Below are positions 1 through 49,350 of a DNA stretch of 49,350 nt, one piece after another. The position numbers and the translations under genes were made by a program. Every line of letters starts with the position of its first letter. Positions within the stretch are counted from its first letter, which is position 1. The stretch lies in sequence record DRR378314_99; one strand, written 5' to 3'. The notes beneath the pieces are model-generated. The model made no database searches and had not been told where the DNA came from. It saw only the letters and a program-made list of their open reading frames with translations.

Positions 1-333
1 GATGCGCTACTTCAACAGCGTTGTTTAAGCTTTTGTGGGTACGGTGCTCCGCATCCAGTGCCAATGCTTTTTGCCTCGGATCGTGATCACCACTTCGTCC
101 AGATGCCACTTGTCATTTGGGCGCGGACGCAATCTCCGAAGTGTTGGCCAAAGCGATTGATCCCGAGCCGGATTGCTACTCGGCTGACAATCACACCCCG
201 CTGCGCCAGACAGTCCTCGACGTTAGCTGTGCTCATAGCGAAACGATGGGAGGGGATGCTCAAACTGCATAAGCAATGATCTCGCGGGATAACAGAAGCC
301 TTAAAGGCAAGGCATTTTGGTAGCGAATTTCAT
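1..333 (-). pseudogene. IS6-family transposase remnant (stops, frameshifts, internal deletion)
   Basis: Manual minus-strand translation from ATG at 333 gives MKFATKMPCL*GFCYP..EIIAYAV*A..HRFAMSTANVEDCLAQRGVIVSRVAIRLGINRFGQHFGDC, then RPNDKWHLDEVVITIRGKKHW, then directly EHRTHKSLNNAVEVAH. These are IS6 transposase motifs with the middle of the DDE domain missing. Confidence 0.85.
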
Positions 334-350
334 GATCTGGGGATAGCGCG

Positions 351-638
351 GTCAAACCCAGGATTACGCAGTTCTTCCTAAATCCGGACTAGCGTTAGGC
401 GTATGCGTTTGAGGTACCGTGCATTTTCGGCCAGAATCTCATCCAGTTGAGATCGCCAGGGTTCAATCTTGGGATGGGGCTGGGTGGATCGGTCATAGCT
501 GAACTCCGTCGCACTGGAACGCTACACTTTGCGCACTGTGTTCCGCAATACCCGAAACTCGCGGCATATCTGCTTTGTTGACTTGCCCTGGACAAAATGC
601 GCCTGCCTGATCTTCGCAGTCGCTTCCACGACCAACAT
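351..638 (-). pseudogene. istA: IS21-family IstA transposase N-terminal remnant
   Basis: Minus-strand translation from ATG 638: MLVVEATAKIRQAHFVQGKSTKQICREFRVLRNTVRKV*RSSATEFSYDRSTQPHPKIEPWRSQLDEILAENARYLKRIRLTLVRI*EELRNPGFD. This is a typical IstA HTH N-terminus with two in-frame stops, truncated at about 351. Confidence 0.85.
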
Positions 639-691
639 CCCAAACTCGCCCCCTCAATCCCTGGAAGGAGCATCTGAACAGCAATATCAGA

Positions 692-750
692 GGGGTCACC
701 CTTGGACGCCGATTATCCCAAAATAGGGGTCAACCTTGCACGCCTATCTA
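692..750 (-). mobile_element. IS21-type left end with two tandem transposase-binding repeats
   Basis: GGGGTCACCCTTGGACGCC (692-710) and GGGGTCAACCTTGCACGCC (726-744) are 17/19 identical direct repeats just upstream of the istA remnant. Multiple terminal repeats are characteristic of IS21 ends. Confidence 0.7.
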
Positions 751-752
751 TC

Positions 753-1598
753 TCACGCGACCGATGTTGGGATCGCTGCGATGTCCTTTAGAACCTCGAT
801 CGTTGCCGCCTTGATAGGATCGTGAACTTCTTTTAGGATCGACACACGGTCAAATCGATCTGGATGGCTATTGACTGACTCACGCAATGCGTCGCCAAAG
901 ACCATGCGTAGTTCGGTTCCGATGTTGAACTTGCAGATTTTTGACCCTTGCGATAGAGCGCGCCGCTGTGCCACAGGCACGCCAGAACCGCCGTGGATTA
1001 CCAGAGGCACTTCGGTCACGGCTTCGATCGCGCGGATGCGGTCTTCGTCAAGACCGCCTTCTTTGTCCCGCTGCAAATGCACATTGCCAACGGATATCGC
1101 CATTGCGTCCACTCCGGTCTCGCGGGCAAACTGTTCAGCCTCAGCGGGGTCGGTCCCGGTCGAGTTTTCGCCGGCAGCATAGCCGACAAATCCGATCTCT
1201 CCTTCGCAGGAAATACCGGCGGCATGGGCCATTTCGGCAATTGTGGCGGACTCATCGATGTTTTGCTGCAGGGGTTTGCGTGATCCGTCGAACATCAGCG
1301 AGGTAAAGCCACTGTCGAGCGCCTCTTTGCATTCGTCAAAGGTGTAGCCATGATCCAGATGCGCCACGACCGGGACGCTGGCATGTTCTGCCAGATGGCG
1401 GAACATCTTGCCGAGAACTGGCAGGGGGGTATGCGCACGACAGCCTGGCCCGGCCTGAAGGATCACCGGGACATTCAGTTCCTCGGCGGCGGCCACATAT
1501 GCGCACATGTCTTCCCAGCCCAAGGTCACGAGACCGGCAACAGCGTAATTGTCCTTCAGCGCGGGCTGAAGGACGTCTTTCAATGTCACTAGTGTCAT
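753..1598 (-). CDS. Class II fructose-bisphosphate aldolase family protein (probable IolJ-type 2-deoxy-5-keto-gluconate-6-phosphate aldolase)
   Basis: Motifs HLDHG, MFDGS, EGEIG, GNVH, IHGGSG and KFNIGT. Last gene of the iolD-iolC-iolB operon, with a 4 bp overlap with iolB. Confidence 0.88.
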   Translation of the reverse strand: MTLVTLKDVLQPALKDNYAVAGLVTLGWEDMCAYVAAAEELNVPVILQAGPGCRAHTPLPVLGKMFRHLAEHASVPVVAHLDHGYTFDECKEALDSGFTSLMFDGSRKPLQQNIDESATIAEMAHAAGISCEGEIGFVGYAAGENSTGTDPAEAEQFARETGVDAMAISVGNVHLQRDKEGGLDEDRIRAIEAVTEVPLVIHGGSGVPVAQRRALSQGSKICKFNIGTELRMVFGDALRESVNSHPDRFDRVSILKEVHDPIKAATIEVLKDIAAIPTSVA

Positions 1599-2437
1599 TT
1601 GAACTTTGCCACCATGTCTTTGATGCCGGGGATCGTCTCGACCTGATACTCGTGGGTCGGCTGAAAGAACTGCTTGAGCGACCGTTGGCTCAGACCACCA
1701 AGGATGGTGAAATAATACATTTCATAGCCTGGTAGCACGGCACAGGGATGGTAGCCATTGTCAATACAGATCGTTGAGCCATCAACAATATGATAGGCGT
1801 CACCCGGTTCATTATCAACACGTTGCAGCATTTGCATCCCCGAGCCGTGGTTCGGCTTGAAGCGGAAGTTGTAAGTCTCGTCATGGCGGGTCTCAAGCGG
1901 CAGACGATCAGTGTCGTGCTTGTGGCTGGGGAAACCCGACCAGCCGCCAGTGCCTACGGTAAACAGCTCGCTCACCAGCAGACGGCCAACTTTGTCGTGT
2001 TGTTTCTGACCAAGTATGTGTTTGATTTTACGGTGGGTTTTAGTGTCATCCGAGCCGTATTGCACCAAGTCGATGCTTTCTGCGCGCACGTCAAACGGAT
2101 CCAGAACCTTGTCATACTTTGCACCAGCGACAAACACTTCGGCGGTGTCGGACACGCAGACCATGGTTGCCTTGGCGCCAACAGGCACGTAAACGCCTTC
2201 GGGCTCACCGTCCCATACATCAACGCAGCGATTGCCAAGGGCGGCAAAGGCCACGCCTTCGACATCCACATCAACTGAACCGATGGCTGGGGCGATGCAG
2301 GTTTCAAACCCCGGCAGCTGATACTCGAACGCTTCGCCTTTTTTCAGTTTGACGATGTTGAAGTAGTTCAGTGGGACAGTGGTGTTGCCCACGTCCACGA
2401 TGGGTTTGTTCTGGTTGTCAAACGGCGCAATATGCAT
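1595..2437 (-). CDS. iolB: 5-deoxy-glucuronate isomerase
   Basis: KduI/IolB motifs GGWSGFPSHKHD, HDETYNFRF and GYHP; position in the iol operon. Confidence 0.9.
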   Translation of the reverse strand: MHIAPFDNQNKPIVDVGNTTVPLNYFNIVKLKKGEAFEYQLPGFETCIAPAIGSVDVDVEGVAFAALGNRCVDVWDGEPEGVYVPVGAKATMVCVSDTAEVFVAGAKYDKVLDPFDVRAESIDLVQYGSDDTKTHRKIKHILGQKQHDKVGRLLVSELFTVGTGGWSGFPSHKHDTDRLPLETRHDETYNFRFKPNHGSGMQMLQRVDNEPGDAYHIVDGSTICIDNGYHPCAVLPGYEMYYFTILGGLSQRSLKQFFQPTHEYQVETIPGIKDMVAKFK

Positions 2438-2448
2438 GTCGGCTCCTA

Positions 2449-3426
2449 TTAAATTTCTGTCGGGCCGGGATGCGAGGACAGGAATTCCTCAAGCTCGGCG
2501 GTATTGGGCATTGCGGGCGCGCAGCCGGGTTTGGCCACGACGATGGACGCGCAGGCAGAACCGCGCAGGATGGATTCGCGCATCGGGCGGCCATCGGCAA
2601 GCGATGACATGAAACCGGCCAAAAAACTGTCTCCTGCACCGGTCGGTTTGACGGCGGTGACGGGAAATATACCTGTGGGGATTTCTTCGCCATTGGCAAA
2701 GGTTATGGCGCCCTTGGGGCCTTTTTTGTAAACCACGATTGTTGCGCTGGTATTTGCCAACCTGCGCGCATGATCCAGACCTTTGGCGATGTTTCCGGCC
2801 ATGAAACCGAACTCTTCGTCATTGCCAACAATCACGTCAGACATGGCGCCGGCGCGCGACAGCACATCGGCGGCCACTTCGGGCGAGGGCCAGCTATAGG
2901 GGCGATAATCCACGTCAAAGATGATCGGTAGACCAGCATCGCGGGCCAGTTCAAAGGCACGGAAGGCCGCGGAGCGTGAGGGTTCGGCAGCAAAGACGGT
3001 GCCCGCGGTGATAAGCGCGCCATAATGGCTGTAATTCACCGTTTCGACGTCTTCGGTGGTCATTTGGAAATCTGCCGCGTTGTTGCGATAAATCACCGAC
3101 TGGTGCTCTTCCACGCGGGTTTCATAGATCGCCAGCGAGGTCCGGTATTCCCCGGTAATTTTCTTCACATGGGTACGATCCACGCCGTAGGCGTCTAACT
3201 GGTTTAGACAATACCAGCCAATCGCGTCATCCGACACCGACGTGACCAGCGCGGCTTTGCAGCCGAACTTGCAAAGGCCAGCGGCAATATTGGCCGAAGA
3301 GCCACCCATTGCCACCATCATGTTGTCCGCATGTTCGGTGCGCACATCAGCCGGTGTGGGGGTCAGGTCCATTCCGACACGCCCCACCACGACAAAGTTC
3401 TTTTTTGCGATCTCTTCGAGAACCAT
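2449..3426 (-). CDS. iolC: 5-dehydro-2-deoxygluconokinase (PfkB family)
   Basis: Motifs GRVGMDL, GGSSANIAAG, DVDYRPYSW and TGAGDSF. Start placed at ATG 3426, which overlaps the iolD stop (ATGA). Confidence 0.9.
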   Translation of the reverse strand: MVLEEIAKKNFVVVGRVGMDLTPTPADVRTEHADNMMVAMGGSSANIAAGLCKFGCKAALVTSVSDDAIGWYCLNQLDAYGVDRTHVKKITGEYRTSLAIYETRVEEHQSVIYRNNAADFQMTTEDVETVNYSHYGALITAGTVFAAEPSRSAAFRAFELARDAGLPIIFDVDYRPYSWPSPEVAADVLSRAGAMSDVIVGNDEEFGFMAGNIAKGLDHARRLANTSATIVVYKKGPKGAITFANGEEIPTGIFPVTAVKPTGAGDSFLAGFMSSLADGRPMRESILRGSACASIVVAKPGCAPAMPNTAELEEFLSSHPGPTEI

Positions 3427-5297
3427 CAGACGCCCTTTCGTTGCTTGGGACGTTCGGATTCCCATTCGATATGGGCCGCGCGTACGTTTTCATCATCGGT
3501 GACATGCGGGGTGCCGCATTCCCACCATGTGTGACCTTCGGTGGTCCAGCCCTCATAAGCGTCTACCTGCATGCAGATCACATAAGTCTTGTCCGAGGCT
3601 TTGGCACGCTTGAACGCCTCGCCCAGCTCTGCCGGGTTGGAGGCGGTTTCCGCGATGGCACCCTGCGCACTGGCGTGGGCCTCAAAGTTCACGGCAAAGG
3701 GTTTGGGCACGGTAGGGCAATCGGCGATCAGGTTATTGAAGCTTTCATTGCCGGTGTTGTTCTGTAGCTTGTTGATGACTGCAAAACCGCCGTTGTCCAG
3801 CACTAGAATAATCAGTTTCTTCTGGCTGAGCACTGACGAATAGATGTCCGAGTTCAGCATCATATAAGAGCCGTCCCCGACGAACACGATGGTGTCCCGA
3901 TCCGGTTCCTGCTGGGCCTGCGCTATGCGGGCACCCCAGGCGCCGGCGATCTCATAGCCCATGCAGGAGAAACCGAACTCCACATCTACGGTGCCGATAT
4001 CCAGCGTGCGCCAGTTGGCGGTGACTTCGGCGGGCAGGCCGCCAGCTGCGGCAACCACGCGGTCACGCGGGTCACACAATTCATTCACAACACCAATGGC
4101 TTGCGCATAAGAATTTGGGCGGTTGCCCGGCTTCACATTCTCGGACACATATGCATCCCAGTCGGTTCGGTGGCCTCTGGAATCTTCTACCCAAGATGAG
4201 GGTCCTGCATAGCTCTCAGCAGCGCTTGTCAGAGCGGTCAGCGACAGTTTAGCGTCGCCAACAACCGGCAGGGACATGTGCTTGCCTGCGTCATGACGGG
4301 CGGCGTTGACCGAGATGAACTTGGCCTCTTTGGAGAACGCCGTCCACGACCCGGTGGTAAAATCCTGCAGGCGTGTGCCCACAGCGACGATCACGTCGGC
4401 TTGTTCGGCAATGGCGTTGGCTGAGTTTGAGCCAGTCACGCCGATCGGGCCAATGTTCAATGGGTGGGTTGCGACCAAATTGGCGCGTCCTGCGATGGTT
4501 TCGACAACTGGAATCTGGTGGGTTTCGGCAAAGGCGGTCAGCTCGGTTACGGCACGGGAATACTGCACTCCACCCCCGGCGATAATCATCGGTTTTTTGG
4601 CGGTTTTCAGCAGGGCCACGGCATCGGAAATCTCTGCCTCGTCCGGGGCCTGACGGCGAATACGATGCACTTTTCTTTCAAACCAGATCGCCGGGTAGTC
4701 ATAGGTCCAGCCCTGCACATCCTGCGGCAGACCGATAAAAGCCGGGCCGCAATCGGCGGGGTCCAGCATAGTGGCCAGTGCATTAGGCAATGACTGAATG
4801 ATCTGAGCGGGATGCGTGATACGGTCCCAATAGCGTACAACCGGCTTGAACGCGTCGTTCACGCCAAAGGTCGGGTCGCCGAAATTCTCCATTTGTTGCA
4901 GCACAGGATCGGGCAGGCGGGTGACATAGGCATCACCACACAACAACAGCATCGGCAGTCGGTTGGCATGGGCCAGAGCGGCGCTGGTAATCAAGTTCGA
5001 TGTGCCGGGGCCTGCGCTGGCGGTGCAGAACATAAAACGCTGGCGCAGCCATTGCTTGCCATATCCGGCAGCGGCAAATCCCATGCTCTGTTCGTTCTGA
5101 CCACGATAAAGAGGCAGCTCTTCGCGGTGGGTGTGCAGCGCCTCGCCCAGACAGGTCACGTTACCATGGCCAAAAATGCCGAAACCGCCACCGCATACGC
5201 GCATCTCGTTGCCATCAATCTCGATGAACTGGTTTGAAAGCCAGCGAATAATGGCCTGTGCCGTCGTCAGCCGGATTGTTTCGTCTGCCATGCTCAT
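3426..5297 (-). CDS. iolD: 3D-(3,5/4)-trihydroxycyclohexane-1,2-dione acylhydrolase (ThDP-dependent), copy 1
   Basis: Motifs TIRLTTAQA, GIFGHGNV, GQNEQSM, EFGFSCMGYEI and the ThDP motif GDGSYMM. True start about 5297 (AGGA upstream); the ORF-track extension to 5987 overlaps the divergent gene. Confidence 0.93.
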   Translation of the reverse strand: MSMADETIRLTTAQAIIRWLSNQFIEIDGNEMRVCGGGFGIFGHGNVTCLGEALHTHREELPLYRGQNEQSMGFAAAGYGKQWLRQRFMFCTASAGPGTSNLITSAALAHANRLPMLLLCGDAYVTRLPDPVLQQMENFGDPTFGVNDAFKPVVRYWDRITHPAQIIQSLPNALATMLDPADCGPAFIGLPQDVQGWTYDYPAIWFERKVHRIRRQAPDEAEISDAVALLKTAKKPMIIAGGGVQYSRAVTELTAFAETHQIPVVETIAGRANLVATHPLNIGPIGVTGSNSANAIAEQADVIVAVGTRLQDFTTGSWTAFSKEAKFISVNAARHDAGKHMSLPVVGDAKLSLTALTSAAESYAGPSSWVEDSRGHRTDWDAYVSENVKPGNRPNSYAQAIGVVNELCDPRDRVVAAAGGLPAEVTANWRTLDIGTVDVEFGFSCMGYEIAGAWGARIAQAQQEPDRDTIVFVGDGSYMMLNSDIYSSVLSQKKLIILVLDNGGFAVINKLQNNTGNESFNNLIADCPTVPKPFAVNFEAHASAQGAIAETASNPAELGEAFKRAKASDKTYVICMQVDAYEGWTTEGHTWWECGTPHVTDDENVRAAHIEWESERPKQRKGV

Positions 5298-5375
5298 ACT
5301 AGAGGGTCCTCTTAGGAAAAATGTGGTTGCGACCGTATTGAAGCTTGCGGGTTCTCGAATCCGACGATACAAGTT

Positions 5376-5391
5376 TTGCAACCGGTTGCAA
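5376..5391. promoter_or_regulatory. Perfect palindrome TTGCAACCGGTTGCAA, probable LacI-family operator in the divergent iolD/dehydrogenase promoter
   Basis: 16 bp perfect inverted repeat with central CG. The same core recurs at 14949-14964, and a LacI gene lies in the cluster. Confidence 0.8.
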
Positions 5392-5417
5392 GCACAATAA
5401 TCCACGGGGTTTGAACT

Positions 5418-6521
5418 ATGACGTCTATCGGCATTGGCATCGTTGGCGGAGGCTATATGGGCAAGGCACATGCTGTTGCCATGTCCTGCGTTGGCGCCAT
5501 TTTCAACACGGCATTGCGCCCCCGGCTGGAAATGGTTTGCGCCAGGAATTCCACCAGTGCGGAAAATTACAGGAAGGCCTATGGGTTTACCCGTGCCACG
5601 GATGACTGGCAGGTGCTGGTCAATGATCCAAAGGTCGAAGCCATTGTTATTGCCTCGCCTCAGGATACCCACCGCGGCATTGCCGAGGCCGCCTTTGCCT
5701 TGGGCAAACCGGTGTTGTGTGAAAAGCCGCTTGCCGACAGCATTGAAGATGCGCGCGCCATGGTGGCTGCGGCCGAAAAAGCCAATGTTATCAACATGAC
5801 CGGGTTCAACTATATTCGCGCGCCTGCCAGCCAATATGCCCGCCAGTTGCTGGCTAATGGCGCCATTGGTGATGTCACGTGGTTCCGGGGCGAACATTCC
5901 GAAGACTTTCTGTCTAACCCGGACGAGCCGTTCAACTGGCGTTGCGAGAGTGTTGCAAACGGCAATATGGGCGATCTGGCACCGCACCCGATCAATGCCG
6001 CCCTTGCCCTAGTGGGGCCGATCGAAAAAGTTCTGGCTGATGTGGAAACCGTACACGGCGAACGCCCTGGTGGCAAAGTGACAAATGATGACCACGCTCA
6101 GATCATGTGCCGGTTCGCCAATGGGGTGATGGGTCACATTTATTCCAGCCGGGTCGCGACGGGCCGCAAGATGGGCTATGCCTATGAAATCCACGGCACC
6201 AAAGGTTCGATCCGCTTTGATCAAGAAGATCAGAACGCCATCTGGTTTTACCGCGCCGAGGGCCCCGAGGCCGAGCGCGGATTCCGCAAAATTCTGACCG
6301 GTCCTGCACACCCGGATTTTGAACCCTTCTGTCAGGGTGCCGGGCATGGGACAGGTTATCAGGATACCATCATAATCGAAGCCAAGGATTTCCTGACGGC
6401 CATTGCGACCGGGCAGGCTGTTTGGCCAACGTTCCGCGATGGATTGGCCGTGGCAGAGGTGGTTGACGCAGTTTTGACATCTTCGCGTGACGGGCAGTGG
6501 ACCCCGGTCGCGCAGGTCTGA
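5418..6521 (+). CDS. Gfo/Idh/MocA oxidoreductase, inositol (possibly scyllo-inositol) dehydrogenase-like
   Basis: Rossmann motif GGGYMG, CEKP, GDLAPH and C-terminal GFRKILTGPAHP..FCQGAGHG; inositol gene context. Confidence 0.85.
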   Translation: MTSIGIGIVGGGYMGKAHAVAMSCVGAIFNTALRPRLEMVCARNSTSAENYRKAYGFTRATDDWQVLVNDPKVEAIVIASPQDTHRGIAEAAFALGKPVLCEKPLADSIEDARAMVAAAEKANVINMTGFNYIRAPASQYARQLLANGAIGDVTWFRGEHSEDFLSNPDEPFNWRCESVANGNMGDLAPHPINAALALVGPIEKVLADVETVHGERPGGKVTNDDHAQIMCRFANGVMGHIYSSRVATGRKMGYAYEIHGTKGSIRFDQEDQNAIWFYRAEGPEAERGFRKILTGPAHPDFEPFCQGAGHGTGYQDTIIIEAKDFLTAIATGQAVWPTFRDGLAVAEVVDAVLTSSRDGQWTPVAQV

Positions 6522-6531
6522 GGAGACATAC

Positions 6532-7425
6532 ATGACCATTCGAATTGGCAATGCGCCCTGTTCCTGGGGCGTTGAGTTTGCGGACGACGATCGAAATCCA
6601 ACCTGGCAAACCGTTCTGAAGGAATGTGCTCAAGCGGGCTATAAGGGCATTGAGCTTGGTCCCGTCGGGTTCATGCCTGAGGATCCGGAGCAACTGGCCG
6701 ACAGTCTTGCGGAGAACGATCTGGAACTGATCGGCGGCGTTGTGTTCCGCCCTTTCCACGATCCTGCCGCTTGGGATGAGGTGATGGACGGAGCCGTGCG
6801 GACTTGTAAGGCACTCAAAGCTTGCGGCGCTAGGCATTTTGTGCTGATCGACAGCATCTCGCCCTGTCGCGCCCCAACCGCCGGTCGTGCCAATGAGGCA
6901 GCGAAAATGGACAAGGCCGAATGGGAAGCGTATCGCGACCGCATCGTGACCATCGCCAAGATGGGCGCCGAAGAATACGGGTTGATCCCCGAGCTGCACC
7001 CCCATGCAGGGGGTTTCATGGATTTCGAACCCGAAGTTGAGCGTATCTTGTCCGAAGTGGATGCTGACACGCTGAAGCTTTGTATAGATACCGGTCACTG
7101 CACCTATGCGGGTTTTGATCCCGTGGCGTTTATGGAGCGCCACGTGGACCGGATCACCTATGTGCACTTCAAAACCACCGACGCCAAAGTGAAAGAAGAA
7201 ACCATCGCCAATCGCACCGGGTTTTATGATGCCTGCGGTAACGGCATCTTCTGTAATCTGTCTGACGGTGAGGTTGATTTCCCTGCCGTGCGCCAACTGC
7301 TGTTGGATGCTAAGTTCGAAGGATGGTGTACCGTTGAACAGGATTGCGACCCACTTAGGGATCCTGATCCATTAAGGGATGCGACAGTGAACCGAGAATA
7401 TCTTGAATCCATTGGCTTTAACTAA
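6532..7425 (+). CDS. IolE/MocC-like inosose dehydratase (xylose-isomerase-like TIM barrel)
   Basis: Motifs IGNAPCSWGV, IELGP, HPHAG, DTGH, VHFK and VEQD. AGGAG RBS precedes ATG 6532. Confidence 0.82.
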   Translation: MTIRIGNAPCSWGVEFADDDRNPTWQTVLKECAQAGYKGIELGPVGFMPEDPEQLADSLAENDLELIGGVVFRPFHDPAAWDEVMDGAVRTCKALKACGARHFVLIDSISPCRAPTAGRANEAAKMDKAEWEAYRDRIVTIAKMGAEEYGLIPELHPHAGGFMDFEPEVERILSEVDADTLKLCIDTGHCTYAGFDPVAFMERHVDRITYVHFKTTDAKVKEETIANRTGFYDACGNGIFCNLSDGEVDFPAVRQLLLDAKFEGWCTVEQDCDPLRDPDPLRDATVNREYLESIGFN

Positions 7426-7436
7426 GGAATAACGCC

Positions 7437-8594
7437 ATGACCAAGTTGAAATGGGGCATGATCGGCGGCGGTGAAGGCAGCCAGATCGGACCGGCACATC
7501 GTTTGGGCTCGGGCCTCGACGGGTTGTTTGAATTTACTGCTGGCGCACTGGATCACCGTCCCGCAGAGGGTCGTGAGTATGGTCAGCGTCTGGGGCTGGC
7601 AGCAGATCGCGCCTATGGAAACTGGCGCGAAATGTTGGAAGGTGAAAAGCGACGTGATGACCGGATTGATCTGGTCACAGTCGCAACCCCCAACGCGACG
7701 CATTTCGAGATCACCAAGGCGTTTCTTGAGGCTGGGTTCAATGTGCTGTGCGAAAAGCCGATGACCATGACCGTGGAAGAGGGCGAAGAGATTGTGAATA
7801 TCTCTGAGGCCACCAGGTCATTGTGTGCAGTGAACTATGGCTATTCCGGTTATTCGCTGGTGCGCCACATGAAGGCGATGATTGCGCGCGGTGATCTGGG
7901 TGCGATCCGTTTGGTCAAGGCTGAGTTTGCCCATGGCCACCACGCCGATGCTGCAGACGCCGACAATCCGCGCGTACGCTGGCGCTATGATCCGGCGCAG
8001 GCCGGGGTTTCAGCCACCTTCGCCGACTGCGGCATCCACGCAATGCATATGGCGTCGTTTGTAGTTGGGCAAGAAGTTGAGAAGCTGTCCGCCGATACCG
8101 TCTCTTGCATTACCTCCCGTGAGTTGGAAGATGACGCAATGATCAACTTCCGCATGGATGGCGGCACGGTTGGTCGGCTCTGGACCTCGTCCGTGGCGAT
8201 TGGTCGTCAGCATGGTCTGACGATTCAGGTGTTCGGCGAAAAGGGCGGGTTGCGGTGGGCACAGGAACAGCCCAACCAGATTTACTACATGCCGTTAAAC
8301 GGCCGCCTGCAGATGATTGAGCGCGGCGAAGGTGGCTTGTCGCCGGAAGCTGACCGCACTACCCGCGTCACTATCGGCCACGCGGAAGGCATGCCTCTGG
8401 CGTTCGCCAATATCTACAAGGATCTGGCCGAGGCAATCAGTGCCAAGAAAGAAGGGCGTGCCATGGACCCCGCCGCCGATCTTTATCCGCGTGCGGCGGA
8501 TGGTTTGCGTTCGATGGCGGCGGTGTTTGCTGTGGCTGAAAGTGGTAAGGCCGATGGGAAATGGGTTGACGCCCGCCCGCCGATGTTCCGCTAA
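7437..8594 (+). CDS. Gfo/Idh/MocA oxidoreductase
   Basis: Motifs GMIGGGEGSQIG, TPNATH, CEKP, WRYDP, DCGIH and GHAEG; AAGGA RBS. Confidence 0.87.
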   Translation: MTKLKWGMIGGGEGSQIGPAHRLGSGLDGLFEFTAGALDHRPAEGREYGQRLGLAADRAYGNWREMLEGEKRRDDRIDLVTVATPNATHFEITKAFLEAGFNVLCEKPMTMTVEEGEEIVNISEATRSLCAVNYGYSGYSLVRHMKAMIARGDLGAIRLVKAEFAHGHHADAADADNPRVRWRYDPAQAGVSATFADCGIHAMHMASFVVGQEVEKLSADTVSCITSRELEDDAMINFRMDGGTVGRLWTSSVAIGRQHGLTIQVFGEKGGLRWAQEQPNQIYYMPLNGRLQMIERGEGGLSPEADRTTRVTIGHAEGMPLAFANIYKDLAEAISAKKEGRAMDPAADLYPRAADGLRSMAAVFAVAESGKADGKWVDARPPMFR

Positions 8595-8620
8595 AGTCTT
8601 ACCAAACAGCGAGAAAATTA

Positions 8621-8650
8621 GAACCGGCGGTACATAGGTGCCTCCGGTTC
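8621..8650. terminator. Hairpin between convergent genes (probable bidirectional terminator)
   Basis: GAACCGGCGGTAC-ATAG-GTGCCTCCGGTTC stem with one mismatch and one G-U pair, between stop codons at 8594 and 8657. Confidence 0.55.
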
Positions 8651-8656
8651 GTTGTA

Positions 8657-9655
8657 TTACGGGCGTGGTTTCAGCGTGCTGCGTTCGACTACGATGCAGG
8701 GGAACATACGCACTTCCGGGTAGCGATTTGGATCTTCCAGCATCGACACCATCAGTTCAATTGAGGACTTGATCATTTGCTGGATTGGCTGACGAATGGT
8801 GGTCAGGTTGATATTGGCCCAACCTGCCATTTCCATATCGTTCAACCCGATCAACCCAATATCCTTCGGCACCGACTGGCCCGCGCCCTCAATCGCGCTC
8901 ATGGCACCGATGGCAATCACATCATCTCCGCAAAAATAGGCCTGAGCGGGTGTGTTACTCAGAATGGTTTGCATGGCTTTGCGCCCGGCCTCAAAGGTAT
9001 AGGCCTCGGCGTTGACGTGGCTCACCGAGATTCTCGGGTGGTGTGACATTTCCTCCATGAAGCCTGCATGGCGATCCTGGGTCGAGGTGGCGTCGGCGGG
9101 CCCACCTAGAAAACCTACGCTCGCATAGTCTCGGGCAATTAGTTCGCGGGCGGCGATACGGCCACATTCGACGTTGTCGATGCCCACCACATGTACCTGT
9201 GGCGTCCCCGATCCGCGTCCAAAACTGTGAACCACCGGTACGCCTGCATCGCGAAAGGCGCGCGCGAAATCCGGGGGCAGGGTGGATGAAGCTACAACCA
9301 CACCGTCGACGGAATACTGGCGCAGCATCTGCACCGATTTCTGGGGGTCGGTTTCGTCTGACAGGTTGACCAGAAGGGGGCGCAAACCACGGTCCTGCAA
9401 GCCGCGAGTGAACAGATCGAACACATTGAGGAAAACTGGGTTGTTGTAGTTGTCGGCCACAAGACCGATCAGCTTGGTGCGGCGGGTGGTCAGGCTGCGG
9501 GCCAGAAAGTTGGGACTATAGCCCAGTTCCTCTGCTGCCTTTTCGACCTTGCGCCGCATCTTGAGAGAGACCGAGGCACCATCAGTGAAAGTGCGCGATA
9601 CAGCCGAGCGAGACACGCCCGCGCGTTCTGCGACATCTTTCAGCGTCACATTCAA
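8657..9655 (-). CDS. LacI-family transcriptional regulator
   Basis: HTH TLKDVAERAGVSRSAVSR, hinge YSPNFLARSL and C-terminal LTTIRQP. Start placed at TTG 9655 behind a GAGGAG RBS. Confidence 0.92.
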   Translation of the reverse strand: MNVTLKDVAERAGVSRSAVSRTFTDGASVSLKMRRKVEKAAEELGYSPNFLARSLTTRRTKLIGLVADNYNNPVFLNVFDLFTRGLQDRGLRPLLVNLSDETDPQKSVQMLRQYSVDGVVVASSTLPPDFARAFRDAGVPVVHSFGRGSGTPQVHVVGIDNVECGRIAARELIARDYASVGFLGGPADATSTQDRHAGFMEEMSHHPRISVSHVNAEAYTFEAGRKAMQTILSNTPAQAYFCGDDVIAIGAMSAIEGAGQSVPKDIGLIGLNDMEMAGWANINLTTIRQPIQQMIKSSIELMVSMLEDPNRYPEVRMFPCIVVERSTLKPRP

Positions 9656-9761
9656 GGTCCGCTCTCCTCTGTTTTTGTTGCGACAGGTTGTCCCGCGCAA
9701 TCCTTTTCCTTGCGGCCATTATCCGCAAGAATAGTTCTTTGCAACCTTTCGGTCGACGGCG

Positions 9762-9986
9762 TTAGTCGCCATCGGTGCTCAAGGAGTTACCCTCTTCCCG
9801 GGTTGGCCAATCCTTGATGAATAATTGCCAGCCAGCAATGCCGCCCAATGCCCCAAACAATGCCCCCCAAAAGGGACCTCCCATGGTGAACTCCAACGCC
9901 GCCCACCCAAGGCAAATGGCGATCACGACCACACGTCGCCACATAGGGTAAAAGAATGGCACTTGAAGGTCGAATTGTGAACTCAT
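9762..9986 (-). CDS. Small two-helix membrane protein (DUF3329-like)
   Basis: PFFYPMWRR followed by two hydrophobic segments; overlaps the iolG stop. Confidence 0.65.
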   Translation of the reverse strand: MSSQFDLQVPFFYPMWRRVVVIAICLGWAALEFTMGGPFWGALFGALGGIAGWQLFIKDWPTREEGNSLSTDGD

Positions 9987-10990
9987 GCTGTCAGGATCTC
10001 ATCCAGCCGAACCAAACGTCCTTCGGTCACGGATCTTAAGGCGGCGTCAGCCAGCGCCAGCGCCTTCAGCCCGTCATCACCGGTTGTTGGTGGCGTCGTG
10101 CCGTTTTGTGCCGCTTCGACGAAGGCCGTGATCTCGGCGGCATATGCGGCTGAATAACGCGTCATAAAAAAGTCGAGCAACGGTGGCTGCTGATAGCCTG
10201 CGGTATTGGCCAAAGTCACGCGGTTTTCGTGGGTGTTGGCCGCCGAGGCCATACCGTCCGAGCCATGCACCTCGACGCGCTGGTCATAGCCATAGGTCGC
10301 GCGACGCGAGTTGGTGATGACGGCCTGACGCCCCGAGGCGGTGCACAATATCACGTTGGCGCTGTCGAAATCGCCCAGCTCTCCGATTTGCGGGTCGACC
10401 AGAACGCTGGCTGCGGCCTGAACGGTTTCGACCTCTTCGCCCAGCATCCACCGGGCGACGTCGAAATCATGAATAGTCATATCGCGGAAAATTCCGCCCG
10501 AGCGCTGTATATACTCGGCAGGGGGCGGGCCGGGGTCGCGGCTGGTGATTGTCACCATCTCGACCTTGCCGATCTGGCCAACGTCTATGGCTTTCTTCAA
10601 CGCGTTGAAATCCGGGTCAAAGCGACGGTTGAAGCCAACCATCAGTGTGCCGTTGGTTTGTTTGACGACCTCAAGGCATTGCTGAACACGGGCCAAATCA
10701 AGGTCAATCGGTTTTTCGCAGAATACCGCCTTGGATACGCGACAGAAGCGCTCGATCAGGTCAGCATGGGTGTCTGTGGGTGTGCAGATCACCACTGCAT
10801 CTACGTCGCCTGAGGCTTCGATCTCGTCGATGCTGCGGATATCGCAGCCATATTTTGAGGCGAGTGCATCGGCGGCTTCATGAAAAGGGTCAGCAACTGC
10901 GGCAAGTGTCGCGCCGGGTACCGAGGCGATGGCCGTCGCGTGGACCTGTCCGATCCGCCCGGCTCCCAAGACTGCAAAATTAAGTCCCAT
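9983..10990 (-). CDS. iolG: myo-inositol 2-dehydrogenase
   Basis: Motifs GAGRIG, CEKP, GFNRRFD, SRDP, SGGIFRDMTIHDFD and YGYDQRVE. Confidence 0.92.
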   Translation of the reverse strand: MGLNFAVLGAGRIGQVHATAIASVPGATLAAVADPFHEAADALASKYGCDIRSIDEIEASGDVDAVVICTPTDTHADLIERFCRVSKAVFCEKPIDLDLARVQQCLEVVKQTNGTLMVGFNRRFDPDFNALKKAIDVGQIGKVEMVTITSRDPGPPPAEYIQRSGGIFRDMTIHDFDVARWMLGEEVETVQAAASVLVDPQIGELGDFDSANVILCTASGRQAVITNSRRATYGYDQRVEVHGSDGMASAANTHENRVTLANTAGYQQPPLLDFFMTRYSAAYAAEITAFVEAAQNGTTPPTTGDDGLKALALADAALRSVTEGRLVRLDEILTA

Positions 10991-11045
10991 CGAAATTCCT
11001 TTTCACCGGGCAGATCATCATTTGGTACAGGCTGGAAGCCGCCGA

Positions 11046-11828
11046 TTAAACAGCGGCATCCATGTATTCTTCGCCGGTCTTGGCGCCGGTGATATAGGAC
11101 ACGACATCCTCACCGGTAAAATTCTCATTCTTGATGTCGAGATTGGCGCAGATGCGGCCACGACGGAACACGATAATGCGATCGACCAGATCAAAGACCT
11201 GCCGCATGTTGTGGCTGACTAGGATCAGAGGTTCGCCCGCTTCCTTGAGGGTGCGGATGATGTTCTCGACTTGCGCCGTTTCCTGAACACCCAACGCGGC
11301 GGTCGGTTCGTCCATGATGGTCAGTTTCGACGCAAAAGTCGCTGTCCGGGCAATTGCCACACATTGGCGCTGGCCACCCGACATGTTGCGGATGGAATTC
11401 CTGATATTCGGGATTTTTACCCCAGTCTTTTCAAGACCCGCCATCGTTGCATCGCGCATAGCTTTATAGTCCAGAAACCTGAACGGACCCAACCAATCAT
11501 ATTTGGTTATTTCGCGGCCCAGGAACAGGTTATCGGGAACGTTCAATTCGTCAGCGAGGGCCAACGTCTGGAACACTGTTTCAATTCCGGCTTCACGTGC
11601 ATCGAGCGGGCCGGTGAAATTCACCTCCTGTCCGTCGAAGAAAACCTGACCGCTGGTTTTCTGCTCCACGCCCGTGATCTGACGAACAAATGTCGATTTA
11701 CCGGCGCCGTTGTCCCCCATAACTGCAATATGTTCGCCTTTTCGTAGCGTCACGTTCGCATCGTTCAGGGCATGAACACCACCATAGTGTTTGGTCAGGC
11801 CTTTTGTTTCGAGAATGATATCGCTCAT
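11046..11828 (-). CDS. Sugar ABC transporter ATP-binding protein (single domain)
   Basis: Walker A GDNGAGKS, signature MSGGQRQ and Walker B IMDEPT. Confidence 0.93.
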   Translation of the reverse strand: MSDIILETKGLTKHYGGVHALNDANVTLRKGEHIAVMGDNGAGKSTFVRQITGVEQKTSGQVFFDGQEVNFTGPLDAREAGIETVFQTLALADELNVPDNLFLGREITKYDWLGPFRFLDYKAMRDATMAGLEKTGVKIPNIRNSIRNMSGGQRQCVAIARTATFASKLTIMDEPTAALGVQETAQVENIIRTLKEAGEPLILVSHNMRQVFDLVDRIIVFRRGRICANLDIKNENFTGEDVVSYITGAKTGEEYMDAAV

Positions 11829-11844
11829 TTTCTAATACTCCTGC

Positions 11845-12927
11845 TCAAGCGCGATTCTTTTGTCGGTACTGGTCAAGAACCACCGCCGCAATAATGATGC
11901 CACCCATGGCCATGAGTTGGTACGAGCCATCCAGTTTGACGAACGTAAAGCCCGAGCGAATGACGCCAAGTACCATTGCTCCAAGCACAGTACCAATGAT
12001 CGAACCGCGACCACCGGTTAGGCTGATGCCGCCGATTACGGCCATCGCAATGGCGAACAGTTCATAGAACTCACCCATACCAGCCTGCGCGGTTGACGCT
12101 TTGGAGCTGAGGACAATCCCTGCAAACGCTGCGAGCATCGAAGCGATCATATAGACCTTGACCTTATGGCGTTTGACGTCAATTCCCGACATCCTCGCGG
12201 CATCTTCGTTCGAACCGATCGCATACGTGTGTTTGCCATAAAGTGTGCGTGTCATGATCACGTGGAAAACCGCCGCCAAGATCAAAAACCAGACGACCGG
12301 CATCATCCCCGACCCGATAAATGCATAGGATTTAGTCGGGAAGGAAATTGGGTTACCACTTGACCACCACAGCGCGATTCCACGGCAGACAAGGAACATG
12401 CCCAATGTCGCGATAAACGGTGGAATGCGCAGGTGGGCAATGAAGACACCGTTGATGAACCCGATAAATGCACCGAATGCGAGACCGACGATGATCGGAA
12501 TGAGTACTGGAAGGTCCATGGCCCAGAGGCCAAAAAGCGCTTTCGGGTTCGGATTTCCGTTGACCAGTTCGGTTTGCGCAAAACTCATCGCGATCATTGC
12601 TGTCGCGGCAACCAAGGGGCCTGAACTAAGGTCGATGCCAGCAGTGATAATCACCTGAGTTACGCCAAGGGCGATAATTCCGATAATAGCGACTTGCAAA
12701 ATGATGATCTGCAGTCTGGCAACGTTAAACATGCCGAATACGCCGTCGAATCGGTCTTTGCTATCGAAGAGAAAACTCTGCCCATTCATGTAGGGCAGCA
12801 CCTGCCCCAAAATTTCGAATATTGCGATAATAATGAAAAGCGCAAAAAGCACATTCATCTCACTGGGCCAAGATCTTTTGCTCTTGTCGAAGGTTAGACC
12901 GCCAGTGCCATGGCTGGTATCAGACAT
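11845..12927 (-). CDS. Sugar ABC transporter permease (RbsC type)
   Basis: Motifs GIDLS, IPPFIATLG, YAIGSNEDAARMSGI and IGGISLTGG; many transmembrane segments. Confidence 0.93.
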   Translation of the reverse strand: MSDTSHGTGGLTFDKSKRSWPSEMNVLFALFIIIAIFEILGQVLPYMNGQSFLFDSKDRFDGVFGMFNVARLQIIILQVAIIGIIALGVTQVIITAGIDLSSGPLVAATAMIAMSFAQTELVNGNPNPKALFGLWAMDLPVLIPIIVGLAFGAFIGFINGVFIAHLRIPPFIATLGMFLVCRGIALWWSSGNPISFPTKSYAFIGSGMMPVVWFLILAAVFHVIMTRTLYGKHTYAIGSNEDAARMSGIDVKRHKVKVYMIASMLAAFAGIVLSSKASTAQAGMGEFYELFAIAMAVIGGISLTGGRGSIIGTVLGAMVLGVIRSGFTFVKLDGSYQLMAMGGIIIAAVVLDQYRQKNRA

Positions 12928-13011
12928 TTATTAAGGCTCCCGTTAGCGCTTTTAAAGTTGGGAAGGCGCGCATGGCGCCGCCCCGTAATGTTTAGAAGCA
13001 GTTGCTTCGAA

Positions 13012-13950
13012 TTAGTTCTTTGAAAGAAACTCATCCATGTTTGCAGGCGTAACCAGCTTGAATGGGATGTAAACTTTCTGATCAACAGTCTCACCTGCAA
13101 CCAGTTTCAGTGCTGTGTTGACTGATCCGGCACCCTGACCAAACGCGTCCTGGAATACAGTCACGTCATAGTCACCGGCTTGCATTGACAACAGCGCGTC
13201 TTGGCTGGCGTCAACACCGCCAACCTGTACGTCGGCCATATCCATGCCCGCAGCTTTCATAGCCTGGATCGCGCCAATCGCCATTTCGTCATTGTTCGCG
13301 AGAACAAAATCAAATGGCTCCCCAGCTGACATCCAATTGGTCATAAGGTCTTGTGCTTCATCGCGGGACCAGTTTGCGGTCTGCTCGTCGATGATGGTCA
13401 TGAAACTACACATGTCCATGCCGATAACGTCATAGACGTCCTTAGTCCGCTGAACGGCGGCCTGGTTGGAGAGCTGACCATTCATCAGGTAGCCACGAGC
13501 GCCGCCGGCTTTGCCGTCTGCCCGAAGGTTGTTACAGACTTGGAAAGCCGACAATGTGCCGGATTCGATTTCGTTCGAGGCCACGAAAGCTTGTGTCGGC
13601 GGCAATTCGTTTACGTTGTCGGGTTCGCGGTTCACGAAGACCAGCGGCACGTTGCCGGCTGCCTCGGTGATTGCGGCCCCGGCCGAGGTATCAACGATGT
13701 TCACAATGATCGCGTCAACGCCGGATGCAACGAAGTTCTTAACCTGATCGATTTGCTTGGCCAGATCGTCTGTTGCATCTTCCATTTGAAGGCTGACACC
13801 GTCCAGGCTCGCTGCGTGCTCGGTCATACCGTTGCGCATAACTGTCAGCCAGTTATCGTCGAACCTCGAAATCGTCGCACCGATTTCCTGTGCCATCGCG
13901 GTCGTGGACATCAGAGCCGTCAGTCCGAGTGCTACAAGAGACTTTTTCAT
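13012..13950 (-). CDS. Sugar ABC transporter periplasmic binding protein (inositol/rhizopine-binding type)
   Basis: Signal peptide; motifs RFDDNW, VNREP, NWSRD, ANNDEMAIGA and TVFQD. Confidence 0.92.
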   Translation of the reverse strand: MKKSLVALGLTALMSTTAMAQEIGATISRFDDNWLTVMRNGMTEHAASLDGVSLQMEDATDDLAKQIDQVKNFVASGVDAIIVNIVDTSAGAAITEAAGNVPLVFVNREPDNVNELPPTQAFVASNEIESGTLSAFQVCNNLRADGKAGGARGYLMNGQLSNQAAVQRTKDVYDVIGMDMCSFMTIIDEQTANWSRDEAQDLMTNWMSAGEPFDFVLANNDEMAIGAIQAMKAAGMDMADVQVGGVDASQDALLSMQAGDYDVTVFQDAFGQGAGSVNTALKLVAGETVDQKVYIPFKLVTPANMDEFLSKN

Positions 13951-14037
13951 GAGTTTCCTCCCAGAATTGGTGCCGGCACACCGATAATTTTGTCGCCGGA
14001 CCCCCGGATAGGGGGCAATGAAATCATCGAACGCCCA

Positions 14038-14856
14038 CTACGCAGCCCTAGCCTGCAAGCGGGTTTCGATGAATTGAATTGACCGCGAAAGCGCTGCTTT
14101 CGGATGGGTGATGTCGTGAATTTCGGGGGCGAAGACCTCGAATGAGATAGGCCCGACATACCCTTGCGCCAGCAGCTGTTGTAGCTGTGTGATGTTACCA
14201 ATCCGATCGTTGGCATCCACCAGCACCCGGTGTGCATCCTGCATTTGATCATTGTCCGGACCGGGATCGGTCACGCCTGACACATGAATGATACCTGTGC
14301 GCTCGGCGAACAGGTCGGCTTCACCTGACAGTGAGTGGTGGAACGTATCATGCACCAGTTTGAACGTGTCGCCGCCGTCCACAGCGTCAATTGCAGACAC
14401 AGCTTCGGATTTGAGACGCATACCGCAGCTTGCGAACCCCAGCGGTTCAACCAGCCCAGTCAGCCCGTGTTCGTTTAGCATTGGCTTCAATGCGCGCAGG
14501 GCTGTTTGCAGATCATTGCGACGCTCGGCCTTGCCCAGCCGCCGCCCGTCGTTGCGCGGGATCAGGGCGATAGCCTCAGCCCCGCAGGCAGCGGCTGTTT
14601 CCATCAGCACCTGCGCTTCGATTTCGCGCGCGTCTGACCAGTCGTTGAACATTTTAACCTCGGCCAGCGCCAGAATGCGCACACCTTTTTCGCTAGCCAA
14701 ATCCATTGCCGCAGAAGGTGAAAGGCCATCAAACAGGAGGCTCCCAAGGTCATTGCGGACCTCCACACCGATACACCCAAGGCTGGCTGCCATATCCAGC
14801 AGCGCAGGCCAGGATCTGTGTCTCACGGTCATGTGGTTTAATGCAAACTGCACCAA
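14038..14856 (-). CDS. Xylose-isomerase-like TIM barrel protein (IolI-like inosose isomerase)
   Basis: Motifs FALNH, EVRNDL, VEPLGF, DTFHH, HVSG and SFE; GGAGG RBS. The start may be 14853. Confidence 0.78.
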   Translation of the reverse strand: MVQFALNHMTVRHRSWPALLDMAASLGCIGVEVRNDLGSLLFDGLSPSAAMDLASEKGVRILALAEVKMFNDWSDAREIEAQVLMETAAACGAEAIALIPRNDGRRLGKAERRNDLQTALRALKPMLNEHGLTGLVEPLGFASCGMRLKSEAVSAIDAVDGGDTFKLVHDTFHHSLSGEADLFAERTGIIHVSGVTDPGPDNDQMQDAHRVLVDANDRIGNITQLQQLLAQGYVGPISFEVFAPEIHDITHPKAALSRSIQFIETRLQARAA

Positions 14857-14944
14857 CCTTACCTCCCTTTAGGCCAGAAGCAGCCAGCGTCAGGCGATTC
14901 CGGATTGTGGCTAGAGTGGCGGAAAGGAGGGCTTGGGTCAATGA

Positions 14945-14968
14945 TTTATTGCAACCGGTTGCAATAAA
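14945..14968. promoter_or_regulatory. 24 bp perfect palindrome TTTATTGCAACCGGTTGCAATAAA, probable LacI operator
   Basis: Same core as 5376-5391; lies upstream of the iolI-ABC-iolG-lacI operon. Confidence 0.82.
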
Positions 14969-15112
14969 AATATTAAGATCAAGTGGGCTTTTGTCGCCAT
15001 CGTGCACCTGAACCGATAAAAAACTCAGCAAGGTCCGGTTTTCGGAATTGGACTGCAATTCTATCGTAGGCGGCATTTTCTGTGCAATATTTGCGTAATT
15101 ATCGCAATGATA

Positions 15113-15126
15113 GCAATGATCATTGC
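15113..15126. promoter_or_regulatory. Palindrome GCAATGATCATTGC (GCAA-N6-TTGC), candidate RpiR autoregulatory site
   Basis: Perfect 14 bp palindrome about 30 bp upstream of the RpiR start; the same GCAA-N6-TTGC pattern occurs at 18857-18870. Confidence 0.5.
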
Positions 15127-15157
15127 ATGGTCACGCCGAAAAGGAAACAAGCAAGAT

Positions 15158-16024
15158 ATGACAACCCAATTTCCGCCCCGAAAATACGAAGACCTCACGC
15201 GTATCATCCACGAGCGTCACGCGGGCATGAGCAAGGGGTATCAGAAGATCGCACTCTATTTGACGCAGAATCCCAATGACGTGGCGGTGAAGTCGCTGAA
15301 TGCCATCGCACGGGACAGCGGCGTACACGCCTCCAGCTTTGTGCGCTTTGCCCAATCTCTGGGGTTCGAAGGTTTCAAGGAAGTGCAGACCTTGTTTCAG
15401 GACAAGCTGACCACCGCTGCGCCGGGGTTCGAGGCGCGCAAGAAAGCTTTGGAAGAAGATCTCATGGCACGTTCCGGGGCAGGGGCCGAAACCCCGCTGT
15501 CGGAATTGGTTGTGCGCGATATTGCTGTGCTTGAGGGGCTTCTGACCACCGTCAGCGAAGCCGAGTTAAAGTCCGCGGCGCGGCTGTTGCATAACGCATC
15601 CACGGTTTACGTGATCGGTCAGTTGCGTTCCGCTCCGGTGGCGGAACTCTTCCGCTATGTACTCACGATGCTGGGTAAGAAAACAGTTTTGCTGGATTCC
15701 AGCGGTGGGCTGGCCACTCATGTGGCGCGTACCATTGCGCGGGGGGATGTTCTCTTGGCGGTGTCGTTCCGGTTCTACGCCAATGAGGTGGTGAATATCG
15801 TCGAAGAGGCGGCGCGCAACGATGTGCCGATTATCGGCATCTCGGATTCATCCCTGTCGCCGCTGGCAAAATGCTCGGACCCGCTGTTCGTGGTGCCCGA
15901 GCATGAATATACATTCTCACGTTCATTAGCGGCGCCGATGTGTCTAGCGCAGGCGATCATGTTGTCACTTGCGGATCTGCAACAGGGTGAAGACCCGCGC
16001 ATTCCGACGGTAACGACCGAATAG
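15158..16024 (+). CDS. RpiR/MurR-family regulator (IolR-like)
   Basis: HTH VHASSFVRFAQSLGFEGF, SIS domain SFRFYA, and FSRSLAAPMCL. Start placed at ATG 15158. Confidence 0.9.
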   Translation: MTTQFPPRKYEDLTRIIHERHAGMSKGYQKIALYLTQNPNDVAVKSLNAIARDSGVHASSFVRFAQSLGFEGFKEVQTLFQDKLTTAAPGFEARKKALEEDLMARSGAGAETPLSELVVRDIAVLEGLLTTVSEAELKSAARLLHNASTVYVIGQLRSAPVAELFRYVLTMLGKKTVLLDSSGGLATHVARTIARGDVLLAVSFRFYANEVVNIVEEAARNDVPIIGISDSSLSPLAKCSDPLFVVPEHEYTFSRSLAAPMCLAQAIMLSLADLQQGEDPRIPTVTTE

Positions 16025-16037
16025 TCCACGCCGCCTC

Positions 16038-16940
16038 TCAACCCTTGCCAACCTCATAGCCCGCCGCCGCCATCACTCGCAGCAACTCTTTGTGACCTTT
16101 TTTGGCCATATCCAACGGTGGGTTGGTGACCGGGTCTTGTTCAGCCTCGACCACAAACCAGCCCTCATAACCAACTGAGGCCAGTCGTTTCACAATGATC
16201 TCAAAGTCAAGAGAGCCATCGCCGGGCACGGTAAAGGCGCCCTTGACAACCGCATTCAGAAAACTCTCTTTCGAGCGGTCCAGGCCATTGATGACATCCA
16301 TGCGCACGTCTTTGGTGTGGACATGGTTGATCCGCCCGTGATGATTGTCGATCACCCGCAGCACATCGCCGCCGGCAAAGGCCATATGTCCTGCGTCAAA
16401 CAACAACGGCAAAGCTTCACCCGAATTGCTCATGAGCAAGTCCAGCTCGGCCTCGGTCTCAATTGGCGCGGCCATGTGGTGGTGATAGGATAGGGGCATG
16501 CCCTCATCGGCGCACCATTCGGCAAAGGCGGTCAGCTTGCGGCCATAGACCTTGATCTGGTCCTCGTCTAAACGCAGCTTGGTCGACAGCGGCGCCTTGG
16601 GGTTGCCCTGAATGGTGCCCGCTGTTTCACCATAAACAATGCAAGGCGCACCGGTGGCAATGAACAGCGCCATCTGTTCATCAATCCTCGCCTTTTCGGC
16701 CTCTAGGTCTCCCTCAAGCAATAGACCCGAGAACCAGCCGCCACAGACCTGAATGCCATACTGACACAAGGCCGGGCAGAGGACATCCGGGTCCATCGGA
16801 AACCGGCGTCCGGTCTCCATTCCGGTATAGCCCGCGACGCTGGCCTGCCGCAGGCACTCCTCAAGCGAGACATCATCGCTGAGCTCTTCAAGATCGTCAT
16901 TCCACCATGCTATAGGCGCGATTCCAAGTTTTGCCTTCAT
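16038..16940 (-). CDS. iolE: myo-inosose-2 dehydratase
   Basis: Motifs GIAPIAWWNDD, YHHHM, DAGH, HVHTKD, FTVPGDG and VEAEQDP. Confidence 0.92.
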   Translation of the reverse strand: MKAKLGIAPIAWWNDDLEELSDDVSLEECLRQASVAGYTGMETGRRFPMDPDVLCPALCQYGIQVCGGWFSGLLLEGDLEAEKARIDEQMALFIATGAPCIVYGETAGTIQGNPKAPLSTKLRLDEDQIKVYGRKLTAFAEWCADEGMPLSYHHHMAAPIETEAELDLLMSNSGEALPLLFDAGHMAFAGGDVLRVIDNHHGRINHVHTKDVRMDVINGLDRSKESFLNAVVKGAFTVPGDGSLDFEIIVKRLASVGYEGWFVVEAEQDPVTNPPLDMAKKGHKELLRVMAAAGYEVGKG

Positions 16941-16943
16941 GGG

Positions 16944-18791
16944 TTAGACTCCATTTCGTTGTTTAGCGCGAATGTCGTCGTGATCCTTGCGGGCTGCAAC
17001 TACTTCTTTGCGGTCTGAGACCTCGGGCACGCCCACGTCCCAAGCCGCATCGCCGGGAGTCCACGAGAATGCATCTGACGCCAGCGTAAGAACCGTGGTC
17101 CGGTCATTGGCCTGCGCCCATTTCATCGCTTCGTCAAGTTCTCCGAGCGTTTCGACACGACGCGCCAGCGCGCCCATCGATTCGGCGTGTTTGGCAAAGT
17201 CAACCGAGAAGGGTTCTTTGACGCACGCATCCTTGATCAGGTTGTTGAATGACTTGCCGCCCTTGTAGTTTTGCAACCGGTTGATGATGGCAAAGCCGCC
17301 ATTGTCGGGGATCACCACAATCATTTTGTGTCCCGACAGAACCGATGAGTAGATGTCAGAGTTCATCATCATATAAGTACCGTCCCCGATCATCACGATT
17401 GGGGTGCGGGTGTCATCGGCCATGGCAGCCCCCCAAGCGGCGGGGATTTCATAGCCCATGCAGGAGAACCCGAATTCGGTGTCTACAGTGTTGGGGGTCT
17501 TGACCCGCCAACCCTTGTTCACCTCGCCCGGAGGCCCACCTGCAGCGGTGACGATCAGATCACGCTCGCCCGCATTGTCATGCAGAATTTTGACCACCTG
17601 CGCATAGGTCGGCAGCCGAGCGTTTGTCGGCTTTTGCAGTTCGTCCACCAGCGCGTTCCATTCGGCCATCTCGGCGCGGCCTTTGTTCATCCATGCCGGA
17701 TCAGCGGCCCAGTCGCCAAGGTCCGCGTCCATTTCCCTCATAGTTTCCAGCGCATCGCCCACCACACCAATTGCGCGATGTTTCACCGCGTCAAATCGTG
17801 CGGTGTTGACCGAGATGAACTGGGCGTCTTGGGCAAAACAGGTCCACGATCCTGTGGTGAAATCCTGAAGTCGCGTGCCAATGGCAAGAATCACGTCGGC
17901 CTCGGCGGCCATGGCATTGGCCGAAGACGAACCGGTCACGCCGATGGGCCCGACATTGACCGGGTGATCATGCACAATGCTGCCCTTGCCTGCGATGGTC
18001 TCGCAGATCGGGATGCCGCGGCGCTGTGCAATATCCGCCACCAACTCTTCGGCCATGGAATAACGCACGCCACCACCGGAAATGATCAGCGGGCGTATGG
18101 CCGATTTCAATGCTGCAAGCGCGCGGGCCAATTGCACCACATCTGGGCGCGGGCGTGGGATGTGATGAACTGTGGGTTCAAAGAACGCTTCCGGATAATC
18201 AAACGCAATCTCTTGTGTGTCCTGACACAGGCCAATGAACGCGGGGCCACAATCCGCTGGATCCAGCATCGCGGCAATCGCCTGCGGCATCGAGGAAATG
18301 ATCTGCTCGGGGTGGGTGATGCGATCCCAATAGCGGGTCACTGCCTTGAAGCTTTCGTTCACTGTAGTGGTCGGGCTGCTGAAGTGCTCAACCTGTTGCA
18401 GCACCGGGTCAGGACGACGGTTCGAAAATGTATCGCCGCTGATCAGCAATACCGGAAGGCGGTTGGAATGTGCCACACCTGCTGCGGTCACCATGTTGGT
18501 GGCACCGGGTCCTACCGAAGAGGTGGCGATCATCAGTTGGCGACGACGCTTGGCCTTGGCGAAGCCGATGGCGGCCAACGCCATGGATTGTTCGTTCTGG
18601 CCGCGCCATGTGGGCAGGATGTCTTGCACACCCTCAAGCGCTTGCGCAAAGCAGGTGACATTGCCATGGCCAAAAATCCCGAAGGCACCGGCAAACAACG
18701 GTACACGTTCGCCGTCAATCTCGGTGAACTGGTTGCACAAGTAGCGCACCAGAGCTTGTGCCATTGTCAGACGAATGGTTCCGTCAGCCAT
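16944..18791 (-). CDS. iolD: Trihydroxycyclohexanedione acylhydrolase (ThDP-dependent), copy 2
   Basis: Motifs TIRLTMAQA, GIFGHGNV, GQNEQSM, EFGFSCMGYEI and GDGTYMM; GGAGG RBS. Confidence 0.93.
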   Translation of the reverse strand: MADGTIRLTMAQALVRYLCNQFTEIDGERVPLFAGAFGIFGHGNVTCFAQALEGVQDILPTWRGQNEQSMALAAIGFAKAKRRRQLMIATSSVGPGATNMVTAAGVAHSNRLPVLLISGDTFSNRRPDPVLQQVEHFSSPTTTVNESFKAVTRYWDRITHPEQIISSMPQAIAAMLDPADCGPAFIGLCQDTQEIAFDYPEAFFEPTVHHIPRPRPDVVQLARALAALKSAIRPLIISGGGVRYSMAEELVADIAQRRGIPICETIAGKGSIVHDHPVNVGPIGVTGSSSANAMAAEADVILAIGTRLQDFTTGSWTCFAQDAQFISVNTARFDAVKHRAIGVVGDALETMREMDADLGDWAADPAWMNKGRAEMAEWNALVDELQKPTNARLPTYAQVVKILHDNAGERDLIVTAAGGPPGEVNKGWRVKTPNTVDTEFGFSCMGYEIPAAWGAAMADDTRTPIVMIGDGTYMMMNSDIYSSVLSGHKMIVVIPDNGGFAIINRLQNYKGGKSFNNLIKDACVKEPFSVDFAKHAESMGALARRVETLGELDEAMKWAQANDRTTVLTLASDAFSWTPGDAAWDVGVPEVSDRKEVVAARKDHDDIRAKQRNGV

Positions 18792-18827
18792 AGGGCGTCC
18801 TCCATTGGGTTTGAATCAGTTGATTGG

Positions 18828-18870
18828 GAAACATTTATTGACAAGTGATATTTTTAGCAACAACTATTGC
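18828..18870. promoter_or_regulatory. Divergent promoter with TTGACA (-35) and candidate RpiR boxes
   Basis: TTGACA at 18838-18843; GCAA-CAACTA-TTGC at 18857-18870; a degenerate GAAA-CATTTA-TTGA at 18828-18841. Confidence 0.5.
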
Positions 18871-18939
18871 AAGCATGGTGGTTTTGCAGTTTGCGACCGC
18901 ACACAGTCAACGCTCATAACGATCAAAGGCGATTCCATC

Positions 18940-20376
18940 ATGTATGATTCATTCGGACTTTTTATTAACGGCCAGTGGCGGCGCGCGTCCGACGGCGGCA
19001 CCTCAGACGTGCGCAGCCCAGTGACTGAGCAACCGATCGGCACCGCTCCTGCGGCAACTGTGGTCGACACCGAGGCTGCGGTTGTTGCTGCCGAAGGCGG
19101 CCTGAAGGCTTGGAGCGCCACGGCTGCGTTCACACGCGCCGATGCCCTCCATGCGGCTGCCGATGAAATGATCCACCGCACCTCCGAGGCGGGCAAATTG
19201 ATTGCCACCGAGACTGGCAAACCCATCGCTCAGGCTGAACGCGAGTGGGGTCTAGCAACGGATCAGTTTCGCTGGTACGCTGAAGAGGCCCGCCGCATCT
19301 ATGGCCGTATTGTTGAATCCCGCGTGCCCGGTGGCCGCTTTGAGGTGAGCCGCGAACCGGTTGGTGTTGTTGGTGCATTCACCGCTTGGAATTTCCCGGC
19401 CTTTCTGGTCGCGCGTAAACTGGCTCCGGCGCTGGCGGCGGGCTGTTCCGTTGTGCTGCGCCCGTCCTCACAAACACCAGGCACCGCGATGCTGATTGTG
19501 GATTGCCTGCGCGTTGGCAACCTGCCGGACGGAACTGTTAACCTTGTGGTGGGCGCGACCTCAAACACTTATGCTCCTGTTATGGCGGCAAAATCTGTTC
19601 GCAAAGTGTCTCTGACAGGATCGACCCGCGTGGGCCAGCAGATGATTGCGGATGCCGCCGCCACCGTGAAAAAAGTCTCGATGGAGCTCGGCGGGAACGC
19701 CCCGGCCATCATCTTTGACGACGCCGATATGGAAATGGCGCTGGATGTTTCCGTGGCAACTAAATTTGCCAATTGCGGTCAGGTCTGCGTGACGCCCGAT
19801 CGTTTCTTTGTGCATGACAGCCTACATGACGCCTTTGTCGAAGGCTTTGTGACACGCGCGAAGGCGCTGGTTCTGGGGGACGGGCTGAATCCGAACGTAC
19901 AGATGGGGCCGCTGATCAATCAGGGCGCGCTGAACACCGCTTTGGCAGCGATTGAAGACGCCGTTGCAGGGGGTGCAAAAATCGCCACCGGCGGTCAGCG
20001 TGACGCGGCGCAAAACGCCGGTCACTTTCTTGAGCCCACGGTTCTGACCAACGTATCAGATGATGCCCGCGTCTTTGCCGAGGAAAACTTTGGTCCCATC
20101 GCTGCAATAACCAGCTTTAGCGATGAAGAAGAGGTCATTGACCGCGCCAATGCCTCGGACATGGGGTTGTCTGCCTATTCATTCACGGCTTGTCCCGAAC
20201 GCGCCCGCCGCGTGGTGGCGGGGCTAAAATCCGGCATGGTCGGCATCAATTCCTATGCGTTGGCCGCATCCGAAGTGCCCTTTGGTGGCACCAATTTTTC
20301 AGGGTTAGGGCGCGAAGGCGGGCTGGAAGGGATCGAGGATTACCTCGACACCAAATTGGCGCAAATCGTTTTTTGA
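18940..20376 (+). CDS. NAD(P)-dependent aldehyde dehydrogenase, succinate-semialdehyde dehydrogenase (GabD)-like
   Basis: Motifs AWNFP, TGST, MELGG, NCGQVC, EENFGP and PFGG. Start at ATG 18940. Confidence 0.9.
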   Translation: MYDSFGLFINGQWRRASDGGTSDVRSPVTEQPIGTAPAATVVDTEAAVVAAEGGLKAWSATAAFTRADALHAAADEMIHRTSEAGKLIATETGKPIAQAEREWGLATDQFRWYAEEARRIYGRIVESRVPGGRFEVSREPVGVVGAFTAWNFPAFLVARKLAPALAAGCSVVLRPSSQTPGTAMLIVDCLRVGNLPDGTVNLVVGATSNTYAPVMAAKSVRKVSLTGSTRVGQQMIADAAATVKKVSMELGGNAPAIIFDDADMEMALDVSVATKFANCGQVCVTPDRFFVHDSLHDAFVEGFVTRAKALVLGDGLNPNVQMGPLINQGALNTALAAIEDAVAGGAKIATGGQRDAAQNAGHFLEPTVLTNVSDDARVFAEENFGPIAAITSFSDEEEVIDRANASDMGLSAYSFTACPERARRVVAGLKSGMVGINSYALAASEVPFGGTNFSGLGREGGLEGIEDYLDTKLAQIVF

Positions 20377-20386
20377 GGGGACGACG

Positions 20387-21199
20387 ATGATCAAGAACAA
20401 CATCAAGACACTTTGGTCCAAGGATCAGCCAGCGCTGAATGGCTGGCTTTCAATCGGTAATGCGTTCACCGCCGAGATCATGGCCGCTCAGGACTATGAT
20501 AGCATCACCATCGACATGCAGCATGGAGCGCTGGACTATTCTACCGCGCTGCCGATGATGCAGGCGATGCGCGCCAGCGGCAAAACCCTGATGGCGCGGG
20601 TGCCTTGGAACGATCCGGGCATCATCATGAAGGCGATGGATGCGGGCGCCTACGGCATCATCTGCCCAATGATCAATTCTCGCGCCGAGGCCGAGGCGCT
20701 GGTCTCCGCCATGCGTTACCCACCGCACGGCACACGCAGTTTTGGCCCTACGCGGGTGAACTTTGCCGCGGGGGCAGGCTATGCCAACGAAGCCAACGAC
20801 GAAATGTTGGTCATCGCGATGATCGAAACTGCTGAAGCCCTGGCCAACCTCGAAGATATCGTGACCACTCCGGGTCTGGATGCTGTCTATATTGGGCCTG
20901 CTGACCTGACGCTTGGAGTGATGCAGGGCACGTTGCCCCCCGGTTTTGACCGGCAAGAACCGGAGATGATCGAAGTCACTCAACGTATTCTTAAGGCCGC
21001 CAAAGATGCAGGAATACGGGCGGGCATCCATTGTGGCACGCCAGAATACGCCAGCCATGCGATAGGTTGGGGCTTTGACCTGACTACCATTTCCGGGGAC
21101 AGCCGCTTGTTGGCCGCTGCGGCTGAGGCAAGCGTTGGCAAGGCACGTGAATTGCTGGGAGCAGGTAGTGACCAACCCGCTAGTGATGGGGGCTATTGA
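20387..21199 (+). CDS. HpcH/HpaI class II pyruvate aldolase family protein
   Basis: Motifs DMQHG, ARVP, DAGAYGIICPM, YPPHGTRS, MIET and GPADL. Confidence 0.9.
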   Translation: MIKNNIKTLWSKDQPALNGWLSIGNAFTAEIMAAQDYDSITIDMQHGALDYSTALPMMQAMRASGKTLMARVPWNDPGIIMKAMDAGAYGIICPMINSRAEAEALVSAMRYPPHGTRSFGPTRVNFAAGAGYANEANDEMLVIAMIETAEALANLEDIVTTPGLDAVYIGPADLTLGVMQGTLPPGFDRQEPEMIEVTQRILKAAKDAGIRAGIHCGTPEYASHAIGWGFDLTTISGDSRLLAAAAEASVGKARELLGAGSDQPASDGGY

Positions 21200-22170
21200 T
21201 GCCACATATTCTGCTTGCCGGTAAGTTGCACTCCAGCGCCATTGTTTTGTTAGACTCAACCGAGGGCGTGACCTATGACCATGTCGAAGAGATCAACGTC
21301 GAGAGCTACGCGCCGCTGATGCGCAAGGCGGATGGTCTGGTCATCCGTACGCAGCCTTTGACGGCTGAAACCTTGGCGCTGGCCCCCAACCTGCAAATTG
21401 TATCACGCCACGGTGTCGGCTATGATGCTGTGGATGTTGAGGCCGTCAGTGCGCGTGGTCTTCCACTTGCCATCGTCGGCGATGTGAACTCACGTGCCGT
21501 GGCCGAGCACACGATGACCCTTCTGCTGGCGGCGTCGCGTCGCTTGCTGCGTTACGATGCGGCCTGCCGGGGCGGCCAGCCATGGGGTTATCGTAATTCA
21601 CTTGAGGCGCAAGAAGTGTACGGCAAGACGCTGCTGATCGTTGGCTATGGTCGGATCGGGCGTCAACTAGGGCGGCTGGCAGCCGCGTTCGGTATTTCCG
21701 TAGCCGTCCATGATCCTTACCTGCCAGCCGATGCCGATCTGACCGGCGTGACCCGTTGCGATGATCTGCCCGCCGCTCTTGCGCAGGCGGATTTTATTTC
21801 ATTGCATGTGCCAGCCACCGGCAAGCCTTTGCTTGGGGCGAAGGAAATTGCCACCCTAAAACCCAGCGCGGTAGTGTTGAATGCGGCGCGTGGTGGGCTG
21901 ATTGATGACGCGGCTCTGGCTCTGGCTTTGCGTGAAAACCGCCTGCTGGGTGCAGGTATCGACGTCTTTGCCGAAGAACCCCCGGCACCCGATCATGCCT
22001 ATGCAACCGTAGATACGGCGATCTTGACCCCTCATTCGGCGAGCATGTCGTTGGAGTGCGCCGAACGTATGGCCTTGTCTTCGGTGCAGAATGTGCTGGA
22101 TTATTTCAACGGACAATTGAATACGGATCTTGTTGTCAATCGGGATGCACTAATGGAACACGCGAAATGA
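21199..22170 (+). CDS. D-2-hydroxyacid dehydrogenase (SerA-like catalytic and NAD domains)
   Basis: Motifs RHGVGYD, AVAEH, GYGRIG, NAARGG, DVFAEEP and TPHSA; translationally coupled at both ends. Confidence 0.9.
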   Translation: MPHILLAGKLHSSAIVLLDSTEGVTYDHVEEINVESYAPLMRKADGLVIRTQPLTAETLALAPNLQIVSRHGVGYDAVDVEAVSARGLPLAIVGDVNSRAVAEHTMTLLLAASRRLLRYDAACRGGQPWGYRNSLEAQEVYGKTLLIVGYGRIGRQLGRLAAAFGISVAVHDPYLPADADLTGVTRCDDLPAALAQADFISLHVPATGKPLLGAKEIATLKPSAVVLNAARGGLIDDAALALALRENRLLGAGIDVFAEEPPAPDHAYATVDTAILTPHSASMSLECAERMALSSVQNVLDYFNGQLNTDLVVNRDALMEHAK

Positions 22171-23285
22171 AGGTAGGACTGATCGGTTCCGGTTTCATGG
22201 GGATGACACACACTTTTGGGTTCGCCACAGCCGAGCGGGTGTTCGACCTGCCTGTATCGTTTGAAATGGAGGTTCTGGCCGACATCACTATGGAGCAGGC
22301 CGAGGCCGCGCGTAAAAATCTTGGGTTTTCCCGCGCGACCGATAATTGGCGTGACCTGATTGATGATCCCTCGATTGATATCGTTGACATCACGGCCCCC
22401 AATGCGCTGCACAAGGAAATAGCATTGGCAGCGATTGCGGCAGGGAAACACGTCTATTGCGAAAAGCCTCTGGCGCCGCTGGCGGTTGATGCGCTTGAAA
22501 TGGCTGAGGCCGCCGAAGCCGCTGGCGTGAAGACCCAAGTCGGTTTTAACTATCTGATGAACCCGATGTTCAACGTCGCACGCGAGATGATTGCCGCTGG
22601 TGAGTTGGGCGCGATTTATTCCTATCGCGGCATTCATGCCGAGGAATACATGGCCGACCCCAACGGCCCGTGGACTTTTCGTCACGATCCAGCAGGCGGT
22701 GGCGCGCTGGCCGACATCGGAAGCCATGCGCTGGCCACGGCAGAGTTTCTGCTTGGCCCCATCGCGCGGGTCATGGGGGATTGCCGGACCCTGATCCCAG
22801 AGCGGCGGGACGCAAATGGTAACATGCGCAATGTTGAGGTCGATGACGTGACCCATGCCTTTATCGAGTTCGACAGTGGTATGTCCGGCTCCATTGAGGC
22901 CAATTGGGTTGCCTCAGGGCGCACGATGCAACATGATTTTGAGGTCTATGGCTCCAAGGGTGGGCTGCGGTTTAGTCAGGAACGTTTTAACGAATTGCAT
23001 TTCTTCAACGCCGGGGACCCCGATGGACGTCGCGGTTTCCGCCGGATAGAGGCCGCGCCTTCCCATGCGCCCTACGGGCGGTTCTGTGTTGCGCCTGGCC
23101 ACCAGATTGGCTTTAATGATCTCAAGGCGATTGAGATCAAGGGTTATGCCGACGCCATCGCCAATCTCGGACCCGAGCCGTTCAATTTCCGCGCGGGCTA
23201 TCGTATTCAGTCACTGGTTGAATCGATCCAGCGCTCCTCTGCGACCCGAGATTGGGTTGCCACGCCCTGTCCGCAAAGTTGTTAA
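22167..23285 (+). CDS. Gfo/Idh/MocA oxidoreductase, inositol dehydrogenase-like
   Basis: Motifs GSGFMG, CEKP, GFNY, DIGSH and GHQIGFNDLK. Start at ATG 22167, overlapping the upstream stop. Confidence 0.87.
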   Translation: MKVGLIGSGFMGMTHTFGFATAERVFDLPVSFEMEVLADITMEQAEAARKNLGFSRATDNWRDLIDDPSIDIVDITAPNALHKEIALAAIAAGKHVYCEKPLAPLAVDALEMAEAAEAAGVKTQVGFNYLMNPMFNVAREMIAAGELGAIYSYRGIHAEEYMADPNGPWTFRHDPAGGGALADIGSHALATAEFLLGPIARVMGDCRTLIPERRDANGNMRNVEVDDVTHAFIEFDSGMSGSIEANWVASGRTMQHDFEVYGSKGGLRFSQERFNELHFFNAGDPDGRRGFRRIEAAPSHAPYGRFCVAPGHQIGFNDLKAIEIKGYADAIANLGPEPFNFRAGYRIQSLVESIQRSSATRDWVATPCPQSC

Positions 23286-23398
23286 AGCCGTAGTAATAGT
23301 TTCTGAAGGAGTAGACGCGCCCGCTGGCTTCGATGTGCCATTGTGGGTTTGCAAACAACCTAAATTGAGGCTTCAGTCAATTGGTACACTGATGGAAT

Positions 23399-23803
23399 TT
23401 AGAGGCCCGCAGGATTGCCACGCATCAAGACGCTCCGGTCGGAAATCTCACCACTATTGCGCACCCAGTTGATTTGATTGCCGGAACGGTAGAACGTAAC
23501 ACAACGCTCTTTACCATTGCCGAACGTTCTCCAGCGTCGGCAATACTTATCACCTTCGACTCGCCACACACCTGCTTCAGTACGACCCTGATAAGCGATC
23601 GACATGGTGGAGGCCGTATCATAGTAGATTACATATTTACCGTCAGAATCTCTTCCATCAAGCGAGTTTCCGACCAAAGCGGCCTGGATTTCAGGGCCAG
23701 CCATTGCCTGGAACCCATTGGCCTCCAGTCTGTGAGCGGGCGGCGAGCAAGCGCCAAGGCTGACGGCAAACAGACACGCGATGGCACATTTTTTCACGGG
23801 CAT
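23399..23803 (-). CDS. Small lipoprotein (DUF995-like)
   Basis: Signal peptide with lipobox LGAC; motifs LVGNS, GVWRVEGDKYC..W and GNP. Confidence 0.7.
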   Translation of the reverse strand: MPVKKCAIACLFAVSLGACSPPAHRLEANGFQAMAGPEIQAALVGNSLDGRDSDGKYVIYYDTASTMSIAYQGRTEAGVWRVEGDKYCRRWRTFGNGKERCVTFYRSGNQINWVRNSGEISDRSVLMRGNPAGL

Positions 23804-24152
23804 GATGATACGCTTTCCTGTTTCATAACTGCTTAAAACGGACGTTGTGCAGTCTGAATACGCAACGTTTCTAAACCCTGATAGCCCCTAATTTGTTTTT
23901 CATCAGGAGTTTATTGGTTATTCATTCTCCAAAAGGTTCTAAGCTCAATCATGCGGGATATTACCGACTTCGAGCAGGATCACCCGCCCATAAACCGGCG
24001 TGTCCGGCGCCTGCGATGCTGACGCTTCGAATCCACGCCGTTGTAGAGGTGTTTAGATGCCAGAGGGGCAGTGAACCAGCCTCATTCCTGCCGTCCATTT
24101 ACTTCACGAGCACTATTAGCAATGTCGCAATACGGAACAAATATTGCACGTT

Positions 24153-25283
24153 TCAGGACGAGTGGAGTGCGTTCTCAATACTGCTCGTGTTTAAATTTCC
24201 CAGAAGAGGCTTTTCGTTCTTCAAATGTCGCTCAACAAGTTGATTTTGCTGTTTCCCATGTGGAATGTATCGTGCCGGTTCAATGGGGTAAGACAACTCT
24301 CCTACTTCCGGAAAAATTGTTTGTATTTCTTCCCAAGCCTCCGAGCTCAACGACTTCATGGCCACCGGGCCGGTTAACAAGCTTTCGGTAGGAGCACCTT
24401 CGGCGTGGATAATTTCATGATGATCAAACAAAAGGTGAAAATACTCTATATCTTTAACCGATACATCTACATAAATTCCCGGCAGTAATGTTAGTTTGAT
24501 TGCCGGTACCAAAACTTCTGATTTTCCAAACATCCGCTCGGTTATTCTTGACCGAACCAACATACGGTGCTGGCGCGAAACAAGCAGGTCACGCTCTGGC
24601 AGCCCACGTCCCAAAGACTTTGCTGTAATTCGGATTGGCTGGAGTTTAGAGTTGGTAGAAAGCTCATTAAAGTCCAGTTTTCGGTGGCCTATCCAGCGAA
24701 TCGGAAGCCGGACCCCCTTTGAATTAAGAACTTCGTCGCCGGTATTCAATTCGCATATTGGAATGTCTCCATGCGCTGTTAGTATTCTGGTTCCGCCGGC
24801 AAAACAGGTTACGAATTCAGTGGCATCAATGGGCTGTTGACCTGAACTGCCCGGACCTTCAACCGCAGAGATTATTTCCAAGGCAACACCGCGCGGCGGG
24901 AAGTTACCTACGAAAGCAAGTCCTTCAATCGTACCAAAAGCCGGCGATGAATTGACAATGTTTACTCCGACAACCTGATAGGTCTCTCCCGTACTATTGT
25001 CGCGAAGTACAAATTGATATTCTGCTTCTATGCGGGTGTTGTCTGCAAATAGAGTTCCGTCCAGTGTCTGTGCGCCGTCCAGCCGTTGATTGCCGTCATT
25101 ATCATCAAAGCTGGTGTCGGACCCACTGTCCGAAATATCAAGGGATGTAAGGGCACCAGCTCCCAGAGTCATGAACTCACCGACTAGGTGGGAGCCATCG
25201 CCCTGAGTAACGCCGTCCAGCCCGATACCGCCGGTTAGGGTAACCTCGCTTTCCGCCAAGACCGCTAGAGTGTAATTGGCCAA
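24153..25283 (-). CDS. Hint-domain (bacterial intein-like, Hint_2) protein
   Basis: TCFAGGTRILT..G..GDEV, VSRQHRML, YFHLLFDHHEII and AEGAPTES; TTG start behind an AGGAG RBS. Confidence 0.88.
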   Translation of the reverse strand: MANYTLAVLAESEVTLTGGIGLDGVTQGDGSHLVGEFMTLGAGALTSLDISDSGSDTSFDDNDGNQRLDGAQTLDGTLFADNTRIEAEYQFVLRDNSTGETYQVVGVNIVNSSPAFGTIEGLAFVGNFPPRGVALEIISAVEGPGSSGQQPIDATEFVTCFAGGTRILTAHGDIPICELNTGDEVLNSKGVRLPIRWIGHRKLDFNELSTNSKLQPIRITAKSLGRGLPERDLLVSRQHRMLVRSRITERMFGKSEVLVPAIKLTLLPGIYVDVSVKDIEYFHLLFDHHEIIHAEGAPTESLLTGPVAMKSLSSEAWEEIQTIFPEVGELSYPIEPARYIPHGKQQNQLVERHLKNEKPLLGNLNTSSIENALHSS

Positions 25284-25488
25284 CTAGCATACTCCTGTCA
25301 TTTATCACGGGCCGTGCAATGTTGGTTACATGGACCACCCAACCGGATGATGGTTATGTTCATATTGCCCGGCTCAATTCCCCAATATTTTCCGACAAGG
25401 TTTGAGGCAAATATAATTAAAACAAATCGAATTGGCTATGTCATGACTCAAACACTAGCGACGGTATTTCTCAGGCGTTTAGAGGATA

Positions 25489-25676
25489 CCATGTTTGCTG
25501 GGGTTTGAGGAGTACTTCGGCGACTGTGACGAATTTGCGAACGACTGCTATGATGATCGCTTTGCGCGGTTTGGCGGCGTCACGCAAACAGTCTTCAAAG
25601 ATATTAAAAATCTGGATTGTGATGGCTTGCGACGAGAGGGGCTTGGAACATGGCGTGCCGTATCTATCGCCGGAGC
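25489..25676 (-). pseudogene. IS110-family transposase C-terminal remnant
   Basis: Minus strand reads RR*IRHAMFQAPLVASHHNPD, then after a frameshift DCLRDAAKPRKAIIIAVVRKFVTVAEVLLKPQQTW. This matches the IS110 C-terminal pattern (ALxAxxxNP...KPxKxxxxAxxRK). Confidence 0.72.
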
Positions 25677-25767
25677 GAGCAAAACTTGGTGGTTATGCAG
25701 CGAGCTTTGAAATAGTTAGCCTACCGTCCAGAACAGCGGCCCTTGTGATAACAACGCGATGTGCATC

Positions 25768-26445
25768 TTACTGAGACCAACTCATGCATCGCCGTTTGCC
25801 CATTCGAGCGTTACCGGTATCGGCAACACAACCTTCTGTACGGGATGACGAAACCGCGAGGTGGTTTCGATGCAGATGACCGTAATCCACTAGCGCTTTA
25901 AGATTGCAGGAAAGGTAGGTGTAGAGCTCGTCGCGCCGGGCTTTGACACGTTTGGCGGTTGCTTTTAGGTCTTTGGTTTCGGCGCGAAAAGGATTGCGAG
26001 CAAAGGTGAGAATCTTGAGAATTGTCCATGCGATCATCACTTTGTCGTGCCACGGAGACCACCGCAACGTTTCTGCCAGTTGTTTAAAGAGTTGCGGGAG
26101 GCCCTCAAAGCCCCATGCTTGCAGAAGTCCTCGCACCGCGTTTTGGATATGTTGAACGTGCATCGATATGTGCCATCAATCTAGAATGTGGATGATGGAC
26201 CCTTGAACAGCCCGAAGCACCAGATTTGGCAGGGCTGGTTCGGCGTCTGAAATCACAGTCTCTTGGCTATTGCCGTCCCAGCCTTGCGGGATCAGGTCTT
26301 TCCTGAGTTCGTTTGCGGGAGGCTTGGTTGCTTGCTGCACAAGTCCAATGCGGCGACTAGAATTGGACCCTCAACTTTTCCAATCACAACATCAAGGTCG
26401 CGCTTCTGGTGTTCTGGTCTACATCGGATATGTGTACGTACTGAA
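25768..26445 (-). pseudogene. ISKra4-family transposase remnant
   Basis: Fragments HIRCRPEHQKRDLDVVIGKVE, VISDAEPALPNLV, HILD*WHISM and LYTYL..N..ALVDYG...SSSRTEG..RMGKRRCMSWS, broken by stops and frameshifts. Confidence 0.75.
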
Positions 26446-26687
26446 AACTGTTTGAAATCGCTTTTGGATGACATGTAGCATTGTTATATAAACGAATTCC
26501 AGAAGCTGATATGATCGAAGCGATTGTGTTTTCTCAACCACCATAGTTCACATGGACATTGCATTTCTTGAGCAGCATTCACCCTAGTCGCCGCGTCGTT
26601 ATTTTTGTGGCGTGACTTTCTGTCAGAAATTCAAATACCTTTGTAGCAAGATGGGTTAAATGAGGCGCAAGGTTAGGAACGTTTCAA

Positions 26688-27650
26688 TTGGGGGAATACA
26701 AAAAACATTTCACCTTTTTGATTGAATCCGGCTTCACAATGCAGGCCTTTTCGTCGGCGGTTGAGGTTCTTCGACTTGCCCGAAAGCTCAATGCTGAATT
26801 CCCGTTCTCCTACTCCGTCGCCTCTCTCGACGACGAGGCCGTTGCCGCATCCAACGAGATAAAGGTCTTGCCAAATTGCAATGTTGATGAGCTTCCCAAA
26901 ATGTCCATCATCGTCATTGTCGCGGGCGCAGGGGCCGGAAATAAACCAAATCCGGAAATGTCTGCGCGCCTTCGACGTTGGACGCGCGCAGGTCATCCGA
27001 TCTGGGGAATTTCGTCCGGCGTCGTGCGACTGGCTCAGGCAGGCTTGGTCGATGACTGCTCGGTTGCGGCTCATTGGGAAGATATTCCTTATCTCAGAGT
27101 TGATCACCCAAGAGTGCAGCTTGCCACATCTCTTTATATTTTAGACAGCAAGCATCCGACCTGTTCGGGTGGTGGTGCTGCCGCTGACCTTATGATGAGT
27201 TTCATTGCACGGTCAGGTCCGAAGGACTTTGTAAAAGAGATTGCTGCGCGTCTGATGATCGACGGAGTTCGGGATGGGCGGATGAAGCAATCGCTTCCAG
27301 CAGAGCTGCGTTATGTGACGTCAAACAAGACTGTGTTTGCCGCCATCCGTTTGATGGAAAAGCATTTATTTGACGCGTTGTCTCTACAGGAAATTGCGGA
27401 AAACGTCGGTATATCTATGCGACAGCTGGAACGGCTGTTTCAGGACGCATTTTCAAAGACACCCAAAGTCGTTTATCTGGAATTGCGCCTTGATGAGGCG
27501 CGGCAGGAAATTCTGGCTGGTCGGCGCTCAATTCGCGACATTGCACTGGACTATGGATTTGAAGCGGCAAATTTCACGCAAGTCTATCGTCGGTGTTTCG
27601 GTGTTGTGCCTTCAGAAGATAAGGCGCCACCTGATCAAGCCATGTCGTAA
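26688..27650 (+). CDS. GlxA-family (DJ-1 domain plus AraC HTH) transcriptional regulator
   Basis: Motifs FSSAVEVLR, LAQAGL, AHWE, TCSGG and SMRQLERLF...LRLDEAR; TTG start. Confidence 0.88.
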   Translation: MGEYKKHFTFLIESGFTMQAFSSAVEVLRLARKLNAEFPFSYSVASLDDEAVAASNEIKVLPNCNVDELPKMSIIVIVAGAGAGNKPNPEMSARLRRWTRAGHPIWGISSGVVRLAQAGLVDDCSVAAHWEDIPYLRVDHPRVQLATSLYILDSKHPTCSGGGAAADLMMSFIARSGPKDFVKEIAARLMIDGVRDGRMKQSLPAELRYVTSNKTVFAAIRLMEKHLFDALSLQEIAENVGISMRQLERLFQDAFSKTPKVVYLELRLDEARQEILAGRRSIRDIALDYGFEAANFTQVYRRCFGVVPSEDKAPPDQAMS

Positions 27651-27821
27651 TTCGTGTATTTCAATGTCGAGAATGATTTGTCCGGCTTTAGCATTGGTTG
27701 CTAATTCTGCACAAGGAATTGAAGAGCTCTGATTGAGGCAGAGCATTGAAACGCCGGCAATGGTCTTGGGTCTTTTTGGAGGGGCTCATGCTCAGGGCAC
27801 TGAATTCAACGGGGATTCGTT

Positions 27822-30239
27822 ATGACAACCAACGCTCGGATTATCATCATTGGTGGCGGGATCGTCGGCGTTTCGACCTTGTATCATCTGGCCAAAGCAG
27901 GGGAAAAGGATGCCTTGCTGTTGGAACGGCGCGAACTGACCGCCGGGGCCACTTGGCATGCCGCGGGGAACGTGCACACACAATCGGCTTATGCCAATCT
28001 TTCCGCGCTTCAAGCCTATTCGCTACGTCTGTATGACGGGCTGGCCGAAGAGGTCGGTCAGGAGGTGGGCAGCCATGTTGTTGGCGGGTTCTTTCTGGCC
28101 CAAACCAAAGAACGGATGCAAGAATTCAGGCATCTCGCTGGAAAATTCCGCGCGCTCGGGTTGGAATACGAGCTGGTTTCACCCACTGAAATGAAAGACA
28201 AATACCCGCTTTTAAACGTATCCGATCTCGAAGGCGGCGCATGGGATCCAGAAGAGGGATATGTTGACCCCTATTCGGTCACTATGGGGCTAGCTGCAGG
28301 TGCGCGCAAATATGGCGGCAAGATTAAGCGTAATACCCAGATCGACAGCATAACCCGCCTGCCTTCGGGTCATTGGCGGCTGGCCGCAGGCGAAGAGATT
28401 TTCGAATGCGAGATACTTGTTAACTGCGCCGGATTCTGGGCCAATGAAGTTGCCGGAATGGCCGGCACCCGCCTGCCAATCACCAATATGGAACACCAGT
28501 ATCTTGTGACTGATATCATGCCCGAGGTTGAAAAGCTGGGGTATGAGTTGCCGATGATCCGCGACTGCGACAGCCAGTATTACCTACGTCAGGAAGGGCA
28601 GGGCCTGTTGCTTGGCCCCTGGGAGCAAGATTGCTGTCTGGCTTGGCAAGATGATAACGGTCGCGCGCCGTGGTCGTTCGGGCAAGAGCTTTTTGAGGAT
28701 GATTGGGATCGGCTTGAGGATGGGCTTAGTGCAATCTTCCATCGTATTCCGGCACTGGAAAGCGCAGGCATCAAACGCGGTGTGAACGGGGCTATCAGCT
28801 TTGCGCCTGACGGCCGCCCGATCATCGGCCCGATGCCCGGTGTTCCCAACTTTTTTGTCGCCTGTGGATTCCTTGGGGGGATTGCGCAGGGCGGCGGTAT
28901 TGGATTGGCTATGAGCCAATGGATTTTGGAAGGCGAAAGCGAGTTGGATCTGCACTTTATCGACGTGGCCCGCTTCGGCGACTGGACTACGCGTGAATTC
29001 GCCCGCGAGCGCACCCACGAAATTTTACCGATCCGCTACGAACTGATCTATCCCGGTATTGAACGTAAAACCGGTCGCCCGTTGAAAACCACCCCGATCT
29101 ATAATGATCTGTTGGCGCGCAATGCGGTGATGGGCCAGGCCTACGGCTGGGAGCGACCGCTTTGGTATGCGCCCGAAGGCGTGGAACCGAAAGATGTCCC
29201 AAGTTTTGACCGTCCCAACTGGTGGGAACTTGTCGGGAGTGAAGCCAAGGCAATGGCGACGGGCTGTGGCCTGTCGGAAATGTCATCCTACGGAAAATTC
29301 CGCGTCTCCGGCCCTGATGCTGAATCATTTTTGAACCACATAGGATCTGCCAAAGCGCCGATCAGAGCGGGGCGTATGGCGCTATCTTTGATGCTGAATG
29401 AACGTGGTGGGATTGTTGGCGATTTAACCATCGAAAACTCAGGCGATGGCACCTACTACTGCGTTGGCGCGACCCTTGGCGTCGCGCTCTATCATCGCTG
29501 GATGGAGGATCACAAAGGCGGCTTTAATGTGCATATCGAAAACGTCACGGATCAACTGTCTGCGCTTGGCATCGCCGGGCCAAAATCACGTGATCTGCTA
29601 AATGCGTTGTCGGGGGGCGCATTTGACGACTTTCCTTTCATGTCGTCGAAAACGGTAGAGATAGGCCGGGTACGCTGCACGGCAATCCGCATCTCCTTCT
29701 CAGGTGAACTGGGTTGGGAACTCCATTGCCCGATGCTCAATCAAAAAGCACTGTTTGACGTTTTGATGGAGGAAGGCCCCAAACATGATCTGATCCTAGT
29801 TGGTGGGCGCGCCATAGGGATGATGCGCCTTGAGAAAGGTTATCGCAGTTGGGGCGCAGAAATGACTACCGAGGTCACACCGCATGCCGCGTCATTGGAA
29901 CGGTTCTGCTCCACAACCAAAGACTATATCGGTTGTTCGGTCGTGGATGCTGAACGCGAAACGGCACCTGTTAAACGGTTTGTCACACTCGACGTTGACC
30001 CTGCAGCGCCGCCGTGCTGGGGAACTGAGCCGATTTTGAAAGCCGACAAACTGATTGGCTATGTTACATCAGGTGGCATGGGCTGGCGCAGTTGCAAGAT
30101 GCTTGCAGTGGGCTGGATTGATGGCACAAGCGTGTCCGTCGGTGACAAACTGAGCATTCAGATTCTGTTAAACAACTATACTGCTACCGTGGTTGCCGAT
30201 CCAGTCTATGATCCGCAGAACGAGCGTCTTTTGGGATAA
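27822..30239 (+). CDS. GcvT-family FAD-dependent oxidoreductase (dimethylglycine/sarcosine dehydrogenase-like)
   Basis: Motifs IIGGGIVG, GATWHAAG, EHQY, FAPDG, GWERP, SGELGWE and RLEKGY. Confidence 0.92.
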   Translation: MTTNARIIIIGGGIVGVSTLYHLAKAGEKDALLLERRELTAGATWHAAGNVHTQSAYANLSALQAYSLRLYDGLAEEVGQEVGSHVVGGFFLAQTKERMQEFRHLAGKFRALGLEYELVSPTEMKDKYPLLNVSDLEGGAWDPEEGYVDPYSVTMGLAAGARKYGGKIKRNTQIDSITRLPSGHWRLAAGEEIFECEILVNCAGFWANEVAGMAGTRLPITNMEHQYLVTDIMPEVEKLGYELPMIRDCDSQYYLRQEGQGLLLGPWEQDCCLAWQDDNGRAPWSFGQELFEDDWDRLEDGLSAIFHRIPALESAGIKRGVNGAISFAPDGRPIIGPMPGVPNFFVACGFLGGIAQGGGIGLAMSQWILEGESELDLHFIDVARFGDWTTREFARERTHEILPIRYELIYPGIERKTGRPLKTTPIYNDLLARNAVMGQAYGWERPLWYAPEGVEPKDVPSFDRPNWWELVGSEAKAMATGCGLSEMSSYGKFRVSGPDAESFLNHIGSAKAPIRAGRMALSLMLNERGGIVGDLTIENSGDGTYYCVGATLGVALYHRWMEDHKGGFNVHIENVTDQLSALGIAGPKSRDLLNALSGGAFDDFPFMSSKTVEIGRVRCTAIRISFSGELGWELHCPMLNQKALFDVLMEEGPKHDLILVGGRAIGMMRLEKGYRSWGAEMTTEVTPHAASLERFCSTTKDYIGCSVVDAERETAPVKRFVTLDVDPAAPPCWGTEPILKADKLIGYVTSGGMGWRSCKMLAVGWIDGTSVSVGDKLSIQILLNNYTATVVADPVYDPQNERLLG

Positions 30240-30275
30240 GCAGCGGTGTAGGTCCGGGCACAGAAATGAGTAATG

Positions 30276-30973
30276 TCATCCGCGAGATAATGCGCGATGG
30301 CCTTTTTCGTTTATTGTGATCTTCAGATCGAAACACTCAAGCGGCAGCGTTAGCCTGGCAGTTGTGTTCTGCAGGCTTAAAGACGCAGACCATCCATGGT
30401 GCAGATGGCGCACCGTTTGCATAAACGGCCTGCGGTCTTCTATGTTGGATTTCTGGTCGGCGGTATAACGTCTGAGAACTAACAGCCGGTCGGCCTGAGT
30501 TGTACGAGCGCTACCCGTCTTTTGCCAATGAATCAGAAGCGCGGCATCTTTCGCATCGTAAAGAATGTGTTGAACCCGTGTGCCCTGCTCCGGACAAAGA
30601 GAATAGACCTCATTGGTCGCATTTGTATCGCGGGCAATTTCACGCACCGAGTTCGACGCCCAATCGGGTTTGACGTCTCGCAGACATTAAAGTTGCGCGG
30701 TAATATCATAGAAGCCTGCGGCTTCGGTTTGGATTGCATGTCCAACTCTGGGGTCACTTCTTTCAGAGCCGCAAGTGTTTCCTTGTAGCGGCCTGCGTCC
30801 AGCGAATGCCTACCTTCGTGATAGCGCAAGTGGAGATGTAGCCCATCCGCGCCAGCCAATTAGCGGGCGATGGCAGCTGCCATGATTTCTTCGGTTGTCT
30901 CAGGCAGTGCGGGGTGATTGTTATGACCACCCTGCGTGCAGTTTGGAGCGACCACTATATAGGTATGCGTCAC
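30276..30973 (-). pseudogene. Beta-keto acid cleavage enzyme (BKACE/Kce, DUF849) pseudogene
   Basis: From GTG 30973: THTYIVVAPN...HPALPETTEEIMAAAIAR*LAGADGLHLHLR..GRHSLDAGRY, with an in-frame TAA at 30860-30862. Frameshifted segments follow (EAAGFYD; REIARD..QHILYD). Confidence 0.8.
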
Positions 30974-30976
30974 GGA

Positions 30977-33370
30977 TTAGCCTTTCATCCGACTGCCATC
31001 GGGATCGAACAGCGGACCGATAGTCACGGTTGCGTCAAACAGGTCTCGGGCGATATCGAGTTGCACCCGAGATCCGTCATCGATGGGACCTTTGACGTGG
31101 CCCAAGGCAATGGGCTTGCCCACGCGATAGCCGAAGGCGCAGGAACTGGTCTGGCCGATAATTTTGCCATCCAGATAAATTGGCTCGTACCCCAATGGCA
31201 CGGCGGACTCGTCATCCAGCCTGAGTGATATCAAATGCGACTGTGCTCCGTTTGTGCGACGTTCCGCAAGTGCACCGGCTCCGATAAAGCCGCCTTTCTT
31301 ACGGATAGCAAAGTCCAAATCGGTTTCAATCGGGCTCACATCGCTATCCAGCTCATGCCCCATGGCGCAGAAGGCCTTTTCAATCCGCATCGAAGATTGG
31401 GCGAACAAACCTGCCGGTTTTGCACCGGCCTCTACCAGAGTCGCATATACCTCCGAGGCATCTCCTGCATTCATGGTGATTTCCCAGCCCGCCTCGCCTA
31501 CATAGGACATCCGCGCAGCACGTACATGGTTTCCAGCAATTTGTGCCGAACCGACCTTGAAATAGCCAAGTTCATTCAGCTCAGGTGCGCCGCATTCAGA
31601 AACGATCCGCGTCGCCTCAGGTCCCATGAGTCCGAGGACGGCATAGTCTTCGGTGCTGTCTGTCAAGGCGACGTCAAAGCCGACGGAATGAGTGTGGAAC
31701 CAGGCCAGATCGCGCTTGATGGCATTGGTGCCAACGAACAGGCGGTAGTGGTCGGCGGCGATGCGCTGCGCGGTGATATCGCTTTCAAACGTGCCCCGCT
31801 CGTTCAGCACCGAAGTGTAAATCACCGATCCAGGCGCACGCCCCATATAGCCTGCACAAACCTTCAGAAGGAACGCTTCGGCATCCGGTCCTTGCACCTC
31901 GACCTTTCCGAAAGGAGAAGCGTCAAAGATGGCGGCGCTTTCGTGGGCGGCCATGACCTCGGCACGGACATTTTCGAACCAATCAGGACGGCCAAAGGTC
32001 ATCCGTGGCTCTTCGGTCTTGCCGAAATAAAGCGGGCGCTCCCAGCCATAGAACTGACCAAATTGAGCGCCCGCCGCGCGGTGTTCATTGTCAAGGGGGA
32101 GTTGCCTCAAATCCCGCGCGGTTTTTAGCTGCTTACCTGGAAATGCTATTTCATAATGCGTTCCAAGAATCTCTGGGGCGCGGGCAATCAGGTGATCAAT
32201 GTTGTTGAAAATCGGAGCAAAGCGCTTGGCATCGGCCTCGGTTAAATCATAGGCCGTGTGGCCGTGCACGATGCAATGGGCAAGGTTCATGCCTGCGCCA
32301 CCACCTGAGGCGATCCCAACGGAGTTCATGCCACAGCCAAGAAACAGCCCTTTGGTTTCAGCTGTTTCCCCCAGCATGAATGTACCATCAGGTGTGAAAC
32401 TTTCCGGCCCGTTCAGCAGCATTTTGACTTCGGCAGTCTCCAGTGCGGGCAGGCGATGAAGCGCGTTCATCATCATCGGTTCGAAATGATCCCAATCTTC
32501 AGGCAACAAGGCGAATTCGAAATTCTCATCTAGAATGCCAGGTGAAATGGGTTTGCCCAGTGGTTCAAAACATCCCACCAATAGCCCGCCACTATCGTCG
32601 CGGATATAGAGGTGGTTATCGTGGTCAGACAGGGTTGGCGTGTTGCCGACAATGCCGTTAATGGGCTTGGTCACAAGGTAAAAATGCTCGCAGGCCAGCG
32701 CAGGTACTTCGGCCCCTGCCATGGCACCCGCTTCGCGAGACCAAAGACCGGTACACAGAGCAATCGCATCGCACAAGATCGTGCCTTGCGTGGTTTCCAC
32801 GCCTTTAACGCGGCCATTTTTGGTCAGTATGCCGGTGACGCCGGTATCTTCGAAGATCTTGGCCCCCAAGGGTTTTGCTGCTTTGACTAGCGCCGCGCAG
32901 ACATCTGAGGGTGAAACCCGGCCATCGTCAGGTGACCAGACCCCCCCCAGCACGTCCTCGGCATTCATCAGCGGCCAGCGTTCCTTGGCCTCTTCAGGCG
33001 ACACCGAAACCGCGTCGATCCCATAGGCATGGGCCAGCGCTTCCTGCCGTTTCACATGGATCAGGCGGTCGGGATTGGTGGCAATCGAAAGCGATCCCTT
33101 TTGAATCCAACCCACATTCTGCCCGGTTTCTTCCTCGAGCTGAGAATAGAGGTCCACTGAATACTGGATCATACGGGTCAGGTTTTGCGAATGCCGCAAG
33201 GCCCGCACCTGGGCCGCCGAATGCCAAGTTGTACCGCTGGTCAGTTTGTTTCGCTCCAGCAGGATCGCGTCCGAAACGCCCATCTTGGCAAGGTGATAAA
33301 GCGTCGAGCAGCCCATGATGCCACCGCCGATCACAACGACAGAGGCATGAGAAGGAAGGGGGTGAACCAT
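30977..33370 (-). CDS. GcvT-family FAD-dependent oxidoreductase (sarcosine/dimethylglycine dehydrogenase-like)
   Basis: Motifs VIGGGIMG, GTTWHSAA, EHFY, GPESFTPDG, GWERP, DASPFGK, SYVGEAGWE and RIEK. Confidence 0.92.
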   Translation of the reverse strand: MVHPLPSHASVVVIGGGIMGCSTLYHLAKMGVSDAILLERNKLTSGTTWHSAAQVRALRHSQNLTRMIQYSVDLYSQLEEETGQNVGWIQKGSLSIATNPDRLIHVKRQEALAHAYGIDAVSVSPEEAKERWPLMNAEDVLGGVWSPDDGRVSPSDVCAALVKAAKPLGAKIFEDTGVTGILTKNGRVKGVETTQGTILCDAIALCTGLWSREAGAMAGAEVPALACEHFYLVTKPINGIVGNTPTLSDHDNHLYIRDDSGGLLVGCFEPLGKPISPGILDENFEFALLPEDWDHFEPMMMNALHRLPALETAEVKMLLNGPESFTPDGTFMLGETAETKGLFLGCGMNSVGIASGGGAGMNLAHCIVHGHTAYDLTEADAKRFAPIFNNIDHLIARAPEILGTHYEIAFPGKQLKTARDLRQLPLDNEHRAAGAQFGQFYGWERPLYFGKTEEPRMTFGRPDWFENVRAEVMAAHESAAIFDASPFGKVEVQGPDAEAFLLKVCAGYMGRAPGSVIYTSVLNERGTFESDITAQRIAADHYRLFVGTNAIKRDLAWFHTHSVGFDVALTDSTEDYAVLGLMGPEATRIVSECGAPELNELGYFKVGSAQIAGNHVRAARMSYVGEAGWEITMNAGDASEVYATLVEAGAKPAGLFAQSSMRIEKAFCAMGHELDSDVSPIETDLDFAIRKKGGFIGAGALAERRTNGAQSHLISLRLDDESAVPLGYEPIYLDGKIIGQTSSCAFGYRVGKPIALGHVKGPIDDGSRVQLDIARDLFDATVTIGPLFDPDGSRMKG

Positions 33371-33523
33371 TGGTTTTCTGTCTTTCTGAATAGACGAGTT
33401 CCAATCGGCCCGTCAGTCGTAGAGTTGCCAGTGAAAGAACAAATAAATTACGATGACAGTCAATATTGCCAGATAAATAACTTTGGTTATTACCCGCAAT
33501 CATGTCGAATGGAGCGAATCAAG

Positions 33524-34411
33524 ATGGACCCAACACTAAAATCCAAAACAATTTCAAAGCTTAAGGAGGGTATATCCAGTTTTCCCCCCCGCATGCAGGT
33601 TGTTGCCAAGTATATCCTCGACAACCCTGCAGACTTTGGACTCGACTTCGTGCGAGAAACTGCACGCAAGGCTGACGTAAGCACATTCACCCTGGTTCGG
33701 CTGGCCGAAAAACTCGGTTTCAATAGCTTTGAGGAACTCCGCGAACCGTTCCGGCACGCGTTGGTTTCAACGACCGAACTGCAGGAGCGACCTGACTGGA
33801 TCAATGGCCTGTTTGACGAAGGCGAGGTCGGACATTTTCAAGCCGAAGCAGCTTTGAATACGCTTTCCAATACGCAAAGGTCTTTGGAACGCCAAACTCC
33901 CGAATTGTTGGACGAGATCGTGACGCTGCTTCTGTCAGCGGATACAACATTTGTGACGGCGGTAAGAGCCAGCTATGCCATGGCTTTCTATTTTCACTAT
34001 GTCGGTCGTATGGCGTTGACATCACTTGAGCTTATCCCTCGCCACATGGGCAGCGCGGTGGATGAACTGATACGCGCCAAACCCGGTGATGCCGTTATTG
34101 CTATTACGTTGACACCCTACTCTCGCGAGACAGTCGAAGCCTGTAAATTTGCCCAGGAGCGCGGCGCGAAACTAATCCTGTTAACCGATTCGGATATCAT
34201 CTCACCCGACCTTAAGCCGAACTATCTGCTGACGGTATCTTCTAACAGTACCCACCATTTTGCCTGCTACTCTGGCGCAATCGCGGTGTTGGAGACGTTG
34301 CTCGCATTATTGATGAAACGAGGTGGGCATGATGCATCGGAAAGAATCACTTCTTATGAAGAGGCGCGGATCGCTCAGAATGCCTATGTGACTATCGCGA
34401 AAAAACAGTAG
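33524..34411 (+). CDS. RpiR/MurR-family transcriptional regulator
   Basis: HTH VSTFTLVRLAEKLGFNSF and SIS domain ITLTPYS/LTDS. Start at ATG 33524 behind GGAG. Confidence 0.88.
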   Translation: MDPTLKSKTISKLKEGISSFPPRMQVVAKYILDNPADFGLDFVRETARKADVSTFTLVRLAEKLGFNSFEELREPFRHALVSTTELQERPDWINGLFDEGEVGHFQAEAALNTLSNTQRSLERQTPELLDEIVTLLLSADTTFVTAVRASYAMAFYFHYVGRMALTSLELIPRHMGSAVDELIRAKPGDAVIAITLTPYSRETVEACKFAQERGAKLILLTDSDIISPDLKPNYLLTVSSNSTHHFACYSGAIAVLETLLALLMKRGGHDASERITSYEEARIAQNAYVTIAKKQ

Positions 34412-34501
34412 TTATCAGGTTACACAAAGAAAAACGGAGGCTATGCCTTTCTCACCAAATGTAATCCGGCTGCCTTGTGCGGCTTCTAAGGGAGGAAAAG
34501 C

Positions 34502-35470
34502 ATGGAAGTTACCAACTTCGTTTTCGCGGCTGCTACCGCTGCTCTAGTGGGGATTGGGGGGGCTGCGACAGCGCAGGATCAACAATTCATCACAATCGGC
34601 ACCGGCGGTGTAACCGGTGTGTACTATCCAGCGGGTGGCGCAATTTGTCGTCTTGTCAACGCGGGCCGCAAAGAACATGGTATCCGCTGCTCTGTGGAAT
34701 CCACTGGTGGTTCAGTTTACAACACACGAACCATTCGTCAGGGCGAGTTGGACTTCGGAATGGTGCAGTCAAATGTACAAAGCGACGCTATCTCTGGAAA
34801 AGGCGAGTTCGAAGGTAAACCGTTCGAAGGCCTGCGCGCTGTCTTCTCCGTGCATCCTGAACCTCTCCACATCATGCTTCGCGCCGACTCGGGCATCGAG
34901 AAAGTAGTCGATTTCCGTGGCAAGCGTGTGAACATCGGTAACCCCGGCTCTGGCCAGCGTACATTGGCCGATGTTTTGATCCCGGCCGCGGGTGTGAGTA
35001 TGGACGAACTTGGCGTTGCTTCGGAGCTGAAATCCTCGGAACAGGCTGCTGCGCTTTGCGATGGTAAACTTGACGCCGCCATTTGGGCCGCAGGTATTCC
35101 GAACGGTTCCACCATGGAAGCAGCATCAACCTGCGACATCAAGCTTATGGACATGACAGACACCGGCACCTTCAAGGTACTGGATGGCAACCCGGCCTAT
35201 GCTGCGGCAACCATTCCGGGCGGCTCGTATCCCGGCAATCCAGATGATATCGCATCTTGGGGCACTCGCGGTACCTTTGTGACTTCGGCCGACACACCTG
35301 AAGAAGTCGTCTATGCGGTGACAAAAGCCGTCTTTGAAAACTTTGAAGACTTCAAAAAGCTGCATCCTGCCTTTGGGACACTAACCGAAGCCGATATGAC
35401 CTCAAAAGCGCTTTCTGCTGAAATCCACCCCGGTGCGATGAAGTACTACAAAGAACGCGGCTGGAAGTAA
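34502..35470 (+). CDS. TAXI-family TRAP transporter solute-binding protein
   Basis: Signal peptide; motifs IGTGGVTGVYY, STGGSVYN, GNPGSG and HPGA. Confidence 0.93.
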   Translation: MEVTNFVFAAATAALVGIGGAATAQDQQFITIGTGGVTGVYYPAGGAICRLVNAGRKEHGIRCSVESTGGSVYNTRTIRQGELDFGMVQSNVQSDAISGKGEFEGKPFEGLRAVFSVHPEPLHIMLRADSGIEKVVDFRGKRVNIGNPGSGQRTLADVLIPAAGVSMDELGVASELKSSEQAAALCDGKLDAAIWAAGIPNGSTMEAASTCDIKLMDMTDTGTFKVLDGNPAYAAATIPGGSYPGNPDDIASWGTRGTFVTSADTPEEVVYAVTKAVFENFEDFKKLHPAFGTLTEADMTSKALSAEIHPGAMKYYKERGWK

Positions 35471-35494
35471 TCCTTTCCAAATCAACCGAGCCGT

Positions 35495-35517
35495 CCGCGC
35501 CCTGTTACTGGGCGCGG
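35495..35517 (+). other. GC-rich intergenic hairpin after the binding-protein gene (possible mRNA stabiliser or attenuator)
   Basis: CCGCGCCC-TGTTACT-GGGCGCGG. Confidence 0.45.
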
Positions 35518-35552
35518 TGACGTGAAAGGTGCATAAATGAAAGTGGCAATCC

Positions 35553-38171
35553 ATGGTTGAGAGCAAGAACACTGGCGGCGGTACGACACAAGCCAAACCG
35601 GATAATGATCTGGTAGATATGCTTGTTGAATCAGATACAGGCGCCCGTGCGCCGCGTGACAAGTTCTCAATAAACGCTCTTTTCTACATTCCGCTTGCTT
35701 GGTCCCTTTTCCAACTCTGGATCGCTTCTCCGCTTCCATTCATGCTGCGTGTTGGCCTTTGGAACGACACGCAAACTCGGGCCATCCACCTGGGTTTTTC
35801 GGTCTTTCTGGCCTTTATTGCCTTTCCCGCTCTGCGCTCTAGCCCTCGTGATCGGATTCCGCTGACAACATGGTTGGTCGCAGGGATTGCAGCCGCGGCG
35901 GCGTCGTATCTTTGGTGGGATTATGTTGGTGTTTCCAACCGAACTGGCGAACCCAATTTAACTGATCTAGCTGTGGCCGGTATTGGTCTTGTGTTGCTGC
36001 TCGAGGCCGCACGTCGGTCATTGGGTTTCCCGCTCATGGGGGCAGCGCTGTTTTTTCTAGCCTATGTGTTCTTTGGGTCTTGGGATGGTCTGCCAGACGT
36101 CATTCGCTGGAAAGGCGCAAGTTTTGAAAAAGCCATGAGCCATATGTGGCTCACCTCGGAGGGCGTCTTTGGCGTCGCTCTTGGCGTTTCCTCGGGTTTT
36201 GTTTTTCTGTTTGTTTTATTTGGTGCGTTGCTGAATCAAGCCGGGGCCGGGAACTATTTTTTGCAATTGGCCTTCGCCGCTCTTGGGCACCTGCGTGGTG
36301 GCCCGGCAAAAGCGGCCGTTATCGCATCTGCGGCAACTGGTCTGGTTTCGGGCTCATCAATCGCCAATGTTGTAACAACCGGCACTTTTACGATCCCTCT
36401 TATGAAAAAAGTCGGTTTTTCGTCCGTAAAAGCCGGTGCGATCGAAGTTTCATCCTCGATTAACGGAGTTTTGACTCCGCCTGTTATGGGCGCTGTGGCC
36501 TTCCTGATGGCGGAATATGTAGGCGTGTCCTACGTGACCGTTGTGAAAACCGCAATTATTCCGGCGGCGATTTCCTACATCGCCTTGGTCTATATCGTCC
36601 ACTTGGAAGCCTTAAAAAGCGGTATGAAGGGCACGTCCCGGATGCACCCCGTAAAGTTCTATCTGGGCGCAATTTTTATTATTGCTATCTCTATCTTTAT
36701 TGCCGGTGGATCGCTCTACGTTGCGGGGTTGCTGATTAACGGCCTTGAAAGTGTCGCAGGGCTGGCCGCGACGCCCGTCGTGATTGGTGTGCTCCTCCTC
36801 GCATACATCTTGGCTGTTCGGTATGCCGCACAGATTGACGACTTGGCCCCACGGGTGGACTCGCTTGAGGCTCTTCCGAAAACAAGCGCGATCTTTAAAA
36901 CCGGCATCCACTATCTGCTACCGTTGTTCATCCTGATGTATATGCTGATCATCGAACGTAAATCGCCCGGGCTTTCGGCCTTTTGGACCACCATGGTCAT
37001 GTTGGTCATTCTGTTAACGCAGAAACCGCTCAAGTCGTTCTTCCGTGGTCAAGCCGGCCTTTTGGTGGACTTGAAAAGCGGAATTTCAGATATCGGTGAA
37101 GGTATGGTGGCGGGTGCGCGAAACATGATTGGTCTGGCCGCTGCAATGGGGGTTGCCGGTCTTGTTGTAGGGGCGGTCACGCTTACCGGCGTTGGTCAAG
37201 TCATGGCTGAATTCGTTGAGTATCTCTCGGGTGGCAACGTAGTTCTGATGCTGGTCTTTGTTGCTCTGATCTCGATCGTTCTGGGTATGGGGCTTCCGAC
37301 CACAGCAAACTATATCGTAGTGTCCTCGTTGATGGCCGGTGTGGTGGTCGAACTTGGCGCGCAATCAGGTCTGGTTGTGCCGCTGATCGCCGTGCACATG
37401 TTTGTCTTCTACTATGGGATCATGTCAGATACGACGCCTCCTGTTGGCCTTGCCTTTTTCGCCGCCGCGGCAATTTCCAAGGGTGATCCAATGCGAACCG
37501 GCATGCAATCATTTTATTATTCCAGCCGGACCGCGTTACTGCCGTTCCTTTTCGTCTTCAATACCGACCTGTTGCTGATTGATGTTGGCCCAATTCAGGC
37601 GGTCTTTGTCTTCTGTATGGCCTCGATAGCGATGCTGCTTTTCGCTGCAGGAACAATGGGGTATTTTGTCACCCGGTCAAAAGTTTGGGAAAGTGTCACG
37701 CTGGTTCTGATGGCGCTCAGTCTCTTTCGCCCAGGGTTCTTCCTGGACCAGATTTCACCAGAATTTGAAACCCGCCCGGCCAACGAAATATTTGTGCTTG
37801 CTGAAGGCGGACCAGCGGACACTAATCTGCGTGTTCGATTAGTCGGTGAAAGCCTAGAAGGTGAACAAATCGATGCAAAGTATCTGTTGCCGCTTGGTGA
37901 TAGTGGCCGGGATGGCCAAACTCGCCTGATGGTTTCCGCAGGGATCGAGTTCCGGAAAGAAGGCGATAAGTACTTTGTTGATAATCTGACCTTCGGCGGA
38001 AACGCCGAGCAGCTTGGGATCGATTTCGATTGGGAAGTTGCAGAGCTTGAAATAGGCGCTGATCGGATGCCGAAAGAGCTATTCTATATTCCAGCACTCT
38101 TGCTGGTTGGGCTGGTTGCGCTCCTGCAAAACCGGCGCAAAACCAAGACCGAATTGAGGGCTGCCAAATGA
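35553..38171 (+). CDS. TRAP transporter fused permease (4TM/12TM)
   Basis: Motifs GGPAKAAV, SGSSIANVVTTG, PPVMGA, GMGLPTTANY and DTTPPV; 872 aa and hydrophobic. Confidence 0.93.
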   Translation: MVESKNTGGGTTQAKPDNDLVDMLVESDTGARAPRDKFSINALFYIPLAWSLFQLWIASPLPFMLRVGLWNDTQTRAIHLGFSVFLAFIAFPALRSSPRDRIPLTTWLVAGIAAAAASYLWWDYVGVSNRTGEPNLTDLAVAGIGLVLLLEAARRSLGFPLMGAALFFLAYVFFGSWDGLPDVIRWKGASFEKAMSHMWLTSEGVFGVALGVSSGFVFLFVLFGALLNQAGAGNYFLQLAFAALGHLRGGPAKAAVIASAATGLVSGSSIANVVTTGTFTIPLMKKVGFSSVKAGAIEVSSSINGVLTPPVMGAVAFLMAEYVGVSYVTVVKTAIIPAAISYIALVYIVHLEALKSGMKGTSRMHPVKFYLGAIFIIAISIFIAGGSLYVAGLLINGLESVAGLAATPVVIGVLLLAYILAVRYAAQIDDLAPRVDSLEALPKTSAIFKTGIHYLLPLFILMYMLIIERKSPGLSAFWTTMVMLVILLTQKPLKSFFRGQAGLLVDLKSGISDIGEGMVAGARNMIGLAAAMGVAGLVVGAVTLTGVGQVMAEFVEYLSGGNVVLMLVFVALISIVLGMGLPTTANYIVVSSLMAGVVVELGAQSGLVVPLIAVHMFVFYYGIMSDTTPPVGLAFFAAAAISKGDPMRTGMQSFYYSSRTALLPFLFVFNTDLLLIDVGPIQAVFVFCMASIAMLLFAAGTMGYFVTRSKVWESVTLVLMALSLFRPGFFLDQISPEFETRPANEIFVLAEGGPADTNLRVRLVGESLEGEQIDAKYLLPLGDSGRDGQTRLMVSAGIEFRKEGDKYFVDNLTFGGNAEQLGIDFDWEVAELEIGADRMPKELFYIPALLLVGLVALLQNRRKTKTELRAAK

Positions 38172-38611
38172 GCAAACCATTTCTTGCCGCAGTTGATCTG
38201 GCCCAGCCTGATCGCCATCTCGATGTTTTGAAAACAGCGATGGCGATGGCCAGACTGGGGAACACTAGTTTGGCGGTGGTGACTGTAATCCCGGATTACA
38301 GTTCAAGTTATGTCGGGAGTTTCTTTCCTGAGGACCGCAGCCAAAATGCACTGGAAGAAACCAGAACGGCACTACACAGCTACGTGCGGGAAACTCTGGG
38401 TGACGACAAGTCAATTCAGCATGTTGTCCGCATGGGCTCGGCCTATAAAGAAGTGCTTTTGACGGCCGAAGAGCTGGATGCCAGCATGCTTGTCGTCGGC
38501 GCGCAAGAGCCGGATGTCTTAGACTATCTTGTGGGTCCAAATGCTGCACGAATAGTGCGCCATGCGAATTGTTCGGTACATGTTTGCCGGACTCCGAACC
38601 TGCTCTGGTAA
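38168..38611 (+). CDS. Universal stress protein (TRAP-associated)
   Basis: Motifs AAVDL, LVVGA and GPNAARIVRHANCSV; overlaps the permease stop. Confidence 0.88.
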   Translation: MSKPFLAAVDLAQPDRHLDVLKTAMAMARLGNTSLAVVTVIPDYSSSYVGSFFPEDRSQNALEETRTALHSYVRETLGDDKSIQHVVRMGSAYKEVLLTAEELDASMLVVGAQEPDVLDYLVGPNAARIVRHANCSVHVCRTPNLLW

Positions 38612-38617
38612 AGCTCA

Positions 38618-38836
38618 GTTAATGAGTGCAGGGAAGGCGATGTAGCTGCTACCCGTGACTCAGCCCACGTTAGCGGTGCACCAGCGGACATCGCCATCAA
38701 GATAGTCGAACGTGTACTGGTGCGTCATGCTGGCAAAATGCAAGTAGCCGTCTGTGCAGTGTACAACGCCATGGGTTTGCCCGGTGGATCCCGACGGATA
38801 GAGGGTGAACAGCGGATCTTCGGCGTTCATCTCGGT
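38618..38836 (-). pseudogene. acs: Internal fragment of acetyl-CoA synthetase
   Basis: Minus strand reads [64 protein letters not shown]. This is the decayed AMP-binding signature of Acs; no start or remainder is present. Confidence 0.85.
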
Positions 38837-38999
38837 GTCGGAACCTCTAATTTGCGAGATTGAGATTTCAACAAATTCAGATGCTTAGTGTTTTTAGTTT
38901 CTAGGGTCACGCCCTGAGCAGACAGAGCTGGCTGGTCCAATCTGTCTCAATGAACCTTACGGCTACAATATCTGGCCCTCTAAATGTGGGCGCAGCAGT

Positions 39000-39555
39000 T
39001 TATGTTTTTTCGCGACTTTCCGCAGCCAGTATAGCTTCCACTACAGAGGTTACATCATCCAGATGTTCGTTAATTCGATCTCCTGCAGCCTTTGAGTCAT
39101 CTGAGATTATGGCCTCGCAGATTGCTTCCATATGCACTATTCCGGGTTTTCTTCGGCTGGCGGATGATAGTGGCATTACGCGCAGACGCGCTTATACGTC
39201 TATTTAATCGTTGGGCTATTTCCCGTGCAACATGATGACCCGCACCATTAAAAATTTCAGAATAGAAGTCCGACGTTGCACGGAACACAACACCAGGAGG
39301 ATCGTCCGAAAACGCGTGTTTAATGTTTTTTTATGCTGCTCTTAACGCGTTGGCGCGCTTTGGCGTTATGTTGGGTGCACAAGATTGCGCTGCGGAAGTC
39401 TCCAGGATCCTGCGAATATCATAGATCTGGCGAGCATCCTTGCGGCTTACCTTGGTAACAATAGGGCCACGTCCAGGTAGAATTTCGACCAATCCTTCGG
39501 CCTCGAGATAGCGGATCGTTTCTCGTACAACAGTCCGGCTACCGCCCACCTGCGC
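39000..39555 (-). pseudogene. GntR/FCD regulator pseudogene (5'-truncated)
   Basis: SRTVVRETIRYLEAEGLVEI..GRGPIV...IYDIRRILE, an in-frame TAA at 39331-39333, a continuation FYSEIF..AGH, and a frameshift near 39190. Confidence 0.78.
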
Positions 39556-39638
39556 CTGAGGCCACCGTCCCGATGGACCAAAGGCCAACCATGCACTAGC
39601 TTTCAATTTGGACCACTCAAGTGGGGCAGCTCACTTGC

Positions 39639-39754
39639 AACAAAATCAGTTGATTAGAATTTTGAAATTGTAAGACTCTAGAGTTCATAGTTTTCAAGCT
39701 GGAGAATCGAAAAGCAGCCCATCGTTTAACGCGCAGAGAATCGTCGCGAAGAGC
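39639..39754 (+). repeat. About 115 bp diverged direct repeat, copy 1 (copy 2 at 49052-49166)
   Basis: The copies share AACAAAATCAG, CGAAAAGCAGCCC and an exact 24-mer GCGCAGAGAATCGTCGCGAAGAGC (39731-39754) at nearly identical spacing. Confidence 0.8.
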
Positions 39755-39910
39755 TCATTCTTACCAATGGTGTACGAAGTACGGACAGGTAAGAAGCGCG
39801 CAATGCTGGCAATACAGCGCAGAACTGGTGACTCTAAGCTGTCCTGCGCGCAATCGACGACCAATTACAGTTTGATGGCCAAATAATGATCGCGACACCC
39901 TGCTTCGCCG

Positions 39911-41419
39911 CTAAAACGCCTCCTGCAACAGATCAGAGGGCATATTCTGAAAGCACACAGGCCGTAGAAACCGTCTGATCGACATGGTTCCGACGGAGGT
40001 TGCTCCGAAATTAGTAGAAGCAGGATAGGGCCCTCCGTGAACCATGGTGTCGCTGACCTCAACACCTGTCGGGAAGCCATTTACCAGGATGCGTCCGGCT
40101 TTGCGTTCGAGGATCGGCATCAGCGATTTCGCGGTGTCCATATCACTATCATTCATGTGCAACGTACAGGTCAGTTGTCCCTGAAGCGCGCGAGCGACTT
40201 TGTGCATCTGTTCGATATTGTCCGCGACGACAATTAGACCAAGCGGGCCGAAAACCTCTTCGCCCAATTCTTCGTTAGCCAACCAATGTGCGGCGGTAGT
40301 CTGATAAAGATAGGGCGTCGCATTGCGCTGGTCGCACATAGTGGTCAGCACGTCCTGTACGTTACTGTCGACGGCGATGCGTGCCTGACCATCTCGATAG
40401 GCTGCAGCAATCCCATCGGTCAGCATGGTTTGCGCACCAACCCCACTTAGAGACGCTTTCGTGGCTTGCTTAAACACCTCGACCTGATCTTTTAGGATCA
40501 CGGCAATCCCCGGATTGGTGCAGAATTGCCCTGCGCCCATGGTCAGCGACCCGGCCCAGCCGGTGCCGATTGCCGCGCCGCGCGCCAAAGCGGCTTTGGG
40601 TAGGATAAACATCGGGTTGACAGAGCCGAGTTCACCAAAGAACGGGATCGGTTCGGGGCGTTGCGCGCACAGATCAAACAGCGCGCGACCCCCGGCAAGG
40701 GATCCGGTAAAGCCGACCGCTTTGATCAGCGGATGCTGGACCAGCGCTTGCCCTACGTCACGCTTTCCACCCTGCACCAGAGAAAAGACGCCGGGATGCA
40801 GATTGCTGTTCGCAATCGCGGCGTGGATGGCTTCGGCGACGATTTCGCCCGTGCCGGGATGGGCTGAATGCCCTTTGACCACAACGGGGCAGCCCGCAGC
40901 CAATGCGGCGGCCGTGTCGCCACCCGCTGTCGAGAAGGCCAGCGGAAAGTTCGAGGCGCCGAACACGGCCACCGGGCCAATCGGGCGCTGAATCATCTTG
41001 AGATCCGGGCGCGGCAAAGGCGCGCGTTCTGGCAGCGCTGGGTCATGGCGCAGATCGAGATAATCTCCGGCCAGAATATGTGATGCAAACAGGCGAAGCT
41101 GACCCGTGGTTCGGCCACGTTCACCTTGCAGGCGGCCCTCTGGCAGGCCAGTTTCCTGCGTACCTATTTCGGTGATGGCTTCTGAGCGTGCTTCAATTTC
41201 ATCAGCGATGCCATTTAGGAATGACGCGCGCTCTTCCCGGCTTGAGTAGCCGAAAGACCAGAACGCCTCTTCTGCGGCTTGAACCGCTGCATCCACATGT
41301 TCTGGCGTACCTACCGAAAAGGTATGCGACGGACCTGTGGTGGGATCAGAGGTAAAGCTGGTTTCACCCGCAACCCACAGGCCGGCAATCAAGTGTTTTC
41401 CGTGAGGTTCAAATGTCAT
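39911..41419 (-). CDS. NADP-type aldehyde dehydrogenase, alpha-ketoglutaric semialdehyde (2,5-dioxopentanoate) dehydrogenase-like
   Basis: Motifs ERGRTTGQLRLF, FGASNFPLAFS, GELGSVNP, GQFCTNPG and HGGPYPA. Start at ATG 41419. Confidence 0.9.
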   Translation of the reverse strand: MTFEPHGKHLIAGLWVAGETSFTSDPTTGPSHTFSVGTPEHVDAAVQAAEEAFWSFGYSSREERASFLNGIADEIEARSEAITEIGTQETGLPEGRLQGERGRTTGQLRLFASHILAGDYLDLRHDPALPERAPLPRPDLKMIQRPIGPVAVFGASNFPLAFSTAGGDTAAALAAGCPVVVKGHSAHPGTGEIVAEAIHAAIANSNLHPGVFSLVQGGKRDVGQALVQHPLIKAVGFTGSLAGGRALFDLCAQRPEPIPFFGELGSVNPMFILPKAALARGAAIGTGWAGSLTMGAGQFCTNPGIAVILKDQVEVFKQATKASLSGVGAQTMLTDGIAAAYRDGQARIAVDSNVQDVLTTMCDQRNATPYLYQTTAAHWLANEELGEEVFGPLGLIVVADNIEQMHKVARALQGQLTCTLHMNDSDMDTAKSLMPILERKAGRILVNGFPTGVEVSDTMVHGGPYPASTNFGATSVGTMSIRRFLRPVCFQNMPSDLLQEAF

Positions 41420-41423
41420 TTTC

Positions 41424-42419
41424 TTACGAGTCCCAATTTGTGACCATGTCACATGCGATATCAAATGCGGCGCGCGTTGCTCCGACGTCGGCAAGGCCTT
41501 GCCCTGCGATGTCGAAGGCCGTGCCATGCGCGGGGGTTGAAACAGGGAAAGGCAAGCCACCCTGAACGGTCACGCCACGTTCAAACCCCAACAGTTTCAA
41601 GGCGATTTGCCCCTGATCGTGATACATGGTCACTACTGCGTCGATCTCTTTGGCCACTGCCTTGAGAAAAACCGTATCCGACGGCCAGGGTCCATCAATT
41701 GACATCTGACCACCCGCCAGCTTTTTCACTGTGGGTTCAAGAATATCGATCTCTTCGGTGCCAAAGTTCCCGCAATCTCCGGCATGCGGATTGATCGCCG
41801 CCACGGAAATCCGTGGGCGTGCTATGCCGGAGCGTCGCAGAACGTTGTGGATCAGATTAACGGCTTCGGTAACGCGCCTTTCGCTGATCGAGTCGGCGAC
41901 TTCGCGCAGAGGAATGTGGCTTGTTACACGGCTGGTCCACATGCCGTCCAGTGTGTTCAATTCTGAGATGTAATTGGTTACACCCAGCTTTTCCGCCATG
42001 TAGTGTAGCTCGTCATCATGTCCAAGACCGGCCAGATGCATTGCGGCTTTGTTGAAGGGGCCAAAGACAATAGCATCGATCACGCCTGATTTCACGAACT
42101 CAAGCGCCTGATCCAGTGTATTCAAGACCGAAGCCCCTCCAGCTCTGGTCACTTCGGCCAAACGCACATCGTCAGAGGCAATCGTTTCCATTTCATGCAA
42201 TGCAAATCCCGGCGTGTTGACCCAACCGTCTTCAACGTCGACAGGGGTTATCTCGCAGGTGCAATCTGCAACAGCTTGCCCCGCCTGAAACACATGCATA
42301 TCCCCAATCAAAAGGATGTCCGCTGCGTCAGCTACACCGTCGGAAGTCAGAAGGCGGGCGATCAGTTCGGGCCCGATGCCGCTGGGATCACCGGGGATAA
42401 TGCCAATTTTCGGTTTCAT
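41424..42419 (-). CDS. PdxA-family NAD-dependent dehydrogenase/decarboxylase
   Basis: Motifs GDPSGIGPE, PFNK, TSHIPL, NPHAG, MYHDQG and PAHGTAFDIAG. Confidence 0.9.
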   Translation of the reverse strand: MKPKIGIIPGDPSGIGPELIARLLTSDGVADAADILLIGDMHVFQAGQAVADCTCEITPVDVEDGWVNTPGFALHEMETIASDDVRLAEVTRAGGASVLNTLDQALEFVKSGVIDAIVFGPFNKAAMHLAGLGHDDELHYMAEKLGVTNYISELNTLDGMWTSRVTSHIPLREVADSISERRVTEAVNLIHNVLRRSGIARPRISVAAINPHAGDCGNFGTEEIDILEPTVKKLAGGQMSIDGPWPSDTVFLKAVAKEIDAVVTMYHDQGQIALKLLGFERGVTVQGGLPFPVSTPAHGTAFDIAGQGLADVGATRAAFDIACDMVTNWDS

Positions 42420-42421
42420 GT

Positions 42422-43132
42422 TCAGTCCTTAAGTTCTGCCTGATTCTGGTGGGCGTGGAATCGGGCAATGTTCTCGATTGTGCTGTTCAGGTGGGAGCGT
42501 AGAGCGCGGCGAGTAGCTGCCGCGTCGCGAACCTGCAGTGCGTCGGTGATTTCGGCGTGCTGCGCCAGAGTATTGTCGCGCCGATCAACCTGCTGCGACG
42601 ACAGAAATCGTGCGCGCCACAGCCGGGCATTATACTGGCGGTGTGTTTCAATCAGAGGGTCATTACGGCTGGCTTCAACGATGGCTGCATGGAACTCCAT
42701 GTCCAATTGAAAGAATTCCAGCGGCTCGAGTTCGTCCGACCCTTCGGCCATACTTGCTCCAAGGTGAACAATTTCGGCGATTTCTGCCATGGTTGCCTGC
42801 CCACAAGCCGCTTCCCCTGCAAGTGCCTCAAGCGCCCCCAGCACTGAGATATACTGGGTCAGCTCATGCAAAGACGGGTCAGCGACATGTGGCCGGCGGG
42901 TGGCAGTGTATTCAACAAGTCCCTCGACCTCCAACAATCGCAGCGCCTCGCGCAGAGGTGTCCGGGACACCCCCAAGGCTTCGGCCAGATCGCGTTCGGG
43001 AATAGCGGTACCCGGCTCTAACCGGCCCAGCAGAATGAATTCGCGAAGATTGTCGGCAGCTTCCTCCGCAAGCGTGCGACGGGGGCGAACAGCACCCTGT
43101 TCTTTTAGTGTATCTAGCCAGCTCTCACTCAA
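42422..43132 (-). CDS. GntR-family (FCD) transcriptional regulator
   Basis: Motifs ERDLAEALGVSRTPLREAL, DMEFH and H..I..AL. Confidence 0.92.
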   Translation of the reverse strand: MSESWLDTLKEQGAVRPRRTLAEEAADNLREFILLGRLEPGTAIPERDLAEALGVSRTPLREALRLLEVEGLVEYTATRRPHVADPSLHELTQYISVLGALEALAGEAACGQATMAEIAEIVHLGASMAEGSDELEPLEFFQLDMEFHAAIVEASRNDPLIETHRQYNARLWRARFLSSQQVDRRDNTLAQHAEITDALQVRDAAATRRALRSHLNSTIENIARFHAHQNQAELKD

Positions 43133-43133
43133 A

Positions 43134-44048
43134 TCACTTCCCCCATTTCAGGACCATCGGGTCCAGAGGTTTTAACAGGTCTATCAACCGTTTGCGGACA
43201 GCGGGATGCAGAGGATGGATCGGATGACGGCAAAATTCCGACTTGATCACTCCGCCGTCGACCATCGCAGCCTTGCAAGATTGCCAACCACATTGACGGT
43301 TCTCATGATTGATTGCCATCGCGACACGGCCATAAGCCGCCGTGGCCTCATCAATGCGCCCGGCAAAGTGGTGCGTCAATACTGGTTTGATCTGGTCGAC
43401 AATCATGCCCGAGGTCATAGAACCGGTCGCGCCAGCGTCAAGATCAGCCAGCAAAGTAATGGCTTCTTCACCGTCAAATGGCGCTTCAATGGCGTCGCCA
43501 CCCTGTTCGACCAGCGCTCGGATCTTGTTGGCGGCACGCGGGCATTCGATCTTGAACAGCTTTATCGCCTCGATCTCTTTGGCCATGCGCACGAGCAGAG
43601 GTACGGGCAGGTCAACTCCCGAAAGCGGTGCGTCCTGCACCATTATCGGGATGCCCACCTCGCCTACGGCTGCGAATTGTTCAAAGCTCTGCTCGGGCGT
43701 GCCCTTCAGCAGCGCCCCGTGATAAGGCGGCATCATCATTACGACGTCGGCGCCCAAATCCTTGGCAAACTGCGCGCGTTCCACGGCGATTTGTGTGGCA
43801 TAGTGGCTGATCGTGACAATGATCGGCACACAGCCCGCGATATGTTCGACCGACAGCCGCGCCAGAACTTCACGTTCCGCATCGGAAATCAGGAATTGTT
43901 CCGAGAAATTTGCCAGAATGCAGATCCCGTCCGCCCCCTGATCGATCAGGCAGTCGAGCACACGCTTCATACCCTCAAGATCAAGCGTTCCGTCATCGTT
44001 GAACGGGGTCGGTGCGACGGGCCAGATACCGGTATGTTGACTGCTCAT
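43134..44048 (-). CDS. DHDPS-family enzyme, L-2-keto-3-deoxyarabonate (2-keto-3-deoxy-L-lyxonate) dehydratase-like
   Basis: Motifs [21 protein letters not shown], Schiff-base [16 protein letters not shown] and INHENRQ match, from memory, Azospirillum AraD. Confidence 0.82.
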
Positions 44049-45220
44049 TCCACCACCTCGAAATCGTTCAGGTACTTGTCCGTGATCTCGATCCCGAGGC
44101 CCGGTTTGCTGTCATCCAGATCCAGATAGCCGTCGACCGCACCCGGGTCGCCTTCGAAGATGTAATAGAACAGCTCATTACCCACTTCGACGTCAAAGAC
44201 CGGAAAATATTCGCTGATCATGCAGTTCGCATTGGCCATGGTCAGGTGATAGTTATGCATCTGTCCGGCATGGGGGATCACTGGCACCTGAAAGGCCTCG
44301 GCAATGGCGTTAATCTTTTGCGCTGCTGTGATGCCACCCACCCGGTTGGTGTCATATTGCAGAACGCTGATGGCTTTTTTTTCGATCAGATCCTTGCAGC
44401 CAATGACCGAGAATTCGTGCTCGCCACCCGAGATTGGCACAATATTCATGGCATTCAACTCGCGATAACCTTCGACATCGTCAGCGATCACTGGCTCTTC
44501 CAGCCAGCGTGGTTCATACTTGGCCAACATTGGTAGAATCCGCTTTGTGTAGTCGAGATTCCAGCCCTGATAGCATTCCAGCATCAGGTCCACGTCATAG
44601 CCGACAACTTCGCGTACTGCTTCGACACGTTTCAGGTTCTCGCGCATTCCGGCCATGCCGTCCTTGGGTCCCCAGCCAAACCGCATCTTGTAGCCTTGAT
44701 ACTTGTTCTTCTTGGCTTCCTCAGCTTCGGCTTGCATCGATTCAATGGAACCGGAATAGAGCTTGGAGTAGTAAACCGGGATTTTCTCTTTGGTGCGCCC
44801 GCCAAGCAACTTGAATACAGGCTTATTCGTCAGCTTGCCCATAAGATCCCAGACCGCGAGGTCAATCGCCGATATGGCTGTCATGCCAACACCTTTGCGA
44901 CCCCAGGCATGTGAGCGGCGGTACATTTTTTCCCAGAGATAGGCATAGTCGAACGGATCTTCGCCAATCACCATCGGCGCGAACCATTCATCGATTGCTG
45001 ACTTAACGACATTTGGCGCAAGAGCGGCGTTGCCAATCCCAATTGTGCCATCTTCGGTTTCGACCTCACAGGTCAGCCATTGATGAAATCGGAAGGACGA
45101 CATCGCATCGCCTTTTTCCCACAAGACATCGCTAGCGTTTGTGCAGAAATTTCCGGTTGGCGGGACGGTTTTGCCCTTCCAGTTCCAAACACGGGTGCGG
45201 ACGGATTTGATCTTGGTCAT
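44045..45220 (-). CDS. Enolase-superfamily sugar-acid dehydratase (L-rhamnonate/L-lyxonate dehydratase-like)
   Basis: Motifs [42 protein letters not shown] and PHAG. Confidence 0.85.
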
Positions 45221-45222
45221 TA

Positions 45223-46722
45223 TTATTCTCCGGTCGACTCAAGCGGCGAGCGTTGTTTGAAAAGGCGTCCCCAGACCATTGGGCCAAACAAAGCCAGAAC
45301 GGTGAGAACAAAGAAAAAGAGCGTCAGGGGGCGGGTCAGCATCAACCACCATTTCTCGTCAAGCATGACCATGGACTGCCCCAAACGGGTTTCAAGCATA
45401 CCGCCCAGGATCAGACCGATGGCCATGGGCACAACCGAGAATCCGTGTCGGCGCATGAAGAACCCGAGGATGCCCGAGCCGATAGCGATCCAGACGTCTA
45501 TCATCGACTGTTCCAACGCATACGCCCCGACAATCGAGAAGATAAAGACGATCGGCCACAAGACCTGAATCGGGATCAGAGTAACGCGGGCAAAGACTTT
45601 GGCTCCCCAGAGACCGATGAAGAAAAAGATCACGTTGACCAACATCATCGACCAGAAGATTGCGAATGCAAAATCCGCCTGCTCGGTGAACATAGTTGGT
45701 CCGGGGCGCAGCCCGTGCACCATAAGACCTGCCAGAATGACAGCCGCTGTCGGGCTGCCAGGTATGCCCAACGCAAGGGTTGGCACCATCGCACCACCAG
45801 TGGCCGAGTTATTGGCGGCCTCTGAACCAGCGATGCCTTCCAGCGAGCCCTTACCGAACTCTTCAGGATTTTTCGACCAGCGCTTGGCTTCATTATAACC
45901 AATCATTGAGGCGACTGTTGCACCTTCGGCTGGCAGAATGCCGATGAACGTACCAATACCCGAAGACCGCAGAATGGTTTTCCAGACGCGTTTGTAATCT
46001 TCTCGGCTAGGCAGCTTTATTGCCTTCATAATCACCTGTTTGCGTTCCACATGCAGGTTATCGGCCTGAACGAGCAATTCGCTGATTCCAAAGACGCCGA
46101 TCATGACAGGTACGAAAGGAATACCTTCGCTGAGCTCATTCATGCCAAAAGTGAAGCGTTCGATTGAAGTGAGCAGGTCGATGCCAACCGTCGCGATCAG
46201 AACACCAAATGCACCGGACAGGATGTTTTTGACAGGCGAACCGTCACCAATGGTGGCCAGCATTGACAGGCCAAACACGGTCAAAGCAAAATACTCGGGC
46301 GGCGCAAAGTTGTAAGCCGCGCGCGCCATCAGAGGGGCAGCGGCCATCAGGCAAACCACGGAAATGATTCCGCCAATGGTCGATGAAACAGCGGCCATGC
46401 CCAGTGCCCGCCCCGCTTCACCTCTTTGGGCCAAAGGATATCCGTCAAGGCAGGTAGTGGCGCTCGCAGATGTACCCGGGGTGTTAATGAGAATGGCCGT
46501 TATCGCGCCCGCAAACGTGGCGGCGCAGTAGATCGTTGTCAGGATGGCAATCGCCGGGACCGGGTCCATGGTGATTGTAAAGGGCAACAAAAGAGCGACG
46601 CCTGTGGTAGCGTTAAGGCCCGGAAGGGCTCCGACAAGCACGCCACCAAGTGTGGCGGCAAAGATCAACACTAGAAGGTGAGGGTCGGCCAATGCCATAA
46701 GTCCGTTAAGTGCGGCTTCCAT
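45223..46722 (-). CDS. tctA: Tripartite tricarboxylate transporter large permease
   Basis: Motifs GALPGL, ILINTPG, DGYPLA, EAANN and LGIPGS. Confidence 0.93.
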
Positions 46723-46727
46723 GATCT

Positions 46728-47210
46728 TTATCCGTACCAGAGGTTAGTGAGCAGGCCGCGTGGGAAGCGGACTTCGAAAATGCCGTCAAACAGAAAAAAG
46801 ACAGCGACTGGGGCGATAATCCCGACAAGGATGATGGCCCATGCGCGCCGCTCTCCCCAAAGGGCGGTCAGTGATGCGGCGAACATGCCTAGAGCTAGAA
46901 ACAGGTCGACTTCCGAGATGAGCAGAAAGCCGATCAGGAGGCCCATGGTCATCTGGACCTTTTTTGTCATGCGCTCTGGTGCATCGCCTTTGTCGCAAAA
47001 TAACAACCAGACCGACAACATGATGATCAGTCCAATTACAAGCTGCGGGAAATCCGAGGGTTGCATGCCCCGCTTGAGAATAGGTGGAACACGTTCAAAC
47101 TGCGTTGACAGCCAAAAGGCCCAAACACAAAAAACAATGATCCCCAAAGGGACAGCATAACGGGATATGTCGCGGCGGCGGGTATTTGTTGTGTCAGGGG
47201 CGTTTTGCAT
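46728..47210 (-). CDS. tctB: Tripartite tricarboxylate transporter small permease
   Basis: Four hydrophobic segments, P..FP and C-terminal VRFPRG; lies between tctC and tctA. Start at ATG 47210. Confidence 0.82.
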   Translation of the reverse strand: MQNAPDTTNTRRRDISRYAVPLGIIVFCVWAFWLSTQFERVPPILKRGMQPSDFPQLVIGLIIMLSVWLLFCDKGDAPERMTKKVQMTMGLLIGFLLISEVDLFLALGMFAASLTALWGERRAWAIILVGIIAPVAVFFLFDGIFEVRFPRGLLTNLWYG

Positions 47211-47277
47211 TTGAAAGCACTCTTGAAAATAAAAGGTCAGTGCGACGACATTTCTGCCGCCGCACCTGATGTTCAAG

Positions 47278-48228
47278 TTAATCGATGAAACCAAGCTCTT
47301 TCAGAGCTGATTCCATGTTAGTGACCATCGTTGTGATTTGATTGCCCCACTCTTCAGAACCGACAACCGAAGTGCTGTCGAGGCCAACTGATTCCAGGAA
47401 GCCCTGGTAAACGCCGTGGTTCATCGCATTCATAAGGGACACTTCGATTTTTTCGGCGACGTCATCCGGAGTGTCTTTGTGAACTACAAATCCGCGAACG
47501 GTCGAAAAGCTAACGTCGATGCCCATTTCCTTGGCTGTTGAAACGTCAGGCAAACCCGCCATACGTTCGTTGGCCAGAACAACGATCGGGCAAACATCGC
47601 CTGCATCAATTTGTGAACCAGCCTCGGCCAGGTTCAGAACAGCTGCATCAACCGCACCGGCAACCAGTTGTGTCGCCAGTTCGCCGCCACCATCAAAAGG
47701 GACGATTTTCGGAGTCTGCATGCCACCTTTTTTGGTGAACATAAACGCAGATACGTCATCGATGTTACCAAGATGCGTCGTACCATAGCTGATTGGCGCT
47801 TCTTTCTGTGCGGCAACGAAAGCGGCGGCATCAGCATATGCGCCACATTTGACCATCAGGATCTGCGGGTCATCCGTTCCGCGCGCAATGGGGCGGATAT
47901 CATCCAAGGTCATCTCGGTTTTACCCTTGGCGACGGTAGCCGCGTGGCCGATGGTGAATGTCAGGATCGAATATCCATCCGCAGGTACGGTCAGATAGTG
48001 ATCCATGGCAACCGCACCGCCGCCGCCTTTTTTGTTGACGACAACCATATCGGTGCCCAGTTCGCGACGTGCGCGCAGCATCATCATACGCGTGGTGACA
48101 TCAGTGCCGCCGCCGTTGCCGGCATGAGTCACGACTTCAATGGTTTTCGATGGGTATTCATCAGCTCCGGCAACTGAACCTGTCAGTGCCATTGCTGCAA
48201 CCGATACGGTGGCAAGGAACTTTTTCAT
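47278..48228 (-). CDS. tctC: Tripartite tricarboxylate transporter substrate-binding protein (Bug family)
   Basis: Signal peptide; motifs YPSK.I, GGGTD, NKKGGGG, DGY, PFDGG and PDV.T..E.G; AGGAGG RBS. Confidence 0.92.
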   Translation of the reverse strand: MKKFLATVSVAAMALTGSVAGADEYPSKTIEVVTHAGNGGGTDVTTRMMMLRARRELGTDMVVVNKKGGGGAVAMDHYLTVPADGYSILTFTIGHAATVAKGKTEMTLDDIRPIARGTDDPQILMVKCGAYADAAAFVAAQKEAPISYGTTHLGNIDDVSAFMFTKKGGMQTPKIVPFDGGGELATQLVAGAVDAAVLNLAEAGSQIDAGDVCPIVVLANERMAGLPDVSTAKEMGIDVSFSTVRGFVVHKDTPDDVAEKIEVSLMNAMNHGVYQGFLESVGLDSTSVVGSEEWGNQITTMVTNMESALKELGFID

Positions 48229-48310
48229 TTTATCCTCCTAGGGTTTCGAACCGGCACTCCTCATCGACCGATTCGCAATCTCACAAGACTGATCTAACAG
48301 GTATTTGGTG

Positions 48311-48324
48311 TTTGGTATACCAAA
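48311..48324. promoter_or_regulatory. Palindrome TTTGGTATACCAAA, probable GntR operator
   Basis: Perfect 14 bp inverted repeat of the GntR/FadR TGGT-N-ACCA type, about 85 bp upstream of tctC; the operon contains a gntR. Confidence 0.7.
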
Positions 48325-48589
48325 TAATTGCAGGAGACTAACATCGTTAAGCAATCGAGGCCCGCCGAAGGCCACCGTCCGAATTTTTCGCAATAGACGA
48401 AATGTCGGGTAGCCGTCATTGGCGCATGTGCAGCGAAAGGACGGTTTGGAATTGCGCCCTCAGATCGGCTTTTAATGACTGCTCTGACGACATCGGCTGC
48501 ATCGCAGCGGCCAACCTGCTGCACTTGCGAGCATATACTGCGTCGCCGAGTCAGAAACGGCCGCAAAGTCTGCGCCTATCAAGTTCAGG

Positions 48590-48906
48590 TAGGGCACAGT
48601 TAATGTTCGCATTGGCCAAAGACGAACGGGAATGTATCATTCGTCAAGCTGAACTGTGTTCCACCATTGTTCCGCATCACGCCCAAACTTATGCGTTCGA
48701 TCCAGTTGGGCCAACGAGGTCGTGCCATCAATGCACAACAGGGCGTCAAATTTTGCCGGAAACTCAAGTTAACCGAGCAACAACAGAAACTTGCCCGCAA
48801 GCACATGGCCAACAGTGAAATGTATCGGGCCATCGCGCTCGATCTGAACGTTGCGCATACCACCAATTCAAGTCTGCGTTGGTCTGCAGGTCTCAAACGT
48901 CGCTAA
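48590..48906 (+). pseudogene. Serine resolvase/invertase C-terminal remnant
   Basis: FALAKDERECII (helix E), then RGRA...GVKFCRKLKLTEQQQKLAR...RAIALDLNVAHTT (GRK linker plus HTH). Interrupted, and the catalytic N-terminus is missing. Confidence 0.72.
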
Positions 48907-49051
48907 GCAAGCGGCTCATAAAAACGCTGTAAGTACGCCAAAAACCTAAGTGATTGAGAACTATAGACGTTGAGTCTCAATAATTCGGTCTCATTGTTTA
49001 AGTATTCCGACAGCTTTTGTCGGATCACCTAATTGGTGAGACAGCGGCTGT

Positions 49052-49166
49052 AACAAAATCAGCTACTTATGAATTTGAATTTCTGGGCCTCTGGAATTCA
49101 TGAATCTCGAGCTGACTAACGAAAAGCAGCCCTTGGCTTGGAGCGCAGAGAATCGTCGCGAAGAGC
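49052..49166 (+). repeat. About 115 bp diverged direct repeat, copy 2
   Basis: Aligns with 39639-39754; the exact 24-mer is at 49143-49166. Confidence 0.8.
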
Positions 49167-49350
49167 CATAGTTCCGGATGCTGCACCTTGCACCAGTGGC
49201 TGCGAAGCGCTGATTGCTGACATTGGCGTTGATCAGGACAGCCCAAAGCTGCCAATTGACCACATCGTCGGTGCTGCAGAGCAACTTTGCCAACGCGGAT
49301 GGGGTGGATAGCTCCTGCTCCACCCGGCGTCGCAATGCGCCATACTGCAG

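Follow-up and report, generated by a model that had tools for sequence, protein, structure and literature searches.

A second iolDE module linked to aldolase and dehydrogenase genes: a candidate oxidative branch of inositol catabolism

What could a second pair of iolD and iolE genes be doing when neither iolB nor iolC lies beside it? The 49,350-nucleotide stretch of sequence record DRR378314_99 analysed here (the window) encodes IolB, IolC and a class-II FBP-type aldolase in a first cluster at 753-3465. An earlier note on this DNA had proposed that a separate unit at 15158-23285 processes the IolD product by a non-phosphorylative route. All seven genes of this unit were found, at the coordinates given below.

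An RpiR/MurR-family regulator of 288 residues (15158..16024, plus strand) carries the Pfam domains HTH_6 and SIS; its reading frame opens at 15107, and we chose the ATG at 15158 because this start fits the N-termini of orthologs and keeps an operator-like element upstream. On the minus strand lie the genes for IolE2, an inosose dehydratase (16038..16940; TIGR04379, 380.6 bits against a cut-off of 290), and IolD2, a ThDP-dependent trihydroxycyclohexane-1,2-dione hydrolase (16944..18791; TIGR04377, 810.7 bits against a cut-off of 715). Across a divergent control region (18792..18939) begins a tightly packed plus-strand operon encoding an SSADH-like aldehyde dehydrogenase of 478 residues (ALDH; 18940..20376; PF00171), an HpcH/HpaI class-II aldolase of a SwHKA-like subfamily (20387..21199; PF03328), a D-isomer-specific 2-hydroxyacid dehydrogenase of 323 residues (2HADH; 21199..22170; PF02826 and PF00389) and a scyllo-inositol dehydrogenase-like GFO/IDH/MocA oxidoreductase (GFO2; 22167..23285; Pfam). 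The 2HADH ATG and the aldolase stop codon overlap by 1 nt, and the GFO2 start overlaps the 2HADH end as ATGA. A longer ALDH frame from 18775 would overlap iolD2, and the start at 18940 gives the same length as in nearly all 120 relatives among the matches listed. Pfam and NCBIfam profiles detected no IolB, IolC or class-II FBP-type aldolase inside 15158-23285, and all four operon proteins scored below every curated NCBIfam equivalog cut-off. Profile matches and coordinates agree with the description of a separate unit made up of a regulator, iolD2-iolE2 and a divergent four-gene operon. The unit had also been called self-contained, but it does not include a transporter, the ABC transporter at 11046-13950 belonging to the neighbouring cluster.

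We then asked, in a check suggested by the earlier note, whether this gene set is conserved in 80 loci fetched with the aldolase as query, each from a different species. IolD/IolE of the module type lay within 10 kb of the aldolase in 48 loci spanning Alpha- and Gammaproteobacteria, while the chance of an iolD within ±10 kb is about 1% (a rough estimate from one to three copies per 4-7 Mb genome). The 2HADH accompanied IolD2/IolE2 in 43 of these 48 loci, the ALDH in 31, and ALDH, 2HADH and GFO2 together in 23; IolE2 of this type was found in 40 of the 80. Many soil-dwelling and marine bacteria carry the set; its gene order is shuffled among loci, yet the genes remain together, and two minimal operons (L055 and L057) consist of HpcH-2HADH-IolD-IolE-GFO alone, head to tail on one strand. 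Overall, 52 of the 80 loci contained the 2HADH, the 43 included, and it was absent from all 16 loci that lack iol genes and whose flanks are complete or almost so, which indicates that it pairs with the aldolase only in an inositol context. The expectation that such neighbourhoods would be found especially in genomes lacking iolB and iolC was not borne out. IolB scored above its cut-off in 42 of the 48 host genomes and was missing from only three (one draft isolate and two metagenome-assembled genomes), and the module is therefore usually an add-on and rarely stands alone, which counts against an oxidative branch. We found no description of the gene set as a unit in the literature searched.

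The linked IolD proteins are also distinct in sequence. IolD2 is 64-83% identical to 44 aldolase-linked copies, 53-54% identical to the type found in the first cluster of the window, and 39-51% identical to iolB-adjacent copies. In the IolD tree these form separate groups, iolB-adjacent (16 sequences; SH-aLRT 100), first-cluster type (5; 100) and aldolase-linked (44 plus L097, whose IolD adjoins ALDH and HpcH genes; 93), and aldolase-linked IolD is a clade of its own, distinct from iolB-adjacent IolD.

Relatives of the RpiR protein (48-64% identity) were present in 40 of the 80 loci; the protein itself scored below every NCBIfam equivalog cut-off. The module contains two copies of the palindrome TGCAAT-N4-ATTGCA, one at each of two promoters. 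The first, AGCAATGATCATTGCA (15112..15127, one mismatch), lies 31 nt ahead of the RpiR ATG and likely serves RpiR autoregulation. In the divergent spacer, TTGACA at 18838-18843 is followed at 18856-18871 by AGCAACAACTATTGCA, which overlaps the probable -10 element of the rightward operon. Among 40 homologous spacers, 24 carry a palindrome with at most two mismatches to this consensus (estimated chance expectation about 0.01 per spacer), and TTGACA begins 18 nt before the palindrome in 26. This putative promoter-operator unit is common to several taxa. The canonical IolR box, GGAA-N6-TTCC (PMC2597717), had no match anywhere in the window; it lies directly 5' of cluster genes in three other loci (L048, L054 and L057).

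In a structure search, the closest solved relative of the aldolase was SwHKA (219.8 bits, compared with 121.8 for HpaI and 113.5 for GarL). SwHKA is a class-II aldolase that accepts hydroxypyruvate, an ability ascribed, in the text available, to the presence of an aromatic residue where Leu is otherwise conserved (PMC10099721). All 81 aldolase relatives share H46, R71, E147 and D173, and 80 of the 81 have His215; E. coli GarL has Leu in the His215 column. Aldolases 58-67% identical that retain His215 also occur without any iol genes. In the aldolase tree these are interspersed with the iol-linked members, and three (L041, L071 and L074) have a hydrolase, an epimerase/SDR-type gene and MR/MLE dehydratases as neighbours, as is typical of 2-keto-3-deoxy sugar-acid clusters. 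Since aldolases in such contexts share it, His215 is not a marker of a hydroxypyruvate-specific enzyme, and the sugar-acid contexts of the subfamily temper the case for an oxidative branch.

The ALDH contains ELGGNAP and CGQVC, which we take to be the catalytic Glu and Cys motifs of its family. It scored 465.6 bits with TIGR01780 (cut-off 646), and among solved structures it is nearest to SSADHs and alpha-ketoglutarate semialdehyde dehydrogenase; we propose from its sequence and setting that it may act as a 5-deoxyglucuronate dehydrogenase. It is missing from 17 of the 48 IolD2/IolE2 clusters; a search with the window ALDH (E <= 1e-120) found no close ortholog in 15 of these 17 genomes, and in L006 only a remnant of its N-terminus is left. 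Aldehyde oxidation by this ALDH is thus either not obligatory or carried out by another enzyme. The 2HADH, with the stretches GYGRIG, NAARGG, EEP and TPHSAS, does not reach the cut-offs for PGDH, GhrB or glyoxylate reductase; its nearest characterised relatives are PGDH, glyoxylate reductase and McyI, whose substrates are D-2-hydroxy acids bearing a distal anionic group. It could instead be a hydroxypyruvate reductase. A further point against an oxidative branch is thermodynamic: with NAD as acceptor, oxidising a 2-hydroxy acid runs uphill, and the cleavage step would have to pull it. GFO2 scored 116 bits with the IolG equivalog (cut-off 355), and its closest structure (274 bits) is the Paracoccus scyllo-inositol/L-glucose dehydrogenase 5ya8, described as a broad-specificity enzyme that oxidises scyllo-inositol and the L-glucose hemiacetal (PMC5969746).

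Individual genomes bear on where the module draws its substrate. Pseudomonas sp. TWI929 (L035/G009) has one cluster that combines IolG, IolE, IolD, ALDH, HpcH, 2HADH and MmsA with an OprB porin and an ABC transporter; its single IolD belongs to the module clade, and the genome gave no IolB match with TIGR04378 or PF04962 and no IolC above cut-off. In Spiribacter onubensis the one IolD/IolE pair, also of the module clade, is flanked by the ALDH-aldolase genes and by iolC-DUF2090/iolB, and this adjacency to both lower branches argues that the usual intermediate enters this branch. IolG proteins in related operons scored 415 and 408 bits (cut-off 355). MmsA, a CoA-acylating malonate-semialdehyde dehydrogenase (TIGR01722, 664-677 bits), is encoded in three of five fully annotated clusters (L001, L035 and L063), so that processing malonate semialdehyde does not require the SSADH-like ALDH.

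Taken together, we consider the chances even that the module forms an inositol branch, under its own regulation and laterally mobile, in which oxidation and class-II aldol cleavage replace isomerase, kinase and phosphoaldolase. Gene identities, their conserved linkage, the distinct IolD clade and the common promoter-operator unit were observed directly, and from these we infer every chemical step after IolD, the assignment of dehydrogenases to steps, and the inducer. Scyllo-inosose would be formed by an inositol dehydrogenase (GFO2 and/or IolG of the neighbouring cluster; an operon-internal IolG in many relatives), dehydrated by IolE2 and opened by IolD2 to 5-deoxy-D-glucuronate. The ALDH, where present, would oxidise the aldehyde to 5-deoxy-D-glucarate, the 2HADH would convert C2 to a 2-oxo acid, and the aldolase would split C3-C4 into hydroxypyruvate and malonate semialdehyde, destined for glycerate and, via MmsA/IolA, acetyl-CoA. 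RpiR would repress the divergent promoters at TGCAAT-N4-ATTGCA. Such chemistry fits the nearest relatives of the aldolase (SwHKA) and the 2HADH (PGDH, glyoxylate reductase and McyI) and the MmsA genes in three of five clusters, and fits poorly with the 17 clusters lacking ALDH. The route had been called ATP-independent, which is apt as far as cleavage, but the hydroxypyruvate formed would then require reduction and glycerate kinase.

It is possible, if rather doubtful, that the same chemistry serves another cyclitol that the canonical enzymes cannot finish (an inositol stereoisomer, deoxy-inositol or methyl-inositol). IolE2 and IolD2 would then yield an epimeric or substituted 5-deoxy-hexuronate that is rejected by IolB, IolC and the phospho-aldolase, oxidation and class-II aldol cleavage being less demanding stereochemically. 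A canonical pathway alongside the module in 42 of 48 genomes, an old separate IolD clade only 39-51% identical to iolB-adjacent copies, the module's own regulator and an operator unlike GGAA-N6-TTCC would suit this explanation, as would the resemblance of GFO2 to a broad-specificity scyllo-inositol dehydrogenase (PMC5969746). A Pseudopelagicola sp. with two such modules, a cluster-1-type set and canonical IolB also suggests division of labour. However, IolE2, IolD2 and the operon-internal IolG all exceed the cut-offs of the ordinary myo-inositol enzymes, the annotated clusters contain no conserved demethylase, oxygenase or aminotransferase, and Spiribacter onubensis, with its sole IolD/IolE between the two branches, and Pseudomonas sp. 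TWI929 make do with IolD of the module clade.

Roles may instead be redistributed, which we regard as improbable: a GFO- or SDR-type enzyme would oxidise the 5-deoxyglucuronate lactol, the ALDH would take the aldehyde product after the aldolase, as SSADH does after HpaI in 4-hydroxyphenylacetate catabolism, and the 2HADH would be a hydroxypyruvate reductase. This fits the 17 of 48 clusters that do without ALDH and its absence from both minimal operons, and accords with hemiacetal oxidation by the nearest structural relative of GFO2 (PMC5969746), with an SDR gene of glucose-, fucose- and rhamnose-1-dehydrogenase-like scores that repeatedly adjoins the clusters, and with glyoxylate/hydroxypyruvate reductases among the best family matches of the 2HADH. 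Yet a 2HADH that solely reduced hydroxypyruvate would leave the 2-oxo group of the minimal operons without a maker, three clusters already have MmsA for malonate semialdehyde, and we reason that 5-deoxyglucuronate, having no 5-OH, can form only a furanose lactol. Most improbable is an operon for an unrelated sugar or sugar acid beside spare iolDE genes, or a safety valve scavenging 5-deoxyglucuronate for the canonical pathway, although the aldolase subfamily does serve sugar-acid clusters elsewhere, canonical IolB and IolC are encoded in the window and the canonical pathway in 42 of 48 host genomes, and the four operon proteins fall below curated cut-offs. The IolD/IolE linkage has outlasted rearrangement in two bacterial classes, single-strand operons included; both divergent units and the regulator gene share one putative operator; the module occurs in one genome that has no IolB; and the clusters lack an acid-sugar dehydratase.

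Compared with the canonical myo-inositol pathway (IolG-IolE-IolD-IolB-IolC-IolJ-IolA in B. subtilis; iolR-iolCDEB in alphaproteobacteria), the module shares the upper part, with IolE and IolD above equivalog cut-offs, and likely the common end of malonate semialdehyde and MmsA; it differs in lacking IolB, IolC and the phospho-aldolase, in its IolD clade and in a proposed C3 product of hydroxypyruvate rather than DHAP. Alphaproteobacterial IolR is, like the module regulator, of RpiR type (PMC2597717), whereas the module operator is TGCAAT-N4-ATTGCA and the box described for IolR is unmatched in the window. SwHKA, the Sphingomonas wittichii RW1 hydroxy ketoacid aldolase (PDB 6r62 and variants), treated as a biocatalyst in the text available, which names no physiological substrate for it, has another residue in place of the Leu of pyruvate aldolases, as the module enzyme has (PMC10099721). 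The replacement is Phe in SwHKA and His in the module aldolase.

In the D-glucarate/galactarate pathway (GarD/GudD, GarL, GarR and GarK; garPLRK-garD in E. coli), as in the proposed route, an HpcH-family aldolase cuts a C6 dicarboxylic sugar acid into two C3 units, one of which reaches glycerate. In that pathway the donor is pyruvate and the 2-keto-3-deoxy acid comes from a dehydratase, whereas the module, which has no acid-sugar dehydratase, would form a 2-keto-3-hydroxy acid with a dehydrogenase; the window aldolase shares only 26% identity with GarL and scores below the GarL cut-off. In 4-hydroxyphenylacetate catabolism, succinate-semialdehyde dehydrogenase acts on the product of HpaI, so that an HpcH-family aldolase is again combined with an SSADH-type ALDH, acting after the aldolase and not before it as proposed for the module; neither window protein reaches the respective HpaI or SSADH cut-off. 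Finally, the ThDP enzyme cyclohexane-1,2-dione hydrolase of Azoarcus cleaves the ring of an alicyclic 1,2-dione and is reported to oxidise the resulting oxo-acid to a dicarboxylate, a precedent by which IolD2 itself might make the dicarboxylate in ALDH-less clusters.

We listed the open reading frames (ORFs) of the window, fixed their starts from the sequence and scanned the products against Pfam and NCBIfam, which placed two inositol-related units side by side. The second unit carries an RpiR-type regulator gene (15158-16024, + strand), followed on the - strand by iolE2 (16038-16940) and iolD2 (16944-18791). IolE2 scored 380.6 bits against the equivalog TIGR04379 (cut-off 290), and IolD2 scored 810.7 bits against TIGR04377 (cut-off 715) over profile positions 1-615 of 616. 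A divergent spacer of 148 bp (18792-18939) separates iolD2 from a + strand operon encoding an ALDH (18940-20376), an HpcH aldolase (20387-21199), a D-2-hydroxyacid dehydrogenase (2HADH, 21199-22170) and a GFO/IDH/MocA oxidoreductase (GFO2, 22167-23285), in which a 10-nt gap is followed by overlaps of 1 nt and 4 nt at the successive junctions. The ORFs and family matches bore out, with its coordinates, the gene set described in the earlier note. The same note had held that the unit lacks the phosphorylative enzymes, and indeed no IolB, IolC or DKGP aldolase (IolJ or DUF2090) was found in 15158-23285 by Pfam and NCBIfam; the trio of IolB, IolC and aldolase lies instead at 753-3465, in the first cluster.

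This first cluster (753-14856) encodes a class-II FBP-type aldolase, an IolB-like protein, IolC, IolD1, three GFO proteins, an IolE-like protein, a LacI-type regulator, IolG, an ABC transporter and another TIM barrel. In the NCBIfam scan IolC (323.6 bits, cut-off 300), IolD1 (782.8, cut-off 715) and IolG (424.6, cut-off 355) were recognised, and the IolB-like protein (143 bits, cut-off 205) and the IolE-like TIM barrel at 6487-7425 (172.5 bits, cut-off 290) scored lower than their thresholds. The part at 753-8594 departs from the textbook type in these two sub-threshold proteins, in an FBP-type aldolase that takes the place of DUF2090, and in its three GFO genes, of which that at 5418-6521 is an extra one; its layout was seen again in two other loci (L040 and L051). 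On the other side of the module, G+C content falls from about 0.58 in the module to 0.49-0.50 at 24000-28000; the dip starts just past the module, contains a gene for a Hint-domain protein (24153-25283), and may be a boundary of acquired DNA. The region 27822-38171 begins with two dimethylglycine-dehydrogenase-like genes with DAO and GCV_T domains (27822-30239, +; 30977-33370, -); after them come another RpiR-type regulator, the second in the window, and a transporter of the TAXI/TRAP type with DUF3394.

We aligned 14 relatives of the aldolase, used the alignment to collect 80 loci, one per species-level genome, with at most 10 kb of flanking sequence to either side, and mapped the window proteins onto them by tblastn. 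The gene set proved to be conserved as a unit: IolD2/IolE2-type genes were present in 48 of the 80 aldolase loci, and among these 48 a 2HADH gene was found in 43, an ALDH gene in 31, and ALDH, 2HADH and GFO2 all together in 23. RpiR relatives occurred in 40/80 loci and an IolG-like gene in 29/80, in many cases as the gene just ahead of the ALDH gene; matches to IolB-like, IolC-like and IolJ-like proteins were confined to 3, 4 and 1 loci, respectively. Half of the 32 loci without IolD2/IolE2 had full or nearly full flanks and zero partner genes, and the other 16 were cut by contig ends or retained some partners. Hosts include Rhizobium, Paracoccus, Cypionkella, Labrys, Amaricoccus and Hongsoonwoonella, and among the Gammaproteobacteria Pseudomonas sp. 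TWI929, Pantoea rodasii and Spiribacter onubensis. The order of the genes varied, and in two loci (L055 and L057) HpcH, 2HADH, IolD, IolE and GFO genes run head to tail on one strand, which argues that the genes of the module are coupled functionally and not just adjacent by inheritance. A PRK06198-type SDR (382-443 bits versus 240) adjoins the module in L019, L035 and L063, and an extra pair of TIM-barrel and GFO genes recurs in L019 and L078; these neighbours lie at 1643-4683 in L019, 4790-5605 in L063, 18873-19712 in L035 and 15220-17425 in L078.

The window IolD2 was 64-83% identical to 44 aldolase-linked copies, 53-54% identical to copies of the first-cluster type, and 39-51% identical to 16 iolB-adjacent copies from the same genomes. 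A quick IQ-TREE search resolved three separate groups, with SH-aLRT values of 100 for the iolB-linked, 100 for the first-cluster and 93 for the aldolase-linked copies. Because an extra copy (L097) also adjoins iolG-ALDH-HpcH, all 45 of 45 entries in the last group are aldolase-linked. By these comparisons, the aldolase-linked IolD is a distinct, old paralog. The Pseudomonas and Spiribacter copies were nested among alphaproteobacterial ones, and this nesting indicates that the module has moved by lateral transfer. A Pseudopelagicola genome carries two separate aldolase-linked modules (L039 and L102) plus an iolD of the first-cluster type and a canonical iolB.

Control elements were compared in the iolD2-proximal spacers of 40 loci. 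The palindrome TGCAAT-N4-ATTGCA was present with at most two mismatches in 24 of these, against an estimated chance expectation of about 0.01 per spacer, and in 26/40 spacers TTGACA begins 18 nt ahead of it. Copies in the window lie at 18856-18871 and, 31 nt ahead of the RpiR start, at 15112-15127. Over the whole window the palindrome matched four times, which is not above shuffled sequence, so the case for an operator rests on placement; a promoter and terminator scan likewise gave nothing above shuffles. GGAA-N6-TTCC, described as the experimentally defined IolR box (PMC2597717), had no match anywhere in the window, which sets the window apart from the canonical IolR regulon. Only three related loci (L048, L054 and L057) had it immediately ahead of cluster genes, a position that ties this subgroup, at least, to the classical inositol regulon. 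If induction by cyclitols were confirmed, the promoter-operator-regulator unit might serve as a cyclitol-responsive switch. The first cluster has a perfect 16-bp palindrome of its own, TTGCAACCGGTTGCAA, at 5376-5391, in the spacer that separates iolD1 from the divergent GFO gene (5418-6521), and at 14949-14964, upstream of the TIM-barrel/ABC/iolG operon and only about 200 nt away from the second module's RpiR gene. With up to three mismatches it matched 3 times versus 0.41 expected, and the LacI-type regulator encoded at 8657-9700 probably uses it as operator.

We regard the module as a well-supported conserved functional unit, and offer its chemistry as a hypothesis. IolE and IolD give 5-deoxy-D-glucuronate, as is established for the family, and IolE2 and IolD2 would do the same. 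We infer every step after IolD: oxidation at C1 would yield 5-deoxy-D-glucarate, oxidation of the D-configured C2 hydroxyl would yield a 2-oxo-3,4-dihydroxy dicarboxylate, and retro-aldol cleavage between C3 and C4 would release hydroxypyruvate and malonate semialdehyde. 2-Ketogluconate reductases of the 2HADH family act on the same centre in gluconate. The earlier description of the lower pathway as ATP-independent holds for this scheme no further than the cleavage.

The aldolase matched PF03328 with 113.5 bits, which places it in the class-II aldolase family. H46, R71, E147 and D173 were identical in 81/81 aldolase relatives, and we take the Glu and Asp to bind the metal and the Arg and His to be catalytic, roles carried over from work on HpaI and GarL. 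Scores fell below the equivalog cut-offs for HpaI (TIGR02311, 147.5 versus 368.8), GarL (TIGR03239, 129.3 versus 406.75) and RhmA (NF007521, 104 versus 441). The closest solved relative was SwHKA, the hydroxy ketoacid aldolase (HKA) of Sphingomonas wittichii RW1, at 219.8 bits versus 121.8 for HpaI and 113.5 for GarL. SwHKA can use hydroxypyruvate as its donor, and this has been attributed to an aromatic residue that stands in for a conserved Leu (PMC10099721). We used an aromatic residue in place of this Leu, next to donor C3, to define the hydroxypyruvate-accepting HKA type; the column holds Phe in SwHKA, Leu in E. coli GarL, and His (His215) in the window aldolase and 80/81 relatives. Aldolases of the same subfamily with His215 also occur without iol genes and beside dehydratases, and in a FastTree tree they are interspersed with the linked ones, which rules out a separate paralog clade of unlinked aldolases and suggests that His215 is no specific marker of hydroxypyruvate use. 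In three such loci (L041, L071 and L074), the aldolase (around 10001; 58-61% identical to that of the window) has an MR/MLE dehydratase on one side and an alpha/beta hydrolase on the other, an epimerase/SDR-type gene is close by, and an ABC transporter is upstream in L041 and L071; this looks like a sugar-acid-type cluster employing the same aldolase subfamily.

The 2HADH matched both PF02826 (160.4 bits) and PF00389 (83.1 bits), as expected of its family, and its sequence shows the NAD motif as well as the stretches with Arg, Glu and His. Its nearest relatives were PGDH, glyoxylate reductases and McyI, with scores under the cut-offs for PGDH (228.5 versus 454), glyoxylate reductase (180.9 versus 455) and GhrB (145.9 versus 492). 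GFO2 fell short of the IolG equivalog TIGR04380 (116 versus 355), and its closest structure was the Paracoccus scyllo-inositol/L-glucose dehydrogenase (274 bits), an enzyme that oxidises L-glucose as well as scyllo-inositol (PMC5969746). None of the four operon enzymes reached a curated equivalog cut-off, and NCBIfam release 20 has no equivalog for them.

The ALDH is SSADH-like and scored below the SSADH equivalogs (TIGR01780, 465.6 versus 646.35; NF008415, 423.4 versus 828). Its closest structures were SSADHs and alpha-ketoglutarate semialdehyde dehydrogenase, and its relatives are named SSADH in their sources by automatic annotation. The MmsA/IolA model TIGR01722 was absent among the best 25 of 38 families for this protein. 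True MmsA genes are encoded within the clusters of L001, L035 and L063, which we counted as supporting context; they scored 664-677 bits (cut-off 448.5) and are 26-28% identical to the window ALDH. We ruled out the ALDH as the missing IolA of the first cluster, as it is SSADH-like rather than MmsA-like. The ALDH gene was missing in 17 of the 48 clusters, and 15 of these 17 genomes gave no hit to the window ALDH at E <= 1e-120. In such clusters either a GFO enzyme or the recurrent SDR would oxidise the aldehyde, or the scheme needs revision. In L006 (5845-8102) the 376-bp spacer between iolD2 and HpcH still encodes the first ALDH residues and is a deletion remnant, from which it can be seen that a Cypionkella lineage lost the ALDH; in the sister locus L011 the spacer is clean and 105 bp long.

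The earlier note had proposed to look for the gene set above all in genomes without iolB and iolC. Canonical IolB was above cut-off in 42/48 host genomes, so the module usually adds to the canonical pathway and does not replace it. Three of the remaining hosts had only a sub-threshold IolB of the first-cluster type and three (one draft isolate and two MAGs) had none. Pseudomonas sp. TWI929 carries the full set in a cluster that also encodes a porin and an ABC transporter, and has a single IolD, no IolB match by two models and no IolC above cut-off. The one IolD/IolE of Spiribacter is flanked by both this branch and iolC-DUF2090/iolB, so the ordinary intermediate can plausibly feed both. The earlier idea that other cyclitols serve as substrates is kept alive by the two aldolase-linked modules in one genome and by the depth of the IolD paralogy. 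For the solute-binding proteins of L035 and L001, comparison with solved structures yielded no informative match.

We found no description of the module in the searchable open literature, a coverage outside subscription papers and supplements. The names 5-deoxyglucarate and its 2-oxo acid were not found there, and inositol with hydroxypyruvate, malonate semialdehyde and aldolase jointly gave no match. A search for inositol and HpcH catabolism returned only work unrelated by title and abstract, and papers naming 5-deoxyglucuronate had, judging by their titles, no oxidative branch. The GapMind paper, in the portion consulted, covers the DUF2090 aldolase only (PMC9007349), and a search of the survey PMC9430895 for six phrases gave no match. 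HpcH together with iolD or iolE appeared in none of the literature matches listed.

Inositols are major carbon sources from plants, soil and algae, and surveys and rhizosphere studies connect iol genes with the colonisation of roots and with host association. We put forward, with somewhat less than even confidence, that the module is an undescribed second inositol route via 5-deoxy-D-glucarate and 2-dehydro-5-deoxy-D-glucarate, widespread in rhizobia, roseobacters and some Gammaproteobacteria, and the first physiological role for hydroxypyruvate-type HpcH aldolases known from biocatalysis. Bolder parts of the same tentative proposal are that paralogous modules serve different cyclitol stereoisomers, and that IolD2 or a GFO enzyme supplies the dicarboxylate in ALDH-less operons. 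If dozens of species do have such a second branch under its own regulation, genome-based prediction of inositol use would change; the four operon genes are now automatically named succinate-semialdehyde dehydrogenase, 2,4-dihydroxyhept-2-ene-1,7-dioate aldolase and the like. It would also change the explanation for the two or three iolD genes in many bacteria, and give a natural substrate to a class of aldolases that has been known until now for its use in biocatalysis. The upper half of the module is made of the IolD and IolE families, as in the canonical inositol pathway, and its lower half would work like the GarL-type oxidative sugar-acid routes, with the difference that a dehydrogenase replaces the dehydratase and, presumably, hydroxypyruvate replaces pyruvate.
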